Sequence record: KC295538
Origin: Escherichia phage PBECO4
DNA length: 64,000 nt
Strand: one strand, 5' to 3'
The position numbers were made by a program, and so were the translations under genes. Below, one piece after another: positions 1 to 64,000 of this stretch. Below the pieces are notes generated by a model that had not been told where the DNA came from, did no database searches, and saw only the letters and a list, made by a program, of their open reading frames with translations. Positions within the stretch are counted from its first letter, which is position 1; each line of letters opens with the position of its first letter.

Positions 1-165
1 CCACATATCGTTGTTGGTGTTGCGTCCCTAATAGTACACCCAACTTAGCTTCACACTCTAATAACAATCTGGTTTTGTATGGTAGACTTTGGAATCCTAT
101 AGTAGCATCTAATTTGGTAATTGCATAGTTGATTCGGATGAATCTTTCTTGCAATGTGATGTTGA

Positions 166-429
166 TCATTTCTTAGTACACCTCAGTGGTTGGGTCATTT
201 GATGAAAGTACAGCTTACCTCTGATTTCCAGTAGCAACTCCGCGATTAAGCGATTTACTTCTGTATCTTGATAGTTTGTTCCTAAGAATACACCCATCTT
301 TAACTCACGCATCATAATCATTTTCTTACTGTGTTGAATTTCTGGGTTGTGATAGATTGTATTACGTTTGTGCGTAATTTTTGTCATACGCTCGGTATAT
401 TCATCTTTACTTAAATTGATCATTTGCAT
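166..429 (-). CDS. small protein, family A (LGTNYQ-motif tandem paralog)
   Basis: Track ORF 166..456 trimmed to ATG at 429 (MQMINLSK..); N-term ..EY..R and C-term LGTNYQ motif shared with 16 neighbouring ORFs. Confidence 0.6.
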   Translation of the reverse strand: MQMINLSKDEYTERMTKITHKRNTIYHNPEIQHSKKMIMMRELKMGVFLGTNYQDTEVNRLIAELLLEIRGKLYFHQMTQPLRCTKK

Positions 430-458
430 GTTAATTACCCTTACATTTATTTTCAATA

Positions 459-698
459 CTATTCTTTAGTTTGTAGATATAGTTTTCTTCCAATGTATCT
501 CTTAAGTGCGATTATGTATTCATCTACATAATACTCCTGATAGTTTGTTCCTATGAATGCACCCACCTTTAACTCAAGTTTCATAATCATCTTATTTCCG
601 TGTTTAATGACTTCTCCGTGATGGATTTCATTAAGTCCAGGTGCAATTTTTACCAGGCGTTCTTTATATTTTGCTTGAGATAATTTAATCATTTTCAT
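459..698 (-). CDS. small protein, family A paralog
   Basis: Track ORF 459..725 starts on TTG; trimmed to ATG 698 (MKMIKLSQ..); FIGTNYQ motif. Confidence 0.6.
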   Translation of the reverse strand: MKMIKLSQAKYKERLVKIAPGLNEIHHGEVIKHGNKMIMKLELKVGAFIGTNYQEYYVDEYIIALKRYIGRKLYLQTKE

Positions 699-699
699 G

Positions 700-930
700 T
701 TAATTACCCTTACATTTATTTTCAATACTATTCATGAGTTCTATAAGATAGTTTTCTACCTTACCTTCCTGATAGTTAGTCCCTAGGAAGTTGCACAACA
801 CGGCTTCTATGATTTTGATTTTCCTGATATCAGGCTTCAATCTTTTGTTATTGAATATTTGAATCCTTATATCTCTGGATGCATTTAAACGTTTTTGATA
901 TTCATGGTAAGTTAAATTAATCATTTTCAT
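700..930 (-). CDS. small protein, family A paralog
   Basis: MKMINLTYHEY.. and FLGTNYQ motif; stop abuts next start. Confidence 0.6.
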   Translation of the reverse strand: MKMINLTYHEYQKRLNASRDIRIQIFNNKRLKPDIRKIKIIEAVLCNFLGTNYQEGKVENYLIELMNSIENKCKGN

Positions 931-1145
931 TTACGTTTAACCTCTCGCTGGAGGGCATCAATTAACATCAGTACAGCATTCTCTTGATAGTTTGTTCCTA
1001 AGACTGAAAGCATCTTTATCTCATTTACTAAAATCAACTTCTTTGAGGGTTCAATAATGTGACTATCATAAACGGCCTTACGTGCTGGATAAGTTTTCGC
1101 CAGTATAACATAAAATTCGTCTTTACTTAAATTAATCATTTGCAT
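927..1145 (-). CDS. small protein, family A paralog
   Basis: MQMINLSKDEF.. and VLGTNYQ motif; 4-nt overlap with neighbour. Confidence 0.6.
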   Translation of the reverse strand: MQMINLSKDEFYVILAKTYPARKAVYDSHIIEPSKKLILVNEIKMLSVLGTNYQENAVLMLIDALQREVKRK

Positions 1146-1354
1146 TTACTTTTAACCTCTTTCTGTAGAGCGTCAATCCATAGATCTACATACATTTGTT
1201 GATAGTTTGTGCCTAAGAGTGCACCTACATAGAGTTCAGTTACTAGTGCGTGCTTAAGGTTAGCTTGGATGCTCTTATCGCTTGATAAGATTTTCCTTCT
1301 GCTGGTGCATGTTTTCAGGAGTCTGATGTATTCAAAGCCTTGTAATTTTCTCAT
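1136..1354 (-). CDS. small protein, family A paralog
   Basis: LLGTNYQ motif; overlaps neighbours. Confidence 0.6.
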   Translation of the reverse strand: MRKLQGFEYIRLLKTCTSRRKILSSDKSIQANLKHALVTELYVGALLGTNYQQMYVDLWIDALQKEVKSKCK

Positions 1355-1566
1355 TCTTTTGATATCACCTTGTTACGTAAGGCACTTAACAATACGTCAG
1401 TGTAGATGTTTTGATAGTTTGTCCCTACGAAAGCACCCAACTTCATTTCAGCTATTATAACACATTTGTCCTCTTGTGCAATAGATTTGTTTAACACAAT
1501 ACTATACACTTTTGATTTGATAGTTTGTAACCTCCAATGATACTGATACTCATTAAGGATTATCAT
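1351..1566 (-). CDS. small protein, family A paralog
   Basis: FVGTNYQ motif; ATGA-type overlap. Confidence 0.6.
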   Translation of the reverse strand: MIILNEYQYHWRLQTIKSKVYSIVLNKSIAQEDKCVIIAEMKLGAFVGTNYQNIYTDVLLSALRNKVISKE

Positions 1567-1801
1567 TCTCTTTCCTCCAGATTTCGGTTCTCATGTGTTG
1601 GCAGTGTGCTTCGATGAACATATCTATTGATTTGGCAATTGCGTTTTTATCAGTGCCTGTCATCAGTACAAGCATCTCTGCCTCACTATGAATTAAACGC
1701 ATGATATCATAGGGTAATATTTCAGATACAGTGTCATAGTGTTTCTGTGCCAGTGTCTGCAATAGTTTACAATACATTTTGTGATTTAGTCTTTGTCGCA
1801 T
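1553..1801 (-). CDS. small protein, divergent family A member
   Basis: Same size and position in array; motif degraded to LMTGTDKN. Confidence 0.45.
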   Translation of the reverse strand: MRQRLNHKMYCKLLQTLAQKHYDTVSEILPYDIMRLIHSEAEMLVLMTGTDKNAIAKSIDMFIEAHCQHMRTEIWRKENDNP

Positions 1802-2058
1802 TGTTTATTCCATTCTTTTTTGGCTCTATGGGTTTTATATTGGATTTGGTTTCTCAATGCTGCCAGGTATCGTAGAATGAACAGTTCTTGATAGTTTGTT
1901 CCAATGAATTTCATAAGATAAACATCACCGTTGATAACATCCAATTCAGGTGCACCATGTAATGTATAGTTTTTTCTAAGGGTGTTAAGAATAGAGAAGA
2001 GGGCGGTTTGATACTCAGAGCTTGATAAAGTTTTCATATTTTTCCACAATTCGTTCAT
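1786..2058 (-). CDS. small protein, family A paralog
   Basis: FIGTNYQ motif; start may be internal ATG at 2037. Confidence 0.55.
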   Translation of the reverse strand: MNELWKNMKTLSSSEYQTALFSILNTLRKNYTLHGAPELDVINGDVYLMKFIGTNYQELFILRYLAALRNQIQYKTHRAKKEWNKQCDKD

Positions 2059-2272
2059 TTAGTTTTATCTGTATAAGATCCATTAGTTGTTCAAGATAAT
2101 CGGTACAATATTTCTCTTGATATTGGGTTCCCACAAAGTACAGCAACCATAGCTCATGAACTTTAACTTTCATCTCGTTCCATGAAAGTGCATCGTCATC
2201 GTAGATTACTCTTGCTTCTGGGGTGAGCTTTCGAATTCTAAGTGAATATTCATCGTTCGTCAAGTGTTTCAT
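2015..2272 (-). CDS. small protein, family A paralog
   Basis: MKHLTNDEY.. and FVGTQYQ motif. Confidence 0.6.
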   Translation of the reverse strand: MKHLTNDEYSLRIRKLTPEARVIYDDDALSWNEMKVKVHELWLLYFVGTQYQEKYCTDYLEQLMDLIQIKLNERIVEKYENFIKL

Positions 2273-2426
2273 TTACATTTATCCCTTATTAGATTTGTGA
2301 GTGCAACTATGTGTTCATGGATATAAAAATTCTGATGAGAAGTTCCAAGAAAGTACAACATCCCTCCCTCACTCTGCTCGACTTCTAGTTTAGTATCGAG
2401 TTGGTCAGATATGTTAATGAAAACCA
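2268..2426 (-). CDS. short family A paralog (52 aa, below track cutoff)
   Basis: Own translation of minus strand: MVFINISDQ...MLYFLGTSHQNFY..; fills the only gap in the array. Confidence 0.4.
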
Positions 2427-2651
2427 TTAGTTCTTTTCCTTTCTTTCTATTTGTTTCATAAGAACATTGATATACTCACCCGCAAACCTATTCTGATACT
2501 GCGTCCCCATGAATTCCAACATCCATACTTCAGCAACCTTTTCTTCAATTTCAGTCCATTGTAAGTACATCATAGTGAAGTAAATGGTGTTCTCTTTTTT
2601 TCTGGCACTCTTAGCACGGGCCTCGTATTCAAAGTTATTAATGATGTTCAT
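2427..2651 (-). CDS. small protein, family A paralog
   Basis: Track ORF 2427..2684 trimmed to ATG 2651 (MNIINNFEYEAR..); FMGTQYQ motif. Confidence 0.55.
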   Translation of the reverse strand: MNIINNFEYEARAKSARKKENTIYFTMMYLQWTEIEEKVAEVWMLEFMGTQYQNRFAGEYINVLMKQIERKEKN

Positions 2652-2865
2652 TACATTTGTCCATAATGTAATTCTTGAGTGCAACTATGTGTGCAATAAC
2701 ATACTCTTCCTGGAAGTTCGTCCCCAGTACAGCCATCATGCGTTTATCGGTGGTGTTTATCCTGTGTTCCCTTACACATAAACCTTCTTTGTGAGGAAGT
2801 GTAAAATATTTGTTTATTGCAGCAACGATAATTTTATTCTTCTCGGAGTTACTTAAATGTTTCAT
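2638..2865 (-). CDS. small protein, family A paralog
   Basis: MKHLSNSE.. and VLGTNFQ motif. Confidence 0.6.
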   Translation of the reverse strand: MKHLSNSEKNKIIVAAINKYFTLPHKEGLCVREHRINTTDKRMMAVLGTNFQEEYVIAHIVALKNYIMDKCNEHH

Positions 2866-3074
2866 AGTTTACTCCTGATATAATTCTGAAGTGCAATTAA
2901 GTATTCCCCTACATAATACACCTGAAAGTCTGTATCAAGGAATGCACCCATAAGTAAATCTTTTTCTAATACCCTTGATAAGTTAAGGTCTGCATTTGAA
3001 AGGTATATAAGTAAGATTTCACCCTGTGCGGAATTGAAACGTTTCTTATATTCTTCTGGTGTTAAAAAAATCAT
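2862..3074 (-). CDS. small protein, family A paralog
   Basis: MIFLTPEEYKKR.. and FLDTDFQ motif; 4-nt overlaps. Confidence 0.6.
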   Translation of the reverse strand: MIFLTPEEYKKRFNSAQGEILLIYLSNADLNLSRVLEKDLLMGAFLDTDFQVYYVGEYLIALQNYIRSKL

Positions 3075-3286
3075 AATTTGCTCCTGATATATTTCTCAAG
3101 AGATGACAAATACTTTTCCTCATAATACTTCTGATAGTCTGTTCCTAAGAATGCACCCAATAGTATATCATTTTCCAATACCTCGGCTAAGTTTAAATCA
3201 GAAGTCTCTTCGTATATTATGAGGATTTCAAGTTGTCTGGCAGCGATGCGTTCAGTATATTGATATGAGTTTTCTATAATAATCAT
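3071..3286 (-). CDS. small protein, family A paralog
   Basis: FLGTDYQ motif; close paralog of 2862..3074. Confidence 0.6.
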   Translation of the reverse strand: MIIIENSYQYTERIAARQLEILIIYEETSDLNLAEVLENDILLGAFLGTDYQKYYEEKYLSSLEKYIRSKL

Positions 3287-3492
3287 AATTTACTCTTTAT
3301 ATCTTGAATTAAAAATCGAATCCATTCTTCAACATAATCTTCCTGATGGTTTGTGTTCAGTACAGCCAACATGCGGATCTCTGCTCTTGCAACTTCAATT
3401 TCAGTTTTAGGAAGGTCTTTGCTGATATCCACCATTAAGTCCATGTATTTCAAGATAAGACCGTATGATTGGGTTCGTGTTATAGTTTTCAT
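3283..3492 (-). CDS. small protein, family A paralog
   Basis: VLNTNHQ motif; overlaps neighbours. Confidence 0.55.
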   Translation of the reverse strand: MKTITRTQSYGLILKYMDLMVDISKDLPKTEIEVARAEIRMLAVLNTNHQEDYVEEWIRFLIQDIKSKL

Positions 3493-3689
3493 TGTTTCCT
3501 CGTGGACAATATTTTATTTTTCAATGTATCCATATATTGAATCACCCATCTTTCCTGATAGTTAGTTCCCAAAGTAATCAAAAGGTATAACTCCATTCGT
3601 TCTACGTGTGTGTCTGTATTATAAATCTTTGTGAAGTTTTTACGTAACAGTGATTGATATTCTTCTTTATTTAAAATACGCATTTTCAT
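3489..3689 (-). CDS. small protein, family A paralog
   Basis: MKMRILNKEEY.. and TLGTNYQ motif. Confidence 0.6.
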   Translation of the reverse strand: MKMRILNKEEYQSLLRKNFTKIYNTDTHVERMELYLLITLGTNYQERWVIQYMDTLKNKILSTRKQ

Positions 3690-3883
3690 AGTTTACTCGT
3701 TATATCTTCAATTAAATACCAAATCCAATCGTTGACATACCTTTCCTGAAAGTTAGTTCCAATGAATAGTGCCATAATTAATTCACGCTTATAGGCAATA
3801 CCACGGTCATGGGACTTATACATTATCATAGCCATGTTATTGATAAGTCTTTCGTGGTGCTGTTCTTTAGTTAAAATACGCAT
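3686..3883 (-). CDS. small protein, family A paralog (first gene of array)
   Basis: MRILTKEQHHER.. and FIGTNFQ motif. Confidence 0.6.
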   Translation of the reverse strand: MRILTKEQHHERLINNMAMIMYKSHDRGIAYKRELIMALFIGTNFQERYVNDWIWYLIEDITSKL

Positions 3884-3969
3884 AGGATAAAATCCATAGG
3901 TTCATATGTGAAAAAACATCATACCCCATGTGAGGCATGATGTCAAGATGTTTTGTTCATATAAATGCA

Positions 3970-4335
3970 TTATACTTCAAATGAAATATTCCCAGTAGCA
4001 CGTGAGTCTTTACAATTCTCAATAGTAGTACATCCCAATTTTTGTATTTCACGTACCAATTCAATAGGAAGTTTAAAATCCCATTTCTTCGCTTCTTTTG
4101 CGAACGCTTTCTCGGACAGTACAACTAAGTTTTTTATACGAATCAATGAATAGATATCTGCATATTGATTTTCATCAATAGAAAATACCATTTCGTTATT
4201 GTTGCTAACAACTGATACAAGGGTGTCAGGTGCTTCAGTGATATCAGCAATGAATGATTTTATAGTAGATGTAGGTTTAAAAAACAACCATTCTACATTA
4301 AAGGAAGTACCACATTTATTAGATGATGGATTCAT
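3970..4335 (-). CDS. hypothetical protein (121 aa)
   Basis: Track ORF; sits upstream of array A, downstream of AT-rich promoter region. Confidence 0.55.
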   Translation of the reverse strand: MNPSSNKCGTSFNVEWLFFKPTSTIKSFIADITEAPDTLVSVVSNNNEMVFSIDENQYADIYSLIRIKNLVVLSEKAFAKEAKKWDFKLPIELVREIQKLGCTTIENCKDSRATGNISFEV

Positions 4336-4618
4336 AGTTCGGTGACCTCTAAAGTTGAGTTAATGTAACTAACATATAAAATATGAATGAAATATAATAT
4401 AGACTATATATTATCAGAATTATATAAAAAGTCAAGCCCCTATCACTCCTTTTTTCGAAGTCGCTAAGGTTACCCGCCCTTTAGCCCCCTACGCATTTTG
4501 CCATAGTCCAATCCCTTTTATTTCAAAAAAGTCAAGGGATTACCTATGCATTTTTTTAACGCATAATTTTAAAAACGCCTTGACTTTTTTCTGAATCAGT
4601 ACTAGATCCCTTTACGCA
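4336..4618. promoter_or_regulatory. AT-rich intergenic region with three TTGACT boxes, two in inverted orientation; probable promoter region for leftward operon
   Basis: aaaaagtcaag at ~4427 and ~4524, inverted copy ccttgactttttt at ~4587; no ORF. Confidence 0.35.
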
Positions 4619-4828
4619 TTAATCCTTCGTTACGCTAACGATTATCTGTGTATCCCCGTAGTCCTGCCATACTTCCACGCCATCGGTCGCCCTGGTTAGT
4701 CGTGCTGTCATCTGCTTAATGGTCTTAGGCTTTAGTGGAACCTGTTGCAGTACTGTACGCATAGCATCATTGACGTTATCATGTACGCCTGCAATAGTAC
4801 CTAGAACGCTGTATACTGTATAGAACAT
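4619..4828 (-). CDS. hypothetical protein
   Basis: Track ORF. Confidence 0.5.
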   Translation of the reverse strand: MFYTVYSVLGTIAGVHDNVNDAMRTVLQQVPLKPKTIKQMTARLTRATDGVEVWQDYGDTQIIVSVTKD

Positions 4829-4896
4829 ATGTATGTACTCCTGATATAGTTAAGGCCGCTACAAGGCGGCCTATGATGTTTGGTGATGTGTAACGC

Positions 4897-5298
4897 TTAC
4901 AGTCCTAAGATAGTGCGTGCTTCGTTACGTTCCGTACACAGCTGCATGATGTGAGCAAGTAAGTCCTTGCTAATGTATCCGTTGTCCATAGCTTCACGGA
5001 TAGATACATCATAAGCACCGAACCCCGTGCGAACGATACGCACATCATTCAGGTTAGTATTATAGATACCGCCGAGATCAACGGCTTCGAATACTACATC
5101 AACAGAATATTCATTGTTGCCATCGTGGAAGTTTTCCAGTGCAATAGTATTGGATACCGCCCAACGTTTGCAGTTTCCAATGATGCGGCACTGTTCCGGT
5201 TGGATAGTGCCATTACTTACAGCGTACTCCAGTGCATCTTTACCGAAAGTCCGAGCCAGTACTAAAACGTCAGCGAAGGAATTGATTGAGAAGGTCAT
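4897..5298 (-). CDS. hypothetical protein
   Basis: Track ORF 4897..5331 trimmed to ATG 5298 (MTFSINSF..) with AAGGAG 8 nt upstream; promoter+hairpin upstream. Confidence 0.65.
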   Translation of the reverse strand: MTFSINSFADVLVLARTFGKDALEYAVSNGTIQPEQCRIIGNCKRWAVSNTIALENFHDGNNEYSVDVVFEAVDLGGIYNTNLNDVRIVRTGFGAYDVSIREAMDNGYISKDLLAHIMQLCTERNEARTILGL

Positions 5299-5387
5299 GA
5301 TAAAACTCCTTAATTTAGGAGGGAGAACCATTTCCCCCTCTCTATGTAAAACATTATACTTGATTCTAAGTACTATGCAAGTACTTT
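5299..5387 (-). promoter_or_regulatory. sigma70-like promoter (TTGCAT-N16-TATAAT) + 5' UTR hairpin
   Basis: Minus strand reads ttgcatagtacttagaatcaagtataat then hairpin gagggggaaatggttctccctc then SD. Confidence 0.6.
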
Positions 5388-5720
5388 TTACATTTTAATT
5401 CCTGGATTCAGGTAACGGTGAGATCCATATTCTGGATAGGTTTCGTTCCAGTACTGTAAATCGATAGTACCTTTCGCGTTAATCTTGTCTACCAGCTTAT
5501 TCATCTTAGCGTATACTACGTCAGCATCGATGCGTTTAAAGCCAGTAGCTTTAGTGAAGTAGTAGTGATTTGCTTCACTATCATTAAGGATATACCGAGC
5601 ACCGTTTGCAGTCTGTGCGATAATGATTGAGTATTCTACTTCCCGATCCAGACCGTCGATGAATACAGATGAAACATTGGTACGGATGAAAGCTTTAACG
5701 ATAGCGATTGAAGTACTCAT
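5388..5720 (-). CDS. hypothetical protein
   Basis: Track ORF; own promoter upstream. Confidence 0.6.
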   Translation of the reverse strand: MSTSIAIVKAFIRTNVSSVFIDGLDREVEYSIIIAQTANGARYILNDSEANHYYFTKATGFKRIDADVVYAKMNKLVDKINAKGTIDLQYWNETYPEYGSHRYLNPGIKM

Positions 5721-5923
5721 TTTGAATCTCCTAACTTTGTGGGCCGTCGCACCATTGCCGCCCTACGAGATACATTATTGCAGTACTGATATACTTTGTC
5801 AATACTTTTTTATTAATAGTTTTAGTTCCACCAGCAGATAGTTACTCACCGTTATTAACTATATATTTTGGATACACTTATGCACCCTGTGGGCTGATTT
5901 GTTTCTATGCGTATATAATAGCA

Positions 5924-5951
5924 AAGGGACTGACCGGAGTCAATCCCTTTT
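5924..5951. terminator. TTGACT-containing hairpin flanked by A-run and T-run (bidirectional terminator-like, copy 1 of 12)
   Basis: aaagggactgaccggagtcaatcccttttt; same element recurs 11 more times. Confidence 0.5.
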
Positions 5952-5964
5952 TTATTCTTTTTTG

Positions 5965-6165
5965 TTAGATGATTCTCCAATCATCAACGATCATGGTAAG
6001 ATACCGAACCAGTGATTCGAGTGATTCGTGTTCTCGATAGTCTGCCGCACCGCCAGCGGTACAAGTACAGCCGATTAAGCCGTTTTGCAATTCCTTAATC
6101 TGTACATCGATAAGGTTGGCTTTAGCTTCTTTCAGTACTTCAACCAGGGCGAGAGCGATAGACAT
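5965..6165 (-). CDS. hypothetical protein
   Basis: Track ORF; promoter+hairpin at 6166..6255. Confidence 0.6.
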   Translation of the reverse strand: MSIALALVEVLKEAKANLIDVQIKELQNGLIGCTCTAGGAADYREHESLESLVRYLTMIVDDWRII

Positions 6166-6255
6166 AATGTTTTACTCCAAACTATTGGCGGGAGAACTAT
6201 TCCCCCGCTCTATGTAAAACATTATACATTACTGGTTAGTACTGTCAAATAGTTT
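6166..6255 (-). promoter_or_regulatory. sigma70-like promoter + 5' UTR hairpin
   Basis: tgtcaa/attata on + strand (TTGACA/TATAAT on minus), hairpin gcgggagaactattcccccgc. Confidence 0.6.
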
Positions 6256-6513
6256 TTATGAAATATCTTCGATGTAGTCGGCCCATTTCATTTTTTCAGT
6301 ACTGTCAATGGCTACCGGATTATTTGGATCAAACCATTCACCATTACCGCAATACATACCAACGGCTACGGTTTTATAGCCATCCTGGGCCGTACACCAC
6401 GACATTGCACGATAGATATGGCCTTTAACTGGTTGCAGTACTGGTAACGTTTTATGGTCTTCTACGTAGGCCATAGCTTGAGGATTTACCCGATATTGTG
6501 TGAATTGTTCCAT
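6256..6513 (-). CDS. hypothetical protein
   Basis: Track ORF; TTGACA-N17-TGTAAT upstream (6514..6589). Confidence 0.6.
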   Translation of the reverse strand: MEQFTQYRVNPQAMAYVEDHKTLPVLQPVKGHIYRAMSWCTAQDGYKTVAVGMYCGNGEWFDPNNPVAIDSTEKMKWADYIEDIS

Positions 6514-6589
6514 TATGTTTCCCCTTGTAGTTAGTAAAGTTATTACATCAGTACTATCAAGCTATGTCAATAGTACTGAAATAAAACTT

Positions 6590-6814
6590 TTAGATTAGAT
6601 TATTGAGGCCGTCAATGGTAGACTCACTTTCTTCTTTCTCCCATTGTCGGTAGTACTTCCATGCTTCATGATAGGTGGCGATTAGTTCATCTTTTTGATC
6701 CTGGTTACATGCCAGTACTGAATCACGGTGAGCGGTGTTATAGATAGAATCGAATGATTTCTTCTCTTCTGCCAGGTTAGCTACTTCCCGCATCAGTTCA
6801 TCAAAGTTAGCCAT
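6590..6814 (-). CDS. hypothetical protein
   Basis: Track ORF; own promoter+hairpin. Confidence 0.6.
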   Translation of the reverse strand: MANFDELMREVANLAEEKKSFDSIYNTAHRDSVLACNQDQKDELIATYHEAWKYYRQWEKEESESTIDGLNNLI

Positions 6815-6881
6815 TTTATTACTCCTTTTAGTGGGGGAGGATATCTCCCCCTATGCAAAACATTATACTTTGTTTTAGTTA
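6815..6881 (-). promoter_or_regulatory. sigma70-like promoter + 5' UTR hairpin
   Basis: hairpin gggggaggatatctccccc; atgcaaaacattatac motif. Confidence 0.55.
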
Positions 6882-7145
6882 TTATGCAAGTACTTTTTTC
6901 ATATAAACATTAAATTCTACACCGCCGTAACCTTCCACGATGATATGTTTTGCGTTATCACGTTTGCACATAGTGAAACCATCGTTTACGTGTTTTGCAT
7001 TTTCCAGGGCGACATCACCGATAGCGGCACATACAGCACTAATAACGATATTCCGCAAAGTACTGGTATCATTAGCGGTCATAGTAGTTTGCATGATTAC
7101 GTTGTCGTATACGTGTGCATTGATAGTGATTTCGATAGTGTTCAT
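6882..7145 (-). CDS. hypothetical protein
   Basis: Track ORF. Confidence 0.6.
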   Translation of the reverse strand: MNTIEITINAHVYDNVIMQTTMTANDTSTLRNIVISAVCAAIGDVALENAKHVNDGFTMCKRDNAKHIIVEGYGGVEFNVYMKKVLA

Positions 7146-7231
7146 GGTGTATCTCCTGGACTGGCGGGAGAACTATTCCCCCGCTCTATGTAAAACATTA
7201 TACGTTAATCTAACTACAATGCAAGTACTTT
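7146..7231 (-). promoter_or_regulatory. sigma70-like promoter + 5' UTR hairpin
   Basis: hairpin gcgggagaactattcccccgc; atgtaaaacattatac. Confidence 0.55.
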
Positions 7232-7423
7232 TTAAATTTTATTTCCGATATAGTCTGGCCTGTTCTTTTCGGTCATACGCTTAAGCATTTTTTGCATATG
7301 GCTTATTGCTTGTAGTGTATCCTCTTCCAGGGATGAATCGAGATAATCAGGATCATTCTTCACCTTGCAATGATTATGATAGCGTAGTACTGCCAGTACT
7401 TTTTTAACTTCTTCAACTGTCAT
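7232..7423 (-). CDS. hypothetical protein
   Basis: Track ORF; overlaps upstream gene by 4 nt. Confidence 0.55.
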   Translation of the reverse strand: MTVEEVKKVLAVLRYHNHCKVKNDPDYLDSSLEEDTLQAISHMQKMLKRMTEKNRPDYIGNKI

Positions 7424-7692
7424 AATAAGTACTCCACTTCGTTAGCTTTCAGGTTAGTATCAATCATCAATGGTTTTTTGTAGTTCACAAAACGATTAGT
7501 TTTTTCGATAGCGAATCCCATATAATCCAGCTTACTAACAGTACATTCATTCTTAAAAACTTCTTTCGCTGCATCGATGGCTGATTGCATGGATAACCGA
7601 CCATCTAAATTAATGTTTCCAAATGATCCACCAGCAGAAGTAGGATTACCGTTCATATCTTTAATGATCATAGTAGCGGAGTAGCTGGACAT
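7420..7692 (-). CDS. hypothetical protein
   Basis: Track ORF; promoter+hairpin at 7693..7776. Confidence 0.6.
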   Translation of the reverse strand: MSSYSATMIIKDMNGNPTSAGGSFGNINLDGRLSMQSAIDAAKEVFKNECTVSKLDYMGFAIEKTNRFVNYKKPLMIDTNLKANEVEYLL

Positions 7693-7776
7693 AATTTTGT
7701 TTCCTTTTAGTATCGGGGAGAACTATTCTCCCCTTGATGTAAACTATTATACAGTACTAATATACTTTGTCAATAC
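7693..7776 (-). promoter_or_regulatory. consensus sigma70-like promoter + 5' UTR hairpin
   Basis: Minus strand TTGACA (7773..7768), 16-nt spacer ending AGTACTG, TATAAT (7751..7746); hairpin ggggagaa-cta-ttctcccc 7714..7733. Confidence 0.65.
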
Positions 7777-7998
7777 TTAATTACGTTTAAAATGATATGT
7801 GCCTTTATCATCCTGTACGCCCCATACTGATTTACCATCAACACCAGTGAAGCCGGATTGTAATTCAATATGGAAACCATTATTATCAACTACAAAAACT
7901 TTTTTATTTTCATCCCGATAACATTGATATTCTGAATCAACATTAAAGGCCGCATCATTCAGAAGATTGGAAGCGTAAATGCAAGTCATTGTAGTCAT
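7777..7998 (-). CDS. hypothetical protein
   Basis: Track ORF 7777..8073 trimmed to ATG 7998 (MTTMTCIY..) with AAGGA SD; extension is translated promoter/hairpin. Confidence 0.6.
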   Translation of the reverse strand: MTTMTCIYASNLLNDAAFNVDSEYQCYRDENKKVFVVDNNGFHIELQSGFTGVDGKSVWGVQDDKGTYHFKRN

Positions 7999-8179
7999 GA
8001 TTTTATTCCTTATTGCCAGGGAGAACCGTTTCCCCCTCTCGATATAAAACATTATACTTGATTCTAAGTACAATGCAAGTACTTTTTTAAAATAGTTTTC
8101 AGTACTGAATACTTATATAATAGATACACTTCCGCACCCTATGGGTCAGTGAGTTATCTCTCAATGAATATATAATAGC

Positions 8180-8210
8180 AAAGGGACTGACCGGAGTCAA
8201 TCCCTTTTTT
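8180..8210. terminator. TTGACT-containing hairpin element (copy 2)
   Basis: aagggactgaccggagtcaatccctttttt. Confidence 0.5.
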
Positions 8211-8218
8211 AATCTTTT

Positions 8219-8803
8219 TTATCGTGTTATAGTTACGGCTTTTACATCACGCTTTTTATAGTACTGATTCCAGATATTGCGGGTTAAACCGTAATCAAGT
8301 ACTTTAATAAGGCCGTTGCGATCCTGGCCGATATTCTGTTTTCTGATATCTCTTATCGTTAGTGTTGACAGTGTATCATCAACGTGTTGTAGTGCATCAG
8401 CAAAGCGGTGCTGGCGTTCAATAGCATTACGTTTAATATTGTACTTTAATTCGTTGCACGCGTTAACGTGCTTCACACTGCCTTTACTTGCAGTACTCAA
8501 CCGATCCATAACAATAAACATATTATCAGGATCGCTTAAATGCATATGCACTTTAGCGAAGAACTGTTTCAACTGAGGGCGGTCATAGTCTAAAAAATTC
8601 CATACCCTACATTCTGTTTCATTTTGTTCTACACCCGCATCACAATTCGCGACCTTGATCACTAACCGATCATTTAAAGCGAAAACTATACGGGAAGAAC
8701 CCGCACCGATGATCTCCAGACCAGCTAACCGACAAGCTGAAAGGATCTCTTTGTTGGTTTCCATTGCTGACAGGGTACGGATGAATTTAGTATAATTACG
8801 CAT
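8219..8803 (-). CDS. protein kinase-like protein (Hanks-type fold)
   Basis: IGAGSSRIVF glycine loop, VIKV lysine, IRDIRKQNIG catalytic-loop-like, LDYG (DFG-like); start trimmed to ATG 8803 with AAGGAG. Confidence 0.55.
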   Translation of the reverse strand: MRNYTKFIRTLSAMETNKEILSACRLAGLEIIGAGSSRIVFALNDRLVIKVANCDAGVEQNETECRVWNFLDYDRPQLKQFFAKVHMHLSDPDNMFIVMDRLSTASKGSVKHVNACNELKYNIKRNAIERQHRFADALQHVDDTLSTLTIRDIRKQNIGQDRNGLIKVLDYGLTRNIWNQYYKKRDVKAVTITR

Positions 8804-8834
8804 TGCATGTTCTCCTTGAGTTAATGAAACTATC

Positions 8835-9134
8835 TTACAGTACTTTACTATCAATGGCAACTACTTTTTTTACACTAACCGCGTGAATCACTTCCTTAGT
8901 GTTTTTAGTACTGAATACTTTCGCCGTGCCTTGTTCTACTGCAATACGATAACGACCGTTAACATCAACCATATTAATAAAGTCCGGTGTACTAAACCGA
9001 GTAGTTTTACATTTCAGTACTGTTAACAGTTCCACCAGCGATGTGGTTTCTTTGATACGTTTTTCTAAAGTAATCATTTTGTTTTCCCCGTGTTGGTATG
9101 TACATATAGTACTAAAACATTTGAGTACTGTCAA
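8835..9134 (-). CDS. hypothetical protein
   Basis: Track ORF. Confidence 0.55.
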   Translation of the reverse strand: MTVLKCFSTICTYQHGENKMITLEKRIKETTSLVELLTVLKCKTTRFSTPDFINMVDVNGRYRIAVEQGTAKVFSTKNTKEVIHAVSVKKVVAIDSKVL

Positions 9135-9385
9135 CGTGATATTAGTTTTATTTTCTTATTATATTGTTGATGTTCATAAAGGTTTATCTTTCCTGTGTTC
9201 TCTATTACTATTCTGTTGTTAGTGTCTACATCGATTACACGCAGTTTTCCGTTGCTTAACTTCCTTGGTAATAGGTTACCATTAATAAACTCATTAGCAA
9301 GCTGTACGGCCTTTGTGATGATTCTCTGAGGTGCTTTATAGTGTACCCGCAAGATATTATCTTTAGATAGTTGTACCTTAATCAT
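9131..9385 (-). CDS. hypothetical protein
   Basis: Track ORF; 4-nt overlap with downstream gene. Confidence 0.55.
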   Translation of the reverse strand: MIKVQLSKDNILRVHYKAPQRIITKAVQLANEFINGNLLPRKLSNGKLRVIDVDTNNRIVIENTGKINLYEHQQYNKKIKLISR

Positions 9386-9400
9386 TTTAGTTTATCCTAT

Positions 9401-9425
9401 AAAAAAGGCGGGAACTGATCCCGCC
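9401..9425 (-). terminator. rho-independent terminator (minus strand)
   Basis: ggcgggaactgatcccgcc hairpin preceded on + by AAAAAA (U-run on minus), just 3' of gene 9448..9843. Confidence 0.6.
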
Positions 9426-9447
9426 GTGTTGTTAGTACTGCAAGTTA

Positions 9448-9843
9448 TTAGATAACCTGTCGGCGTTTACTATATACTGTTACACGATTACCCTTACGGT
9501 CGTGTCGGATCTCTTTCTGGTTGCGTACCAGTTCACTTGGACGCTTCAGGTTTGCCAGGTGATCCGCGTGAGTCCAAGCGGTATGGTTTGTCTGTACTTT
9601 GATATCAGAATCAGCGATAAACTCATCTTGTGCATCAAGTATTGACGCCAGTAAATCCGCTCGTTTTAGTTCTGCTGCTGTTAGTACTGGCTCCGGTGAA
9701 TTCACAATATCAGAGATCTCTTTGAACTGTACGGCCCAGCGTTGACCTTTCGGTGCATCTTTGCCCATGTCTTTAAATGTTTCGCCTTCCTCGCGTGCAA
9801 CAATACGGGCAGCTTCACGGGTAGCGTAGAATTTAGTAATCAT
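9448..9843 (-). CDS. hypothetical protein, paralog of 22341..22607
   Basis: Shared FATRE.ARI.AR..G.TFKDMG and DRKGNRVTVY segments. Confidence 0.6.
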   Translation of the reverse strand: MITKFYATREAARIVAREEGETFKDMGKDAPKGQRWAVQFKEISDIVNSPEPVLTAAELKRADLLASILDAQDEFIADSDIKVQTNHTAWTHADHLANLKRPSELVRNQKEIRHDRKGNRVTVYSKRRQVI

Positions 9844-9938
9844 GGTATACATCCTATTAGTTGAGTTAGTACTACAAGTTAGAGTCTATTATAAAGTACT
9901 ATCTGGGCAATGTCAAATAGTACTTTAAATGGATTCTA

Positions 9939-10262
9939 TTACATGTCTTTCTTACGTTTTACATCGTGGTAGCGAACTGTTATTTCTTTGTTGATCTCTT
10001 CCTCGATGCGGTGAATAACTGTTTCTTTCGGGTTGAAACCTATAACGGTTTCTTTAATGATCTCCAAGCCCGTGTATTCTCCTTGTGTACCGTAACCGTA
10101 AGTAAAGGTTTCATGTCCCAGGTCTTCCCAGCGGTCGCCAATTAACGCGGACACGTAGCAAGAGTGGTAAGTGTTACCGTTCCGATCAGTCCAGCGATTA
10201 ACTTTAATGTCAAAGGAGGTTACAATTTTCAGTTCTACTTTCTGGGTAAGGATCATAGCCAT
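9939..10262 (-). CDS. hypothetical protein, paralog of 16709..17032
   Basis: Shared RWTD..GNTYHSC.VS, FTYGY, C-terminal DVKRKKD. Confidence 0.6.
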   Translation of the reverse strand: MAMILTQKVELKIVTSFDIKVNRWTDRNGNTYHSCYVSALIGDRWEDLGHETFTYGYGTQGEYTGLEIIKETVIGFNPKETVIHRIEEEINKEITVRYHDVKRKKDM

Positions 10263-10352
10263 TTTTATTTCTCTCTCTCTTTGTTAGGAGGGGAACCGTT
10301 TCCCCTCGCTTGATGTAAACTATTATACAGTACTAAGATACTTTGTCAATAC
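10263..10352 (-). promoter_or_regulatory. sigma70-like promoter + 5' UTR hairpin
   Basis: tgtcaa/attata on +; hairpin gaggggaaccgtttcccctc. Confidence 0.6.
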
Positions 10353-10535
10353 TTATTTTTTGGAAAGTTTACGCATTAATTCTACGCTTTCTTGTGAACG
10401 TTTTGCTACCTGGCAATCTGTATGGGTAGTAAACATTTTTGTATAGTCTGACGGTTTGCCACCGAACCGAGCGGCACGCTCACGGGCACTTGGAACTAAT
10501 ACGATTTCTTTCTTACAGATAGTGCACTTAGCCAT
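10353..10535 (-). CDS. small Cys-containing protein (possible zinc ribbon)
   Basis: CTICKK...HTDC in 60 aa; own promoter+hairpin. Confidence 0.5.
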   Translation of the reverse strand: MAKCTICKKEIVLVPSARERAARFGGKPSDYTKMFTTHTDCQVAKRSQESVELMRKLSKK

Positions 10536-10620
10536 TTTTATTTCTCTCTCTTTGTTAGGAGGGGAACCATTCCCCCCTTGATGTAAACTATTATACAGTA
10601 CTAAGATACTTTGTCAATAC
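10536..10620 (-). promoter_or_regulatory. sigma70-like promoter + 5' UTR hairpin
   Basis: Near-identical copy of unit 10263..10352. Confidence 0.6.
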
Positions 10621-10896
10621 TTAATTATTGTAAATGCAGTGAATAGTGATAAAGTTTTTACGACCGTAAACCTGCAAATCAATATCAATGTAGTGCTTAT
10701 CAAGTACATCCTCGACGCTTAACGCGGTGTCGTGAATATCTTCGTAGAATTGAGGATCTACAATCTTGCTTAAGTCATCCGGCGTTAACTTATCGTTAAG
10801 CCATTGAACCGCCTGGATATCTGCTTCACGTTTCCAGTCTTCCAGGTTAGTAGTCAGTACTTGCTCGATTTCGTTAGCTGTCAGTAGAATCCGCAT
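10621..10896 (-). CDS. hypothetical protein
   Basis: Track ORF. Confidence 0.55.
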   Translation of the reverse strand: MRILLTANEIEQVLTTNLEDWKREADIQAVQWLNDKLTPDDLSKIVDPQFYEDIHDTALSVEDVLDKHYIDIDLQVYGRKNFITIHCIYNN

Positions 10897-11093
10897 TTTT
10901 ATGTTTCCTTATCAGTAGTTGATGTAAGTATTATACTCGTTTACTTTCTATTGTCAATCTTTTTTTATCAGGGGAGTTTTTCGTATGTCTTACTCCTGGA
11001 CTACTTAACGGGGTTACTTGTTTTGTTCCCCGTCCTGATGTAAAACATTATACTTGATTCTAAGTACAATGCAAGTACTTTTTAAAAATAGTT

Positions 11094-11258
11094 TTACTTA
11101 CTCATATTAACAGGCTTGAACGGTGGCAATGTAAGATCATGCGGGGTTAAACTATCATGCTTTGCCCACATACCGGAATCCCTACGGAATAATACCTTAT
11201 TGTTTTTTATACGATAAAAGTTACCATTATCAGTGTTTTTGTACCATATCATTTTCAT
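11094..11258 (-). CDS. hypothetical small protein (54 aa)
   Basis: Own translation MKMIWYKNTDNGNF..; GGAG SD; promoter motif upstream. Confidence 0.4.
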   Translation of the reverse strand: MKMIWYKNTDNGNFYRIKNNKVLFRRDSGMWAKHDSLTPHDLTLPPFKPVNMSK

Positions 11259-11398
11259 TTACTCCTGGTTATGTCGTTATTAAACATTATACGGGGTTAT
11301 AGATAGTTTTCAAGTATATTTCAGTACTAGCCACCAGCATATAATAGATACATTTATGCACCCTATGGGCTGATTTTTTTCTATGCGTATATAATAGC

Positions 11399-11430
11399 AA
11401 AGGGACTGACCGGAGTCAATCCCTTTTTTA
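11399..11430. terminator. TTGACT-containing hairpin element (copy 3)
   Basis: agggactgaccggagtcaatccctttttt. Confidence 0.5.
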
Positions 11431-11437
11431 ATTCTTT

Positions 11438-11587
11438 TTAAACTTCTTTCGGGTTGCGATATGTGATAGCGTTCGGGTACATTTGTTTAATGTTATTCCA
11501 TGCCTGGTTAACATTGTAACCACTTGAGCGAATCAGTTGGTTACTACCGACACCTTGAAACACTACTTCGAATAAGAATTCTTTCAT
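11438..11587 (-). CDS. hypothetical small protein (49 aa)
   Basis: Own translation MKEFLFEVVFQG..; ATGA overlap with upstream ORF. Confidence 0.4.
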   Translation of the reverse strand: MKEFLFEVVFQGVGSNQLIRSSGYNVNQAWNNIKQMYPNAITYRNPKEV

Positions 11588-11757
11588 GCTTTCACCTCGC
11601 TATCTGCTTTACCTTTACGCCAGGACATTACTAATTGTTCGCGTTGCCATAAATCGAGTGATACAAAAAGTTTTGCGGTATCACTTTTAGGATACTCGCC
11701 AGTAGTACCTAACCGATAAAACAGATCTTTCAGTACTGATAATTCTACTTGAATCAT
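11584..11757 (-). CDS. hypothetical small protein (57 aa)
   Basis: Own translation MIQVELSVLKDLFYRLG..; translationally coupled. Confidence 0.4.
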   Translation of the reverse strand: MIQVELSVLKDLFYRLGTTGEYPKSDTAKLFVSLDLWQREQLVMSWRKGKADSEVKA

Positions 11758-11863
11758 TTTATTACTCCTGATTGATTTAATACTTCTACTATTGCATGAA
11801 TGATCATAAGTACAGCTAAAACAATAATCATCGGATTCATTTGCATAAGCTGTACTCCTTCTA

Positions 11864-12076
11864 TTAATCTTTCAGCCAATGATCTTGAATGAATTTTTCA
11901 CAGAATCCCTGTTTCATGGATTCCAACAGGCGTTCGCGGTGAGCGTTTGCGAATTGCTCAGTACTATGCGTTACGCCAGGCTGATAACGTGATACCCCAT
12001 CCGGTCCGATGTATTGTACATCCCACGGTTTTTCGTTAGTATCAGACCATTTACGAACGATTAGTTGACCTTGCAT
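11864..12076 (-). CDS. hypothetical protein
   Basis: Track ORF; promoter+hairpin 12077..12159. Confidence 0.6.
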   Translation of the reverse strand: MQGQLIVRKWSDTNEKPWDVQYIGPDGVSRYQPGVTHSTEQFANAHRERLLESMKQGFCEKFIQDHWLKD

Positions 12077-12159
12077 TTTTCTTTCCTCTCAGTGGGGAGA
12101 ATCATTTCTCCCCTTCATGTAACTTATTATACAGTACTAGATTATCTTGTCAATAGTTT
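12077..12159 (-). promoter_or_regulatory. sigma70-like promoter + 5' UTR hairpin
   Basis: ggggagaatcatttctcccc hairpin; tgtcaa/attata. Confidence 0.6.
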
Positions 12160-12483
12160 TTATTCACCTTGTTTGAATTTAGTTTTCTCCATTGATTCCA
12201 TGATTGCAACCAATACGCCGTGGATCTCGCTTAACGCGGAATCACTGAAAGCATTAATGAATAGTCGATCATTCTCGCGAATATTTTTAATGTACTTTTC
12301 AGCAGTAGTTGCGAATTCATTCAACGGTAGATCAAATGCTTTATCCCATGATGGATGGCGTAATTGTAACAGTACTGGATTATCACGATCACCAGGGGAA
12401 AACGTACCAGTGATGAAACATACGCCCGGAATACTTTCGAACTGGCAACGGACTTCCTTTGTGATAGTAGTATGAATGTACAT
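12160..12483 (-). CDS. hypothetical protein
   Basis: Track ORF. Confidence 0.55.
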   Translation of the reverse strand: MYIHTTITKEVRCQFESIPGVCFITGTFSPGDRDNPVLLQLRHPSWDKAFDLPLNEFATTAEKYIKNIRENDRLFINAFSDSALSEIHGVLVAIMESMEKTKFKQGE

Positions 12484-12510
12484 TTATTGTTATCCTCTAT
12501 TAAATTAATA

Positions 12511-12705
12511 TTACAGTTTATGAATCAATTCTTTATCTAAGCGATAGCGTACATTATTAATAGTAACGGCATTGTTTTTAATGCTACGCTGTACAGGTCC
12601 ACCAGCAATAACAAATGTTGCTTTATTACCCCGAACAATGATAGCACTTCCAGGATTACCGAAATCATCTTGTACTAAAATACTTGATAAGTTTTCCATT
12701 TTCAT
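12511..12705 (-). CDS. hypothetical protein
   Basis: Track ORF; promoter+hairpin upstream. Confidence 0.55.
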   Translation of the reverse strand: MKMENLSSILVQDDFGNPGSAIIVRGNKATFVIAGGPVQRSIKNNAVTINNVRYRLDKELIHKL

Positions 12706-12780
12706 TTCCTCTTAGTAGGGGAAGATGTTTCCCCTTGATGTAAGTACTATAACACTACTGGATAGTACTGTCAATACTTT
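12706..12780 (-). promoter_or_regulatory. promoter + 5' UTR hairpin
   Basis: hairpin aggggaagatgtttcccct; tgtcaa -35. Confidence 0.5.
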
Positions 12781-13038
12781 TTATCTCATAGATCTATGCC
12801 AACAATTACGCGGGGGACGTTTAAAAGTACTATCATGATCCTCCTGGCAAGTTATGCAGTACTTACATCCCTTAACGGCCTGGCGTCGTTTCTCAGGGAT
12901 TATATCGCCGCAGTCGAGGCAATGTATCAGTGATTCTATTTGTGCGTTAATTTGCTTTCTAGCGTGGTTAACGGCGGCCTGAATCACTGCGTTAATCTCG
13001 TCTTGTTCGGCCCCATCTTTCGCGAATCCTACAGCCAT
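12781..13038 (-). CDS. TraR/DksA-family C4 zinc finger protein
   Basis: C-x2-C-G-x2-IP-x2-RR-x5-C-x2-C spacing (HCLDCGDIIPEKRRQAVKGCKYCITCQ) matches the DksA/TraR zinc finger. Confidence 0.6.
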   Translation of the reverse strand: MAVGFAKDGAEQDEINAVIQAAVNHARKQINAQIESLIHCLDCGDIIPEKRRQAVKGCKYCITCQEDHDSTFKRPPRNCWHRSMR

Positions 13039-13369
13039 TATTTTAACCTCATTATAAAAATACTATAGTACTGTAATGCGACAATAATATTACTTGTTCT
13101 TACTTTTTCCAATCCACATGATACCACATATTCATCCCCATATGTGCGGAACGATACACCATGAAAATTTTTATACACTTGCACTACTAATCATAACCTT
13201 TCGTCTAACCAACTGCATAGAATTATACTACTTTACGCAAATTGATCAAGTATTGATCAGATCATTTTTTGATCAATATTATACAGTTACATTTGTGCAC
13301 CCTATGGGTTAGTGACGTTCTCGTCTTGATGTAAGTATTATGCCAGTACTTGATGATATTGTCAATAGT

Positions 13370-13567
13370 TTATTTTAATTTTTTTCTGTCATTGATTAAT
13401 GCTTTCAGTACTATACTAATGATTTGCAATGATTCATCAATGACTATAAAATTATTCTCTTTCATTAGATGATAGTTACCATTGATTGTATATTCTAAGG
13501 AGTACTGTTTACGTTTAATTTTTGATAATGTTTCTATTTGTTTTTGTACTGATTTCATGCTAATCAT
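13370..13567 (-). CDS. hypothetical protein
   Basis: Track ORF. Confidence 0.5.
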   Translation of the reverse strand: MISMKSVQKQIETLSKIKRKQYSLEYTINGNYHLMKENNFIVIDESLQIISIVLKALINDRKKLK

Positions 13568-13672
13568 TGTTAAACGTCCTGTAACGCATTCTAACGAGAT
13601 AAACGGTTTAGTACTGGCATTGTATAGGGTAATGAATTAAAGCCCACCAGCGTTAACCAGTGGGCTATAATC

Positions 13673-13816
13673 TTACATCTTGCGGATAATCTTAACAGTA
13701 TCTTTCACCGATTTACCGTCTTGCTGGCATTGCTCGATCATTGCGTATTGTTCTGCTGTAAGATCCTCGCCAGTTTTTGCCAGTACTGCGTCGATGAATG
13801 AATCCAGTGCGATCAT
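13673..13816 (-). CDS. hypothetical small protein (47 aa)
   Basis: Own translation MIALDSFIDAVLAKTGEDL..; promoter-like region upstream. Confidence 0.4.
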   Translation of the reverse strand: MIALDSFIDAVLAKTGEDLTAEQYAMIEQCQQDGKSVKDTVKIIRKM

Positions 13817-13915
13817 TTTGTTTCTCTCTTAGGTTAAGTTAACTACTGTTTATAAAACTTATTATACAGTACTATCAAACGTTGTCAATATCTTTAATAG
13901 TACTGGTAATATATT

Positions 13916-14095
13916 TTAGCGGTAATCGTCGTATGCTTTATTCACCTGGCGAATGTAACTTTCAAAGGCTTCGTCTACCGTTTCATACTCCCGAACATAA
14001 TCACCATAGGAAACTACATACATACCTTTTTGATCTTCAAACGACATGATGATAGAATCCAGGCCGATGATTTCAGTTTTTGCGATGATAGCCAT
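13916..14095 (-). CDS. hypothetical protein
   Basis: Track ORF trimmed to ATG 14095 (MAIIAKTE..). Confidence 0.55.
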   Translation of the reverse strand: MAIIAKTEIIGLDSIIMSFEDQKGMYVVSYGDYVREYETVDEAFESYIRQVNKAYDDYR

Positions 14096-14178
14096 TTTTA
14101 ATTCCTTAGTAGTGTAGTTGATAAAAGTTATTATGCCAGTACTATCAATCAGTGTCAATAGTACTGTGATAATATTTT

Positions 14179-14391
14179 TTAGTTAATAATAGTCAGTGTA
14201 AAATTGTAATCCCCTGCCTGGTATAGTACTTTATCGCCGAACGTTCCAACACGTTTCATATTGCAATAGATACCCATAACACTTTTTACATCTTTGATAT
14301 TCCGAACGCCAGTAATATCCTTGTTTAAATGATCGTGATCAGAAAATAAAACTTGTTTTGCATTTTTCAGTACAGTGCAGATATTAGCCAT
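14179..14391 (-). CDS. hypothetical protein
   Basis: Track ORF; promoter+hairpin 14392..14485. Confidence 0.6.
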   Translation of the reverse strand: MANICTVLKNAKQVLFSDHDHLNKDITGVRNIKDVKSVMGIYCNMKRVGTFGDKVLYQAGDYNFTLTIIN

Positions 14392-14485
14392 TTTGTTTTC
14401 TCTCTGTTAGTGGGGAGAATCATTTCTCCCCTTCATGTAACTTATTATACAGTACTATAATCTATTGTCAAACTATTTTTTTATA
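14392..14485 (-). promoter_or_regulatory. sigma70-like promoter + 5' UTR hairpin
   Basis: ggggagaatcatttctcccc hairpin identical to that at 12077..12159. Confidence 0.6.
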
Positions 14486-14827
14486 TTATTCGAAATCTTC
14501 TGGACCGGACTGATAATCATCTTCACCGTATGCACTTTCTAACTTCTCGCCAGTGTGATCATCAGTTAGTGAATCATCCTCATAATTCACGTCTACGCCT
14601 ACAATGTAAAACTGGCTATCGTCTGGATCATTGAAATTAATTTTCTGAATGTTTACAATAACTGTATTGATGCCCAGGACACAGCCATCAGCCGTTACAA
14701 AGTACTGATAGTTTTCACAACCGCCTGAATTGAAACCGTAATTGATTTCGGCCCGACCATCATTTAAACGCAGTGCCTGGGCGATGATTTCGTTTTCAAA
14801 GTTAGATTGAGCAATTGAGATAGTCAT
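14486..14827 (-). CDS. hypothetical acidic protein
   Basis: Track ORF; D/E-rich C-terminus. Confidence 0.6.
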   Translation of the reverse strand: MTISIAQSNFENEIIAQALRLNDGRAEINYGFNSGGCENYQYFVTADGCVLGINTVIVNIQKINFNDPDDSQFYIVGVDVNYEDDSLTDDHTGEKLESAYGEDDYQSGPEDFE

Positions 14828-15019
14828 GATTCGTTTCCTTATTACTAGGGGAAACCGTTTCCCCTTTCGATGTAAAACATTATACGCTTATTGAGATAGT
14901 TTGCAAGTACTTTTTATCAAATACTTTAAAATAGTTTTCAGTACTCAAACATTATACAATAGATACACTCCTGCACCCTGTGGGCTAGTGAGCTATCTCT
15001 CAATGATTATATAATAACA

Positions 15020-15049
15020 AAATGGCTGACCGAAGTCAACCACTTTTTT
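15020..15049. terminator. TTGACT-containing hairpin element (copy 4, variant)
   Basis: aatggctgaccgaagtcaaccacttttttc. Confidence 0.45.
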
Positions 15050-15052
15050 CAT

Positions 15053-15187
15053 TTATTTTTTAGCTTTAAGTACTGCGGCCTTTCGTGTCATGCCTTGCTT
15101 GATGTATTCCTGTACTTTCGCTTTACGTGCTTTAGCTTTATCTGCTTTAGTTTTAGGAGTACTGTAAACTATACCGTTAGGATTCAT
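15053..15187 (-). CDS. hypothetical small basic protein (44 aa)
   Basis: Own translation MNPNGIVYSTPKTKADKAKARKAK.. Confidence 0.35.
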   Translation of the reverse strand: MNPNGIVYSTPKTKADKAKARKAKVQEYIKQGMTRKAAVLKAKK

Positions 15188-15273
15188 TTAAATCACCATA
15201 AAGAATAGATAGGTTACTAACAACGCCGCGATCAATGCACCGACCAGGGCCGAACTGTAATAAGCTAAGGATC

Positions 15274-15426
15274 TCATTTTTTAGCCTGAAAATAATGTTT
15301 AATTTGTGCGGCGGTCAGTGCACAATTACGCAGGAAGTTTTCTGTATAACTGCGGCGAGTATTAAAAGAGAATTGACCTTTACCGTTACCGATAGTTACA
15401 TCCATCCGAGCGTTGTATTGTTTCAT
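15274..15426 (-). CDS. hypothetical small protein
   Basis: Track ORF 15274..15456 trimmed to MKQYNARMDV.. Confidence 0.5.
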   Translation of the reverse strand: MKQYNARMDVTIGNGKGQFSFNTRRSYTENFLRNCALTAAQIKHYFQAKK

Positions 15427-15507
15427 TTTGTATCTCCTGTTATCGGGGAGAATCATTTCTCCCCTTCATGTAAAACATTATACAGTACTAAAAACTAATT
15501 GCAAGTA
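15427..15507 (-). promoter_or_regulatory. sigma70-like promoter (TTGCAA -35) + 5' UTR hairpin
   Basis: ggggagaatcatttctcccc; ttgcaagtatt on +. Confidence 0.6.
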
Positions 15508-15750
15508 TTATTTTAAACTTTGTGCGACTAATTTCGCACGGTCAATCATATACTGCCATTTTTGGATCTCTTCTGGCAGAAAACGATATTCACCAATAAC
15601 AATAGTGATACACTTTTCAGCTTGGTCAATGTATGTAGTATCAATCTCGACTTGAACGGGTACACGTTCGCCGTATTCAGTCCCTGGGATAATGCAATCA
15701 TTATCATAAGTTACAGTAGTAGTAGTGTCTTTGATTAAAATTGTTTCCAT
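15508..15750 (-). CDS. hypothetical protein
   Basis: Track ORF. Confidence 0.6.
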   Translation of the reverse strand: METILIKDTTTTVTYDNDCIIPGTEYGERVPVQVEIDTTYIDQAEKCITIVIGEYRFLPEEIQKWQYMIDRAKLVAQSLK

Positions 15751-15819
15751 TATACTTTCCTCGTTAGGTGTAAGGGGAACGTTTTCCCCTTCATGTAAAA
15801 CATTATACAGTACTGAAAA
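15751..15819 (-). promoter_or_regulatory. sigma70-like promoter + 5' UTR hairpin
   Basis: aggggaacgttttcccct hairpin. Confidence 0.55.
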
Positions 15820-16029
15820 CTAATTGCAAGTACTTTCCGAAAGTAAATGCTCATACGCTGCATTAACTACATTTTCAATAACCGACTGTACAGAAAGATC
15901 CCCCACGTCCTGGCTATAGTAGAAATTGCTTACAGTGGTGTCATCGTATGCAAATACTTTACCAGGTACTGCATCAATCACATACATATTAACCTTTAAG
16001 ATGTCGATCTTATCCTGTACAGTAAGCAT
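15820..16029 (-). CDS. hypothetical protein
   Basis: Track ORF. Confidence 0.55.
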   Translation of the reverse strand: MLTVQDKIDILKVNMYVIDAVPGKVFAYDDTTVSNFYYSQDVGDLSVQSVIENVVNAAYEHLLSESTCN

Positions 16030-16034
16030 ATTAA

Positions 16035-16307
16035 TTAACCTTTTAAGTACTGGCTTAAGTAGTCTTTTTGATCTTCGGTGATTGCAGTCATCTTCCCTAG
16101 TACTGGATTGATGATATAATCCCCTGTAACGTCCTGTAACGCATTCTCAGGCGGTTTAACGGCTGGGGTAGCCATAGCCATTGCCTGGACTTGTTCGACG
16201 CTGTAACGCTCATAAAGGCGGCATTCTTCCGGTGTTAACATAGCATCAGTACGCTTCATCGGTTTAATGATGCTTTCGATCTCATTCAGTACTTGATTAA
16301 CGTTCAT
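16035..16307 (-). CDS. hypothetical protein
   Basis: Track ORF. Confidence 0.55.
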   Translation of the reverse strand: MNVNQVLNEIESIIKPMKRTDAMLTPEECRLYERYSVEQVQAMAMATPAVKPPENALQDVTGDYIINPVLGKMTAITEDQKDYLSQYLKG

Positions 16308-16358
16308 GGTATAATCCCCAATATAAGCGGCCTAAATCGACCGCTAACGATGTTTTGA

Positions 16359-16628
16359 TTAATAGGTGTAAGGTTGACGCTCAAACAATGATTGTACGCT
16401 GTACGCCCCGCTAATGGGCTTCGCTGGCAAATCAATTTTATATTGTTCACGCTTAAAGATAATAAAACGGCAATTGTTTTTAACATCAAAATTGATTGAA
16501 CGTTCCAGGAGTTTTCCATCGTGCACAAATACAAGATAACCGCTTGGTACTTGTTTTGTAGAACTGGTTGCAACCATAGACCGACGAACATGTGTACCTG
16601 CATCGATTAAAGTACTGATATTTTTCAT
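16359..16628 (-). CDS. hypothetical protein
   Basis: Track ORF; preferred over overlapping 16304..16603 frame. Confidence 0.5.
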   Translation of the reverse strand: MKNISTLIDAGTHVRRSMVATSSTKQVPSGYLVFVHDGKLLERSINFDVKNNCRFIIFKREQYKIDLPAKPISGAYSVQSLFERQPYTY

Positions 16629-16708
16629 TTTACTATCCTCTTAAGTTGATTTAATTTCTTTCCCCTATGCAGACACTGTATCAAAGTATCTGCATAAAGT
16701 AAAGCTAA

Positions 16709-17032
16709 TTAAAGATCTTTTTTACGTTTTACATCCTGTACAGTACAATGCAACGGGATAGACAAATCATTACACAAACGAGTAAGGGAGGTTTCAACAG
16801 TATCAAGCCCGTCTACTGATTCCTTTAAGAGATCAAACGCCGTTTGTTGATATGCATCTTCATAGCCATAAGTAAATGATTCAACCGCCAGATCATTCAA
16901 ACCGTTATCCAGTTCAACGCTTACATGACAAGAATGATAAGTATTGCCATATGAATCAGTCCAACGTTTACCGTCAACATTGATTGCATGGATTGCAGCC
17001 AGGGAAACGGTATTGATGATAGTTTTAGCCAT
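16709..17032 (-). CDS. hypothetical protein, paralog of 9939..10262
   Basis: Shared RWTD.YGNTYHSCHVS, FTYGY, DVKRKKDL. Confidence 0.6.
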   Translation of the reverse strand: MAKTIINTVSLAAIHAINVDGKRWTDSYGNTYHSCHVSVELDNGLNDLAVESFTYGYEDAYQQTAFDLLKESVDGLDTVETSLTRLCNDLSIPLHCTVQDVKRKKDL

Positions 17033-17123
17033 TTTAGTATTCCTTAAATTAATATGTGTCGTCTTGATAAAATCTATTATGCCAGTACTATCAAACTATG
17101 TCAATAGTACTGTGATAATATTT

Positions 17124-17336
17124 TTACTTACTTTCTTTCGCTGCTTTATATGTTGCCACTGCCATAACCACATCAGCACGAACAAAGTTTTTAACCGTGT
17201 CACTGTAATAATTGATCGCATCATCTATATCTGCGAACGTCCGATACATACCGCACCAAGATACTTTATAACCTTCTTTCACTTCTGCCAGTTTAACGAT
17301 AGTCTTGTTAACTTTGATTTTAGTAATGATAGCCAT
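17124..17336 (-). CDS. hypothetical protein
   Basis: Track ORF trimmed to ATG 17336 (MAIITKIKV..). Confidence 0.55.
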   Translation of the reverse strand: MAIITKIKVNKTIVKLAEVKEGYKVSWCGMYRTFADIDDAINYYSDTVKNFVRADVVMAVATYKAAKESK

Positions 17337-17423
17337 TTTAGTTTCCTCATTATCAGGGAGAACCATTTCTCCCCTTGATGTAATGTATTATACTTTATTC
17401 GATTTACTTTGCAAGTACTTTTT
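17337..17423 (-). promoter_or_regulatory. sigma70-like promoter + 5' UTR hairpin
   Basis: gggagaaccatttctcccc hairpin. Confidence 0.55.
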
Positions 17424-17651
17424 TTAATTTAATTCATCCAGGCAAAGGATACGCTCAACGCCCAAATCAGTTAAACTAATCGACGGCACTTGATAGGTTT
17501 CAATGTATGCTACACTTGCCCACTGACCGAACTCATTAACGGCCCAGGTATTCATTGCATTTTGCAATTCCGCACCTGCCTTGTTAGTAATGACTGCAAC
17601 TACTTGTTCGTTGCCAGTAGTACCAGATACGCGAGTAATGATAATAGCCAT
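17424..17651 (-). CDS. hypothetical protein
   Basis: Track ORF trimmed to ATG 17651 (MAIIITRVSG..). Confidence 0.55.
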   Translation of the reverse strand: MAIIITRVSGTTGNEQVVAVITNKAGAELQNAMNTWAVNEFGQWASVAYIETYQVPSISLTDLGVERILCLDELN

Positions 17652-17888
17652 TGTTTTGATTCCTTTGATTTGGAAGGAGAACCGTTTCCCCCTCTCGATG
17701 TAAAACATTATACGCTAATCTCTTAATCGTGCAAGTACTTTTTATTACTTTTTGCAAAATACTTTAAACGCTCTCAATCGCATTCTAACGACCTTAACGC
17801 CACCAGCTAGGGCGATGTATCAGATAATCAGTTTAATGCGTTAGAATCGATTCTAGGCGGTGCTGGTGGACTGGAATACTACAGACAC

Positions 17889-17915
17889 AAAAAAGCCCAC
17901 TGTTTAAGGTGGGCT
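17889..17915 (-). terminator. rho-independent terminator (minus strand)
   Basis: agcccactgtttaaggtgggct hairpin with A-run on + (U-run on minus), 3' of gene 17937..18419. Confidence 0.6.
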
Positions 17916-17936
17916 AGTGATTCAGTACTTTAATTG

Positions 17937-18419
17937 TTATGCTTCAACTTTGCGATGAGCTTCGATCCATTCCTCGCGAGTCATACCGCTTTCTTTGATA
18001 GCGTCCAGTACTACCGCAATGCAGTTACCGCGTACAGGAATCATATGTTCTTCCCCGTTATCAAGTACTACAGTAACACGTTCTTGAATCCATTTTTTAG
18101 GTTTAGATTCTGGCTTATCTTCACCATACTTAACCGCCAGGGCTTTATGTGCCATTTCTACAACTACTTCCAGATCCAATCCAGCCACCGCCGCCTGGAT
18201 ACTTTCGATTGTTGCTTGCAGTTCGGCTTCACGGGCTTTTTTCTGTTCTTCCAGTTCTGCTACCTTTTTGGCTTGCAGTTCTTTAGCTTCACTGTACGCA
18301 ATGTTAAAATTGTTGCGTACTGCTTTCATGGTATCGTTATCCAGGTCAGCCAACAATTCAGCAGCAATAACAGTATCGTTTGAAATCAGTGCTTTCAGGA
18401 ATGATTTTACATTAGCCAT
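17937..18419 (-). CDS. hypothetical protein (predicted coiled-coil segment)
   Basis: Track ORF trimmed to MANVKSF..; central AKELQAKKVAELEEQKKAREAELQ heptad-like stretch. Confidence 0.6.
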   Translation of the reverse strand: MANVKSFLKALISNDTVIAAELLADLDNDTMKAVRNNFNIAYSEAKELQAKKVAELEEQKKAREAELQATIESIQAAVAGLDLEVVVEMAHKALAVKYGEDKPESKPKKWIQERVTVVLDNGEEHMIPVRGNCIAVVLDAIKESGMTREEWIEAHRKVEA

Positions 18420-18623
18420 TTTATAAATCCTCAATTAAAGTTTAGTTTACGTTTATTAGTGTATCAAAGTTTTATCGACGTGTCCAGTTTTTCGTTCGAC
18501 TTACTGGCGGTCTACTTAGTGCTCCCCGTCTTGATGTAATACATTCTACGCCTTTTTGTGGTAATGTCAACTACTATTTTAAAACTATTTTTAAAGTATG
18601 CAGTACTACGATAATACAAAAAC

Positions 18624-18650
18624 AAAAAAGCCCACTGTTTAAGGTGGGCT
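18624..18650 (-). terminator. rho-independent terminator (minus strand)
   Basis: Second copy of agcccactgtttaaggtgggct with A-run. Confidence 0.6.
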
Positions 18651-18667
18651 AGTGATTCAGTACTATA

Positions 18668-18967
18668 TTATAAACAGTTAATTACTCCGGTGTGCGTTAC
18701 TTTCTCAGTATCCATAACCGTGACCGATCCACGCTTAGTACTTACATCGTAATAAATTGTCGTGCTACCTTTTTCGTCTTCTTCATGGAACGGGCCGCTT
18801 TTAAATGCTTCTGGCTGGATCTCTAAATCCTTTAAAACAATCTCGCCAGTACTTTCATCTGTCATCGCAACAGTGCACTGAATGAATTTTTCACTACTTA
18901 CATCTAACGACGCATTAACAGCGAAAGAGGAAACAGATAAAGCCAGGGCGATGATTGCAATTTTCAT
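18668..18967 (-). CDS. small secreted protein (signal peptide)
   Basis: MKIAIIALALSVSSFAVNA N-terminus. Confidence 0.6.
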   Translation of the reverse strand: MKIAIIALALSVSSFAVNASLDVSSEKFIQCTVAMTDESTGEIVLKDLEIQPEAFKSGPFHEEDEKGSTTIYYDVSTKRGSVTVMDTEKVTHTGVINCL

Positions 18968-19051
18968 TTGATTATCCTTAGTTACCAGGGGGAACCGCTC
19001 CCCCGTGCGATGTAAAATATTGTACAGTACTAAAAACTAATTGCAAGTACT
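18968..19051 (-). promoter_or_regulatory. sigma70-like promoter + 5' UTR hairpin
   Basis: agggggaaccgctccccct hairpin. Confidence 0.55.
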
Positions 19052-19288
19052 TTATGATTTTTTATAAAACATTTCGGCAGTAATATTTTTACCCGTTGGT
19101 TGTACTTTATCCAGAATTTTTTGATGCCCTGGCCGTCCAAATGAATATGATCCGTAAACCGTAAACCAGTAGTTACCCTCAGTGTTTACATGTACAGCAC
19201 AATAGGGAACGCCCCGCGATTCATCACCAATAAAGTGTGATACCGTTCCCGTTACATTAGCAGACGTTGATTTGATTTGTTCAAGCAT
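19052..19288 (-). CDS. hypothetical protein
   Basis: Track ORF. Confidence 0.55.
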   Translation of the reverse strand: MLEQIKSTSANVTGTVSHFIGDESRGVPYCAVHVNTEGNYWFTVYGSYSFGRPGHQKILDKVQPTGKNITAEMFYKKS

Positions 19289-19397
19289 TTTCTTATTCCT
19301 TAGTTACCAGGGGGAACCGCTCCCCCTATGCAAAACATTATACGCGTTTAAAAACTAATAGCAAGTATTTTAATAAAAAGTATTTGAAAAATAATTG

Positions 19398-19426
19398 TTG
19401 ACAACTGCATCCAGTACTGGCATAAT
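19398..19426 (+). promoter_or_regulatory. + strand sigma70-like promoter (TTGACA-N17-CATAAT) driving a short noncoding transcript
   Basis: ttgaca 19398..19403, cataat 19421..19426; downstream box ctaacccaccgggtgc; no + strand ORF. Confidence 0.45.
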
Positions 19427-19500
19427 TACTACATCAAGACGAAACAGTCACTAACCCACCGGGTGCCGAGATCCGTCTATTAAATGATTCAGTACTTAAC

Positions 19501-19524
19501 AATAAAGGGGATCAATCGATCCCC
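19501..19524 (-). terminator. hairpin terminator (minus strand; may also stop the + strand transcript)
   Basis: ggggatcaatcgatcccc with flanking A/T runs immediately 3' of gene 19531..19752. Confidence 0.5.
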
Positions 19525-19530
19525 TATGTA

Positions 19531-19752
19531 TTACTTAGTAAGGTATAAACAGAAGTCACCTTTATTTGCTACGCCGCCAGTGTAACGCGATGAATAGTTA
19601 GAAACGTCCTGGACTTCTGCTATTACCAGTGTATCATCATTCAATTCGTCGCAGAAGCAAACGGCTGGATCTTTTACGCCGATCTTGTCGGCATGTTCCC
19701 GCATAGATTTAACCAGTGCTTCCAGTTGAGAAAGAGTAGTGATATTAGCCAT
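19531..19752 (-). CDS. hypothetical protein
   Basis: Track ORF trimmed to ATG 19752 (MANITTLSQ..). Confidence 0.55.
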   Translation of the reverse strand: MANITTLSQLEALVKSMREHADKIGVKDPAVCFCDELNDDTLVIAEVQDVSNYSSRYTGGVANKGDFCLYLTK

Positions 19753-19836
19753 TGTATTTTCCTCATTACCAGGGAGAACCATTTCTCCCCTCTATGTAAA
19801 CTATTATACAGTACTGAAAACTAATTGCAAGTACTT
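19753..19836 (-). promoter_or_regulatory. sigma70-like promoter + 5' UTR hairpin
   Basis: gggagaaccatttctcccc hairpin. Confidence 0.55.
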
Positions 19837-20025
19837 TTAATTAAATTCCATAAAATCATTCTCAACGTGCACAACAATTTGATTGTTTTTAAAGTCCGCA
19901 GCGAACTCGATGCAATCATAAACCGCTTTTTGTGTTACAATGCTATGAGTACCAATCGGATTAATAGGGGATTGAATTGTTTCAATCTCGTTCCCTTGCT
20001 CATTAACAATTAAAATATTAAACAT
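19837..20025 (-). CDS. hypothetical protein
   Basis: Track ORF. Confidence 0.5.
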   Translation of the reverse strand: MFNILIVNEQGNEIETIQSPINPIGTHSIVTQKAVYDCIEFAADFKNNQIVVHVENDFMEFN

Positions 20026-20081
20026 CGCTGTTACTCCTGGGTAGTGTTAACTCGATATAAAGTATTATACGCCTTTATTGC

Positions 20082-20324
20082 TTAGTGTCCAGTACTTTTT
20101 AAAACATATTCATAAACACTACGCACATCATTGATCATCGCCTGGCGGTTAGCAGGTAACGCACCAGGATCGCCACTATCCCAGGCATTGATAAAACTCC
20201 CCAAATCATGAAAGATTTTATTCTGTAAGCCGATTAACTGCAATTCTTTTTCTTCAAGCTCTTTGATACGGTCAATTAAAAGACTCATTAGATAATCCTC
20301 AGTACTTAATTGTAAGATCCGCAA
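20082..20324 (-). CDS. hypothetical protein
   Basis: Track ORF. Confidence 0.5.
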   Translation of the reverse strand: MRILQLSTEDYLMSLLIDRIKELEEKELQLIGLQNKIFHDLGSFINAWDSGDPGALPANRQAMINDVRSVYEYVLKSTGH

Positions 20325-20632
20325 CGGTTACAATAGTGCCCGTCTTCCTCGTCATCGTCAACGAATTGACCGACGAAATTATCTACTTTCTCTTTGAGAT
20401 TCTGATAATTGTTTTCAACTTCCTTTAGACGTTCCTGGTAGTATTCCAGGGCTTGCACATACGCCGCCTCAGCCGTTTTCGCTCTTAAGGCTAAATTCAT
20501 GCCACGCGTTTCATCGTACATCCAAAAGCCATCGGTGCACTCACTGATTGACAATGATTTGGTTAACACTTTATAGTCAATTACTTTGCTCATTAGATAA
20601 TCCTCAGTAAAGGCGGGAACCACACCCGCCAT
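20306..20632 (-). CDS. hypothetical protein
   Basis: Track ORF; C-terminal CNRC. Confidence 0.5.
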   Translation of the reverse strand: MAGVVPAFTEDYLMSKVIDYKVLTKSLSISECTDGFWMYDETRGMNLALRAKTAEAAYVQALEYYQERLKEVENNYQNLKEKVDNFVGQFVDDDEEDGHYCNRCGSYN

Positions 20633-20649
20633 TGATTCAGTACTGAATG

Positions 20650-20889
20650 TTACATTCCAACCATTGCAGCACGGATCGCCGTAGTGCTATACTTGAATCC
20701 GTCCGGTGTTGTAGTAGTACCGTTGGCTTTTAATCTGCGGTACATACATTGGGCCGCAATATCTTTAGTTTTACATTGTGCGATGCAACTTTGAGCAAGC
20801 CGATATAATGACTCACCGTTATTAATCCACAATGAAACATTCCAATGAGTTTTGTTTTTGTGCCCGTTGTAAGTTTTAGTAGTAGCCAT
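20650..20889 (-). CDS. hypothetical protein, paralog of 22698..22937
   Basis: Shared GHKNKTHWNVSLWINN..LYRLAQ and C-terminal TPDGFKYSTTAIRAAMVGM. Confidence 0.6.
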   Translation of the reverse strand: MATTKTYNGHKNKTHWNVSLWINNGESLYRLAQSCIAQCKTKDIAAQCMYRRLKANGTTTTPDGFKYSTTAIRAAMVGM

Positions 20890-20985
20890 TTTTAAATCCT
20901 CGTTTAATTGAGCGGGAGAACCATTCCCCCGCCTCGATATAAAGTATTATACGCTTTTAAACTTAGTTTGCAAGTACTTTTTAAA
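20890..20985 (-). promoter_or_regulatory. sigma70-like promoter + 5' UTR hairpin
   Basis: gcgggagaaccattcccccgc hairpin. Confidence 0.55.
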
Positions 20986-21597
20986 TTAATATGCGATTGA
21001 TTCTACTACGTCATCAATAACATTGAATTGATACTCGTTACCCTCGATCAGTGCCGTGATGTTCTCAGTAGTGAATTGATCCTCATATGCATTCTCTAAA
21101 TCACGGTACAACTTGCGGGACAATTCACGAATAGTATCAGTGAGTAGTTCCTCAAGCTCATTAACTAACGTTTCTTGTTTTGCGGTTAAATCAGTGTAAG
21201 CCGATTCAATGTACCCGCTTACAGTATTCTCATGCGAGTAGTGGGAGTGCGAACGCTTTACACTCATCGCCAAATCATCTTCATTCAGCAAGTGACGGAT
21301 TGAGCGATACTTAGTTAATGCTCTTACCTTGCGTAAAAACTTCACTGCGTCAACGTGGTCAGTACTGATTGATGCACCGTCACCCTGGGACCAAAAACCA
21401 CTGAATTGTATTTCAGCTTCATTAATGCCATATTCCGGTAGTACTGTTTCTTTATAGTATTCAATTTCACTTTCAGAAAAATAATTGTCGTTTGAGTTTT
21501 TTTCACGTTCCCGAACCAGTTCGATAGCTGACGTTTGTTGTTCTGCGTTCAATTCAGAAAAATCCATAACGAAAGTAGTAGTAGTGATAGTTTTCAT
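20986..21597 (-). CDS. hypothetical acidic protein (203 aa)
   Basis: Track ORF. Confidence 0.6.
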   Translation of the reverse strand: MKTITTTTFVMDFSELNAEQQTSAIELVREREKNSNDNYFSESEIEYYKETVLPEYGINEAEIQFSGFWSQGDGASISTDHVDAVKFLRKVRALTKYRSIRHLLNEDDLAMSVKRSHSHYSHENTVSGYIESAYTDLTAKQETLVNELEELLTDTIRELSRKLYRDLENAYEDQFTTENITALIEGNEYQFNVIDDVVESIAY

Positions 21598-21819
21598 TTT
21601 GTAACCCTCATTCAGTAGTTGATGTAAGTATTATACGCTTTTAAAAACATTTGTCAAACTATTTTATCAGGGGAGTTTTTCGTGTGCCTTACTCCTGGGC
21701 TACTTAACGGGAAGTTACTTATTTCGTTCCCCGTCCTGATGTAAAACATTATACGCCTTTAAACATAGTTTGCAAGTACTTTTTAAAAATAGTTTTCAGT
21801 ACTGAATATTAAAAAAGTA

Positions 21820-21848
21820 TTGACAGCATTATCAAGTACTGGCATAAT
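21820..21848 (+). promoter_or_regulatory. + strand sigma70-like promoter (TTGACA-N17-CATAAT) driving a short noncoding transcript
   Basis: ttgaca 21820..21825, cataat 21843..21848; downstream ctaacccaccgggtgc box then atagatacactcccgcaccctatgggct box. Confidence 0.45.
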
Positions 21849-22022
21849 ATACCACATGACAACAGCTAACCCACCGGGTGCACAATTGTAACTATACTAA
21901 ACTAATTTTTCTATAGATACACTCCCGCACCCTATGGGCTACGGCTTATCTGCCAATGAATACATTATGCCAGTACTGACAAAATAAGTCAATACCGGCA
22001 ATTGTAAAGATTTGTAAACTAC

Positions 22023-22253
22023 TTATACTGCAATCGCGTCCAGGCTATAATAATAATAAGTGCCGTATTGGTGTACTTTATTACCTTTTATTTCAGTACT
22101 GAATGAATCCGAACGATTTGCATATGATGTTAATTTAAAGTACTTTGATTTGCTGATACGTTGCCATACACCACAGATCCGCTGTAAGTAAGTAGTTTTA
22201 TTCGTGGTAGTATCTTTTACGGTTTTAACTTCAGTCATATACATATTAGTCAT
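22023..22253 (-). CDS. hypothetical protein
   Basis: Track ORF. Confidence 0.55.
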   Translation of the reverse strand: MTNMYMTEVKTVKDTTTNKTTYLQRICGVWQRISKSKYFKLTSYANRSDSFSTEIKGNKVHQYGTYYYYSLDAIAV

Positions 22254-22340
22254 TTTTATTACTCCAGGTTATAGGCGGGAAGAGTTCCCGCTCTCGATGT
22301 AAAACATTATACGCCTTTAAACATAGTTTGCAAGTACTTT
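22254..22340 (-). promoter_or_regulatory. sigma70-like promoter + 5' UTR hairpin
   Basis: gcgggaagagttcccgc hairpin. Confidence 0.55.
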
Positions 22341-22607
22341 TTATTCAAGTACTGCAATCTTTTTAGTACGGTACACGGTCACGCGGTTGCCCTTTCGGTC
22401 GAGCTTTATTTCTACCACTCGACGCGATACACTATCGGGACTTTTTAAGGCCGCTAACCAGTACTGTAATGATCTGGCTGTACTACGCTTTACAATGGCC
22501 CAACGTTTACCACGTTCCGATTGTACGCCCATATCTTTAAACGTTGCCCCGTCCTGGCGTGCGGCGATCCGAGCTTGTTCACGCGTCGCAAAATACTTAA
22601 TATTCAT
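22341..22607 (-). CDS. hypothetical protein, paralog of 9448..9843
   Basis: Trimmed to ATG 22607 (MNIKYFATREQARIAARQDGATFKDMG..). Confidence 0.6.
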   Translation of the reverse strand: MNIKYFATREQARIAARQDGATFKDMGVQSERGKRWAIVKRSTARSLQYWLAALKSPDSVSRRVVEIKLDRKGNRVTVYRTKKIAVLE

Positions 22608-22697
22608 GCTGTTGCCCTTATCGTTGGTGTATGAATAAAACACTATTATAAAGTACTATCGCAAAAAATGATAGTACTTTAAATAAATTCTATTCTA

Positions 22698-22937
22698 TTA
22701 CATTCCAACCATCGCCGCACGGATCGCAGTAGTGCTATACTTAAAGCCGTCCGGTGTTTTATCTTGTCCAGTCTGTTCTAAAAATAGCATCATATGACGG
22801 GCCGCATCATTACGATTAGTATTGGCGGCAATAAAGTCCTGGGCCAACCGATACAATCCCTCATCGTTATTAATCCAAAGGCTTACATTCCAATGAGTTT
22901 TGTTTTTGTGACCTAAGAACATTTTTGATTTAGCCAT
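22698..22937 (-). CDS. hypothetical protein, paralog of 20650..20889
   Basis: Trimmed to ATG 22937 (MAKSKMFLGHKNKTHWN..). Confidence 0.6.
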   Translation of the reverse strand: MAKSKMFLGHKNKTHWNVSLWINNDEGLYRLAQDFIAANTNRNDAARHMMLFLEQTGQDKTPDGFKYSTTAIRAAMVGM

Positions 22938-23019
22938 TTTTTTAATCCTCTTATATAGTGGGGAACTATTCCCCACCTGATGTAAAGTATTATACGCTTT
23001 TAAATTTAGTTTGCAAGTA
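22938..23019 (-). promoter_or_regulatory. sigma70-like promoter + 5' UTR hairpin
   Basis: gtggggaactattccccac hairpin. Confidence 0.55.
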
Positions 23020-23253
23020 CTATTTTTTCAGTACTGGTAAACCTTTGATCTCACCTGGCTGTACTTCCTCAAAGGCGACCGCCATCATACGGCTATCATC
23101 TTCCTTACATTCTTCCATCGCATCACAAAAATGATTAATAACGTCCGGTGCAACGTCAACCACATCAAACAAGCCAACCTCAGTGCAACGGCTTAAAGCG
23201 TTTAATAGGTCAGTCAGTGCAACGGATTGAGAAACAGTTAAAATAGTACTCAT
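23020..23253 (-). CDS. hypothetical acidic protein
   Basis: Track ORF. Confidence 0.55.
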   Translation of the reverse strand: MSTILTVSQSVALTDLLNALSRCTEVGLFDVVDVAPDVINHFCDAMEECKEDDSRMMAVAFEEVQPGEIKGLPVLKK

Positions 23254-23347
23254 ACAATTAATCTCTTAATTATAGTGGGGAACTATTCCCCACCTGATGT
23301 AAAACATTATACGCTTTTAAACTTAGTTTGCAAGTACTTTATTAAAC
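23254..23347 (-). promoter_or_regulatory. sigma70-like promoter + 5' UTR hairpin
   Basis: Same hairpin as 22938..23019. Confidence 0.55.
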
Positions 23348-23710
23348 TTATTTGTAAATTTTGCCACTGTCAGCCCATACCAGGAAACGAGGCATATTAT
23401 CCCATGCATCTTGTTTTAAATTTAAACCGTGCAATTCCTCAGTAGTTGCCATCCCTGGTACTGGCTTACTACACACCGCGAAATTTTCGCCCATATACTG
23501 ATAAACCATCGTCAAATCATTTGAGATCATCTTATGGATCATCGCATCAAGCATCACGGTAGCGGCGTATTGTTCACGCTTAAGCGGCAGCATTTTAATC
23601 AGTTCGCGGTATGCGTCAATGTGAGTTTTAACCGTTGCCGCCGGAAGATCTTTCATCTCGTCGCGGAAGTTAACCAGGTTAGCAATAATTTTGGTGATTT
23701 GAGTTGCCAT
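23348..23710 (-). CDS. hypothetical protein
   Basis: Track ORF trimmed to ATG 23710 (MATQITKIIA..). Confidence 0.6.
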   Translation of the reverse strand: MATQITKIIANLVNFRDEMKDLPAATVKTHIDAYRELIKMLPLKREQYAATVMLDAMIHKMISNDLTMVYQYMGENFAVCSKPVPGMATTEELHGLNLKQDAWDNMPRFLVWADSGKIYK

Positions 23711-23800
23711 CGTTTTAATCTCTCTTAAAGTGTAGCGGGAACACTTCCCGCTCTCGATGTAAAACATTATACGCTTTTATCAGTACGGTGCAAGTACTTT
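23711..23800 (-). promoter_or_regulatory. sigma70-like promoter + 5' UTR hairpin (last unit before noncoding hub)
   Basis: gcgggaacacttcccgc hairpin. Confidence 0.55.
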
Positions 23801-23825
23801 CTACAAATACTTTTAAAATAGTTTT

Positions 23826-23917
23826 CTTTCTATATAGGAGTACTATTATTCAGTACTGAATCAATCCAGGGGAACTATCTTTCTATATAGGAGTACTATT
23901 ATTCAGTACTGAATCAA
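23826..23917. repeat. 39-bp direct repeat x2
   Basis: ctttctatataggagtactattattcagtactgaatcaa at 23826..23864 and 23879..23917. Confidence 0.7.
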
Positions 23918-24069
23918 CCAAATCACTACTACACCCCATAAAACGGCCTCAGACGCATTCTAACGCATTAATACACCTAAGCTATACATTTGCACCACTC
24001 CCAACAATCCAGGGCGTTACGGGCCGTTTAAACGCGTTAAATTATTTTCAATTATTTTGTTTTTAGGTA

Positions 24070-24097
24070 TTGACTTGATCCTGAAAAAGCGTATAAT
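24070..24097 (+). promoter_or_regulatory. + strand promoter (TTGACT-N16-TATAAT)
   Basis: ttgact 24070..24075, tataat 24092..24097; downstream gggtgcgg ... ccgcaccc long-range inverted repeat. Confidence 0.45.
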
Positions 24098-24284
24098 TAC
24101 TACATAGACGCGAGAAAGCGGAAACCCCAGAGGGTGCGGAATTACGCCCAAAATTCAAGATATAAAAAAAGGATACACTCCCGCACCCTAGCAGGTAAAC
24201 GCACTTTCTCAGTACTGAATTATAGTACCATAGTCCGGCCCAGGATGGCAAGCAAATTAATTAAAACTTTTTTCATCCAGGGTA

Positions 24285-24312
24285 TTGCTTTATTTTTCCA
24301 GTACTGTATAAT
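24285..24312 (+). promoter_or_regulatory. + strand promoter with TTGCTTTA box upstream of TATAAT (resembles a T4 MotA-box middle promoter)
   Basis: tattgctttat 24283..24293, tataat 24307..24312; downstream cccaccgggtgc box. Confidence 0.35.
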
Positions 24313-24533
24313 AGTTCCATCAAGTCGAGAAAGACTCAAGCCCACCGGGTGCATAGTTACGCCCAAAATTCAGTACTGAAAAAATTTTTAAAAATATCCG
24401 TCCAGGCCGTTGACATTGCCCCCAGTTTATAAGATAATGATTCCAGATTCAGAAAAATCTAACTCCAGATACTGCGGGGAAACTATCCCCACGCGGTAGG
24501 GGAACTATTGGAAAAAACAAAATAAAATTTTGA

Positions 24534-24680
24534 TTTAGCCGTCTATACTTCCAGACGTGTAACCATCTAGCCGTTTAGCCGTCCAAACGTCTAGCCATCC
24601 AGCCATCCAGAAATCTAGCCGTTTAGCCGTCTAGATGGATAGCCATCTTTACTTCCAGACTTCTGGAGGGCTAGACATAT
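24534..24680. repeat. iteron-like cluster of ~8 short direct repeats (TAGCCGT/TAGCCAT) flanked by tacttccagac repeats
   Basis: ctagccgtttagccgtc, ctagccatccagccatccag, ctagccgtttagccgtctag; tacttccagac at ~24546 and ~24651. Confidence 0.6.
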
Positions 24681-25705
24681 CTACGTCCAAAATCCACCCA
24701 GGGTAACTACGCCCAAAATCCGTCAGTACTATACCATAGATCTATCTTTTGAAAGGGAGTATTCAGTACTGCCACAATAGCCCTCACTATGTTACCCTAG
24801 GAGGATGAAGACTATCATGTAGTACTGAATACTGTTAGAGGGAATCCACCAGCTTGTGCTGGTGGCATAATGCTTTAGATTAAAATCAGTACTGACACCA
24901 TTCTGTTAATATCAGTACTGTTATTACGATTTTCATATGAGGTTCAAAAAGATGTACCACCACAGGAGGAACTATCTTTTCTGTACTGTCTCACGACAGG
25001 AGGTAGAGTAAATGAATTGTTCGCAGCAACTCATCACCCTATGTAGAACATTATACAGTACTGAATCATAATGTCAATAGCTTTCTTTCATTATTCAGTA
25101 CTGATATTCTTGAGAACTACCCGACTACAAACATCATTATATCCCACAAATCATAAACGTCCCAACGTAAATTTCAACTTTCGAAGATCCAACTTTTATT
25201 TCATAGGTACTCCAAAATTTTTAGGATCGAGATTTAGGATGGAGTACTAACCAACTTTTTGCTGGAGCCTCAAGGGGTAATGGAATTTTACCCCGAAGGG
25301 TAAAGGGGTAATTGAAATTAAGGTGAAAGTAATAATTCAGTACTAATCATTGCGTGATTACTTTTGATTACATTTGATGTAATTTGAAAAATGGAAAAGG
25401 AGCTTGGAAACTACAAAGTACGGCAGACTTCCTCTGCCTACTTAGTGGCATATCAGTACTGAATCCTTCCCGTGCATTCTTGAGCATTCTTGTCTATACT
25501 AATCAGTACTGAATCATATATAATCATTCTGTGATTCTACGGTGCTCATATAAATGTTTATATATGATTACTTATGACTACCTATGATTACGGGGTTTAG
25601 CCTGGGGAGAATCCTAGTGATCGCATTTGTCCAGGCTGAATTTTAACAATTCGCCTGTACATAAAGGTTGTTCACTAGGAGCTTCCCCTGTCTACTTGTG
25701 TTTAA

Positions 25706-25897
25706 TTACTTCCTATATATAAGCATTAAGATATAGTAGTACTGATTATACTGTACATTCTCTTTAATATTATAAGGGTCTATAGCAATCTCGGTACATC
25801 TGTTAAATGCATATCTATTAAATGCCAGTGGAATTATAGATCTAATCCATACTTGTTCATTTTCTTTTAGTTTACTTATATAGAAGTTTTTATACAT
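25706..25897 (-). CDS. small protein, family B tandem paralog
   Basis: ~60 aa; N-term M.KEFY-like, C-term hydrophobic ..LIYRK; one of ~17 tandem copies. Confidence 0.55.
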   Translation of the reverse strand: MYKNFYISKLKENEQVWIRSIIPLAFNRYAFNRCTEIAIDPYNIKENVQYNQYYYILMLIYRK

Positions 25898-25912
25898 AGT
25901 ATTCTCTATTAA

Positions 25913-26095
25913 TTAATATGATAGTACTAGTGTTAGTACTGAGCACAATTGTTCTTTGTAGTTCTTAGGGTATATAGAATCTTTTATGCACTCATTGAAG
26001 TGCCATAGGTATAATCTTGGGTCGCATTCTTTATATATTCTTACGGGGACGAATGTTAGTTTTCGTATATAGAATTCTTTATGTTCTTTATTCAT
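25913..26095 (-). CDS. small protein, family B paralog
   Basis: MNKEHKEFYIRKL.. Confidence 0.55.
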   Translation of the reverse strand: MNKEHKEFYIRKLTFVPVRIYKECDPRLYLWHFNECIKDSIYPKNYKEQLCSVLTLVLSY

Positions 26096-26096
26096 A

Positions 26097-26285
26097 TTAG
26101 TACCTGAATATAAGTAGGATTATGTTATAGTACTGGTTAGTACTGCAATGATTCTCTATACATCGATTAACAGTTATGGAATAGCTATATCTGGCGTAAG
26201 CATTATCCAGCGGGATTTTACATTGAGCACTTAGAGAAAGTACAGTAGGTAGTGTATTCAAATAGAAGTCTTTGTAATTATTCAT
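26097..26285 (-). CDS. small protein, family B paralog
   Basis: MNNYKDFYLNTL.. ..LLIFRY. Confidence 0.55.
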   Translation of the reverse strand: MNNYKDFYLNTLPTVLSLSAQCKIPLDNAYARYSYSITVNRCIENHCSTNQYYNIILLIFRY

Positions 26286-26487
26286 ACAGGAATAGTATAC
26301 CTATGATACCTGAGTACAGGTTAGTACTGTTACCATCTTCGTTTGCGTTTAAAGTCATTTGAATACAATTATTGTAGCATACTCTGCCGAAAAATGTATT
26401 AGTACTTAAAGGTGGAGTAGTCCTTAGAAACATTTGTTCTGAGGGGCTTATGTATTTGGAGTAGAATTCTTTATGTTCTTTATTCAT
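26278..26487 (-). CDS. small protein, family B paralog
   Basis: MNKEHKEFYSKYISPSEQ.. ; near-duplicate of 29118..29327. Confidence 0.55.
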   Translation of the reverse strand: MNKEHKEFYSKYISPSEQMFLRTTPPLSTNTFFGRVCYNNCIQMTLNANEDGNSTNLYSGIIGILFLYE

Positions 26488-26492
26488 ATTAG

Positions 26493-26678
26493 TTAGTGTC
26501 TGTATATAAGTAATAGTAAGAATACGTACTGCACATCTTCATCTTTAGTATTGAGTACTGTACGTATTGCGTCATTAAACAAGAATATAGTACTTGGGTC
26601 ATGAAAATTTAAAGGGGTTCTGGGTACGGCATGTTTGTAGTTCCCTTTAACAAATTGTGTGTAGTATTCTCTATGCAT
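26493..26678 (-). CDS. small protein, family B paralog
   Basis: MHREYYTQF.. ..LLLIYRH. Confidence 0.55.
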   Translation of the reverse strand: MHREYYTQFVKGNYKHAVPRTPLNFHDPSTIFLFNDAIRTVLNTKDEDVQYVFLLLLIYRH

Positions 26679-26679
26679 A

Positions 26680-26865
26680 TTAGTACCTATATATTAGGGC
26701 GAGAATGTAGTACAATTCATATGGAATGTAATTTGGGGTGATCGCACACTGTGTATGGTAAATGAATTGTTCGGTATTTTTCTTATCCTTGATATCTATT
26801 GGGATTTGTGGTATAAGCATTTTGGAGTTTAGATCGAGATGGCTTAAGTAGAATTCTTTATGCAT
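26680..26865 (-). CDS. small protein, family B paralog
   Basis: MHKEFYLSHL.. ..LALIYRY. Confidence 0.55.
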   Translation of the reverse strand: MHKEFYLSHLDLNSKMLIPQIPIDIKDKKNTEQFIYHTQCAITPNYIPYELYYILALIYRY

Positions 26866-26874
26866 ATTGTTCTC

Positions 26875-27063
26875 TTAGAATACGAAAGCTAGGTACAGGG
26901 TATGATACAGTACTCGATGATAGCTGTCAAAATCTAGTATACATGCTTTAGTGCACATAGTAAAGTACACTTTATCGTTTTGTGCATTGATACCGCGAGG
27001 TTTATCTAATAGATTAGTTCTGAGGTACATTGGGAAATATTTTGTGTAGTATTCTTTATGCAT
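26875..27063 (-). CDS. small protein, family B paralog
   Basis: Trimmed to MHKEYYTKYF.. Confidence 0.5.
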   Translation of the reverse strand: MHKEYYTKYFPMYLRTNLLDKPRGINAQNDKVYFTMCTKACILDFDSYHRVLYHTLYLAFVF

Positions 27064-27064
27064 A

Positions 27065-27247
27065 TTAGTACCTGAATATAAGTAGGATAGTGTTATATAG
27101 CTGGTCATAACTACTACTATTTTCTATACTTCGTTCTATGCAGTTATTGAATCCCAGTACTGCCAAATCGTTATCCAGGGGGACTTTGTATCTGGTGTAG
27201 TGTTCAAAAATGCTGGGGAGAAATTGTGTGTAGTATTCTTTGTGCAT
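27065..27247 (-). CDS. small protein, family B paralog
   Basis: MHKEYYTQFL.. ..LLIFRY. Confidence 0.55.
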   Translation of the reverse strand: MHKEYYTQFLPSIFEHYTRYKVPLDNDLAVLGFNNCIERSIENSSSYDQLYNTILLIFRY

Positions 27248-27248
27248 A

Positions 27249-27434
27249 TTAGTACTTATATATTAGTAAAAGGATGTGATACAGTACTCGATTATAGTCT
27301 TCAATATATATCGAGGATTTAGTGCACTGAATGAAGTAGTCTTTTTCGTAGTTTTTTTCTATACCCAATGCAACGTTTGGTACAAGGTGTTGGAGATACA
27401 TTGGGAGTTTCTCTATGTAGTATTCTTTATACAT
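27249..27434 (-). CDS. small protein, family B paralog
   Basis: MYKEYYIEKL.. ..LLIYKY. Confidence 0.55.
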   Translation of the reverse strand: MYKEYYIEKLPMYLQHLVPNVALGIEKNYEKDYFIQCTKSSIYIEDYNRVLYHILLLIYKY

Positions 27435-27443
27435 ATATTATCC

Positions 27444-27641
27444 TTAGTACTGGAACGCAAGGTACAGGGTGTGGTACAGTTGTACTTGATAATTGTTTTC
27501 ATTAGCTTCTTCATTAAGTACTTGTTCAGTACATGTACGGAAGTAATCAGCTTCATATATACAGTCAATACCGCGAGGTTCATCTTCTAATAGATTTCCT
27601 TGTAGAAACTTTGGTAGTTCTTTTATGTAGAATTCTTTATA
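27444..27641 (-). CDS. small protein, family B paralog
   Basis: Trimmed to MYKEFYIKELPKF.. Confidence 0.5.
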   Translation of the reverse strand, partial: YKEFYIKELPKFLQGNLLEDEPRGIDCIYEADYFRTCTEQVLNEEANENNYQVQLYHTLYLAFQY

Positions 27642-28308
27642 CATAGTTTGTAATATACGTAATGAGGTGATGCATTTTCTTATTAGTACTGATAATTTCC
27701 TGTACATGTTTTGTCAGATTGTACGCGTTTTTATAGAGTGCTGGATTATCGATTACAGTACTGTACATGAATAGTTCTTCCTCGGATAATTCTTTGCCTT
27801 GTAATTCTTTGAGGAATTGTAGTACTGTATCAGTTTCTTCTGTACGTTGTGCTTGCCAGAAGTGCATATTCTCGTGTACTTTTTCTGCATCAGTAGAGTA
27901 TATGCCACCCATTTGGAATTGTGCTGTATTGACATCGTGGGAGGTGTTACAATTCCCGAAGAAGTATGTATTCCCGAAGTATAGCATTAAAGTGCACGGG
28001 GTATTATCCAACTGCATATTGATGATGAAGGATGCGTTCTTTAGTACCTTTGTGCTCGTATTAGTACTCAATACTTTTAAATCAGTATTATAGATATTCA
28101 TATAATGAACAGCTATATTATTTTTCTTCATGTACAATTCAAGGTTCTTTGATACGTTAACTCCATTTGTACTGGATTTTTCCTTTTTATTTCGTTTCTT
28201 TAGTACATTCGGGTGATACGTATATGCAGATGTAACTGATTCTGCCTGAATACTATTGAGGTACTTAAAGTGCTTAAGGTATTGTTTGCTGTGTGCATTA
28301 AGTTTCAT
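27637..28308 (-). CDS. hypothetical protein (223 aa) embedded in family B array
   Basis: Track ORF; overlaps next start; no family motif. Confidence 0.55.
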   Translation of the reverse strand: MKLNAHSKQYLKHFKYLNSIQAESVTSAYTYHPNVLKKRNKKEKSSTNGVNVSKNLELYMKKNNIAVHYMNIYNTDLKVLSTNTSTKVLKNASFIINMQLDNTPCTLMLYFGNTYFFGNCNTSHDVNTAQFQMGGIYSTDAEKVHENMHFWQAQRTEETDTVLQFLKELQGKELSEEELFMYSTVIDNPALYKNAYNLTKHVQEIISTNKKMHHLITYITNYV

Positions 28309-28325
28309 TTGGTTTCCTTTATATA

Positions 28326-28502
28326 GATGCCAGGGCGAGGATTTCCCTGTAGGGATTATCTTGTGTTAGTACAGCATAAATGCAGCTATTGAGATTAATA
28401 TTTTTAGTACTTTTTGTTCCTAGTTTGTAGTACTTCACGAAGGTGTCGTACATGAAACGGTCTTTTATGGTTATACGTTCTCTATAGAATTGTTGCATAG
28501 TA
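28326..28502 (-). CDS. short family B-like paralog (58 aa)
   Basis: Own translation MQQFYRERITIKDRFMYDTF.. Confidence 0.35.
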
Positions 28503-28506
28503 TTCC

Positions 28507-28689
28507 TTAAATAGCGATTAGTTTCATTACTTCTCTGTATGTGTACTTTTCGTTTTGTGCATCTCTTGTGACGACATATAGGAAGGTGTGTTTATCTTTT
28601 TTGTTCCCGCAATTGTAGAAAATATTGAACTTATTGAAGTTGAATCTTTCGGCGTGTTGTAGTTTAGTTAAATAGAATTCTATGTTCAT
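28507..28689 (-). CDS. small protein, family B paralog
   Basis: MNIEFYLTKL.. Confidence 0.5.
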   Translation of the reverse strand: MNIEFYLTKLQHAERFNFNKFNIFYNCGNKKDKHTFLYVVTRDAQNEKYTYREVMKLIAI

Positions 28690-28697
28690 TTTCTTCC

Positions 28698-28883
28698 TTA
28701 CATTTCAATAAGTTTCAGTACTGCTCGGTACGTGTACTTAGTTGTCAGTGCTTCTTTAATAGAAATACAGAAGTAATGTTGTTTGTCTCTTATACTGCCG
28801 CGTTTGTAGTACCACACATGGGAGTTGTGACTGTACTTGTCTCTGTCGGATAGTTGTTGGTAGTAGTAGCTTATATGATTCAT
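28698..28883 (-). CDS. small protein, family B paralog
   Basis: MNHISYYYQQL.. ; paralog of 28507..28689 (..TKYTYR.V.KLI..). Confidence 0.5.
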   Translation of the reverse strand: MNHISYYYQQLSDRDKYSHNSHVWYYKRGSIRDKQHYFCISIKEALTTKYTYRAVLKLIEM

Positions 28884-28930
28884 TGTAATTAGCCTTACTA
28901 TGTTAAAGTACTCGGTCCCTGGTGTACCTT

Positions 28931-29125
28931 TTAGAACTTAAAGATGAGGTTCAGGATAGAGCGGTACTTAGTTGCAGGGAACGTATGTTCTATTGCATAA
29001 CGTGTCACCATCCTGAAATCGTAATTATAATACAGATTATCCTTTCTCATAGGTGGTGCTAAAGAGAATGATAGCTGTTCTTGTTTGGGTAGTTTACTAC
29101 AATAGAAATCTTTATGATTATTCAT
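28931..29125 (-). CDS. small protein, family B paralog
   Basis: MNNHKDFYCSKL.. Confidence 0.5.
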   Translation of the reverse strand: MNNHKDFYCSKLPKQEQLSFSLAPPMRKDNLYYNYDFRMVTRYAIEHTFPATKYRSILNLIFKF

Positions 29126-29327
29126 AGAAATATATTAGTCCTATTAAACCTGAGTACATAATATTTTTGTTATTACATTCGATTGCTTCTATAGTACTAC
29201 GTATACAATTATTAAAGCAATCTCTGGCGTGTGGTGTATCTATACTTAAAGGTGATACACTCCTTAGAAACAATTGTTCTTCGTTGCTAAGGTATTTGGT
29301 GTAGAATTCTTTATGTTCAGTATTCAT
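29118..29327 (-). CDS. small protein, family B paralog
   Basis: MNTEHKEFYTKYLSNEEQ.. Confidence 0.55.
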   Translation of the reverse strand: MNTEHKEFYTKYLSNEEQLFLRSVSPLSIDTPHARDCFNNCIRSTIEAIECNNKNIMYSGLIGLIYFYE

Positions 29328-29328
29328 A

Positions 29329-29532
29329 TTAGTACTCGATTAAAAGGGCAAGGATATAATAGTATTGCATACTTTCTGCCCCTTGTAAAGCATTTCTTAT
29401 GATATTACTCCTGTACGAGTTCAGGAGTTTAGGACAACGTTTGTAGTGTATAAAAGTATTTTGTGTATACAGTAGGCTTTCTCGTAGACCTTTTGTTGGT
29501 AGTGCATCGATGTAGTACTGTTCAATGTTCAT
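29329..29532 (-). CDS. small protein, family B paralog
   Basis: MNIEQYYIDAL.. Confidence 0.5.
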   Translation of the reverse strand: MNIEQYYIDALPTKGLRESLLYTQNTFIHYKRCPKLLNSYRSNIIRNALQGAESMQYYYILALLIEY

Positions 29533-29756
29533 ATAGATAGCAGTACTAAGATTTTTGATAATTGTTTATTGCTATCCCCGCAGATGTTGCTGTGTAAAAT
29601 ACTCACAATGAGGGTATCAATTGCATTGTTCATCATAAGGGTGCATCCTGGACTATTATAATTTTTTAGCTCAATTAGCCACGAACTATCCGCGAGAAAT
29701 TCCCCGTACTCTAGTTCATTTAGAGTATTGAGGTAGTACTTAAGAGTATTTGTCAT
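29529..29756 (-). CDS. small protein, family B paralog (first gene of array)
   Basis: MTNTLKYYLNTL..; TTGACA-N17-TACTAT promoter upstream on minus strand. Confidence 0.5.
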   Translation of the reverse strand: MTNTLKYYLNTLNELEYGEFLADSSWLIELKNYNSPGCTLMMNNAIDTLIVSILHSNICGDSNKQLSKILVLLSI

Positions 29757-29858
29757 GTGTAGTTCTCCTTATATTCCTTCTATAGTACACCAGTACTGAA
29801 AGGATGTCAAGGGTTTTCTTTATGGGGTAAATATGATATAATGAATAAGGAGGGAAAT
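29757..29858. promoter_or_regulatory. divergent promoter region between family B array (minus) and RCC1-like array (plus)
   Basis: Minus: ttgacatcctttcagtactggtgtactat; plus: gatataatg + aaggaggg SD before ATG 29859. Confidence 0.5.
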
Positions 29859-31061
29859 ATGTTACCTTTTGGAAGAATGGTTAAGTACGCAAATATTGCA
29901 CCAGGTCCAGAACCTGTAGAGTTCTCAGATGTTTTACAACAACATTATACAAACTGTATGTATCTACATAACCCAACTAATACTTTATATGGTTATGGTA
30001 GTAATAACATGTATCAATTTGGTCTTGGGAATTCAGCAGCAGTTTCGTCATTTACAGTACTTGCAAGGAACTGTGCAGCCTTTTGGCTTGGTGTTCAAGG
30101 TTCGTTGATGATTGATTTGGATAATAAAATATACTACACTGGGTCTGTGGCTGCATTTTCTGATTATGGAGATGCAACACCTGTTAATGGTTATTTGACA
30201 ACATGGACTGATGTTACTGTTGCATTTAATAAAATAGGTGTTATGGCTAATATGATCAAGAGTGTATATATAGGTGAAAGTACTAGAATATTATTAACCG
30301 ATGGTAGAGTAATTGCGTGTGGAAGAAATACCAATGGTGAATGTGGCTCTGGTAATAAAAATTCCATCCCTACACTCACAGTTATGACTAATATGGGTGA
30401 AGTTACACATATGGCATGTTCATTACAAGGAACGCACTATATCAAATCAAATAAAGATGCATGGTTTTGTGGTAAGGATAACTTTGGTGAAAGTGGATGT
30501 GGTGGTAGTTCTGTTGTATATTTGAACAAATTCGTGATTAGTAATGTAGAACATATTAGTACTACATACGATGTTACTTGGTGGTTTACTACTGGTGGGT
30601 CTGTATATTATAGCGGGGCTAACAGTACTGGACAAGCGGGTAATGGTACGACTACATCGGTAAATCAGCTAACACCAATTAGGAACACATCGGTCACGGT
30701 TGATGTAAGTAAGTACAGTACTTTTATTTGTCCAAGTAATATGGGAAATGCATCAATTGGTGCACCTATGGCACAATACGCACCATATGTTAGAAGTAGT
30801 GGTGCTAACTCATATGGTCAAGAAGGTAATGGAACTAATACATTAGTTAGAACTTGGAATATTTTTAATCTTAGTGCAATAAGTGGTGGTTATGAAAATG
30901 TTCTTATGGCATCTAAAGATTGGAGCAGAACCATAATAATTACTAAAGATTATAAATTATATGCATGTGGTGGCTGGAATGGAAATGGTGGTAGATTGCC
31001 AGATGGCACTTATAGTATTACTACACTAACATTAATGCCAACGCAGTTATGGCAACAATAG
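29859..31061 (+). CDS. RCC1-like repeat beta-propeller protein, paralog 1
   Basis: Starts MLPFGRMVKYANIAPGP after AAGGAGGG SD; repeated G.N..GQ.G-type motifs (YQFGLGN, TGQAGNGTT, YGQEGNGTN). Confidence 0.7.
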   Translation: MLPFGRMVKYANIAPGPEPVEFSDVLQQHYTNCMYLHNPTNTLYGYGSNNMYQFGLGNSAAVSSFTVLARNCAAFWLGVQGSLMIDLDNKIYYTGSVAAFSDYGDATPVNGYLTTWTDVTVAFNKIGVMANMIKSVYIGESTRILLTDGRVIACGRNTNGECGSGNKNSIPTLTVMTNMGEVTHMACSLQGTHYIKSNKDAWFCGKDNFGESGCGGSSVVYLNKFVISNVEHISTTYDVTWWFTTGGSVYYSGANSTGQAGNGTTTSVNQLTPIRNTSVTVDVSKYSTFICPSNMGNASIGAPMAQYAPYVRSSGANSYGQEGNGTNTLVRTWNIFNLSAISGGYENVLMASKDWSRTIIITKDYKLYACGGWNGNGGRLPDGTYSITTLTLMPTQLWQQ

Positions 31062-31069
31062 GAGGGAAT

Positions 31070-32179
31070 ATGTTACCTTTTGGAAGAATAATTAGGTATG
31101 GAAATATTGTCCCTGGTCCTAAAAAAATAATTAAAGTTGGTGCTTCTACACAAGGTCAATTCTTATTGACTGATTCACATGATTTATATTACATAGGTAG
31201 AAATCAAGGTGGTGAATCTGGAAATGGTAATACCAACACGGTGTCTTCGTGGACATTAGTAAGTGCAGATGTTTCTAATTTTTTCGTGGGTGATCGTACA
31301 CTTGTTATTATTAAAAATGATAATACTATATGGACATCAGGTCAAACGTACTGGTTCTCATCTTCTACAACTACTTCTTACAGTACTGTATTAGTTGAAA
31401 GGACTAGTTGGTTTACCAATGCTATACCAGTCAGTGAAATTGCTAATATTGTATGCACAAATGGTTTAATATTTGTACTTAGCACTAATTCAGTACTCTA
31501 TGGTGCAGGAGATAATGGATATCGTGGTTCTTTGGGTATTGGTTCATCATCAATTTACACATTAACTCAATGTGCTACGAACGTTCGTAAAGTAATGACC
31601 AATGCGAATGATAGTATGTATCTTACATTAGATAATAAGCTATATAGTTCTGGATGGAATAGTAGTGGGCAGCATGGTACGGGGAACCAAACACAAATTA
31701 ACACTTGGGGATTGCGTAGTTCTGGTGTAATCGATGCAGCCATTGGTGGTAATGCATTAAATTACTATAATGGTACATCATATTTCGTATGTGGTCAAAC
31801 TCCAAACTTTCTTAGTTCAGGTACGACTACATTCCGTGCAGTTCCTTTAAGTACTTTGCCTAATAGTTCTCCGTTGTTTATGACGAATTCACCTGCCTTA
31901 AATACTGCTACACAAATGGTAATTACTAGTACATATCAGAAGGGTGTTGGGGCGAACCGTGGTTTGGGATTAAACAATTCTCAAACTGGTGCTATATATA
32001 GTGCTACCAATTTACAATTACCCGTTGAAGTTAGTGAGATTAGGGATGTTCTTTTTAGTGATGGTTTGACATCGATATTAACCAAAAATGGAGACGTGTA
32101 TAGTACTGGATCGTATTACGCCATTCCAGGTGCAATCGAGGATGTTGCAGTCTTTACTAAAATTGATTTACCAAAATAA
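31070..32179 (+). CDS. RCC1-like repeat beta-propeller protein, paralog 2
   Basis: MLPFGRIIRYGNIVPGP; SGQHGTGN, RGSLGIG motifs; coupled to paralog 1 with no cassette. Confidence 0.7.
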   Translation: MLPFGRIIRYGNIVPGPKKIIKVGASTQGQFLLTDSHDLYYIGRNQGGESGNGNTNTVSSWTLVSADVSNFFVGDRTLVIIKNDNTIWTSGQTYWFSSSTTTSYSTVLVERTSWFTNAIPVSEIANIVCTNGLIFVLSTNSVLYGAGDNGYRGSLGIGSSSIYTLTQCATNVRKVMTNANDSMYLTLDNKLYSSGWNSSGQHGTGNQTQINTWGLRSSGVIDAAIGGNALNYYNGTSYFVCGQTPNFLSSGTTTFRAVPLSTLPNSSPLFMTNSPALNTATQMVITSTYQKGVGANRGLGLNNSQTGAIYSATNLQLPVEVSEIRDVLFSDGLTSILTKNGDVYSTGSYYAIPGAIEDVAVFTKIDLPK

Positions 32180-32185
32180 CATAAT

Positions 32186-32210
32186 GCCAGTACTCTGTAC
32201 TGGCTTTCTT
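32186..32210 (+). terminator. cassette hairpin + T-run (terminator) preceding TATAAC/SD of next paralog
   Basis: gccagtactctgtactggc followed by tttctt. Confidence 0.55.
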
Positions 32211-32249
32211 ATTTGTATTAAATATAGTATAACAAATAAAGGAGGGAAT

Positions 32250-33389
32250 ATGTTACCTTTTGCAAGAATGGTTAAGTACGGGAATATCGCACCTGAACTG
32301 ATTCTACCTAAAAACAGGTTACAATGTTCTGCTGATGCCAAATTTTATTTACACACAAATGGTAATCTATATTGGTTTGGTTCTTCAGCATATGGACAAA
32401 GTGGTAATGGTTCATTGGACTCTTCAACTGAATGGACTCTTGTCAACTCAAATGTTACACGATATTGGGGTGGGGTACAAGGAACAATTGCTATAAAGAA
32501 AGATGGTACTATTTGGTACACTGGTAGACGTACTGTTATTCCAATACTATCTTCAAACACTAACGGCGTTTGGGTTGATATAACACAGAACTTTACTGAT
32601 TTCGGTGTCAGTGCAGATGATATTGATAGTGTTGTGATATCTTCGTGTATGCGTGTATTTTTAAAAAATGGAAAGTGGTTCTACTGTGGTGCTGGTACTG
32701 GTGGTGTTTTTGGGAATGGATCAACTTCAAGCGTTTCACGATTCACCTATAGTACAATAGAAAATGTTATCAGTGCTGGTTGTGCAATATATAGTACTGG
32801 ATTAGTACTAAATGATGGTTCATATTGGTATGCAGGTAGAACGTTTGTATCAGGAACGACGACACAAAACTTGCTCACATTTACACAAGATACTTCGATT
32901 AGTAATGCAATTAAAGCAGTCAATACAAATGAAACTTCTTATATATTTCTTAATGATGGTAATGTTAAAGTTGCATCTATTAACGACTATGGACAAGCAG
33001 GTACAGGAAATAGGTCAGTAGCCCCAATGAGTACATTAATTCCAAATTTATCATTCCAAGGAGAAGTGGAGTTGGTGGGTGAGCTTGGGACAAACCTTAC
33101 CGGACCATCCTGTATAATTAATAATAATAATAAGTTATTTTCATGTGGCCTTAATTCAAATGGTCAATGTGGTATTGGTACAACTGATATGTATATAACA
33201 TCATTCGCTGAAATGGATCTTACTGCATTAGAAGGTAGTAATCTTAGTAGTTTTTGTAAGAGCTATTCTTATACGATGTTAGTTGACGAATATAATAATT
33301 TATACACATGTGGTGTACCCAATCTTACTGGAATGTCTTCAACTACTGTACCAACAAGGGTTCCTGATTCACTTCTACCGTGGAAATAA
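32250..33389 (+). CDS. RCC1-like repeat beta-propeller protein, paralog 3
   Basis: MLPFARMVKYGNIAPE; YGQSGNGS, NDYGQAGTGN, NSNGQCGIGT. Confidence 0.7.
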   Translation: MLPFARMVKYGNIAPELILPKNRLQCSADAKFYLHTNGNLYWFGSSAYGQSGNGSLDSSTEWTLVNSNVTRYWGGVQGTIAIKKDGTIWYTGRRTVIPILSSNTNGVWVDITQNFTDFGVSADDIDSVVISSCMRVFLKNGKWFYCGAGTGGVFGNGSTSSVSRFTYSTIENVISAGCAIYSTGLVLNDGSYWYAGRTFVSGTTTQNLLTFTQDTSISNAIKAVNTNETSYIFLNDGNVKVASINDYGQAGTGNRSVAPMSTLIPNLSFQGEVELVGELGTNLTGPSCIINNNNKLFSCGLNSNGQCGIGTTDMYITSFAEMDLTALEGSNLSSFCKSYSYTMLVDEYNNLYTCGVPNLTGMSSTTVPTRVPDSLLPWK

Positions 33390-33395
33390 TATAAT

Positions 33396-33420
33396 GCCAG
33401 TACACTGTACTGGCTTTCTT
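33396..33420 (+). terminator. cassette hairpin + T-run
   Basis: gccagtacactgtactggc tttctt. Confidence 0.55.
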
Positions 33421-33460
33421 ATTTGTATTAAATATAGTATAATGAATAAAGGAGGGAAAT

Positions 33461-34609
33461 ATGTTACCTTTTGCAAGAATGATGAATTATGGGAATATTG
33501 CCCCTGGTAAGGATAGGCGTTTTAAAATATATTCAAGTGATTCTATGTATCTTCATGATACTTATACTAATAAGTTGTATGCATCTTCTGCGACGAATTG
33601 GGGTACTGGAACAGGTGTAGCATCGAGTAAATTTATTCTTTGTGCGGAGAATGTTAAACGAGTTCTATTGGAAGATAACAGTAGTAGTTGTCAATTGTAT
33701 GAAGAGAAAGGTACTGGAAAAGTTTTTATCACTGGTAACACGAAGGCATTCACTGGTGTAACTGATACAAAAACTTTGTGGACGGACTGTACTACGTGGA
33801 TAACATCAGGTGGTATTAATGTTTCTGATATAAAATACATGAGTAGTTTTAATGATATGAAGGTGAATTTGATAACAAACGATGGTACGTTGTATTGTTG
33901 TGGAGTTAACAATAACTCGAACCTATCATCATTTGGTGATGGTACAAACATTAATTCTTTTAACACATTCAAAAGGGTAGATACTATAACTTCGGTCAAA
34001 AAGGCAGTTGGTAACATATACCTAAAAGAAGATAATACTTTATGGGGTTGTGGTTTTAACTATTACTATCAGTTAGGTACAGGTAATCAAACTTCTATTA
34101 CTGGGGTGACGATGATTTCTTCAGATGTTATAGATTTTGATGTAAGTTATCAGAGTACATTTTTTATTAAATCGGATAATAATTTGTACGCTTGTGGTAA
34201 ACAGTTCGGTGCACAATACGGGAACGAATTTGGCACAGGTGGTACTTCTTCATCTACCGATATACAATACAAAACTCCGACATTATTGAGTTCAGGAGTT
34301 TATACTCTATATACTTGTGTTAGTAACATGGCATCACATATAGTTAAAGGTGATGAAGTTCTATACGCATCTGGGTCGAATGGATTTGGTCAATTAGGTG
34401 TTGGTAATAATATTAATCAGTACTCATATACTCCTTCGTATACTTCGTTTAATAGTTCGTGTAATTTGGTACGCACTCCATCTGGTTCACTTATACTTAC
34501 GGACACTGAGAAATTATATTATTGTGGGTATGCTATGGTAGTAATGGGGGGAATTGCTGGACAAAACATTCTTAGTTATACAGAAGTTGATATGTCATTT
34601 ATACAATGA
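33461..34609 (+). CDS. RCC1-like repeat beta-propeller protein, paralog 4
   Basis: MLPFARMMNYGNIAPGK; YYQLGTGNQ, NGFGQLGVGNN. Confidence 0.7.
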   Translation: MLPFARMMNYGNIAPGKDRRFKIYSSDSMYLHDTYTNKLYASSATNWGTGTGVASSKFILCAENVKRVLLEDNSSSCQLYEEKGTGKVFITGNTKAFTGVTDTKTLWTDCTTWITSGGINVSDIKYMSSFNDMKVNLITNDGTLYCCGVNNNSNLSSFGDGTNINSFNTFKRVDTITSVKKAVGNIYLKEDNTLWGCGFNYYYQLGTGNQTSITGVTMISSDVIDFDVSYQSTFFIKSDNNLYACGKQFGAQYGNEFGTGGTSSSTDIQYKTPTLLSSGVYTLYTCVSNMASHIVKGDEVLYASGSNGFGQLGVGNNINQYSYTPSYTSFNSSCNLVRTPSGSLILTDTEKLYYCGYAMVVMGGIAGQNILSYTEVDMSFIQ

Positions 34610-34615
34610 TTTAAT

Positions 34616-34640
34616 GCCAGTACACTGTACTGGCTTTCTT
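34616..34640 (+). terminator. cassette hairpin + T-run
   Basis: gccagtacactgtactggc tttctt. Confidence 0.55.
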
Positions 34641-34680
34641 ATTTGTATTAAATATAGTATAATGAATAAAGGAGGAATTT

Positions 34681-44543: not shown

Positions 44544-44887
44544 TCCTCCGGTATCTTGTTTCGAAGTTCAATCATAACACAACATAGTTTAATGAACAAG
44601 TAAAAAACTACACATATCATACCCAATGTACCGTAAACTGCGGAAAATGCGGGTAGTACCTTTCCTGTGAGTGTTGCCACAATACATGCCATCAATGTTG
44701 ATGCAAACATCGATTGATTAATGACAGAATTCATAAAATCTTCACCTTTACGTTTATAGAATTGTCTTTTAAAATACCATCCTAGAAACATAACTACCCA
44801 AAATGTTACATAAGTTGTTAAAATAATCCCTGCAAGTGAATGTGCAACTGGACTACTCCTTAAAAACTCAAGATAAGCTTCAAACAT
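44540..44887 (-). CDS. small integral membrane protein, family C paralog
   Basis: Hydrophobic; tail ..LRNKIPEE. Confidence 0.55.
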   Translation of the reverse strand: MFEAYLEFLRSSPVAHSLAGIILTTYVTFWVVMFLGWYFKRQFYKRKGEDFMNSVINQSMFASTLMACIVATLTGKVLPAFSAVYGTLGMICVVFYLFIKLCCVMIELRNKIPEE

Positions 44888-45225
44888 TAGAAGTCTCCGC
44901 GAATTTTATCTCTACCATGAATAATGAGATGGATTAAGTATACACCTAACCAAATGAACAACCCCAAGAATACAATATATTGTGAGATTGAGTTCAAGTG
45001 AGGATTAGCACAATAAATTAAGTGTGCCATAAGACCAACAATTGCAAACAAACCTTGAACAAGTGTGTAAAGAATTAGTGATGAATTCCTTACTGGATAC
45101 AGTTTAAAAACAATTTTCTTTTTAAAATACCATAGTACTACAACTAGTGCATGATAAAAGAAAAAACCAAAAAGATAAATCAAAGTAATACTAATCATTG
45201 TATCTGATTTAAAAAATTCTAACAT
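44887..45225 (-). CDS. small integral membrane protein, family C paralog
   Basis: Hydrophobic; tail ..GRDKIRGDF. Confidence 0.55.
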   Translation of the reverse strand: MLEFFKSDTMISITLIYLFGFFFYHALVVVLWYFKKKIVFKLYPVRNSSLILYTLVQGLFAIVGLMAHLIYCANPHLNSISQYIVFLGLFIWLGVYLIHLIIHGRDKIRGDF

Positions 45226-45290
45226 TGGAAATCCTCTGATATTAAACTTCTGTTATAGTACTACACGTTGTTAGTACTGTCAATATTGAA

Positions 45291-46061
45291 TTAAATTTTT
45301 TCAAGGAACAAGTTTTCGCACTGTTCTTCCCAATCGTATGGGTTGTTGTTATATACTGCCGAAATCAACAGTGGCATACGCAGTGAAGGTGAACGAAGAG
45401 AATCTTCGTGCTTCAACATCCAGTTCAGAATTGCTTTACTACCATTACGGTTAATACCCTTAGATTCTAAAATGTTAGTCTTATTCATCACGTTCTCAAT
45501 GTGAATCATGATATCGCTTTTGGTCTGAATCTGTAAGTCAACGTATACAGAACGAGACATAAGAGCAGCATAGTGAGCAGACATTTTCGTTTTAGCTTTA
45601 GAATCTAATGCTAAATCTTTGTTAGTAATGAATACAATACGACCGTTGAAATCAAAGCTGTTAGGGATACCGTTGGTGCTCAGGTACTTAGAGCTAGTCA
45701 TATAAGACACGGTACGCTTACCACTATCTAGTACTGCTTTGAGCAGGTTCATACCGTCTTCTGAATCAAAGATGCTGTCCATATCATCCAGTACTAATAC
45801 GTTGGTGCTATGACGATTCTTGTACAGAACTTCGTACAGAGCCAGAGTAGTCATTTTACCACTGATGGTAGCTACGTTCCATTCTGCTGCGTCATGAGCT
45901 TTCTGGAGGCGTTTAGACAGGGTGTAAGTCTTACCAACACCAGGAGCACCACTGACAACCATACTTTTTACAGTACTGCTATCGTCGAGCAAACACTCAA
46001 GAGCAACCATCATGGAGTTGAAGTTTTTCTGAATTTGAATGCTACGTGCTTCTCTGGTCAT
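45291..46061 (-). CDS. P-loop NTPase (Walker A/B ATPase)
   Basis: Walker A GAPGVGKT and Walker B-like VLVLDDMD; promoter with TTGACT-hairpin unit upstream. Confidence 0.65.
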   Translation of the reverse strand: MTREARSIQIQKNFNSMMVALECLLDDSSTVKSMVVSGAPGVGKTYTLSKRLQKAHDAAEWNVATISGKMTTLALYEVLYKNRHSTNVLVLDDMDSIFDSEDGMNLLKAVLDSGKRTVSYMTSSKYLSTNGIPNSFDFNGRIVFITNKDLALDSKAKTKMSAHYAALMSRSVYVDLQIQTKSDIMIHIENVMNKTNILESKGINRNGSKAILNWMLKHEDSLRSPSLRMPLLISAVYNNNPYDWEEQCENLFLEKI

Positions 46062-46096
46062 TTCGTTATCCTCATCAGTTGATGAAATAATTATAG

Positions 46097-46125
46097 CAAA
46101 AAGGGCTGACCGAAGTCAACCCTTT
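46097..46125. terminator. TTGACT-containing hairpin element (copy 5), TATAAT follows on minus strand
   Basis: aaaaagggctgaccgaagtcaaccctttttat; minus strand gggTTGACTtcggtcagccctttttgcTATAAT. Confidence 0.55.
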
Positions 46126-46236
46126 TTATAAACATATTTAATACACACAATTACCCATATCAATATTTTTACCATTATAGGTAATAATATATTTTATCTT
46201 ATTAGGTTTAATAACAAAAACTTTTAATTTTTGTAT

Positions 46237-46464
46237 TCAATTTATCATTTGAAAAATAGTATACGAACCACTTCCATCTTTAAATACTTCTTGACTTTCA
46301 AACATAAACTTCTTTCCATCTATTTTTGCTGTTTGTGTTGTTACATCCAAATACAAATTGTAGATAGTGTCAGTTTTTGTGGATTTACATGTTGTTGATG
46401 CTTCAGTTTTTGCATTCACTGTTGTTGATAAACACATTAACAAAACTAACATTAACTTTTTCAT
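46237..46464 (-). CDS. small secreted protein (signal peptide)
   Basis: MKKLMLVLLMCLSTTVNA. Confidence 0.6.
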   Translation of the reverse strand: MKKLMLVLLMCLSTTVNAKTEASTTCKSTKTDTIYNLYLDVTTQTAKIDGKKFMFESQEVFKDGSGSYTIFQMIN

Positions 46465-46484
46465 TTTAATTAACCTCTTTTGTT

Positions 46485-47624
46485 TTACAAAATTACTTCA
46501 CCAAAAATACCATTGATATCACGTTCAATGATGTATTCACCTTCATGTTCAGCTAAGAACTTTTTAATGGCTTCGTTAACTTTAGGACGATGAATGTTGT
46601 TGAATGTTTCAGTGCAACCATCTCCCTTTTCATAATAACCTTTATTATATAGTTTACCACATAACGCAATTGTATGTATTATTATTTCCAATTCTCTAGC
46701 AAGTTTCCCACCCACATTCTTATGAAATAAAATGGAAATTTCATTACTCCAAAAATTATCTACTTTATATATTTTTTTATAAGATAAGTTTTGTGGACTT
46801 AATCTTGCTTTAATAGTTTTGTTTGTAATACCAGCTTTATCCGAATTTTTTGCATAATCATTGTGAATATAAAATCTTCCAGGCTTGGAAGTTTTAAATC
46901 CTTTTACTGCACACGTGGGACAACCAGAACCAGACAGATGTGAATTTGGTGTTTGTTGAAATTCACCATGTTCTTTGCATATTATAATAGAGGTTACTTG
47001 GTTGTTAATGTAGTCATATAAAGAATAATCATACTTATTTCCGTGTATAAGATGTGATTTTTTTATAAATTCACCTAAAGTTTGTTTTAAAGTTTGTTTC
47101 GTGCATTCTTGACAACCAATTTTACCAGTAGCTAAGTCAGTAATTGTGGGTTTTTTTATATCACCACAATCATTACATACTACTTCAATTTTAGTTCTAC
47201 TAGGAAGTGTAGAGTTAAACGAAGTTATTCCACTATAAGTAAATTTATCATAACCATATTTTTTGTTGATGACACTAATATGATTAATGGTGTAATATGG
47301 AATATTAATAATATTGTAAAAAATCTTCCCATTAAATCCCTGCCTAATAAAATTCGTGCAGGTGGCTCCAATAACTAACATACCATCGTTATTCACTACA
47401 AGTTTGGTTTTTGATTTAGATATATAATCTTGTGATCTATTGATATAGAATCCAAGAACTCTTGGATCATTTATTTCACCCATAATACTAATAGGATCTT
47501 GAGCAATGTTGGATTTTTTTACAAAATTTATATCTTCGGCTTTCATCCACTCAAAAAGCATTCCATGCTCTTCATAAAAATAAACTTTTTCACCATCTTC
47601 ATTAAAATAGTACTGTTCAAACAT
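46485..47624 (-). CDS. Cys-rich protein with putative zinc-binding motifs (possible nuclease-like; function unknown)
   Basis: CNDCGD...GCQEC and CKEHGEF..HLSGSGCPTC clusters in 379 aa. Confidence 0.5.
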   Translation of the reverse strand: MFEQYYFNEDGEKVYFYEEHGMLFEWMKAEDINFVKKSNIAQDPISIMGEINDPRVLGFYINRSQDYISKSKTKLVVNNDGMLVIGATCTNFIRQGFNGKIFYNIINIPYYTINHISVINKKYGYDKFTYSGITSFNSTLPSRTKIEVVCNDCGDIKKPTITDLATGKIGCQECTKQTLKQTLGEFIKKSHLIHGNKYDYSLYDYINNQVTSIIICKEHGEFQQTPNSHLSGSGCPTCAVKGFKTSKPGRFYIHNDYAKNSDKAGITNKTIKARLSPQNLSYKKIYKVDNFWSNEISILFHKNVGGKLARELEIIIHTIALCGKLYNKGYYEKGDGCTETFNNIHRPKVNEAIKKFLAEHEGEYIIERDINGIFGEVIL

Positions 47625-47853
47625 TACTTAAAACTCCTTTCCAGTACTGAACCCGTCCAGCACCATTAATCTTAGCTTGAATCTTATCTTTTTCGACAAG
47701 ACCTTCTTTGAAATCTATGGACGTATTATCGCACTTAATTACATCTAAGTCAAGTACTTCTTGTGTACTTAATGAAGTATTATCTGCAATTTGTTGTAAA
47801 GTAATTACATCAGTACCGAAGAATTCAGCTAATCGTATAAAAGATAGTTTCAT
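47617..47853 (-). CDS. hypothetical protein
   Basis: Track ORF; overlaps downstream gene start. Confidence 0.55.
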   Translation of the reverse strand: MKLSFIRLAEFFGTDVITLQQIADNTSLSTQEVLDLDVIKCDNTSIDFKEGLVEKDKIQAKINGAGRVQYWKGVLSNV

Positions 47854-47887
47854 TTGTTACCTCTTGTGTTGATGAAATAATTATAGC

Positions 47888-47915
47888 AAAAAGGGCTGAC
47901 CGAAGTCAACCCTTT
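47888..47915. terminator. TTGACT-containing hairpin element (copy 6)
   Basis: aagggctgaccgaagtcaacccttt. Confidence 0.5.
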
Positions 47916-47918
47916 ATG

Positions 47919-48278
47919 TTATTCTAATTCACTCATAGTACTAATAGTTAATCCCATTTCTTCTGCAATGTTGCATAACAGACCAACTGCATTGCGAAGA
48001 ATATCAGTGTTATCCACCGAGAATGATGAGTTTTCATTTACCGTTGAAGACTCAATGTAGTACTCAAAATAACGAGAAGTTGAACGCACAACTTTAACAC
48101 CTTCATACTTCTGTAGTTCAGAGTTGATACGCTCGATGAGCGAATCTTCCAGTACTCGATAGTCACCATTCATTCCACGTTTCCATCCATCAGCAGGACG
48201 GAAATAAAAAGTTTTTGTACGTTGAATTGTTGAGATTGTTAGTGGGTTGTATTCCGCGATTTCACTTAAAGATGCCAT
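47919..48278 (-). CDS. hypothetical protein
   Basis: Track ORF. Confidence 0.55.
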   Translation of the reverse strand: MASLSEIAEYNPLTISTIQRTKTFYFRPADGWKRGMNGDYRVLEDSLIERINSELQKYEGVKVVRSTSRYFEYYIESSTVNENSSFSVDNTDILRNAVGLLCNIAEEMGLTISTMSELE

Positions 48279-48340
48279 ATTGTATTCCTCATTTTCTTTG
48301 TTACATGATACTGAAAGATAAAACTGGTGTCAATGTTTTT

Positions 48341-48775
48341 TTAGATCATAGAACGATAATACTCAGGTAACTCAACATCAGTAAATTTATACCACTTAGG
48401 CTTCATCTGGAGCTTCTCAATCAAACGCTCACGAGAGGTTTTAATTTCTGATTCAGATGGTACGTAATCATTACAAAACTCAGCAGGGAAGCTGCTAATG
48501 TCGTTTACTTCAGTGTTTTGAATCTTCATACCACGACGCAAACATTCGTTGACAATATCGATATGACGCTTCTGTAAGTACAGCAACTTGTCGTAAAAGA
48601 ATGTCACATGACCTGAACCCAACAGATAAGTACTGTTAATTTTGAAATCACGTACACGCTTACGTGCTTGAACGTGTTTTTGTACAGCACCAAATACACG
48701 TGGGAGTTCACGATATTCAGCCATCAGGTGTTGGTCAGCAAGTTCTTTAACGTGTACTAAGTTAATGCGTGTCAT
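48341..48775 (-). CDS. denV: endonuclease V (pyrimidine dimer DNA glycosylase/AP lyase), T4 DenV homolog
   Basis: N-terminus [27 protein letters not shown] and [10 protein letters not shown] segment match T4 endonuclease V as I recall it; similar length. Confidence 0.85.
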
Positions 48776-48822
48776 GTATTCATCCTCTCGTTTCGATGAA
48801 ATGATTATAGCAAAAAGGGCTG

Positions 48823-48850
48823 ACCGAAGTCAACCCTTTTCTTTATTCAA
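48823..48850. terminator. TTGACT-containing hairpin element (copy 7)
   Basis: aaaaagggctgaccgaagtcaaccctttt. Confidence 0.5.
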
Positions 48851-49112
48851 TGATCCCCAACTTCACAATCTCATACCCGTCCAGATAGCCATATGAACAC
48901 TCAGGAGTTTCATAGGATGAACCATCATGGATACCCTGGCATTGACTTTTAGAATTCTCAAGAAGTCGTTGCAGTACTGATACGTCCTCAAGAACGTAAC
49001 ACAAGGATACATCTGGGTCTTCCACGATACAGTACTCCAACATATCAAACGTATCAATCGAAATTTCAACCTTGGCAAATCGTTTCTTTTCTTTATTATA
49101 CAGTGCGTACAT
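48843..49112 (-). CDS. hypothetical protein
   Basis: Track ORF 48843..49130 trimmed to MYALYNKEKK.. Confidence 0.5.
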   Translation of the reverse strand: MYALYNKEKKRFAKVEISIDTFDMLEYCIVEDPDVSLCYVLEDVSVLQRLLENSKSQCQGIHDGSSYETPECSYGYLDGYEIVKLGIIE

Positions 49113-49113
49113 A

Positions 49114-49485
49114 TTAATCTCCATAATCAAGTTTAACTAACTTACCACCCAGATACCCAAAGTTTTCTGGCTTCACATCTGAATAGAAGAAGTCAGTACT
49201 TAACTCTGAATTTAATGCTAAAGCACACAACTCCACCCAAAATAAACCCCTATGTTGCACTGGCTTACAACGTTTCTGTACTGTTATTAAACCAGTGCAT
49301 GATGACCACAAAGTAGGGCAGATACCACTATCACTACGATTGGAGTACTGCATCCATGAACGTTCATTGAGGTTAGCTATCATTCCAGTTAGGAATAACT
49401 TCCAGCTTTTGAAGGTTGGAATCTTAATAGCGTATTCCCCAATGAGGATAACAGTTCGGGTTGCACCTTTCAAGTCTATGTTCAT
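49114..49485 (-). CDS. minimal protein kinase-like protein
   Basis: YAIKIP (VAIK-like), DVKPENFG (catalytic loop-like), KLDYGD (DFG-like). Confidence 0.5.
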   Translation of the reverse strand: MNIDLKGATRTVILIGEYAIKIPTFKSWKLFLTGMIANLNERSWMQYSNRSDSGICPTLWSSCTGLITVQKRCKPVQHRGLFWVELCALALNSELSTDFFYSDVKPENFGYLGGKLVKLDYGD

Positions 49486-49487
49486 AT

Positions 49488-49664
49488 TAATAAGAATCAG
49501 ATTCCCAGTACTCGATTGCTTCTTTCAGCAATTCTTTAGCACGTTGTTTTGCAATGCGAGCGGGAAACTGATATGTGTACATTAACTGACGCTTCACTTC
49601 ATTCAGTGAAAGCTGTTCATGGTACAGTGCATCCATCAGTCGATTACGAGTACGTAGTTTCATA
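49488..49664 (-). CDS. hypothetical small protein (58 aa)
   Basis: Own translation MKLRTRNRLMDALYHEQLSL.. Confidence 0.35.
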
Positions 49665-49674
49665 TAAGTTATCC

Positions 49675-50229
49675 TTATTTCAAAGAATCATAGTAAGCAG
49701 TGTCAAAGATTGGAGTCATAATAACATAGTCAATACGGTCAATGTAAGTTGAACTCCACATTTCTGGTTTGTCATATAACTGACGCTCGCGTTCATTCAT
49801 ACGAGTCAGTACTTCTTCCAATTTACTACGTGAATCCATCAATGTATTACTCGAACCATAAGTGAAGTACTCAGTCCAATGATATTCATATTCAGTACTG
49901 ATAGATTGAATAGTACCATCTTTGAAATGAGCTAAGGCATAACCTTTCTCTACAAAGTTATCAGGTGGAAGAACACCATCTGGATTAGTTTTCAATGCTT
50001 GTGCTAACTTTTCTTTAATTTCAGTTAACGTGCATACTGAACGAATGTTCTTCAGGTTTGATACTTGAAAATCACTGTACTTTCCAAAGAAAAATACACG
50101 CCAATCTTTAGGTTCATTATCAGATACGGTAGCATCAGGGTGATGGGCGAGTAAACGAAGAAGGCCAGCTTTGTGACCGTTAATGTAGATTTCATGGATG
50201 TGGTTAGCAGTTTTCTTAAAAGTAATCAT
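49675..50229 (-). CDS. hypothetical protein (184 aa)
   Basis: Track ORF. Confidence 0.6.
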   Translation of the reverse strand: MITFKKTANHIHEIYINGHKAGLLRLLAHHPDATVSDNEPKDWRVFFFGKYSDFQVSNLKNIRSVCTLTEIKEKLAQALKTNPDGVLPPDNFVEKGYALAHFKDGTIQSISTEYEYHWTEYFTYGSSNTLMDSRSKLEEVLTRMNERERQLYDKPEMWSSTYIDRIDYVIMTPIFDTAYYDSLK

Positions 50230-50305
50230 GGTAGTTCCTCGATTGTAGGGATGAGAAGTTCATCCCCTTGATAAGCATTATACAGTACTGAATGTGTTTG
50301 TCAAC

Positions 50306-50701
50306 TCAAAATAAATTCATTTCATGTGCGTATTGTGGTTCAAGATAAGATAAGTTTTTGAAACTGTCTTTCAATTCTGCATCATCTACGTACACAGTAC
50401 CAGGTACATTCCCCATAGTGAAGCCAACCCAAACAGTCATGTTTCCAGTTCCTAAGCGGGGCATTGATAGCGTCCCGTCAGGTGAAACATCAAACGCTAC
50501 ACTAAAGTCATCCGTTACAACTTCCGAACCATTTTCCAGAATAATACAACCACGTTCTTTAAGCTTCTGAATGTGGATAGCAGCCTCTACAGCACGTTTA
50601 AAGTTATAATAAGACTCTTTATCCTCGAACATTGATTGTTTAACCAGACGCTTGTTTAGCTCGGTTACTTTGTGCATTTGACGCATTACTTCAACTCCCA
50701 C
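50306..50701 (-). CDS. hypothetical protein
   Basis: Track ORF. Confidence 0.55.
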   Translation of the reverse strand: MGVEVMRQMHKVTELNKRLVKQSMFEDKESYYNFKRAVEAAIHIQKLKERGCIILENGSEVVTDDFSVAFDVSPDGTLSMPRLGTGNMTVWVGFTMGNVPGTVYVDDAELKDSFKNLSYLEPQYAHEMNLF

Positions 50702-50940
50702 AGTTGTAGAATTTCATAAGAGCCTGGTGGTGCTGGATTGATAATCTCAGGGTATTCAGTACTGTTAGGATTACCACCAGCATTGAACTCAGCAAGTAAT
50801 AATTCGAGTTCATTCCTATCATGTACAACAAACACGCAATATCCAGTTCCTTCTTCAAGAACTGTAGTTGACCCCGCACAATCCCATACGGTATCAATAC
50901 ATAATAATTCTTTAGTGTTTTTATTACGCAACGCAAACAT
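50686..50940 (-). CDS. hypothetical protein
   Basis: Track ORF; preferred over overlapping 50691..50993. Confidence 0.5.
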   Translation of the reverse strand: MFALRNKNTKELLCIDTVWDCAGSTTVLEEGTGYCVFVVHDRNELELLLAEFNAGGNPNSTEYPEIINPAPPGSYEILQLWELK

Positions 50941-50949
50941 ATATGTCTC

Positions 50950-51294
50950 CTATCGATTCGGCATATTCTTTCGTAGTCGCAAGAGAAATTCAACCACTGA
51001 CCATGTTGTAATGAAGGCTATATAAGTTGCAAGGAATCCAGTAAGAATAAATGCAACCAGCGTACTACCATTTGGGGAATCAGTTTTAATGCCGATGACA
51101 CCATCGGCTACAGTGAAACATGTAGCCATTAATGTGTAACCTACGTACAACACAAAGAAAAACTCATTCTCCATTGAAGGATAGAAACGGTTAAACACTT
51201 TATAAAATTTAAAGTACAGTAGGATTATACCAACAAAGGCATAGAATGTAAACAGTGTTGTTATAATATATGAGATTAGGTTCAAATTATACAT
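50950..51294 (-). CDS. small integral membrane protein, family C-like paralog
   Basis: Trimmed to MYNLNLISY..; tail ..LRKNMPNR. Confidence 0.55.
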   Translation of the reverse strand: MYNLNLISYIITTLFTFYAFVGIILLYFKFYKVFNRFYPSMENEFFFVLYVGYTLMATCFTVADGVIGIKTDSPNGSTLVAFILTGFLATYIAFITTWSVVEFLLRLRKNMPNR

Positions 51295-51295
51295 A

Positions 51296-51643
51296 TCAAC
51301 GCTCCGGTAGATTATCACGTAATGTTTTAATTCGATGATACATTTTCATACCAATATTACCAAAGATACCATATCCAAGTACTAAAATGTATGCAATAAG
51401 CATAGTAATAATTACTATAGTGCCAAAACTATAATGTACACTACTGATACCCATTGTAGTTTCAACGATTATTTGAGAAACTGAAAGAATCAAAAGTACA
51501 ACTACAATTGGATGATTTGGGTACATTCGGTTGAACAACGTTTTGTACTTAAAGAAGCACAGTACTCCACCGAATAAGAAGTAAACAATGTAAATGCAAG
51601 CAACAGCATAGGCAAACATGTTAGTGTAATAAATCATTACCAA
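51296..51643 (-). CDS. small integral membrane protein, family C-like paralog
   Basis: Hydrophobic; tail ..LRDNLPER. Confidence 0.55.
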   Translation of the reverse strand: MVMIYYTNMFAYAVACIYIVYFLFGGVLCFFKYKTLFNRMYPNHPIVVVLLILSVSQIIVETTMGISSVHYSFGTIVIITMLIAYILVLGYGIFGNIGMKMYHRIKTLRDNLPER

Positions 51644-51646
51644 TCC

Positions 51647-51985
51647 TTACTTTTCAGGGATATTAGAACGCCATATATCAATGCGATGAACTAGTCCAAA
51701 GAACAACCATACTGGAACGGCAGCTATCATAACAACAAATGAAAACCCAGTCAAGACCGATACCAGATTTAATTCATCAGTACTATACCCACATATCAGT
51801 ACTTCTAATATTCCCCACGTACATGCACAAAACATCAAGAATGAAATTGGGGCATCATAGTAGATACGTTCATATAAAGTAGTGTATCGGAAGAATGCAA
51901 TAATGTAGCAAAACATATAATACACCCAAACCAAAGATACTACATAAAATGATACTTTGTTTATTAATTCAAAATATTGTTCCAT
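51647..51985 (-). CDS. small integral membrane protein, family C-like paralog
   Basis: Hydrophobic; tail ..WRSNIPEK. Confidence 0.55.
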   Translation of the reverse strand: MEQYFELINKVSFYVVSLVWVYYMFCYIIAFFRYTTLYERIYYDAPISFLMFCACTWGILEVLICGYSTDELNLVSVLTGFSFVVMIAAVPVWLFFGLVHRIDIWRSNIPEK

Positions 51986-51987
51986 TT

Positions 51988-52269
51988 TTACCCCAATATA
52001 TATTCAGAGAGTAATGTATTAGCTTCATCTTTGTTCTTAAGGTAATACATGTAATATAGATTCGGTTCACCATCTTTAGCACTCAAATCGAAGTACTTTA
52101 AACTATGTACTTTCATAGTAAAAACAAATAATGACTTAAAACCAATCTCACCGTACTTAATAAACAGTTCATCCAAATGAATGTAACTTTTTGATTTGGA
52201 TAATTCTTTAACGTCTGCATCAATTTCAGATAAAAGATGCTTACCTATTAAGTTTTCAAATGAACGCAT
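51988..52269 (-). CDS. hypothetical protein
   Basis: Track ORF. Confidence 0.55.
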   Translation of the reverse strand: MRSFENLIGKHLLSEIDADVKELSKSKSYIHLDELFIKYGEIGFKSLFVFTMKVHSLKYFDLSAKDGEPNLYYMYYLKNKDEANTLLSEYILG

Positions 52270-52331
52270 GATTTTTATCCTTTACCGCAATTTTTATGGT
52301 TTATTAAGAATACACCAGAATATCAGTTCTG

Positions 52332-52973
52332 TCAATAAAAAACTGGATCTTCTTCAGTAATTGGTATTTCTCTACGTACATCACACGAAAGAGGATCAGT
52401 AATGAATACATTCCCATCTTTATCCATCATCACATTACTTGAATGAATGTCTGGTACAAAACGCCCGTGAAACTCTTTCATGATGTTAGCAGCGACCGTC
52501 GCAATAGCAATCTCTTCAGAATTTCCACGCATATCATTCACTGAAGTAGCGTACTGACCAGCATGTGCATAAGAATATAAATCTCCAATTTTAGTACTAA
52601 CAAAGTCATCATAATTATTTTTTTGTTTAATTATAGGATAGTACTTGTCCATCTCATACCATCCAAAGTTTCCTTGTTCGTTTGCACTGTAGATCACTGG
52701 AAGAAACTTGGTTCCTGCGTTTTCAATGCAGTACTTTGCATAAGCACGAAAACCATCCCAGCGTGAAGTGGTTACTTTAAATGCACGCCCAGGATAGTTT
52801 TTATGTTCAACTACTACAGAGTACATCCCCATTCCAAGCAAAGTAAGTCCAGCAGCTTTAACTTGTGGAAAGATTACGCGTTCAGCATAAGGAATATCAA
52901 ACTCCATCGCACAACGAGTTTTTGATGGACGCAAAATGTCAATTAAAGTTTTGAATATTTCTTGCTTAGTCAT
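52332..52973 (-). CDS. atypical kinase-like protein (phosphotransferase fold)
   Basis: LGMGMYSVVV glycine loop-like, RAFKV lysine, DIHSSNVMMDKDGNVFITD resembling D.H..N...IID of APH/Kdo-kinase-type enzymes; start trimmed to MTKQEIF.. Confidence 0.45.
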   Translation of the reverse strand: MTKQEIFKTLIDILRPSKTRCAMEFDIPYAERVIFPQVKAAGLTLLGMGMYSVVVEHKNYPGRAFKVTTSRWDGFRAYAKYCIENAGTKFLPVIYSANEQGNFGWYEMDKYYPIIKQKNNYDDFVSTKIGDLYSYAHAGQYATSVNDMRGNSEEIAIATVAANIMKEFHGRFVPDIHSSNVMMDKDGNVFITDPLSCDVRREIPITEEDPVFY

Positions 52974-53010
52974 TACTTTATCCTCTGTAGTTAATATCAA
53001 CATCATAACA

Positions 53011-53037
53011 AAAAAGGCTGACCGAAGTCAACCCTTT
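53011..53037. terminator. TTGACT-containing hairpin element (copy 8)
   Basis: aaaaaaggctgaccgaagtcaaccctttt. Confidence 0.5.
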
Positions 53038-53042
53038 TATTA

Positions 53043-53489
53043 TCATTTACAGTTTTCTATAACTATTGCACGTTTTAGTATTTTACTTTCATAAACATAC
53101 TTAAGATGACCTTCTTCACGAATACGATTGAACACATATCCTAGTTTATCTTTTAGTACTGAAGCGGTATCAATGTCAAGATTAACTTCAACCCCTCCTG
53201 TTAATTTAACTTTATATGTAAAGCTAAAAGCATCACCAGATTCAACCAATGGGACTACTTGTTCATACGTATTCAACATAACTCGTTCATCATTAACTAA
53301 ATTATATATTACTATATCACAAGTTTTTACCCCAATTTCCTCTAATGTAGGAGCATTATCTACTATAACATCTTTTACTGTATTTGCAACCTGTTTAGCA
53401 TCTGCTGCATATACATTAAAACTAAAAAGTACTAAAATAATACTTAAAAAAATACTTTTTCTATTATATATCCTTATTTTATTTTACAT
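53043..53489 (-). pseudogene. signal-peptide protein interrupted by in-frame TAA at codon 2 (track ORF 53043..53279 is the downstream remnant)
   Basis: Minus strand ATG (53489..53487) TAA (53486..53484) then open frame NKIRIYNRKSIFLSIILVLFSFNVYAADAK.. continuous with MLNTYEQ.. at 53279. Confidence 0.4.
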
Positions 53490-53580
53490 GTCATATCGGG
53501 TTGTGCTGGTTTATTATTTTTAAACGGATTAGGTTTTTTATTCTTTCTTTTTATCTTTTAAAGGTTTTTTGTCTTCTTTT

Positions 53581-53799
53581 TTATTCTTTATCTTTGTCTT
53601 TTTTATTTTTATCAGGTTCAGAGGGAGTATTACATTGTGCTGGGGGTTGATTAGTTGGAGTACAGCTATTGTCTGATGGGAGTATTACTTCTTTACAATT
53701 GTAAAATAGTAAACTTTTATTTGTGGTTAAATTATGAAAACGATAGTTACGTTCATTATTATAATAAATTGTTTTAGTACTTTCAATGTCATTGCACAT
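53581..53799 (-). CDS. hypothetical protein
   Basis: Track ORF; K/D-rich tail. Confidence 0.45.
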   Translation of the reverse strand: MCNDIESTKTIYYNNERNYRFHNLTTNKSLLFYNCKEVILPSDNSCTPTNQPPAQCNTPSEPDKNKKDKDKE

Positions 53800-53809
53800 T
53801 GCTACTGAA

Positions 53810-54061
53810 TCACCGGAACTCTTTTTCTATTCCCATTACATCAGTCTTACGCTCAGATAGTATACCTGAAGTATATGAATCTTTGTTGTCAAACGCATTA
53901 AATCCAATAGTTCTGTCGGTGTCGTGTATTATTCCTTTTGTGTATGAGGTAGTATAGAACTCCCCATTTCTGAAATCCTGCCTTGCTACTGAGCAATGAT
54001 AATCTGCACCATAAGCAGTACTGGAAAATAATACAATTCCAAATATAATATATTTTTTCAT
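53810..54061 (-). CDS. small secreted protein (signal peptide)
   Basis: MKKYIIFGIVLFSSTAYGADYHC. Confidence 0.55.
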   Translation of the reverse strand: MKKYIIFGIVLFSSTAYGADYHCSVARQDFRNGEFYTTSYTKGIIHDTDRTIGFNAFDNKDSYTSGILSERKTDVMGIEKEFR

Positions 54062-54098
54062 TGTAATCCCTCTTCTTAATTCCTCTTTTGTATTTACA

Positions 54099-54127
54099 AA
54101 AAAAGGCTGACCGAAGTCAACCTTTTA
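54099..54127. terminator. TTGACT-containing hairpin element (copy 9)
   Basis: aaaaggctgaccgaagtcaacctttt. Confidence 0.5.
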
Positions 54128-54132
54128 AATGT

Positions 54133-55644
54133 TTATTTTTTATCCTTTCCAACACCACTGTCGTACTCTTTGAATGAGTTATCAAGTGTAGTTAGTGCAT
54201 ACTCATATGCTTCTGGTGATTCAATGTCAACATCATCTGCACCATTTACTAAATCAGCCCACGCCTTTTGAAGTTTACGAGCATTGTTACCAACATTATC
54301 TTTAATCCAACTAATGTTTTTGTTGATACTTTTACGATCAGCACCTGCTTTTTTGCCAATCTCGGATATCCACATCATTAGCTTTTGAAGTTCATGAATT
54401 GATTTATCGGTCATTTCAAGATGTTCTTCTTCCATACCTTCGGAATCAGATGAACCAACGTCAATTCCATGTTTAGCTAATAGTTTACCAAGTTCAAAGA
54501 ATGCAGCTTCAGCAGGGAAGTCATAACCTTTCTCTTTGTAGTTATTCCATGCACTATCAAACTCGTCAACAAAACGGTTAGCATAATCTGGATTTTTAAC
54601 TAATGCTTTATATACTGCAATTGCATGTTCAAAACCTTCTTTATCTGACCCAAACTCTTCCATCTCAGGACGATGAATGTATCCATCCATATCAACGGTA
54701 TCAGGTAGTTCTTCTTGCTCAGGCTCAACATCTTTCTGTTCAACTGCACCCTCTTCATCTGCACGCTTTAGATAACCATCTGGTGTTACCTTCTCACCAT
54801 GTTCTGCTTCATACTTTTTCATAGTGTTGAATGCAGCATCCATAGCTGTTACGAAGCGACTTTTCTCACCTTGTACATAAGATTTAAGTGCACTGTTAAC
54901 TGCATCTGATACGAGCTTAACCTTATCGTCTTTACCTTCTAAACGGTTTTCAAGTTTAGCCAGTACATTCTTGACTTGCTGGGCATTAGCACGGTCCGCT
55001 TTACCAATATTATCAAAAGTTTTAAGAATACCATCAAGACTTGCTTCACCCTGTTCAGGTTCTTTGGAATCTTCTTTGTGTGTACCTTCAAGTGCACGCA
55101 TGATAGTACTGAATACTTCAGTTGGTTCAGTGCTCTTATTACCTTTCATTACATCAAGTACAGCTTGTGCTTTACCTTTGAGTTCTTCTTTAGGAACTGC
55201 CTGTAGTGCTTTGACAATACCCTGAATCAACTGTGGTTTGTTAGCAAAGATCTTACCTAAGTTATCTGATAACTCTTTAACAGGGTTAGCAGCTTTAGGT
55301 ACTTCTGCTTTTGGTTCTTCTTTAGGAACTGCTTGTTCTTTCTCAGCACGTTCCATATCAGCTAGGCGTTGTTTTTGTGTAGCATTAAGAAGTCCCAATG
55401 AATTAACATAACGTAGCTTTTCTAGCTCAGTCATGTTCTCAGTACTCTTAACTTCACCTGCTTCTGCGTTTGCTTTACCAGCTAGACCAGTTCCTTGGTT
55501 ACGTGACCCACGTGAACCTTGACCTGCTTGATAACTATTTGGACGGCGGTTGCGTTCACTCCATTTATCAGAGTGACCAGCCATGTTACCACCATTTTTA
55601 TCAGTAAAATTACTTGGCATTTGATTTCTCTCCATAGATTTCAT
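54133..55644 (-). CDS. large hydrophilic protein (503 aa), paralogous segment shared with 55890..56273
   Basis: Charged K/E-rich; shared YVNSLGLL / YLDSLGLL and ..KALQAVPKEELKGKA / ..KLKVTPKEHFKATV segments. Confidence 0.6.
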   Translation of the reverse strand: MKSMERNQMPSNFTDKNGGNMAGHSDKWSERNRRPNSYQAGQGSRGSRNQGTGLAGKANAEAGEVKSTENMTELEKLRYVNSLGLLNATQKQRLADMERAEKEQAVPKEEPKAEVPKAANPVKELSDNLGKIFANKPQLIQGIVKALQAVPKEELKGKAQAVLDVMKGNKSTEPTEVFSTIMRALEGTHKEDSKEPEQGEASLDGILKTFDNIGKADRANAQQVKNVLAKLENRLEGKDDKVKLVSDAVNSALKSYVQGEKSRFVTAMDAAFNTMKKYEAEHGEKVTPDGYLKRADEEGAVEQKDVEPEQEELPDTVDMDGYIHRPEMEEFGSDKEGFEHAIAVYKALVKNPDYANRFVDEFDSAWNNYKEKGYDFPAEAAFFELGKLLAKHGIDVGSSDSEGMEEEHLEMTDKSIHELQKLMMWISEIGKKAGADRKSINKNISWIKDNVGNNARKLQKAWADLVNGADDVDIESPEAYEYALTTLDNSFKEYDSGVGKDKK

Positions 55645-55676
55645 TTTTTTCTCTATGTCTATATTTATAGTATAAA

Positions 55677-55704
55677 GAAAAGGCTGACCGAAGTCAACCT
55701 TATT
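55677..55704. terminator. TTGACT-containing hairpin element (copy 10)
   Basis: aaaaggctgaccgaagtcaacctta. Confidence 0.5.
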
Positions 55705-55710
55705 TTGTTA

Positions 55711-55824
55711 CTTAGATTGTTCTTGTGCAGGTGGATTTACTTTTTGATCCACTACATAGAATACACCACCAACCAGTACTGCGGCGATGAGTGCAGCAAC
55801 TACAAATTTTAAACCTTGCATATA
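55711..55824 (-). CDS. small hydrophobic peptide (37 aa)
   Basis: Own translation MQGLKFVVAALIAAVLVGGVFYVV..; bracketed by two hairpin elements. Confidence 0.35.
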
Positions 55825-55860
55825 TGATACCTCAGTTATATTGAGAAGTTATGATACAAC

Positions 55861-55888
55861 AAAGGGCTGACCTTAGTCAACCCTTTTT
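55861..55888. terminator. TTGACT-containing hairpin element (copy 11, variant loop)
   Basis: aaagggctgaccttagtcaaccctttttat. Confidence 0.5.
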
Positions 55889-55889
55889 A

Positions 55890-56273
55890 TTACTTCTTGA
55901 ACTTATGTTTTTCACTTTCGATTGCATTCACGATTTCATCATGAATTTTACGAAGATTGTGAGTTTTCTTGAGAGAATCATGCAATGCACGGAATGCAGA
56001 GTGTACAGTTGCTTTAAAGTGCTCTTTAGGAGTTACTTTAAGTTTCTCGATAATATCACGTACATAGATTGGGTGATCCTCAAACACACGATTAAGCTCA
56101 TGACCTAGTGATTCTAGGCTAAATGCTTTTTCACGGGATGGACGATCATGTGCAAGACTTTGGTCTGGTTTTAGAAGACCTAGTGAATCTAGATACTTGT
56201 GCTTATGTGCATTGTCTAGACCAGAAATATCAACATCATGTGATGGATCTTTCTTATTCCATTTATCAACCAT
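55890..56273 (-). CDS. hypothetical protein, paralog of N-terminal part of 54133..55644
   Basis: DKW, LDSLGLL, PKEHFKA shared motifs. Confidence 0.55.
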   Translation of the reverse strand: MVDKWNKKDPSHDVDISGLDNAHKHKYLDSLGLLKPDQSLAHDRPSREKAFSLESLGHELNRVFEDHPIYVRDIIEKLKVTPKEHFKATVHSAFRALHDSLKKTHNLRKIHDEIVNAIESEKHKFKK

Positions 56274-56388
56274 TTTTATAACTCCTATAAGAGATAAATT
56301 TTACTATAATATTTATAGTTCCGTTGTCATTTATATCGAATGACATAAAACATTATATCATAATAAGAATGGTTGTCCCAAAGTTAAA

Positions 56389-56832
56389 TTAGTACTGACC
56401 AAGTTCAGATGTAAAAATAAATGCATCCATGTCTTCCAACGTAAGTTTTAAGTCTGGTACATACTTAAGAATAACGCACTCTGGCTTCTTAATAGCAGCT
56501 TGATAAGCAGCAATGGCAAGGGATTCCAATTGCTGTGCTGTATAATTTTTACGTTCTGCATTAAAAACTTTGTTTTTGATATCACCACCTGGGAGTTTTT
56601 CAAACTCACGCATAACTGCGGTAAGAACATCGTCAGCAGTGTTACTATATACCCATTGGGGTAATTGCATTACATTATAAATCACACCACTATCATCCAT
56701 CAAAGAGATCCATTTGTACCCATCACTAGCACTGAACAAACGCCCTTTTAGTACTGTGTTATTAGTTAAATTTACAAATGCAAAAATATCTTGTTCGTTA
56801 AGTTCAATACTATTAACATTTACCCAACTCAT
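56389..56832 (-). CDS. hypothetical protein
   Basis: Track ORF trimmed to MSWVNVNSIELNEQ.. Confidence 0.55.
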   Translation of the reverse strand: MSWVNVNSIELNEQDIFAFVNLTNNTVLKGRLFSASDGYKWISLMDDSGVIYNVMQLPQWVYSNTADDVLTAVMREFEKLPGGDIKNKVFNAERKNYTAQQLESLAIAAYQAAIKKPECVILKYVPDLKLTLEDMDAFIFTSELGQY

Positions 56833-56845
56833 TACGATTCCCCAT

Positions 56846-57442
56846 TCATAAATCACGAACAATATTCATTAAACACAATTTAGGTTTTATAGCATTCAAC
56901 ACCCATATGCATTCTTTGTAAGTAGCTATTATATCATCTAAATGCTCAGTTACAATGCTTTCTTGAAAATATTCTTCATCATTGAGCTTTGCTAATTTAG
57001 TAACATCACACGTAGGCACTATAGGTCTGGATTGTACACCCATTCCATTATTGATATTAGTGAAATGTACAAAATGGTACTTCACTACACCTTTATCTAG
57101 ATTTATTATACATGACAAATTTTCCAACTCAGTTAGTTTTTTATTACAAGTAACATTAATGAAACCAGCATTATAGGCTCTATAATCATCTACTGATATC
57201 TCAAAATCATTACGTTCAAATATAAGTGAAATGAGTTGGTCCAGTGGTTTGACATTCATATATTTTAATGAATTTACGTATGATACTTCAATCTTAGATG
57301 AAATTATCTTTTTACTAAGTGCAGTTAAATCTTTGTTAGATTTAACTGTTAAAACAATAGGTTTAAACCTAGAACTTTTGTTCTTTTTTGATACTTTAAA
57401 ACGACCTTTACGATTCATAATTTCCTCAATTAATAATTTCAC
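56846..57442 (-). CDS. hypothetical protein (198 aa)
   Basis: Track ORF. Confidence 0.55.
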   Translation of the reverse strand: MKLLIEEIMNRKGRFKVSKKNKSSRFKPIVLTVKSNKDLTALSKKIISSKIEVSYVNSLKYMNVKPLDQLISLIFERNDFEISVDDYRAYNAGFINVTCNKKLTELENLSCIINLDKGVVKYHFVHFTNINNGMGVQSRPIVPTCDVTKLAKLNDEEYFQESIVTEHLDDIIATYKECIWVLNAIKPKLCLMNIVRDL

Positions 57443-57647
57443 ATTTAACGTGTGGTTTATATAGCATAATTAACCCATTTTTAAGTACAATGATTGTTGC
57501 TCTGTTAGTAATCGAAACGTTTTTAATTATACTTTTTTTATATGTTTCAACATATTTCTCTTCATAATTTATACATTTAACATATTCTTTTTGTTTAGCA
57601 CTTACAACAGTACTGAATAATATCAGTACAAGTACTATATATTTCAT
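57426..57647 (-). CDS. small secreted protein (signal peptide)
   Basis: MKYIVLVLILFSTVVSAKQ. Confidence 0.5.
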   Translation of the reverse strand: MKYIVLVLILFSTVVSAKQKEYVKCINYEEKYVETYKKSIIKNVSITNRATIIVLKNGLIMLYKPHVKCEIIN

Positions 57648-57699
57648 TACTATACCTTATAAACAAAAAGGAATTCATTTAAGAATTCCTATTTTACAA

Positions 57700-57993
57700 T
57701 CATTTATCTAACATACCATTGTGCAAACGTTCATATACTTCAGTTCGACGCAAATTAACAATATCTTCTGCGTATTTTAATGTAAATGCCCATGCTTTTG
57801 GATGTACGTTAAGCTTCATACGAATTCGATTTTTCATCAACTCTCCACTTAAACGAATAAATTCGTGTACACCACGACTACCGTATTCAGTAATTAAATC
57901 ATTAATGTACATATCACGAAGAGTTTCATCTGCACATTCTTTAACCATTTCTACGTCAGCGACGATGCTTTCATTAACTGAAGTACTGATCAT
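57700..57993 (-). CDS. hypothetical protein
   Basis: Track ORF. Confidence 0.55.
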   Translation of the reverse strand: MISTSVNESIVADVEMVKECADETLRDMYINDLITEYGSRGVHEFIRLSGELMKNRIRMKLNVHPKAWAFTLKYAEDIVNLRRTEVYERLHNGMLDK

Positions 57994-58005
57994 TTTTAAT
58001 TTACC

Positions 58006-58272
58006 TTATTTAAATTCGACTGTAATTTTATCACCTTCAACTACGAACTTACAGTTGTAGCGACGTGCCATATCCATGTACATATGCTCAGAGTACCAAG
58101 GAACATCAATAATCGGATGCTCTGCATATTGTAAAACTTCACGGTCGCCCACTGTAGTAATGATGAAAGGAATGTTCATCTCTCGTAAAAACAGTTCAGC
58201 ACCAGGAGAACGATTAATAAATTCAGTATCATTACGTAAAGTAAATCCATTATATTGTAATTTAAGCTTCAT
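58006..58272 (-). CDS. hypothetical protein
   Basis: Track ORF. Confidence 0.55.
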   Translation of the reverse strand: MKLKLQYNGFTLRNDTEFINRSPGAELFLREMNIPFIITTVGDREVLQYAEHPIIDVPWYSEHMYMDMARRYNCKFVVEGDKITVEFK

Positions 58273-58286
58273 ATGTTATCCTCTAT

Positions 58287-58631
58287 TCAATACCATTCTT
58301 TAAAACCATTAAGTTCGGCTACGTGAGTGATTATAACACATATAACATTCAGGTCAAGTATAATTTGATCATAATTTAATTTTATACGATCATCATTATA
58401 TGCTCTAAAAACTACATCGTAATCAAAGAAATTTGCGTTTTCATCATTCATTGAAACGATTCGGTATCTACGTCTTCCATCTGTATTGAATATAGTTAAA
58501 CACTGTTGAAACTTTCTCATTAACTGTTTAGATAGGATATTATAATATTCAATATCTTTTTGTGAATTACGTGGGTCATCAGGAAGATAGAATGAAACAA
58601 ATTTCTTTAATTCTATTTGAGTTTTATCCAT
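58287..58631 (-). CDS. hypothetical protein
   Basis: Track ORF; overlaps upstream gene. Confidence 0.55.
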   Translation of the reverse strand: MDKTQIELKKFVSFYLPDDPRNSQKDIEYYNILSKQLMRKFQQCLTIFNTDGRRRYRIVSMNDENANFFDYDVVFRAYNDDRIKLNYDQIILDLNVICVIITHVAELNGFKEWY

Positions 58632-59064
58632 ATATTACCTCATTTGTTTCTCTTTTACTTTGTCGGAACTCATCCTTTGCTTCCTTAACTGACATGATAC
58701 GAACTAATTTAGCACTACCGCAATAGTACTGAACCTGATTACGACCAATGTCTACATGGTGGTCTGGAACTTCATATACAGATATAGCAAACCCAGCACG
58801 ATGCAATTTACCTAAGTCCATAGTGAAGAATCTGAACAAATCTTTCAAACTTTGACAGCCAAATACCCATCCACTTTTGATTGAATAAATCCCATCCTCA
58901 GTTGGTTCAGGTTGGAATTGAGAAGGTGTAGTCATGAGCAAACGGTCAAATCCATTTTTAGTACTGTATCTGGTTGAATACCGTGCAAACGGACCTACAG
59001 TTCGTGCAGGATCTAAGTTAGGTTCAATGTAACTAAATTTAAGTTCAAAACGATATACATACAT
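58624..59064 (-). CDS. hypothetical protein
   Basis: Track ORF; hairpin element upstream. Confidence 0.55.
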   Translation of the reverse strand: MYVYRFELKFSYIEPNLDPARTVGPFARYSTRYSTKNGFDRLLMTTPSQFQPEPTEDGIYSIKSGWVFGCQSLKDLFRFFTMDLGKLHRAGFAISVYEVPDHHVDIGRNQVQYYCGSAKLVRIMSVKEAKDEFRQSKRETNEVIYG

Positions 59065-59100
59065 AATTAAAATCCTCTAATTTATTAAGAGAATTATAAC

Positions 59101-59127
59101 AAAAAAGGCTGACCGAAGTCAACCTTT
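59101..59127. terminator. TTGACT-containing hairpin element (copy 12)
   Basis: aaaaaaggctgaccgaagtcaaccttt. Confidence 0.5.
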
Positions 59128-59310
59128 GTTTTGAAGTTCTTGAACTAATTGTCGTACTTCGTTAATATTTTTACACTGCTTTACAGTGAAGTAATCATAC
59201 TTACGACCATAGGTTCTTGGGTCATCACCTTCCATATACTGCTGCACATCAAAGATTTGTAAGTAGGGATGCTGCATAACACGAATATTATCACTTTGAT
59301 AAATCAACAT
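59119..59310 (-). CDS. hypothetical protein
   Basis: Track ORF 59119..59364 trimmed to MLIYQSDNIRV.. to avoid overlap. Confidence 0.45.
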   Translation of the reverse strand: MLIYQSDNIRVMQHPYLQIFDVQQYMEGDDPRTYGRKYDYFTVKQCKNINEVRQLVQELQNKG

Positions 59311-59314
59311 AATA

Positions 59315-59665
59315 TCAATCCTTATATTTACACAAGCCACCAAAACTAGTTTCTTTAGCACCACGACGCATCATAACTAATTTAGCATATTGTGTGCCAT
59401 TACTATCTTCATATACATCTACTTCAATAAACGCTAAGAAGTTAGGGTCTGTGTCGTTAGAAAACTCAGTGAAGCTAATGTCGCCTACTGTATGCTCTTT
59501 AACAAACGTATATGATTGTCCATCAATATATACAATATCTCGATCGTCACTATCACCTTGATAGATATGTTTAATATTACCATCTGTACAAACTAAACCT
59601 TCCAATGGTTCAGCATATGACAATCCACACATTAACATACATACAAAAAATAAAATAATTTTCAT
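59315..59665 (-). CDS. small secreted protein (signal peptide)
   Basis: MKIILFFVCMLMCGLSYAEP. Confidence 0.55.
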   Translation of the reverse strand: MKIILFFVCMLMCGLSYAEPLEGLVCTDGNIKHIYQGDSDDRDIVYIDGQSYTFVKEHTVGDISFTEFSNDTDPNFLAFIEVDVYEDSNGTQYAKLVMMRRGAKETSFGGLCKYKD

Positions 59666-59667
59666 GA

Positions 59668-60045
59668 TTATTTTCCTCCAACGTTAAGTGATTTCTTGTA
59701 CTGATATTCTTTATAAGTACTATACCATATATCACCAACGTAAATCAAGTACCACGTAGCAGGATAAAGAGCCAATCCAGTACTGATGTATACGAACTTT
59801 TGGTCAAGGACATCAAATACATACAGAAGGAAAGTTACTCCCATAATGCAAGAACAAATTAACCACAAGTTATAAGCAATCGAATCGCAAGCAAAAATAG
59901 AATCAAGCTTAGAAATTAGGACATATTTGTTTGTTAAAATGAAATGAATTACTGCAACTAAACAATATCCTGCCATAAAAATAGAAATTAAAAAAGACAG
60001 AATAATTGGAATATTCAACAACAAAAGTAAAATAGTGTTTACCAT
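59668..60045 (-). CDS. small integral membrane protein
   Basis: Hydrophobic multi-pass profile. Confidence 0.55.
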   Translation of the reverse strand: MVNTILLLLLNIPIILSFLISIFMAGYCLVAVIHFILTNKYVLISKLDSIFACDSIAYNLWLICSCIMGVTFLLYVFDVLDQKFVYISTGLALYPATWYLIYVGDIWYSTYKEYQYKKSLNVGGK

Positions 60046-60055
60046 TTTTTAAGTC

Positions 60056-60415
60056 CTATATTTCACAGTGTAAGTTCAATTTATCTATATCTAGGTCACG
60101 GCGTACCGATGAGTCCAAGTAAATTACTATATAGATATCACCATTACCAGTTCTTGGGTCTACAATTAATATTACGTTTGCTAATGTACCAGAATCATCT
60201 CTATAAGTCGAGATTTTTTTATTACCGATAATACTTTCTACTTTAAAACGATAAATCACACCATCAACAACTATATTTTTACCATTTCTAGGGTCGTTAG
60301 TCAATACATGCCACGTTCCCTTAGTACTACGACAATATGTTTCTGCTGCTGCACCATAACTAAAACATGAAAATAATGCACACACAAGTGCTATTAATTT
60401 TATATAACTCTTCAT
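60056..60415 (-). CDS. small secreted protein (signal peptide)
   Basis: MKSYIKLIALVCALFSCFSYGAAAE. Confidence 0.55.
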   Translation of the reverse strand: MKSYIKLIALVCALFSCFSYGAAAETYCRSTKGTWHVLTNDPRNGKNIVVDGVIYRFKVESIIGNKKISTYRDDSGTLANVILIVDPRTGNGDIYIVIYLDSSVRRDLDIDKLNLHCEI

Positions 60416-60493
60416 AACAAACCTCTAACGAGAAATACTTCTGTACTATATATATGTACAGAAGTATTTAATACTATAGAGATATTTTCACTG

Positions 60494-60820
60494 TTACATC
60501 TTATTCGTGAACTTGAATTTGATAATATCAATCCAAATTTTAACATTTCCTGCAAATAGTGCTTTGATTAGCCACATAATTGCAACAAAGTTCTCAACTA
60601 AATCCAAAGTTTTAACTACTGCACCGAGTGGGAAGATAAAACTCAAAACCCATACAATTACTGAAACCACAACGACTGCATAGAAAATACGCACAATCGG
60701 TGAATCAAGCATAAACAACTCAGAGAACTCTTTTTTATCATTATCATCAGTAATAAAGCATTCGTAAACCAGAAGCCAAATCAGAATTAAAGACGGAATT
60801 GAAATTAGTACTGATAGCAT
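60494..60820 (-). CDS. small integral membrane protein
   Basis: Hydrophobic profile. Confidence 0.55.
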   Translation of the reverse strand: MLSVLISIPSLILIWLLVYECFITDDNDKKEFSELFMLDSPIVRIFYAVVVVSVIVWVLSFIFPLGAVVKTLDLVENFVAIMWLIKALFAGNVKIWIDIIKFKFTNKM

Positions 60821-60877
60821 ATTTTTTACCTCAAGTTTAAGTGTTAAGTTTCAGACTACAGGAACCATTATACAGTA

Positions 60878-61120
60878 CTACGAACGTTTGTCAACATTTG
60901 TTTCTTCAATAAGCATAAGATAACTTAACACGAAGAGTAATACCGAAATAATATCAATAACCGTAAAGCTCACGGGAATAATAATAGACACTAGAACGAG
61001 TGCCACGTTTAGCAAGAATACAGTAGTGAGATCTACCATCGTTCGTCTAGTGGCTAATGCCACTAGTGTAGGATAGAACATAAACAATAGTGCAACAACA
61101 AAACTTAGTACTAGATACAT
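60878..61120 (-). CDS. small integral membrane protein
   Basis: Hydrophobic profile. Confidence 0.55.
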   Translation of the reverse strand: MYLVLSFVVALLFMFYPTLVALATRRTMVDLTTVFLLNVALVLVSIIIPVSFTVIDIISVLLFVLSYLMLIEETNVDKRS

Positions 61121-61791
61121 TTCTTTTTCACCTTAATAAAATTATAACACAAAACCACATCAACATCTGGCTCATCACACAAGTACTCAAAACGTTCTTT
61201 ACTTCGTTTAGTACCGATATACTCACCATTCTTATGCCAACGCCATCCACCATCCTTTGGTTGTTCAGACTTCAGTACTGGGTGATAGCACAAGACAATT
61301 TCTTCTGGACCTTCAATTAGGTTCTTGTACTTCTTCATAATCTGTTCAAGCGTATCTGCTACACCATAAGATGAATGCATAAGATAAGACTCAGGACGTG
61401 GACGTCCACTTGGTAGAATATCATCAGTACTATTAAAGATAGCACGGAAGTCTTCAGATGTGTATAGACTTCCATCTTCATGGATCATTGGGTATTCATC
61501 CACGACATCGTAATCAGTGAAGTGTTCAATTGCATGTGCAGGTCGATAACCTGCAAGGATACCTGCATGTTTAGTCTGGACAATAGTCATAACAGATGTA
61601 TTGTTGTTTACATTTGGATCATGAATTTCAGCCCAAAACGGATGATTTGGATCAAAAGTTGCATTTACCAATGTACACTCACCAATGTAGTCAAACATAG
61701 TTTCCTTGAAGTTTAAAGAAACTCCACGTAATGCCCAGTCAGGTGAAGTGATGAAATTAAGATTAACTAACATAAGTATCCTCAGATGCAA
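61111..61791 (-). CDS. hypothetical protein (226 aa)
   Basis: Track ORF. Confidence 0.6.
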   Translation of the reverse strand: MHLRILMLVNLNFITSPDWALRGVSLNFKETMFDYIGECTLVNATFDPNHPFWAEIHDPNVNNNTSVMTIVQTKHAGILAGYRPAHAIEHFTDYDVVDEYPMIHEDGSLYTSEDFRAIFNSTDDILPSGRPRPESYLMHSSYGVADTLEQIMKKYKNLIEGPEEIVLCYHPVLKSEQPKDGGWRWHKNGEYIGTKRSKERFEYLCDEPDVDVVLCYNFIKVKKKCI

Positions 61792-61805
61792 TTTTTTTGA
61801 TGTGG

Positions 61806-62021
61806 TTATTGTATCAAAGATGTATCGATTTGTACAACATTTATTGTAACTATTTCGTACATATAGTCAGGTGCATTGAACTCAGCATACCACTCAATGA
61901 TCTCACAAGCAGCATCAACTTGGTTGTTCGCATTAACACGTCTTGCATAGGTACTAGACATTTTATATCTACCATTTACATACACGTTATATACACCATG
62001 ACACCACCACATCTTAGTCAT
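61806..62021 (-). CDS. hypothetical protein
   Basis: Track ORF. Confidence 0.5.
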   Translation of the reverse strand: MTKMWWCHGVYNVYVNGRYKMSSTYARRVNANNQVDAACEIIEWYAEFNAPDYMYEIVTINVVQIDTSLIQ

Positions 62022-62232
62022 TTATACTAGGCCATACTTTGTATTGTAAGTTCTGGTATTGAAATTTACCAATTTCATTTTTCTTACGGAATGATTCATC
62101 TACTTGAATTTCCGCATCGTACTGACCATCAGCCTGTACAACGTACTTAAATTCTTCTACGTGTGAAAAACGTAGACCTTCACCTTCTGGTTTATAGACT
62201 TGTACTAAACCTTCAACTAGATATAAATTCAT
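62014..62232 (-). CDS. hypothetical protein
   Basis: Track ORF. Confidence 0.5.
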   Translation of the reverse strand: MNLYLVEGLVQVYKPEGEGLRFSHVEEFKYVVQADGQYDAEIQVDESFRKKNEIGKFQYQNLQYKVWPSIND

Positions 62233-62235
62233 TTA

Positions 62236-62457
62236 TCATTCCTCATCACTTTCAGTTAGTATAATGCTATGTACAGTTTCCACATAGCGGTGTGTTTTGG
62301 GTGTGTTATACTTTGTAATTTCATCAAACAATTTAAACAGTGCATCTACTTCACTAAGAGCACGAATGAATACATCCATCTTGGTGACTACTCTGGAAAA
62401 CCCGCGTATGTTATTAAATTCAGAGACGTGTTCATACACAACATAGTATCTATTCAT
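62236..62457 (-). CDS. hypothetical protein
   Basis: Track ORF. Confidence 0.5.
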   Translation of the reverse strand: MNRYYVVYEHVSEFNNIRGFSRVVTKMDVFIRALSEVDALFKLFDEITKYNTPKTHRYVETVHSIILTESDEE

Positions 62458-62972
62458 ATATTAAAAAGTTCCATGAATTCATTGAATAAAGAAGTTCTAA
62501 TGCACATAACAAATTCAAAATCAACATCTATGGTGTCAAGTAGTTTGAACAACTTTGGTACTAATGGATCATTCACCTCAAAGTTATGAATCAAACTTTG
62601 TTGAAACACATTTTCTTCAGTACTATAATCAATAACAAAATATTCAGCAATACCAGGTGGTGTGTAAACATCATATAAAATATGGCGGTGATGATTTGTT
62701 TTAGAACTAGGGGAATATATAAGTTCTATTTCATAAGATTTATCAGCACTGCGTGCGTAACAAACAATATCAGTACTCGTTATTTCTGAACCATCACTTC
62801 TCTCTGAAAAACAAACATCAGCATAGCGTTTTCCAGAGAGATTCAAAAGGTCATGAGTTGTTTTACCATAACAGAAATCAGTTTCAATGCGTATCACATC
62901 TTGATATTCAATTGGTCTTGTATCGCGGCGTTCACGATTAAACACTAATTTCAACAACTCATTAATATCCAT
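62454..62972 (-). CDS. hypothetical protein (172 aa)
   Basis: Track ORF. Confidence 0.6.
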   Translation of the reverse strand: MDINELLKLVFNRERRDTRPIEYQDVIRIETDFCYGKTTHDLLNLSGKRYADVCFSERSDGSEITSTDIVCYARSADKSYEIELIYSPSSKTNHHRHILYDVYTPPGIAEYFVIDYSTEENVFQQSLIHNFEVNDPLVPKLFKLLDTIDVDFEFVMCIRTSLFNEFMELFNI

Positions 62973-63172
62973 TATTTCGCCTCGATAACCTTAAGGTTAA
63001 CAAAATCACCTTTTACTTTCATGCATTTGAATTCAGTGCGAGTTTCATCCCCACTATCGCGAGGCCAATGAGTGGCAGAGTAGCACTGGTCTGGTGTTTT
63101 ATATACACCTTCACCAATAGTACGAGTGATTTCACCATTGGTGAGAACTACTGCGAGATATAAAGTAAACAT
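62972..63172 (-). CDS. hypothetical protein
   Basis: Track ORF 62972..63229 trimmed to MFTLYLAVVLTNGE.. Confidence 0.5.
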   Translation of the reverse strand: MFTLYLAVVLTNGEITRTIGEGVYKTPDQCYSATHWPRDSGDETRTEFKCMKVKGDFVNLKVIEAK

Positions 63173-63325
63173 GATATTCGCCTTAGAATAATTTATTAAT
63201 AATAATAGCACCCAACGCAAGAACTGCAATAATTACAGATACCCACATTACTGCATTCACTGTACCAGTAAGTTCTTTATCAAACTCCCTGCACTTCTTG
63301 CGGTAATCTTCCCACTCTTTGTTAT

Positions 63326-63541
63326 TCACACTGCCACTCCTAATAGGTCGGTAGCTTTCTTGAGTACTACGTCAATGGTTTCCAGTACTGCACCTTTGTG
63401 TTCAATTGATACAATATTATTATAAGTATCAAGGTCCAAGTACTCCATATATTCAGTTTTGAATACACGAACATCAGTACTAGTGATTTTAATATCACAA
63501 CCTTTATCCCAAATAACCTGCATCATTTCATTGGTAGTCAT
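63326..63541 (-). CDS. hypothetical protein
   Basis: Track ORF. Confidence 0.55.
   Translation of the reverse strand: MTTNEMMQVIWDKGCDIKITSTDVRVFKTEYMEYLDLDTYNNIVSIEHKGAVLETIDVVLKKATDLLGVAV

Positions 63542-64000: not shown

Follow-up and report, generated by a model that had tools for sequence, protein, structure and literature searches.

The window analysed here, a 64,000-nucleotide (64-kb) stretch of Escherichia phage PBECO4 (record KC295538), comes from an Asteriusvirus jumbo phage and is about 98% identical to phages 121Q and G17. It carries three kinase-like genes on the minus strand (Table 1), encoding a 123-aa kinase core (hereafter miniK), a protein of 213 or 224 residues (K224) and a 194-aa protein. 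A sequence-only reading of this DNA had placed kinase-fold proteins in the first two intervals and spoken of three kinase-like genes in 64 kb; the count is right, the third being the 194-aa gene. Both open reading frames exist, but they lie on the minus strand, the plus-strand translations of the same intervals containing many stops. The motifs cited for them, YAIKIP, DVKPENFG and KLDYGD in miniK as well as LGMGMYSVVV, RAFKV and DIHSSNVMMDKDGNVFITD in K224, are present in the minus-strand translations. Two of the three kinases have already been recognised in Asteriusvirus-type phages, whereas the 123-aa one has not, being a "hypothetical protein" in every annotated record of this type among those listed.

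Table 1. Features of the window; residue numbers of the K224 motifs refer to the 224-aa frame.
Feature	Position	Strand	Remark
miniK, 123-aa kinase core	49114..49485	-	121Q gp215, G17_00098, Sharanji WNN14422.1
miniK Gly-loop variant G7-A-T9-R10	49456..49467	-	G, T/S and R nearly invariant across the family
miniK beta3 (VAIK-type) lysine A19-I-K21	49423..49431	-	K in 157/157 aligned representatives
miniK E41, presumed salt-bridge partner of K21	49363..49365	-	E in 159/159
miniK catalytic loop D103-V-K105-P-E-N108	49162..49179	-	aligns with TTK D-L-K-P-A-N
miniK D120-Y-G122, DFG equivalent	49120..49128	-	one residue before the chain end
K224/K213, T7 gp0.7-type kinase domain without shut-off domain	52332..52973	-	121Q gp205, G17_00108
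K224 Gly-loop G58-M-G60	52827..52835	-	G60 aligns with T7K G76
K224 beta3 lysine F76-K77-V78	52773..52781	-	aligns with T7K R-V-I-K-V
K224 catalytic loop D186-I-H188-S-S-N191	52434..52451	-	aligns with T7K D-M-H-S-G-N
K224 DFG-like D204-P-L206	52389..52397	-	DPV in T7K
Third kinase, 194 aa, longer miniK paralogue	8219..8803	-	121Q gp308
Hairpin-plus-promoter module (GGGTTGACTTCGGTCAGCC, T-run, TATGAT)	53002..53040	-	directly upstream of K224
Second copy of the same module	48804..48840	-	downstream of the gene after miniK

K224 and miniK stand in one minus-strand gene block, running from about 53.0 to 48.8 kb, whose upstream and downstream boundaries are the two copies of the hairpin-plus-promoter module. 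In G17, terminators are annotated upstream of the kinase gene and at the place equivalent to the downstream copy, and the reading of the block as an operon is based on the repeated module together with these annotations; the promoter scan as a whole gave 23 sites against 23.6 expected, which is not above chance. The gene after miniK (PHROG 8563) starts 1 nt past the miniK stop codon, and the DYG codons of miniK double as its GGAG Shine-Dalgarno sequence. As for K224, the 213-aa reading begins at the second ATG of a 224-aa open reading frame (52332..53006). This start is likelier than the one at 53006, because most homologues are 213 aa long and start with MTK, the G17 homologue is annotated in this way, GAGGA lies 8 nt upstream of the ATG at 52973, and a promoter-like -10 element (TATGAT, 53007..53002) overlaps the upstream ATG.

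That K224 is a kinase of the T7 gp0.7 type (T7K) is already known from published work. Its homologue is annotated as "protein kinase" in 121Q and G17, the G17 homologue is among the jumbophage T7K homologues that lost the shut-off (SO) domain (Nature 2026, PMC13645617), and a T7K-type kinase was also recognised in this phage group in the Sharanji paper (PMC11895373). In our searches K224 matched PHROG 15752 "protein kinase" (E 1e-98) and PHROG 2828, the T7K family (E 9e-17), and aligned with T7 gp0.7 by BLASTP (27% identity, E 5e-9) and with its kinase domain by hhalign (98.6%, E 5e-16), with the catalytic motifs, four in number, all in register. No Pfam family was matched, even at E<=10; the family identifiers of T7 gp0.7 are PHROG 2828/15752, CDD PHA00451 and Pfam PF27024, the last precomputed on homologues. 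The AF2 model (pLDDT 91) returned 180 Foldseek matches in the PDB at E<=1e-3, the best 50 of which are all kinases or phosphotransferases, and G58, G60, K77, D186, H188, N191 and D204 are invariant among 19 homologues. The assignment of K224 to the Ser/Thr protein kinase domains of T7 gp0.7 type replaces the resemblance to APH, Kdo-kinase or RIO-type enzymes suggested earlier.

K224 and T7 gp0.7 share, in register, the LGxG loop, R-x-[FI]-K-V, D-x-H-S-x-N and I-T-D-P-[VL]. Both have the glycine at G60/G76, whose replacement in T7K (G76F) is catalytically dead (PMC13645617), and the serine directly after DP[VL], where S207 of K224 aligns with Ser216, at which T7K autophosphorylates. In either protein, about 20-27 residues separate the DFG-like motif from the end of the chain. 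On the other hand, K224 has another N-terminal helical region and belongs to a myovirus genome of about 350 kb, whereas T7 gp0.7 is an early-region gene product of an Autographiviridae phage. By homology, K224 would most likely phosphorylate host proteins, and possibly phage proteins, which is predicted to favour host takeover and to disarm defences. Two features speak against its acting as T7K does: it belongs to a diverged jumbophage clade with DPL rather than DPV, and it is devoid of the C-terminal shut-off/DNA-binding domain, which directs T7K to its substrates.

The 194-aa protein displays a GSSR loop, VIKV, DIRKQN and LDYG, and then a 22-aa C-terminal tail. It matched PHROG 4301 (E 1.4e-42) and, over the whole core, the miniK family by hhalign (96%, E 4.5e-9), while its match to Pfam Pkinase is sub-threshold (E 0.002); in some records it is annotated as a protein kinase. 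Both proteins possess G-x-[ST]-R, [AV]-I-K, N-x-x-E, V-M-x-R, D-x-K-x-x-N-x-G and L-D-Y-G, and both lack everything that canonical kinases carry after DFG. Besides its tail, the 194-aa protein differs from miniK by an N-terminal extension of about 25 aa and a helical insert of about 30 aa before the catalytic loop, and it is confined to RaK2/121Q-like jumbo phages (56 records), in contrast to miniK, which occurs in many phage families.

miniK is a kinase-fold protein, for which the earlier label "minimal" is apt. It consists of beta1-beta3, alphaC, beta4-beta5, one long helix, the catalytic loop, a beta-hairpin, DYG, one further residue and the stop (...KLDYGD*), without activation segment, P+1 loop or alphaF-alphaI. 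For its AF2 model (pLDDT 89.1, pTM 0.78, built on only 14 sequences), the best 50 Foldseek matches in the PDB are all kinases, with probability about 1, and miniK is shorter than any solved kinase chain it matched. No Pfam match was obtained, even at E 10, so that it has no Pfam family, and no sequence relationship to the T7 gp0.7 family was detected. The only sequence-level PDB match, a marginal one, is TTK (E 0.04), with catalytic loop and DFG in register; D-x-K-P-x-N-F...D-Y-G of the family profile aligns with D-L-K-P-A-N-F...D-F-G of TTK. Across 160 divergent representatives, K21, E41, D120, G7, R10, N38 and G110 are conserved. Profile searches and structure prediction, the checks proposed in the sequence-only reading, found kinase fold or homology for both proteins, and the motifs it named correspond to catalytic elements (beta3 Lys, catalytic loop, DFG-equivalent Asp), in register with TTK in miniK and with T7 gp0.7 in K224. 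Because these motifs are invariant or nearly so in homologues, the catalytic residues align and kinase folds are matched over the full chains, they are not a product of chance.

miniK belongs to a large uncharacterised family whose members are kinase cores ending directly behind DFG. An exhaustive profile search collected 1210 clusters (50% identity) at E<=1e-3, 639 of them at E<=1e-10, with a median length of 123 aa; of the 154 representatives aligned as far as the end of the profile, 130 (84%) stop within three residues of that point or of DYG. The family (PHROG 4301) was found only in phages and prophages by these searches and is apparently phage-borne. miniK occurs in 116 phage records from unrelated lineages and in 33 IMG/VR contigs, and a lambdoid Salmonella prophage carries a homologue between Rz and Nu1, the moron position. 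Its versions from Vequintavirinae, Tequatrovirus and Schitoviridae phages share 67-79% identity, and no conserved neighbour gene emerged from 42 loci compared. Almost every record listed labels it "hypothetical protein", three, all non-Asteriusvirus, say "kinase", and a literature search found no paper on the family and no biochemical data for miniK or its homologues. The residues of the catalytic loop vary together (D-K-N in 82 sequences, E-K-S in 42, mixed in 6), and this coupled substitution speaks for selection to keep the active site working. As about one-third of the family has E-x-K-x-x-S, and the Lys of D-x-K-x-x-N is replaced in a few members, the chemistry may differ from that of a standard protein kinase.

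Fold, homology, conserved residues and the size and spread of the family are what the analysis shows; with regard to catalytic activity, substrate type and biological role, we infer that miniK is most likely a phosphotransferase, minimal and without regulation, whose targets are those of the host. The K21-E41 pair and the G-x-T-R loop would keep ATP in place between the lobes, Mg2+ would be held by D120 and N108, and the gamma-phosphate would pass to a hydroxyl through catalysis by D103 and K105. Without regulatory or substrate-docking elements miniK would be constitutively "on", and it would either be broadly promiscuous or need its target to provide the surface that it lacks; as its gene behaves like a horizontally mobile accessory gene that stands alone, its role is likely to be host-directed. 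In canonical kinases both hydrophobic spines are anchored by the alphaF helix, and to our knowledge no characterised kinase works without any C-lobe helices after DFG. A kinase ending at DFG is plausible, since T7K is hyperactive by experiment with a kinase domain of residues 1-242 and DPV at 213-215 (PMC13645617), and in the K224 model, too, no helix follows DPL. T7K-type domains do possess further helices, at the N-terminus and ahead of the catalytic loop (K224 residues 138-179), that have no counterpart in miniK.

It is unlikely that miniK is instead an ATPase or nucleotide-dependent switch docking on a host complex. RIO kinases on pre-40S particles and Bud32 in KEOPS are small, lack activation loops and act mainly via ATP binding and hydrolysis; the miniK model likewise offers no substrate-binding groove, its conserved ATP and Mg ligands would be needed by an ATPase just as much, and the want of a conserved phage partner would fit a host one. 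However, PDB profile searches and Pfam (no RIO1 or Bud32-type match) revealed no sequence relationship to these proteins, the loop is of the Ser/Thr-kinase D-x-K-x-x-N type, and the marginal PDB sequence matches are to a protein kinase. Phosphorylation of a non-protein substrate, such as an RNA 2'-OH or 5'-OH, a nucleotide serving as immune signal or some other small molecule, seems less likely still. Archaeal ArkI/Ark1 are tRNA kinases, and APH, Kdo-kinase and choline-kinase act on small molecules; the modelled active site of miniK is open, without peptide-binding elements, and its gene lies directly upstream of the RNA ligase gene rnlB in T4-like JS10 and near a tRNA cluster in Tequatrovirus PaulHMueller. 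The ligase adjacency is a single case, however, set against the 42 loci, and the sequence searches gave no match to the APH, ChoK or Kdo families. Moreover, the usual motif in small-molecule kinases of this fold is D-x-x-x-x-N, whereas the Lys in miniK's D-x-K-x-x-N is typical of protein Ser/Thr kinases.

An inert decoy or pseudokinase, binding and blocking a host protein (e.g., a defence kinase or trigger) or sequestering nucleotides, is quite improbable. Small, mobile accessory genes in hypervariable or moron positions, like miniK, are typical of anti-defence inhibitors, and the absent C-lobe could preclude catalysis; but pseudokinases typically lose catalytic residues, whereas every one is kept over more than 150 divergent representatives with coupled D/N-to-E/S change, and PADLOC gave no matches. 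That miniK is a decayed fragment, or the N-terminal half of a split kinase with its C-lobe encoded nearby, might be read from its end exactly at DFG, the closely following gene and a few longer relatives (Kc263, 267 aa; OBP, 273 aa), but is effectively refuted by a length of about 120 aa and a C-terminus that recur across unrelated phage families, by the PHROG 8563 gene not being kept beside miniK elsewhere, and by the Kc263 and OBP extensions being lineage-specific, with no match to a Pfam family or within the window.

On balance, the gene block probably holds two kinase-fold enzymes unrelated in sequence, the T7K-type K224 and the core-only, host-directed phosphotransferase miniK. Among known systems, the minimal bacterial effector kinases OspG/NleH and HopBF1 retain C-lobe helices after DFG, and their solved chains have 169-176 residues, compared with 123 in miniK, which has a single residue past its DFG equivalent. 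They are type III secreted effectors that act in eukaryotic cells, and PDB profile searches detected no sequence similarity between them and miniK. RIO and Bud32 proteins, of 220-270 aa with a helical C-lobe, are universal cellular proteins, and their G-loop and catalytic-loop signatures differ from those of miniK. The best fold matches of miniK are Hanks-type Ser/Thr kinases (PF00069; e.g., TTK/MPS1, PknB); it differs from them in having G-x-T-R instead of GxGxxG in the G-loop and in lacking subdomains VIII-XI (APE, the alphaF Asp, alphaG-alphaI), while its signatures Y-S-D-V-K-P-E-N and D-Y-G are of the ePK Ser/Thr type.

Translation recovered both open reading frames of the sequence-only reading at the coordinates it had given them, on the minus strand instead of the plus strand, where translations are broken by stops throughout. 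The first encodes miniK, a 123-aa kinase-fold protein in which YAIKIP, DVKPENFG and a C-terminal KLDYGD all fall within one product; the second encodes K224, a protein of 213 or 224 aa depending on the start, with LGMGMYSVVV, RAFKV and DIHSSNVMMDKDGNVFITD (motif residues are numbered here in the 224-aa frame). Every gene in this 4.5-kb stretch has the same minus orientation, and the stretch shares 98-99% identity with Asteriusvirus-type jumbo coliphages and Salmonella relatives (121Q, G17, PBECO4-like, Sharanji, UB). Judging from sequence, the 213-aa start of K224 seems better than the upstream one, since the majority of homologues are 213 aa long with the N-terminus MTK, the same start is annotated in G17, and the upstream ATG overlaps a promoter-like -10 element.

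Coordinates of the kinase genes, neighbouring features, the repeated hairpin core and selected miniK homologues (L-numbers denote loci taken from other phages)
Feature	Coordinates	Strand	Remarks
miniK	49114..49485	-	123 aa; = 121Q gp215, G17_00098, Sharanji WNN14422.1
K224	52332..52973 (to 53006 for 224 aa)	-	= 121Q gp205, G17_00108
Third kinase	8219..8803	-	194 aa; = 121Q gp308
Hairpin core GGTTGACTTCGGTCAGCC, first six of 12 starts	5928, 8185, 11404, 15024, 46104, 47894	-	
Hairpin core GGTTGACTTCGGTCAGCC, last six of 12 starts	48818, 53016, 54105, 55682, 55865, 59107	-	
Tandem paralogues (three)	50950..51318, 51296..51643, 51647..51985	-	112-122 aa
Gene directly after miniK	48843..49112	-	89 aa; PHROG 8563
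Weak paralogue of the preceding	50686..50940	-	84 aa
DenV-type pyrimidine-dimer glycosylase	48341..48775	-	two genes downstream of miniK
Cys-rich ORF	46485..47624	-	379 aa; endonuclease-like motifs
Locus of miniK homologue and rnlB, phage JS10 (T4-like)	L006 2477..3854		homologue directly upstream of RNA ligase 2 (rnlB)
miniK homologue, Tequatrovirus PaulHMueller/Bas45	L013 2501..2881		variable region between ipI and tRNA cluster
miniK relative, Kosakonia phage Kc263	L008 2441..3244		267 aa; C-terminal extension
miniK relative, Pseudomonas phage OBP	L016 2441..3262		273 aa; C-terminal extension

The kinase-fold reading of both proteins is upheld by their catalytic motifs, their model folds and their alignment to TTK or to the T7 gp0.7 protein kinase. 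The AF2 model of miniK, built on a 14-sequence alignment (pLDDT 89.1, pTM 0.78), runs through beta1-beta3, a long alphaC, beta4-beta5, one long helix, a short helix, the catalytic loop and a beta-hairpin, at which the chain ends. As modelled, the protein has the bilobal, ATP-binding protein-kinase-like fold, with a five-stranded N-lobe plus alphaC, and with catalytic and Mg-binding loops on a beta-hairpin. All top Foldseek matches were protein kinases (TTK, Lpg2603, WbdD, PKA; probability ~1). A family profile of 145 sequences aligned D-A-K-P-x-N-F-G...I-D-Y-G to D-L-K-P-A-N-F...I-D-F-G of TTK, in matches of marginal strength. Hanks subdomains II, III, VIb and VII are present, with K21, E41, D103, K105, N108 and D120 conserved, while the Gly-rich loop reads G7-x-[TS]9-R10, a single Gly with a near-invariant Arg in place of the GxGxxG consensus. 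Misalignment with kinase catalytic residues, which would speak against a kinase, was not found; because the motifs align with the catalytic loop and DFG of TTK and the fold matches kinases, they are the catalytic residues themselves.

In miniK, subdomains VIII-XI, comprising the activation segment/APE, the alphaF Asp and alphaG-alphaI, are absent: the chain stops one residue past DYG, and the model is empty after beta8. No Pfam family matched at E<=10 (the gathering threshold of PF00069 was not reached). Pkinase is missing from the 25 most-matched Pfam families listed for the 145 family members, and matches to PIP49_C and ABC1, both kinase-like, were sporadic and sub-threshold. NCBIfam and PADLOC returned nothing useful, nor did a PDB sequence search with the small alignment. 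miniK does match PHROG 4301 (E 4.6e-44), aligning to positions 40-167 of the 225 in that profile.

miniK is a family rather than a fragment. When 1.84 billion representative proteins were searched exhaustively with an HMM, 1210 clusters matched at E<=1e-3 and 639 at E<=1e-10; the best 160 have a median length of 123 aa, and the C-terminus lies within 3 residues of the profile end, directly after DYG, in 130 of the 154 representatives (84%) that reach it. Across divergent sequences, conservation extends to G7, T/S9, R10, K21, P23, N38, E41, G65, R72, D/E103, K105, N/S108, G110, D120, Y121 and G122. The catalytic loop reads D-x-K-x-x-N in 82 sequences and E-x-K-x-x-S in 42, with 6 mixed; such a coupled change is expected of an active site under selection. 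Every annotated Asteriusvirus-type record listed, like every named cluster member, calls the protein "hypothetical protein", and three records outside Asteriusvirus carry homologues auto-annotated as Ser/Thr or "STE family" kinases. No description of the family was found in the literature on PHROG 4301, minimal or smallest kinases, phage kinases without an activation loop, or anti-defence phage kinases. By sequence and model, miniK is an extreme, reduced form of the protein-kinase-like fold. Its large family, seen in these searches just in phages and prophages, is predicted to be catalytic.

The family is widely scattered. By tblastn, miniK occurs in 116 deposited phage genomes, including Asteriusvirus, Tequatrovirus/Dhakavirus (T4-like), Vequintavirinae, Schitoviridae, PaMx11-group Pseudomonas siphoviruses, OBP, Ralstonia RP12/RP31, and phages of Aeromonas, Erwinia, Rhizobium and Shewanella, and 33 IMG/VR contigs carry it too. 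In a lambdoid Salmonella prophage a homologue is placed between Rz and Nu1, where morons are classically found. No homologue was confirmed when bacterial contigs, one genome per species, were scanned twice; these scans, being pattern-limited, are weak evidence that the family is restricted to phages. In an all-vs-all ORF comparison around 42 miniK loci, miniK alone was common to different lineages, and its identity of 67-79% among three unrelated coliphage families points to its horizontal spread as a stand-alone gene. The "virion structural protein" label encountered in a Shewanella phage belongs to the neighbouring gene and was set aside.

Several local associations were observed among the homologues. 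DenV homologues lie <3 kb from miniK in PaMx11-like Pseudomonas contigs (L036, L038, L039, L042, L043) as well as near it in the window; this proximity is found in just two lineages and may be coincidence. The neighbours in JS10 and PaulHMueller are a possible hint of an RNA-related role, with a linkage that is not conserved. Kc263 and OBP represent an extended subfamily (including protein P0176) with ~65-130 aa beyond DYG, conserved and lineage-specific. The two proteins share 47% identity over an aligned ~250 residues, and the two phages also have in common a conserved ORF that overlaps the gene in a different frame. The extension does not resemble a kinase C-lobe; the whole Kc263 protein has no Pfam match, and the two extensions match nothing in the window.

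K224, which the sequence-only reading had likened to APH, Kdo-kinase or RIO-type enzymes, is better described as a T7 gp0.7-type protein kinase domain, an assignment made from sequence comparison. It matches PHROG 15752 (protein kinase) at E 1e-98 and PHROG 2828 (T7 kinase family) at E 9e-17. BLASTP against T7 gp0.7 gave E 5e-9 with 27% identity between residues 52-207 and T7 residues 68-216, and hhalign, profile against sequence, gave 98.6% (E 5e-16). LGxG, R-x-[FI]-K-V, D-x-H-S-x-N and I-T-D-P-[VL] are in register in the two proteins. G58, G60, K77, D186, H188, N191 and D204 are invariant over 19 homologues; G58, G60, K77 and the DxHxxN motif align with G74, G76, the Lys and DMHSGN of the T7 kinase, whose G76F mutant, altered at the residue aligned with G60, is catalytically dead (PMC13645617). 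S207 aligns with the T7 autophosphorylation site Ser216. In the DFG-like motif D204-P-L206 the Asp is invariant and the Pro and Leu occur in >=90% of homologues, the Leu standing where T7 has the Val of DPV, a residue that the jumbophage clade has lost or conserves less well (PMC13645617). The AF2 model reached a pLDDT of 91.2, and the best PDB matches listed by Foldseek were protein kinases, plus APH(3')-IIIa at rank 10.

The APH/Kdo-kinase/RIO identity was rejected: no Pfam (E<=10), relevant NCBIfam or PDB sequence match pointed to it, and APH(3')-IIIa is one fold neighbour amid many protein kinases. K224 had zero Pfam matches of any kind at E<=10, nothing in NCBIfam or PADLOC, and no PDB sequence match with a small-alignment profile; PF27024, precomputed on K224 homologues, was absent from the Pfam copy searched. 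The host shut-off/DNA-binding domain is not present, as the chain stops 18 residues past DPL and homologues are all 211-237 aa, in line with the loss of the shut-off domain reported for jumbophage homologues (PMC13645617). This domain is a defining feature of the full-length T7 protein and not of the family of kinase domains. For K224 the finding is correct yet already known, the protein adding a further member to a jumbophage clade that has been published: 121Q gp205 is annotated "protein kinase; inhibitor of host transcription...", G17_00108 "putative protein kinase, PHA00451", and the Sharanji genome paper calls the gene a T7 kinase homologue (PMC11895373).

A third kinase, of 194 aa, links miniK to a longer form. 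It matches PHROG 4301 over positions 10-185 (as the 194/213-aa paralogue) and Pfam Pkinase below threshold. In hhalign its family and that of miniK prove homologous throughout the core (96%, E 4.5e-9), and both have L-D-Y-G and the uncommon G-x-[ST]-R loop. Compared with miniK, the 194-aa protein is extended at the N-terminus, has additional residues inserted ahead of the catalytic loop and ends in a 22-aa tail. It is confined to RaK2/121Q-like jumbo phages, is annotated as a kinase in some records, and is possibly the "another protein kinase" mentioned in the Sharanji paper (PMC11895373). In several RaK2-like genomes (e.g., fENko-Kae01, Muenster, vB_Ec-M-J) this gene lies inside annotated direct terminal repeats, giving two copies per record, a location that suggests very early expression. 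Profile-profile comparison found no relationship between the miniK and T7-like families, and hence derivation of miniK from the T7 kinase is not claimed; the 194-aa kinase gave a collinear, non-significant alignment with the T7-like family. Since miniK is homologous to the 194-aa kinase and neither is significantly related to the T7-like family, the profile comparisons indicate that the phage has two independent lineages of kinase, and that the one shared by miniK and the 194-aa protein comes in a minimal and a long version.

K224 and miniK share a block of 13 genes, all in the same direction. Either end of this block is marked by a copy of a repeated element, GGGTTGACTTCGGTCAGCCC plus a T-run, followed ~5 nt on by TATAAT or TATGAT, with a -35-like TTGACT within the hairpin stem; the T-run and TATAAT/TATGAT were seen in the two copies taken in full (53016, 48818). 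The 18-nt hairpin core GGTTGACTTCGGTCAGCC occurs 12 times in the window (<=3 mismatches), always on the minus, coding strand, against 0 expected by chance, and for at least two of the copies G17 has an annotated terminator at the same place. From its sequence, this terminator-like hairpin appears to double as a promoter and to punctuate gene blocks. A sigma-70 promoter scan was overall not above chance, significance being limited to the repeated hairpin-promoter module. miniK is tightly packed, with 1-nt gaps to its neighbours, and its DYGD codons hold the Shine-Dalgarno of the next gene. That next gene and its weak paralogue share 29.5% identity over the full length (E 0.009), and in other phages it is not beside miniK. 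The three tandem paralogues between K224 and miniK encode small, hydrophobic, apparently multi-pass membrane proteins with 23-33% mutual identity. The Cys-rich ORF is probably a mobile homing-endonuclease insertion; the region varies in length among relatives, where counterparts are variously labelled endonuclease, HNH endonuclease, restriction enzyme or hypothetical protein.

As to mechanism, miniK would bind Mg-ATP via the K21-E41 pair, with N108 and D120 as metal ligands, and would activate a hydroxyl through D103 and K105, operating without regulatory or peptide-docking parts. Its target or a host partner may be required to shield the surface normally buried by alphaF; cover of the exposed helix 79-92 by a host protein, or by a second miniK in a homodimer, would account for stability in the absence of alphaF. 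The T7 kinase is by experiment hyperactive and motif-independent, with a kinase domain ending ~27 residues past its DFG-like motif, and the K224 model predicts no helix past DPL, which together offer a precedent for a reduced post-DFG kinase. By this analogy, and given that the ATP/Mg and catalytic residues are kept, we favour miniK as a putative constitutively active minimal phosphotransferase on host targets. The broader proposal, that the family (core ~115 aa, ~50 residues below the shortest solved kinase chains matched) would be a self-sufficient active kinase-fold enzyme, the smallest known, which many unrelated phages use as an unregulated promiscuous host-modifying or anti-defence kinase, is put forward tentatively; we would sooner expect it to need revision than to hold in full. 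Rival readings would make miniK an ATPase or switch in the manner of RIO/Bud32, or a kinase acting on RNA or small molecules, as ArkI and APH do. An inert decoy is disfavoured by the conserved catalytic residues, and a gene fragment or split kinase is effectively refuted by the length conserved across the family and by the lack of a conserved neighbour at the 42 loci.

Of the two proteins, K224 is ordinary and miniK is the interesting part. If active, miniK would imply that phosphotransfer can do without the entire C-lobe beyond the DFG (activation segment, alphaF-alphaI), would set a lower size limit for the protein-kinase fold, and would provide a natural experiment separating the catalytic from the regulatory and substrate-selecting kinase elements; it is attractive as a minimal engineering scaffold as well. 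With >1200 clusters over many phage families, it represents a sizeable portion of phage "dark matter", now with a testable biochemical hypothesis. No sequence homology was found between miniK and the minimal effector kinases OspG/NleH and HopBF1. The T7 kinase has recently been shown to disarm defence systems through mass phosphorylation, which makes miniK, as a second, independent and widely transferred lineage, an obvious candidate for host takeover or anti-defence. If active, it would play a role analogous to that of the T7 kinase while coming from a different and far more reduced lineage.

What the first reader, a model, noticed from the sequence alone, without database searches (positions are those of the whole stretch)
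53043..53489. Secreted-protein gene whose second codon is an in-frame TAA
On the minus strand an ATG at 53489 is followed directly by TAA, then an uninterrupted frame encodes a typical signal peptide (..RKSIFLSIILVLFSFNVYA-AD..) continuous with the track ORF starting at 53279. This is either a fresh nonsense mutation, a sequencing error, or a case where translation restarts at the internal ATG and gives a cytoplasmic form. It is worth checking because T4-like phages often carry their own tRNAs, including suppressors.
Basis: seen in the sequence. Interest (0 to 1): 0.45.

Follow-up and report, generated by a model that had tools for sequence, protein, structure and literature searches.

The report
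Sequencing-type frameshifts break two phage genes
The "ATG-TAA" is a coincidence inside the tail of the neighbouring gene; the real start codon of this small secreted-protein gene of a jumbo coliphage (almost certainly PBECO4) is broken by single-base insertions that carry the signature of pyrosequencing errors, so the feature is most likely an artefact and is ordinary.

Summary
The letters are as described: ATG 53489-53487, TAA 53486-53484, then an open frame with a signal-peptide-like stretch running into the 78-aa ORF 53043-53279 (minus strand). But that ATG is not the gene's start. It straddles two codons (ACA TGT) of the upstream gene's last residues and is GTG in many relatives.

The window is an Asteriusvirus, not T4-like, and is almost certainly phage PBECO4. 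In genomes from other laboratories the gene (121Q gp204 orthologue, 139 aa) starts 26 nt downstream: TAAGGAtatata-ATG AAA AAG ATT TTT TTA, giving MKKIFLSIILVLFSFNVYA|AD.

In the window this start reads ATAG, and a second extra base follows 7 nt later. Two more extra bases truncate the upstream gene (gp203 orthologue). Deleting the four bases restores both proteins at 100% identity to phAPEC6, G17 and slurp01.

All four insertions have the form "base H inserted ahead of X-Hn", the published 454 carry-forward error. A flow simulation reproduces all four in the sense direction and none in the other.

The only other records carrying them (SD-1, SD-2, SD-6) look like reference-guided consensus built on PBECO4.

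No tRNA gene lies in the window, and nothing points to recoding. Real mutations remain possible (about 15%); a separate natural lineage carries a T7-to-T6 knock-out of the same gene.

The parts
53484..53489 (-). It lies out of frame within the last codons (ACA TGT AAA) of the upstream gp203 orthologue and is a chance juxtaposition.
   Evidence: The ATG is GTG in 121Q, G17 and the 12 T6 contigs (a synonymous ACA/ACG change in gp203). No Shine-Dalgarno sequence lies upstream.
53043..53464 (-). Full extent of the 121Q gp204 orthologue (139 aa in relatives; a Sec-type signal peptide plus a roughly 120-aa mature part with two conserved Cys). In the window it has no start codon and is out of frame with the former one.
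   Evidence: Removing bases 53462 and 53454 gives a 139-aa protein identical to P0001 (G17, 121Q, phAPEC6, slurp01).
53461..53464 (-). Disrupted start codon: ATG in all independent relatives, ATAG here.
53462..53462 (-). Inserted A (insertion 3): aatG AAAAA becomes aatAG AAAAA. An A placed ahead of G-A5.
   Evidence: It was the most frequent predicted carry-forward insertion in the simulation.
53454..53454 (-). Inserted T (insertion 4): AAG ATTTTTTT becomes AAG TATTTTTTT. A T placed ahead of A-T7.
53471..53475 (-). Shine-Dalgarno AAGGA of the gp204 orthologue, 6 nt before the former ATG. It overlaps the stop codon of the upstream gene.
   Evidence: Read directly; conserved in all relatives.
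53406..53464 (-). Signal-peptide coding part (MKKIFLSIILVLFSFNVYA in relatives; predicted cleavage after VYA, before ADAKQ).
   Evidence: n-region KK, 12-residue hydrophobic core, small residues at -3/-1. Inferred from these features; no signal-peptide predictor was available.
53446..53452 (-). T7 tract in codons 4-6. It is T6 (MKKIF-stop) in a separate natural lineage.
53043..53279 (-). The residual 78-aa ORF from the internal ATG. It is annotated in PBECO4 as gp320 and in SD-2 and SD-6.
53474..53799 (-). Full extent of the 121Q gp203 orthologue (107 aa in relatives, with a K/D-rich tail). Two insertions break it in the window.
53581..53799 (-). The truncated 72-aa ORF left by the first insertion (GAT AAA becomes GAA TAA). 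Its exact product is on record for one contig only: PBECO4 gp321.
53584..53584 (-). Inserted A (insertion 1): GATAAAAAA becomes GAATAAAAAA.
53541..53541 (-). Inserted A (insertion 2): GATAAAAAA becomes GAATAAAAAA, in the same 9-mer context as insertion 1.
53010..53034 (-). Terminator-like hairpin GGTTGAC-TTCG-GTCAGCC followed by T6, after the gene. It is one of 12 copies of the TTGACTYCGGTCA motif in the window.
   Evidence: G17 annotates a terminator at the same place. The consensus terminator scan did not call it (0 found).

Best explanation
The window is the deposited genome of the jumbo coliphage PBECO4 (genus Asteriusvirus). Two adjacent small genes are involved: the orthologues of 121Q gp203 (107 aa) and gp204 (139 aa, a Sec-exported periplasmic protein of unknown function).

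Within 131 bp these genes carry four spurious single-base insertions, at 53584, 53541, 53462 and 53454. They truncate the first gene and remove the start codon and reading frame of the second.

The insertions are most likely base-calling errors of flow-based sequencing (454-type 'carry-forward'). A sub-population of strands runs one flow ahead of the rest. When it meets an A5-A6 or T7 run, it gives a false single-base signal just before the base that precedes the run.

The errors probably entered the consensus from one or a few poor reads, all running in the gene-sense direction, across a thinly covered A/T-rich stretch.

The real phage most likely makes both full-length proteins. The 'ATG TAA' is a chance overlap with the 3' end of the upstream gene, and no recoding, suppression or re-initiation is involved.

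Shown: the insertions, their uniform form, that deleting them repairs both genes perfectly, and their absence from genomes produced independently. Inferred: that they are errors rather than mutations, and which sequencing platform was used.
For: 1. Location. All other laboratories' Asteriusvirus genomes that I aligned read TAAGGAtatataATGAAAAAGATTTTTTT and have intact 107-aa and 139-aa genes. These are 121Q, G17, phAPEC6, CRJP21, slurp01, UB and four 348-350-kb contigs from E. coli assemblies or metagenomes.

2. Repair. Deleting the four bases restores both proteins with 0 differences from phAPEC6, G17 and slurp01, so there is no other sign of decay.

3. Form. All four insertions are 'H inserted ahead of X-Hn' (n = 5-7) on the same strand. 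That is the carry-forward insertion described for pyrosequencing: 'GACTGGG could become GACGTGGG' (Huse et al. 2007, PMC2323236).
   - The chance that four random 1-nt insertions in this 280-bp stretch all fit, in one orientation, is about 2e-8.

4. Simulation.
   - Sense-direction reads predict 16 insertion contexts, and these include all four observed ones with the right base and position.
   - Plus-strand reads predict none of the four.

5. Clustering. Over about 41.8 kb of the window aligned at 96% identity or better to other laboratories' genomes, these are the only isolated 1-nt insertions outside a base run that sit in otherwise near-identical coding sequence.
   - In an ORF census of 236 matched reference ORFs, gp203 and gp204 are the only genes broken by frameshifting indels.

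6. Uniqueness. The exact 72-aa truncated gp203 product is on record for one contig only, PBECO4. The 107-109-aa forms (one of 99 aa) are on dozens of contigs.

7. The SD records are not independent support. SD-6 carries 4 of the insertions, SD-1 carries 3 plus a deletion, SD-2 carries 2 and SD-15 carries none. All come from one study.
   - They carry window alleles in a patchwork.
   - They lack different internal pieces of the gp201 virion-protein gene.
   - This is what a reference-guided consensus built on PBECO4 would look like.
Against: - I could not see reads or the record's sequencing-technology field, and the PBECO4 paper is not held. That PBECO4 was 454-sequenced is my recollection and is unverified.
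- 386 similar X-Hn slots exist in the window and only these four are hit, so a local cause (low coverage or one bad read) has to be assumed.
- The simulation also predicts about a dozen insertion contexts that are not observed.
- The subsets of insertions in SD-15, SD-2, SD-1 and SD-6 are nested. That pattern is also compatible with stepwise real mutation, if those assemblies were made de novo.
- The gene is demonstrably dispensable in nature, because a lineage with a T6 frameshift circulates. A real knock-out in PBECO4 would therefore be viable.
Confidence: 0.8

Rival explanations
1. The four insertions are real mutations in the PBECO4 lineage. Two dispensable accessory genes (the gp203 and gp204 orthologues) were knocked out, for example during laboratory propagation or under selection from a host defence, and are young pseudogenes.
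For: - An unrelated knock-out allele of the same gene (T7 to T6, MKKIF-stop) exists in 12 independent assemblies, so losing it is tolerated.
- The insertion-bearing sequence is also present in SD-6, SD-1 and SD-2, in nested subsets.
Against: - Four +1 insertions fall within 131 bp, with no substitution in either gene.
- Once the first hit has killed a gene, nothing selects for a second one.
- All four have the form of a carry-forward artefact and are reproduced by a flow simulation in one read direction only.
- I know of no mutational mechanism that gives this pattern.
- The SD records look derived from the PBECO4 reference.
- No other independent contig carries the truncated gp203 product.
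Confidence: 0.15
2. The sequence is correct and the secreted protein is still made from a non-canonical start, for example the in-frame ATT at 53453-53451 or ATA at 53471-53469, giving a slightly different signal peptide.
For: The frame from 53483 down to 53043 is open and retains the whole hydrophobic core and cleavage site. ATT and ATA are rare but known bacterial start codons (general knowledge).
Against: - The ATT lies 17 nt after the AAGGA, too far for normal spacing, and would give a signal peptide with no positive n-region.
- The ATA overlaps the Shine-Dalgarno sequence itself, with none upstream (read directly).
- This reading does not explain the two insertions in the upstream gene.
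- No relative uses such a start.
Confidence: 0.03
3. One reading: the gene starts at ATG 53489 and has TAA as codon 2. That stop is either read through by a phage suppressor tRNA or bypassed by re-initiation at ATG 53279, giving a cytoplasmic 78-aa form.
For: Only the literal juxtaposition ATG-TAA followed by an open frame. PBECO4 and the SD records annotate the 78-aa ORF.
Against: - The ATG is out of frame inside the upstream gene's last codons, has no ribosome-binding site and is GTG in many relatives.
- Orthologues start 26 nt downstream at a strong ribosome-binding site.
- No tRNA gene lies in the window.
- The internal ATG has no evident ribosome-binding site.
- The mature domain begins at residue 20 and includes conserved Cys48, which the 78-aa form lacks.
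Confidence: 0.01

Closest known systems
Escherichia phage 121Q gp204 (YP_009101791) = G17_00109 = phAPEC6 gp032c; 139-aa hypothetical protein of Asteriusvirus
   Same: After the two extra bases are removed, the window encodes a protein 100% identical to it. The genomic position is the same, between gp203 and the T7 gp0.7-like protein kinase.
   Different: In the window the ATG is ATAG and the frame is shifted. Only the C-terminal 78 aa remain as an ORF (PBECO4 gp320).
454/pyrosequencing carry-forward insertion errors (Huse et al. 2007, Genome Biol 8:R143; Gilles et al. 2011, BMC Genomics 12:245)
   Same: A single base identical to an upcoming homopolymer is inserted one base ahead of it, in A/T-rich contexts. 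All four insertions fit this, and they fit the TACG flow order in one read direction.
   Different: Such errors are normally out-voted in a consensus, so reaching the deposited sequence needs locally thin or one-directional coverage. The platform used for this genome was not verified.
Natural T6 frameshift allele of the same gene (contigs L017-L028; 78-aa products P0002 and P0003 in E. coli and metagenome assemblies)
   Same: It inactivates the same gene within its first six codons and leaves the same 78-aa residual ORF.
   Different: It is an ordinary homopolymer contraction (T7 to T6). It is seen in many independent short-read assemblies and forms one clade, and the upstream gene is intact there. 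It is a real variant, unlike the pattern in the window.
Phage-encoded suppressor tRNAs and stop-codon recoding in phages
   Same: Nothing beyond the presence of an in-frame TAA upstream of an ORF.
   Different: The TAA is not inside the gene as orthologues define it, no tRNA gene lies in the window, and other genes here end in TAA.

Membership tests
Asteriusvirus gp204 protein family (P0001 cluster) | High sequence identity over the whole 139 aa | tested here: met
   100% over residues 62-139 as the sequence stands. 100% over all 139 aa after deleting bases 53462 and 53454.
Asteriusvirus gp204 protein family (P0001 cluster) | Intact ORF starting at the ATG 6 nt after AAGGA, with an N-terminal Sec-type signal peptide | tested here: not met
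   The start reads ATAG and the frame is shifted. The signal-peptide codons themselves are all present.
Recoded / suppressed stop codon | The stop codon lies inside the reading frame that orthologues translate | tested here: not met
   The TAA at 53486-53484 lies upstream of the orthologous start, within the coding tail of gp203 in another frame.
Recoded / suppressed stop codon | A cognate suppressor tRNA is encoded by the phage | tested here: inconclusive
   ARAGORN finds no tRNA in the 64-kb window. The rest of the genome was not available; relatives carry 7 tRNAs (PMC5114366), whose anticodons I did not examine.
Flow-sequencing carry-forward artefact | [quoted passage not shown] | tested here: met
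   4 of 4 insertions fit, each one intervening base ahead of an A6, A6, A5 or T7 run, all on the same strand. P is about 2e-8 by chance.
Flow-sequencing carry-forward artefact | Position and base compatible with the flow order | tested here: met
The model is crude and my own, and it also predicts about 12 sites that are not observed.
Flow-sequencing carry-forward artefact | Absent from independently sequenced close relatives | tested here: met
   Absent from 121Q, G17, phAPEC6, CRJP21, slurp01, UB, SD-15 and more than 20 Logan/ENA/NCBI contigs. Present only in SD-1, SD-2 and SD-6, which appear to be built on PBECO4.
Flow-sequencing carry-forward artefact | The genome was sequenced on a flow-based platform, and the reads show low or one-directional support | not testable with these tools
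   No reads and no record header were available. The PBECO4 paper (Arch Virol 2013) is not held and no paper held states the platform.
Phase-variable homopolymer (contingency) locus | Tract length differs among close relatives and switches the gene on or off | tested here: met
   T7 is the intact state; T6 gives MKKIF-stop in 12 contigs.
Phase-variable homopolymer (contingency) locus | Recurrent, independent switching (the off state is polyphyletic, or mixed within populations) | tested here: not met
   All T6 contigs form one clade in a neighbour-joining tree of 1,166 ungapped columns with 45 variable sites. Within-sample heterogeneity could not be tested.
   The best matches are Asteriusvirus jumbo phages of 310-386 kb, at 97-99.8% identity.

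The most novel reading that the evidence does not exclude
The four insertions are real. PBECO4 would then have lost two adjacent small genes, one encoding a periplasmic protein. A separate wild lineage carries a T7-to-T6 frameshift in the same gene's homopolymer-rich first codons. Together these would make gp204 a recurrently switched-off accessory gene in Asteriusviruses, for example one that is counter-selected on some hosts.
Probability: 0.12. Interest if true: 0.25.

Novelty: not a real feature. Interest (0 to 1): 0.06.

Why it matters
It matters mainly as data hygiene. PBECO4 (NC_027364) is the RefSeq exemplar of the species Asteriusvirus PBECO4.
- Its gp320 (78 aa) and gp321 (72 aa) are most likely mis-annotated fragments of a 139-aa secreted protein and a 107-aa protein.
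- The same lesions seem to have been copied into later records (SD-1, SD-2, SD-6) through reference-guided assembly.
- Pan-genome counts that use PBECO4 will wrongly score these two genes as divergent or absent.

There is no evidence for stop-codon recoding or suppressor tRNA use. If the insertions proved real, the biology would still be modest: loss of two dispensable accessory genes.

Tried and rejected
- **Stop-codon suppression.** There is no tRNA in the window, and the TAA lies outside the gene as its orthologues define it. Rejected.
- **Noisy assembly overall.** Rejected. Only three to six other 1-nt gaps separate the window from CRJP21 or 121Q over 14.5 kb, all in non-coding base runs. 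The ORF census finds no other frameshifted gene.
- **Context-wide systematic error at GATAAAAAA.** Not supported. Four other GATAAAAAA sites in the window are unaltered. The third GAATAAAAAA, at 5948-5957, sits at a normal gene end next to a terminator.
- **T6 allele as recurrent phase variation.** The T6 contigs form a single clade. Not supported.
- **Function of gp204.**
  - Pfam and PHROGs gave only sub-threshold hits.
  - The word-index search found only the family itself.
  - An exhaustive phmmer search found one 43%-identical homologue and two weak partial matches to very large proteins.
  - A single-sequence AlphaFold model was poor (pLDDT 49), so I did not run a fold search.
- **Independent copies of the insertion-bearing start.**
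  - Exact-pattern scans of IMG/VR, JGI metagenomes and GTDB genomes found none.
  - The wild-type control pattern found only 121Q in IMG/VR and nothing in the other two, so these negatives say little.
  - There was no match in complete E. coli genomes.
- **Literature.** I found no paper stating PBECO4's sequencing platform or describing the SD-* assemblies.
- **Failed runs.** One simulation run was killed by the sandbox and repeated in smaller form. The first simulation, with high carry-forward rates, degenerated and was not used.

Full report
**1. What is in the sequence**

On the minus strand the window reads ...CCC GAT ATG ACA TGT AAA ATA AAA TAA GGATATATAATAGAAAAAGTATTTTTTTAAGT....
- In that frame there is no further stop until 53045-53043.
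- The translation contains RKSIFLSIILVLFSFNVYA-ADAKQ and runs into the mechanically listed 78-aa ORF 53043-53279.

So the literal observation holds.

**2. What the window is**

It is not T4-like. The region matches jumbo phages of the genus Asteriusvirus (121Q, G17, phAPEC6, slurp01, CRJP21 and others) at 96-99.8% identity. Three results point to Escherichia phage PBECO4 specifically:
- The exact product of the truncated upstream ORF (72 aa, 53581-53799) is on record for a single contig, PBECO4 gp321 (348,113 bp).
- The 78-aa ORF is PBECO4 gp320.
- PBECO4 itself never appears among the hits of the phage collection, although relatives cite it.

I take the window to be PBECO4. This is an inference.

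**3. Where the gene really starts**

In 121Q, G17, phAPEC6, CRJP21, slurp01, UB, SD-15 and several 350-kb contigs from E. coli or metagenome assemblies, two genes lie here. One is gp203 (107 aa) and the other is gp204 (139 aa).
- gp203 ends ...ACA/ACG TGT AAA ATA AAA TAA.
- gp204 starts at TAAGGAtatata-ATG AAA AAG ATT TTT TTA, giving MKKIFLSIILVLFSFNVYA|ADAKQ....
- This is a typical Sec signal peptide: a KK n-region, a 12-residue hydrophobic core, and V-Y-A before the predicted cleavage site. That is inferred from these features; no predictor was available.
- The only distant homologue found by exhaustive search (P0060, 43% identity) also begins MKK plus a hydrophobic segment. It shares two cysteines (C48, C138), which fits an exported, disulfide-bonded protein.
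- No family or function could be assigned.

**4. The lesion**

Relative to all those genomes, the window has four 1-nt insertions within 131 bp.

| Position | Gene (orthologue of) | Change on the minus strand | Effect |
|---|---|---|---|
| 53584 | gp203 | GATAAAAAA to GAATAAAAAA | Creates GAA TAA immediately, leaving 72 aa |
| 53541 | gp203 | GATAAAAAA to GAATAAAAAA | Second frameshift in the same gene |
| 53462 | gp204 | ATG to ATAG | Destroys the start codon |
| 53454 | gp204 | AAG ATT to AAG TATT | Shifts the frame again |

Deleting the four bases restores a 107-aa and a 139-aa protein with zero differences from phAPEC6, G17 and slurp01. Removing only one of the two gp204 insertions does not rescue the gene.

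**5. Error or mutation?**

Several results point to error.

(a) Form. All four insertions have the same form on the same strand. A base H is inserted one position ahead of X-Hn, with runs of A6, A6, A5 and T7.
- This is the pyrosequencing carry-forward insertion as defined by Huse et al. [quoted passage not shown] 2011).
- The stretch 53380-53660 has 11 such slots among 280.
- Four random insertions all fitting, in one orientation, has P of about 2e-8.

(b) Simulation.
- For sense-direction reads it yields 16 insertion contexts over 195 usable simulated reads.
- These include all four observed ones with the correct base and position: atataat[A]gaaaaag, agaaaga[A]taaaaaac, ataaaga[A]taaaaaag and gaaaaag[T]attttttt.
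- The same simulation for plus-strand reads predicts none of them.
- The model also predicts about a dozen sites that are not observed, so it shows compatibility, not proof.

(c) Locality.
- Over roughly 41.8 kb of the window aligned at 96% or better to other laboratories' genomes, all other indels are of ordinary kinds. They are length changes of non-coding base runs, changes in hairpin loops, or paired gaps in divergent segments.
- An ORF census finds no other gene broken by a frameshift.
- A cluster of four errors in 131 bp fits the observation that a small share of 454 reads carries a disproportionate share of errors. It also fits a thinly covered, extremely A-rich stretch.

(d) Independence.
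- The truncated 72-aa gp203 product occurs on one contig only. The 107-109-aa forms occur on dozens.
- The insertion-bearing DNA is otherwise found only in Salmonella phages SD-6 (all four), SD-1 (three, plus a 30-nt deletion over the first site) and SD-2 (two). SD-15, from the same study, has none.
- These four records are 310-326 kb, against about 350 kb for other Asteriusviruses.
- They lack different internal pieces of the gp201 virion-protein gene (window 54127-55345) and carry window alleles in a patchwork.
- SD-1 is identical to the window at all 45 variable sites around the locus.
- This is what a reference-guided consensus on the RefSeq genome PBECO4 would produce, so I do not count them as independent support. 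That is an inference.

**6. What speaks for real mutations**
- I could not see reads or confirm the platform. That PBECO4 (2013) was 454-sequenced is my recollection only; the paper is not held.
- The nested subsets among the SD genomes would also fit stepwise accumulation.
- The gene is clearly dispensable. Twelve independent contigs (Logan, ENA; L017-L028) carry T6 instead of T7 in codons 4-6, giving MKKIF-stop, with gp203 intact. These contigs form one clade, so this is one circulating knock-out lineage rather than demonstrated phase variation.

I put real mutation at about 15%.

**7.
- Suppression or read-through of the TAA is moot, because the TAA is not in the gene. No tRNA gene lies in the window.
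- Re-initiation at ATG 53279 is unsupported. There is no evident ribosome-binding site before it, and the 78-aa product would lack residues 20-61 of the mature domain, including conserved Cys48.
- A non-canonical start (ATT 53453-53451 or ATA 53471-53469) is conceivable but poorly placed relative to the AAGGA.

**8. Verdict**

The underlying anomaly is four single-base insertions that break two adjacent small genes of PBECO4. They are most probably flow-sequencing artefacts fixed in the deposited record and propagated into derivative records (confidence 0.8).

It is not a new biological feature. Its value is as a correction to the annotation of PBECO4 gp320 and gp321. Interest is low.

Noticed in passing
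window 53446-53452 (-); loci L017-L028: A natural frameshift allele of the same gene. The T7 tract in codons 4-6 is T6 (ATGAAAAAGATTTTTTAAG = MKKIF-stop) in 12 independent Logan/ENA contigs, including a 350-kb metagenome contig, and the upstream gene is intact there. All T6 contigs form one clade in a small tree, so this is one circulating knock-out lineage rather than shown phase variation.
   Followed up: yes
L006, L007, L009, L010, L015, L016 (OR699181-OR699183, OR699188) against window 48782-64000: The Salmonella phage SD-1, SD-2, SD-6 and SD-15 records look like reference-guided consensus sequences built on PBECO4. They are 310-326 kb, each has different internal dropouts in the gp201 virion-protein gene (window 54127-55345), they carry window alleles in a patchwork, and they retain 3, 2, 4 and 0 of PBECO4's four insertions respectively.
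   Followed up: partly
window, minus strand: 5931, 8188, 11407, 15027, 46107, 47897, 48821, 53019, 54108, 55685, 55868, 59110: The hairpin motif TTGACTYCGGTCA occurs 12 times on the coding strand (0.6 expected). It forms a terminator-like stem with a TTCG/TCCG loop, and the stem contains a -35-like TTGACT followed about 18 nt later by a -10-like box (for example 53031-53002). This looks like a combined terminator and promoter cassette between genes.
   Followed up: partly
window 53810-54061 (-): The gp202 orthologue (83 aa, phrog_28901) also begins with a Sec-type signal peptide (MKKYIIFGIVLFSSTAYG-AD). The locus therefore encodes at least two small exported proteins of unknown function next to a T7 gp0.7-like protein kinase (52332-53006).
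   Followed up: no
window 53474-53620 (-): The gp203 orthologue has a K/D-rich low-complexity tail (KNKKDKDKDKKEDKKPLKDKKKDKKPNPFKNNKP). Relatives show in-frame length variants of 99, 107 and 109 aa, and SD-1 has a 30-nt deletion there.
   Followed up: partly
window 48341-48775 (-): The endonuclease V (denV-like, Pyr_excise) orthologue is 144 aa here and 171 aa in 121Q and CRJP21. The difference begins at a break in the alignment (about 48338-48372), where identity to relatives drops; this looks like a mosaic junction rather than a frameshift.
   Followed up: no
window 52332-53006 (-): The protein kinase gene is annotated with two different starts among relatives: 224 aa in 121Q and PBECO4, 213 aa in G17, phAPEC6 and many assemblies.
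   Followed up: no
window about 29800-41000 (+): By homology to slurp01 and CRJP21, this stretch holds a tandem array of about ten paralogous genes of roughly 1.1-1.2 kb, annotated as RCC1-like 'regulator of chromosome condensation'. It is on the opposite strand to most of the window's genes. The megablast piece limit was reached in this region, consistent with repeated sequence.
   Followed up: no

Follow-up and report, generated by a model that had tools for sequence, protein, structure and literature searches.

A paralogous pair of probable minor virion proteins sharing a conserved N-terminal module in the jumbo coliphage PBECO4

Introduction

Two neighbouring genes of Escherichia phage PBECO4, one encoding a large charged protein and the other a short protein resembling part of it, raise the question whether their products belong to the phage particle and, if so, where in the particle they reside. 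The window analysed here, a stretch of 64,000 nucleotides (sequence record KC295538), is DNA of an Asteriusvirus jumbo coliphage with 98.7% identity with phage 121Q. An initial annotation made from the sequence alone had described the pair as paralogues flanked by TTGACT hairpins and had proposed them, as abundant charged proteins next to denV in a T4-like genome, as candidates for internal virion proteins. The genome does contain T4-like core genes, but it is that of a RaK2/121Q-type jumbo phage and not of a T4-like phage proper. In T4, ipII and ipIII lie within a few kb of denV. Here, denV is found in the same region as the pair but is not adjacent to it, since 5.4 kb and about 11 genes lie between. 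The genes concerned and their parts are the following:

54133..55644, minus strand: ORF A, 503 aa, long member of a minor virion protein family
55081..55620, minus strand: conserved N-terminal module of ORF A, residues 9-188
54133..55080, minus strand: variable C-terminal region of ORF A, residues 189-503, acidic and all-helical
55890..56273, minus strand: ORF B, 127 aa, the short paralogue
55708..55821, minus strand: 37-aa hydrophobic ORF between B and A (MQGLKFVVAALIAAVLVGGVFYVVDQKVNPPAQEQSK), equivalent of 121Q gp200
48341..48775, minus strand: denV

Gene order, late promoters and hairpins around ORF A and ORF B are the same in 121Q, from which the region differs in nothing essential; the ORF B protein is 99-100% identical to 121Q gp199. 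The 37-aa ORF forms a predicted transcription unit of its own and lies outside the paralogue pair.

Results

ORF A and ORF B are paralogues

Both ORFs exist as described, and the product of ORF A is indeed rich in lysine and glutamate, with 33% charged residues (K 56, E 56, D 36, R 18) and a pI of 5.2; the pI of the ORF B product is 9.05. The real start of ORF A is probably Met9 at 55620, giving 495 aa, because all homologues beyond the closest relatives begin with MP, which corresponds to Met9, and 121Q annotates a protein of 495 aa. Orthologues of ORF A are 121Q gp201, phAPEC6 gp035c, JP4_543 and RaK2 ORF275, and those of ORF B are 121Q gp199, phAPEC6 gp037c and JP4_541.

BLASTP aligns the two proteins across 110 residues (E=5e-8), and their PHROG profile matches are reciprocal: ORF A matches phrog_20398 (2.3e-250) and, over residues 9-188, phrog_16530 (5e-38), and ORF B matches phrog_16530 (6.2e-56) and phrog_20398 (1e-3). 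In multiple alignments the shared motifs DKW, Y-x-x-SLGLL and PKE-x-x-K stand in register, in identical columns of the long and the short forms. By these sequence comparisons A and B are paralogues and not a chance likeness, as the initial annotation had held. The family is restricted to RaK2-like jumbo phages, with 35 representatives among 1.84 billion proteins, further members being found in K64-1 and as CBB_38, GAP32_032, Serratia BF gp027 and Yersinia fHe-Yen9-04 g015. Short forms comprise 127-270 aa and long forms 337-606 aa. An intermediate of 171 aa (P0081) fuses a long A-type N-terminus to a B-type body; ORF B therefore corresponds to the A-type N-terminal module alone, minus its Gly/Ser/Arg/Asn-rich stretch.

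The N-terminal module consists of three parts: a basic, predicted-disordered G/S/R/N-rich stretch containing HSDKWS and GSRGSRNQGTG, a short helix (EKLKYFNSLGLL) followed by a Pro/Glu/Lys linker, and a predicted four-helix domain (NPVKELSD...PKEELK...EVFSTIMRALEG). Distant homologues of ORF A share 54-82% identity in this module vs 16-21% in the C-terminus, where entire modules have been gained or lost among related phages. Thus, the orthologues in phAPEC6 and JP4 have 417 aa, about 86 C-terminal residues fewer, and those in JNE01 and UB have an additional module of about 90 aa relative to A. A resemblance of the ORF A C-terminus to a repeat of the N-module bundle was not significant (E 0.066).

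The AF2 models are all-alpha and place their helices behind a disordered N-terminus; the model of ORF A reached a pLDDT of 69 and a pTM of 0.26. Foldseek searches with this model gave no match at E<1 in the PDB and only the protein's own family among the BFVD viral models. A sequence profile search of the PDB returned nothing below E 0.1; as the PDB set searched contains no RaK2-like capsid protein, this is uninformative on the location in the particle. Pfam and NCBIfam scans of both proteins yielded no credible family, and an Rfam scan of the whole window no match. Profile comparison with the 121Q scaffold gp602 and the G/S/R/N-rich virion protein gp597 revealed low-complexity resemblance only. 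The phAPEC6 orthologue of ORF A is labelled 'chromosome segregation protein'; the record note behind this label is a weak coiled-coil match (E 0.039), and we reject an SMC assignment, there being no SMC match in Pfam or NCBIfam. Both PHROGs are annotated 'virion structural protein'. A and B thus belong to an ordinary family which is already catalogued in databases under this heading.

Late promoters and composite hairpins of two predicted small transcription units

The predicted transcription signals around the two genes, all on the gene strand, are:

56352..56381, minus strand: sigma-70-like promoter of B, TTGGGA-18-(TG)TATAAT, no hairpin at the site
56310..56317, minus strand: TATAAATA, T4-type late promoter of B, 36 nt before the ATG
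55865..55882, minus strand: hairpin GGTTGACTAAGGTCAGCC, loop TAAG, terminator right behind the B stop codon
55680..55701, minus strand: hairpin AAGGTTGACTTCGGTCAGCCTT upstream of A, intrinsic terminator behind the 37-aa ORF
55662..55669, minus strand: TATAAATA, T4-type late promoter of A, 17 nt before ATG-1 and 41 nt before Met9
54105..54122, minus strand: hairpin GGTTGACTTCGGTCAGCC with a T-run, terminator right behind the A stop codon

The 64-kb window contains just two copies of TATAAATA, vs 14.1 +/- 3.7 expected by chance, and even the 7-mer ATAAATA is present no more than twice; both copies of TATAAATA lie directly ahead of A and B. Across the corresponding 63 kb of 121Q, TATAAATA is found only at these same two sites, and gp199 and gp201 are the sole genes annotated structural there. 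All seven copies in the 121Q head/baseplate module stand 16-56 nt upstream of genes, which include those for the scaffold, the major capsid protein and the baseplate hub, and over 113 kb of 121Q in total nine of nine copies precede a gene by no more than 60 nt. The other sites in the 121Q stretches examined precede morphogenesis-module genes, endonuclease VII and one small unassigned gene. ATAAATA ahead of structural genes has been reported for CBB (PMC5259590). No exact TATAAATA is present upstream of Serratia BF gp027 or CBB gp038. The motif should be read by a gp55-like late sigma factor; 121Q gp591, from the 98.7%-identical relative and encoded outside the 64-kb window, is annotated 'sigma factor for late transcription'.

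Sigma-70-like promoters were also predicted upstream of both genes, and that of A is part of a hairpin: the TTGACT of AAGGTTGACTTCGGTCAGCCTT doubles as a -35 box, with TATACT 17 nt downstream overlapping the late promoter. In GGTTGACTAAGGTCAGCC, TTGACT-18-TATCAT is the predicted promoter of the 37-aa ORF. Twelve copies of the TTGACT hairpin are present in the window (0 expected), 12 of 12 on the gene strand; they are terminator-like by scan, and 11 of them carry a TAnnnT -10 box 17-18 nt after TTGACT, GGTTGACTTCGGTCAGCC being the sole copy that does not. That such hairpins flank each gene, as had been stated, holds for both sides of A (55682-55699 and 54105-54122) but only for the 3' side of B; between B and its upstream gene there is no TTGACT hairpin. 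From their sequence, these elements are PeSL-type cassettes in which a terminator and a sigma-70 promoter are combined. Like the PeSLs of T4-type phages (PMC2839356, PMC4122927) they are intergenic and repeated amid a plastic small-gene region, and they join a GC-rich stem-loop and T-run to a near-consensus sigma-70 promoter. Unlike them, the -35 hexamer sits inside the stem (GGTTGACT-TCGG-tetraloop context), and the same sequence is conserved between genera, being present in Serratia BF and RaK2.

A and B are thus each predicted to form a small separate transcription unit with a terminator hairpin at its end, which would be driven by a sigma-70-like promoter and a nearer T4-type late promoter. 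Given the late promoters, both proteins would be made late, during particle assembly.

Orthologues of both proteins are present in virions at low abundance

Mass spectrometry of phAPEC6 virions detected gp035c with 8 peptides (28.8% coverage) and gp037c with 5 peptides (48%) (PMC7247149). JP4_543 and JP4_541 were both detected in JP4 virions (PMC12648861 suppl.), as was CBB_38 in those of CBB, with 9 peptides and 56.6% coverage (PMC5259590). Family members of 121Q, RaK2, GAP32 and Serratia BF are annotated 'virion structural protein'; the main text of the RaK2 paper does not mention ORF275. Through their orthologues, recovered from purified virions, and together with these annotations and the T4-type late promoters, A and B are supported as virion proteins, in line with the initial proposal. 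Obvious non-structural proteins, such as a RecA-like protein, SSB and thymidylate synthase, are listed as well in the virion proteomes published for these phages, so detection by mass spectrometry alone is no proof of a structural role.

The supposed abundance fared less well. Label-free intensities in JP4, a rough measure of copy number taken from an orthologous phage, are 1.6e6 for the A orthologue and 5.1e6 for the B orthologue, compared with 1.9e6 for the portal, 1.2e8 for the sheath and 6.6e8 for the major capsid protein (PMC12648861 suppl.). At portal level, 'abundant' is without support, and A and B appear to be low-copy proteins, with a few to a few tens per particle.

Discussion

Our best explanation, to which we give about an even chance, is that A and B are late-made, low-copy paralogous virion proteins with a docking N-module, most likely residing inside the head. 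The module combines a basic stretch, strongly conserved despite its predicted disorder, with the short amphipathic helix KLKYFNSLGLL and a small bundle of four helices, and it may be the part by which the proteins dock during particle assembly. The long, acidic, helical C-terminus of A, exchanged or indel-ridden between lineages, could then be a lineage-specific payload. In the head, the proteins might be accessory or associated parts of the inner body of 121Q and phAPEC6, or passengers leaving with the DNA, and they would have entered without a T4-type cleavable targeting peptide. A more specific proposal, that the module of about 180 residues is an uncleaved, RaK2-like-specific virion-incorporation signal loading exchangeable C-terminal payloads into the head, we put forward only tentatively.

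An internal location is plausible because an inner body, phiKZ-like in bubblegrams, is present in 121Q (PMC5646251) and phAPEC6 (PMC7247149). Like phiKZ-type inner-body proteins, A and B are helical virion proteins that make up a family of paralogues. Unlike those, they are of low abundance, and a portal-level amount argues against a major building block of the inner body. The BFVD search gave no homology to the phiKZ gp93-97 family, and the phAPEC6 authors found no phAPEC6 protein similar to phiKZ inner-body proteins (PMC7247149). Triplets of the S/A/G-x-E type, at which phiKZ inner-body propeptides are removed, do occur, for example S52-L-E54 in B, but they are common and not conserved.

The T4 proteins IPI, IPII, IPIII and Alt offer a further comparison. 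Like them, A and B are virion proteins outside the shell whose genes do not lie in the head module but in a plastic region rich in small genes, here a few kb from denV, and have late and early promoters; a conserved N-terminus is again joined to a variable body. A gp21-like protease is encoded in 121Q, and the 121Q major capsid protein fits L-x-E cleavage (L-T-E43). Strictly T4-style internal proteins, imported by a capsid-targeting sequence (CTS), trimmed by a gp21-like protease, present in hundreds of copies and injected against host defences, nevertheless seem very improbable to us and are the disfavoured reading. No T4-type capsid-targeting decapeptide was found in A or B. The first 120 residues of A contain no L/I-x-E, the first aliphatic-x-E being V122-K-E124; B has no L/I-x-E within its first 60 residues and no aliphatic-x-E before residue 63, and the alignments show neither an (L/I)-x-E site nor any Glu kept family-wide. 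Two candidate protease sites, V122-K-E124 of A and S52-L-E54 of B, are invariant in close relatives but have lost the Glu in many wider homologues, and were rejected. Published protein-level coverage percentages fit both cleaved and uncleaved N-termini of the orthologues. Moreover, the copy number is portal-like and not in the hundreds as for T4 IPs, the conserved N-region spans about 180 partly folded residues and not about 10, and Pfam, PHROGs and NCBIfam gave no similarity to IP families, the proteins' own family alone being matched.

Low copy number would also suit minor external or tail-associated parts, such as adaptors or anchors of hair-like fibres or accessories of the neck or baseplate. 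The N-module would then bind the conserved shell or sheath, with the variable C-terminus pointing outward; 121Q, phAPEC6 and CBB bear hair-like fibres on capsid and sheath, and the family spans this 'hairy', fibre-rich RaK2-like clade (PMC5259590; PMC7247149). Variable, mosaic C-termini are usual for surface-exposed or host-facing parts, and A and B lack what head-internal proteins typically have, a protease motif or a targeting peptide. We regard an external position as rather unlikely, however: fibre, beta-helix or Ig-like resemblance is absent from the models, which are all-alpha with a basic disordered N-terminus, the genes are remote from the tail and baseplate modules, and B, as N-module alone, would have nothing to anchor. 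Less probable still are non-structural, nucleic-acid- or DNA-associated proteins made throughout infection and trapped with the DNA or co-purifying. The sigma-70-like promoters, the basic, RGG/SR-like N-terminal stretch, the low abundance and the clear non-structural proteins in virion proteomes would accord with them. Against this stand the good coverage of orthologues in three independent proteomes, which represent two genera, the dedicated late promoters, which elsewhere in the 121Q stretches examined precede mainly morphogenesis-module genes, and the overall acidity of A.

The near-identity of the pair to 121Q gp201 and gp199, already labelled virion structural, confirms an existing annotation, while the C-terminal module content of A differs from that in phAPEC6, JP4, JNE01 and UB. 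To this annotation the present analysis adds that the long and the short proteins are paralogous, with a conserved N-module and a swappable C-terminus, that a late-promoter signature sets them apart among about 150 early-type genes, and that they are to be corrected to low-copy proteins. If the incorporation-signal reading is true, A and B would be the first proteins to be identified as parts or associates of the 121Q/phAPEC6 inner body, or else ejected effectors, and would do what the CTS/IP system does in T4, with a signal that is unrelated and uncleaved. As a packaging signal, the N-module would provide a handle on the inner body and the ejected proteins of RaK2-like jumbo phages, and might become a tool for loading cargo into RaK2-like capsids.

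The two genes and their relationship

ORF A (503 aa) and ORF B, its short paralogue, lie in a long same-strand run of small hypothetical genes and enclose a third, very small ORF:

54133..55644, minus strand, ORF A, 503 aa
55890..56273, minus strand, ORF B, 127 aa
55708..55821, minus strand, between B and A, hydrophobic 37-aa ORF (single-pass membrane), equal to gp200 of phage 121Q

The Escherichia phages ECO103 4-12-1 and EC22.5-2 match the region at 99.7% identity, and 121Q, an Asteriusvirus of about 350 kb, matches it at 98.7%. A corresponds to 121Q gp201 and B to gp199, both annotated as "virion structural protein"; the pair is already catalogued as this gp201/gp199 family. Charged residues make up 33% of ORF A, with equal numbers of Lys and Glu, a net charge of -18 and a pI of 5.2. 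ORF B is basic (pI 9.05). Every A homologue beyond the nearest relatives starts with "MP", equivalent to Met9 of the 503-aa ORF, the 121Q version is annotated at 495 aa, and Met9 is preceded by GGAG at a distance of 9 nt. On these grounds the true start of A is probably 55620. The 37-aa ORF has its own promoter, embedded in a hairpin, and its own terminator.

The initial annotation had related A and B through common motifs, and this was borne out. BLASTP aligns the two over about 110 residues (E=5e-8), PHROG matches are reciprocal (A: phrog_20398, 2e-250, and phrog_16530, 5e-38, residues 9-188; B: phrog_16530, 6e-56, and phrog_20398, 1e-3), and DKW, Y-x-x-SLGLL and PKE-x-x-K of both proteins fall in the same columns of multiple alignments. 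Judged from sequence, the common motifs reflect homology. The metagenomic protein P0081 (171 aa) joins a B-type body to the N-terminus of the A type (MPSNFTDKNGA...GSRGSRNQGTG); thus B equals the N-module, the conserved N-terminal part of A, minus its Gly/Ser/Arg/Asn-rich stretch and with M-x-DKW kept.

Presence and copy number in virions

That A and B are virion proteins, as suspected earlier, is confirmed for their orthologues by mass spectrometry in three related jumbo phages. ESI-MS/MS of phAPEC6 virions identified the A orthologue gp035c from 8 unique peptides (28.8% coverage) and the B orthologue gp037c from 5 (48%) (PMC7247149), and LC-MS/MS of JP4 identified the A orthologue JP4_543 from 2 peptides and the B orthologue JP4_541 from 4 (29%) (PMC12648861 supplement). 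Pectobacterium phage CBB is more distant; its one family member, CBB_38, was found with 9 peptides and 56.6% coverage (PMC5259590). The annotation as virion structural protein is shared by RaK2 ORF275, GAP32_032, Serratia BF gp027 and Yersinia fHe-Yen9-04 g015. The CBB gene (14240-14758) lies within the 22-kb direct terminal repeat and is therefore present in two copies per packaged genome.

An abundance implied earlier is not borne out by the JP4 label-free intensities: A (1.6e6) and B (5.1e6) are near the portal (1.9e6) and far below sheath (1.2e8) and major capsid protein (6.6e8) (PMC12648861 supplement). Judged by these orthologues, each particle would carry, roughly, between a few and a few tens of copies of A and B.

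Late and early promoters

The T4-type late promoter element TATAAATA has just two copies on both strands of the 64-kb window, against 14.1 +/- 3.7 expected from dinucleotide shuffles; the 7-mer ATAAATA likewise has only two. Both TATAAATA copies are on the gene strand, in the context aCTATAAATAT:

55662-55669, minus strand, late promoter of A, 17-41 nt before A
56310-56317, minus strand, late promoter of B, 36 nt before B

The equivalent 63 kb of 121Q has no copies beyond these two sites, which precede the only genes of that stretch annotated structural. Within the head/baseplate module of 121Q, each of the seven copies is intergenic, correctly oriented and 16-56 nt upstream of a gene; the genes include those for scaffold, major capsid protein, tail lysozyme and baseplate hub. 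The 121Q genome has a gene for a late sigma factor (gp591), and ATAAATA was independently proposed by the CBB authors as late promoter for this phage group (PMC5259590). Sigma-70-like promoters also precede A (TTGACT-17-TATACT) and B (TTGGGA-18-TG-TATAAT).

At 35% GC the core is strongly avoided (2 against about 14 expected in 64 kb, both strands), and both surviving copies look functional. The scarcity suggests that spurious late promoters are selected against in this stretch of early genes.

TTGACT hairpins and other repeats

The window has 12 copies of the hairpin GGTTGACT(TC/AA)GGTCAGCC, with 0 expected:

5928, 8185, 11404, 15024, 46104, 47894, 48818, 53016, 54105, 55682, 55865, 59107, read on the minus strand, GGTTGACTnnGGTCAGCC hairpins with 18-nt cores

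The stem is palindromic and its promoter reading valid on the gene strand only, where a TAnnnT hexamer follows TTGACT after 17-18 nt in 11 of the 12 copies. One copy also scored as an intrinsic terminator. By sequence, the hairpins combine a terminator and an early promoter in one cassette and are equivalent to the promoter-early stem-loops (PeSLs) of T4-type phages (PMC2839356, PMC4122927); they differ from PeSLs in that the -35 box is located within the stem. The same element stands behind the homologous gene in Serratia phage BF (element at about 5312-5340 of L006) and in RaK2 (element at about 4192-4220 of L008) and is thus conserved across genera. Hairpins had been placed on both sides of both genes; this holds for A, and for B only the 3' end carries one.

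A larger second family of intergenic repeats (about 20-30 copies of 50-120 nt, window about 5300-25100) reads on the minus strand as TTGCAA/TTGACA-N17-TATAAT, followed about 12 nt on by a stem-loop of the GGGGAGAA...TTCTCCCC type. The many small ORFs are in this way preceded by an early promoter with a conserved 5'-leader hairpin. A tandem array of 8-nt period (CGTCTAGC / CATCCAGC ...) occupies 24540-24691 in a gene-poor zone, coding strand and GC skew switching at about 25-26 kb. The zone matches an unannotated gap of roughly 2 kb between 121Q gp265 and gp266 and may serve as an origin or have another regulatory function.

Neighbouring genes

48341..48775, denV, 5.4 kb from the A/B region
52332-53006, minus strand, 224-aa protein, equal to 121Q gp205, matching phrog_15752 (1e-98)
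53810-54061 and 57426-57647, minus strand, 83-aa and 73-aa proteins with clear N-terminal signal peptides (MKKYIIFGIVLFSSTAYG... and MKYIVLVLILFSTVVSAK...)
29841-42100, plus strand, about ten RCC1-like ("DNA condensation") paralogues in an array

A and B are accordingly not next to denV, contrary to what had been suggested. phrog_15752 is annotated as T7 gp0.7-like protein kinase and host-transcription inhibitor. The 83-aa and 73-aa proteins are probably secreted or periplasmic phage products; in the relative fEgEco12 a "lytic conversion lipoprotein" is annotated somewhere in its matched interval. Several RCC1-like genes have their own conserved upstream cassette (hairpin GCCAGTACnnnGTACTGGC, T-run, TTGTAT-N17-TATAAT). 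Virions of phAPEC6 and JP4 contain homologues of the RCC1-like proteins, yet a TATAAATA site is missing from every gene of the array.

Family, architecture and location in the particle

A word-indexed search gave 68 clusters of A-type and 13 of B-type proteins; every one comes from RaK2-like jumbo phages or from assemblies containing them (E. coli, Klebsiella and similar). When 1.84 billion representatives were scanned exhaustively with HMMER, only 35 proteins matched. By tblastn the N-module is present in 68 phage records (Asteriusvirus, Alcyoneusvirus, Eneladusvirus, Mimasvirus, GAP32, Xanthomonas XbC2/XaC1 and the Salmonella Munch group). Distant homologues share 54-77% identity with A over residues 9-70, 64-82% over residues 119-188, and 16-21% with 25-57% gaps over residues 189-503. 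Among Asteriusviruses, A-type lengths are 417, 495-517 and 606 aa, whole C-terminal modules being gained or lost. In the AlphaFold2 model residues 1-70 are disordered (pLDDT below 50) and only helices follow, the conserved core forming a small four-helix bundle. The C-terminal half of A (54133-55080, minus strand) is polymorphic between Asteriusviruses otherwise about 87-93% identical: phAPEC6 and JP4 are without a module of about 86 aa (A residues about 310-395), and an extra module of about 90 aa is present in JNE01 and UB only. B, unlike this half of A, is 99-100% conserved across the same phages.

In favour of an internal head role, bubblegrams of 121Q and phAPEC6 reveal a phiKZ-like inner body (PMC5646251, PMC7247149). 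A and B resemble T4 ip genes as late-transcribed singletons in a plastic region, and the conserved-N/variable-C layout suits a docking module with a payload. The portal-level abundance in JP4 and the following negative results were set against such a role. A T4-like targeting decapeptide is absent from A and B, and no (L/I)-x-E site is shared family-wide, although the 42-to-37 kDa shift of the major capsid protein fits cleavage after L41-T-E43. The phAPEC6 authors found no phAPEC6 protein similar to phiKZ inner-body proteins (PMC7247149), Foldseek of the A model against viral models returned the protein's own family only, and profile comparisons with scaffold gp602 and gp597 gave no relation beyond low-complexity resemblance. 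For A and B the most probable single site is inside the head, though this is unproven. That A and B are late-made, low-copy virion proteins has good support.
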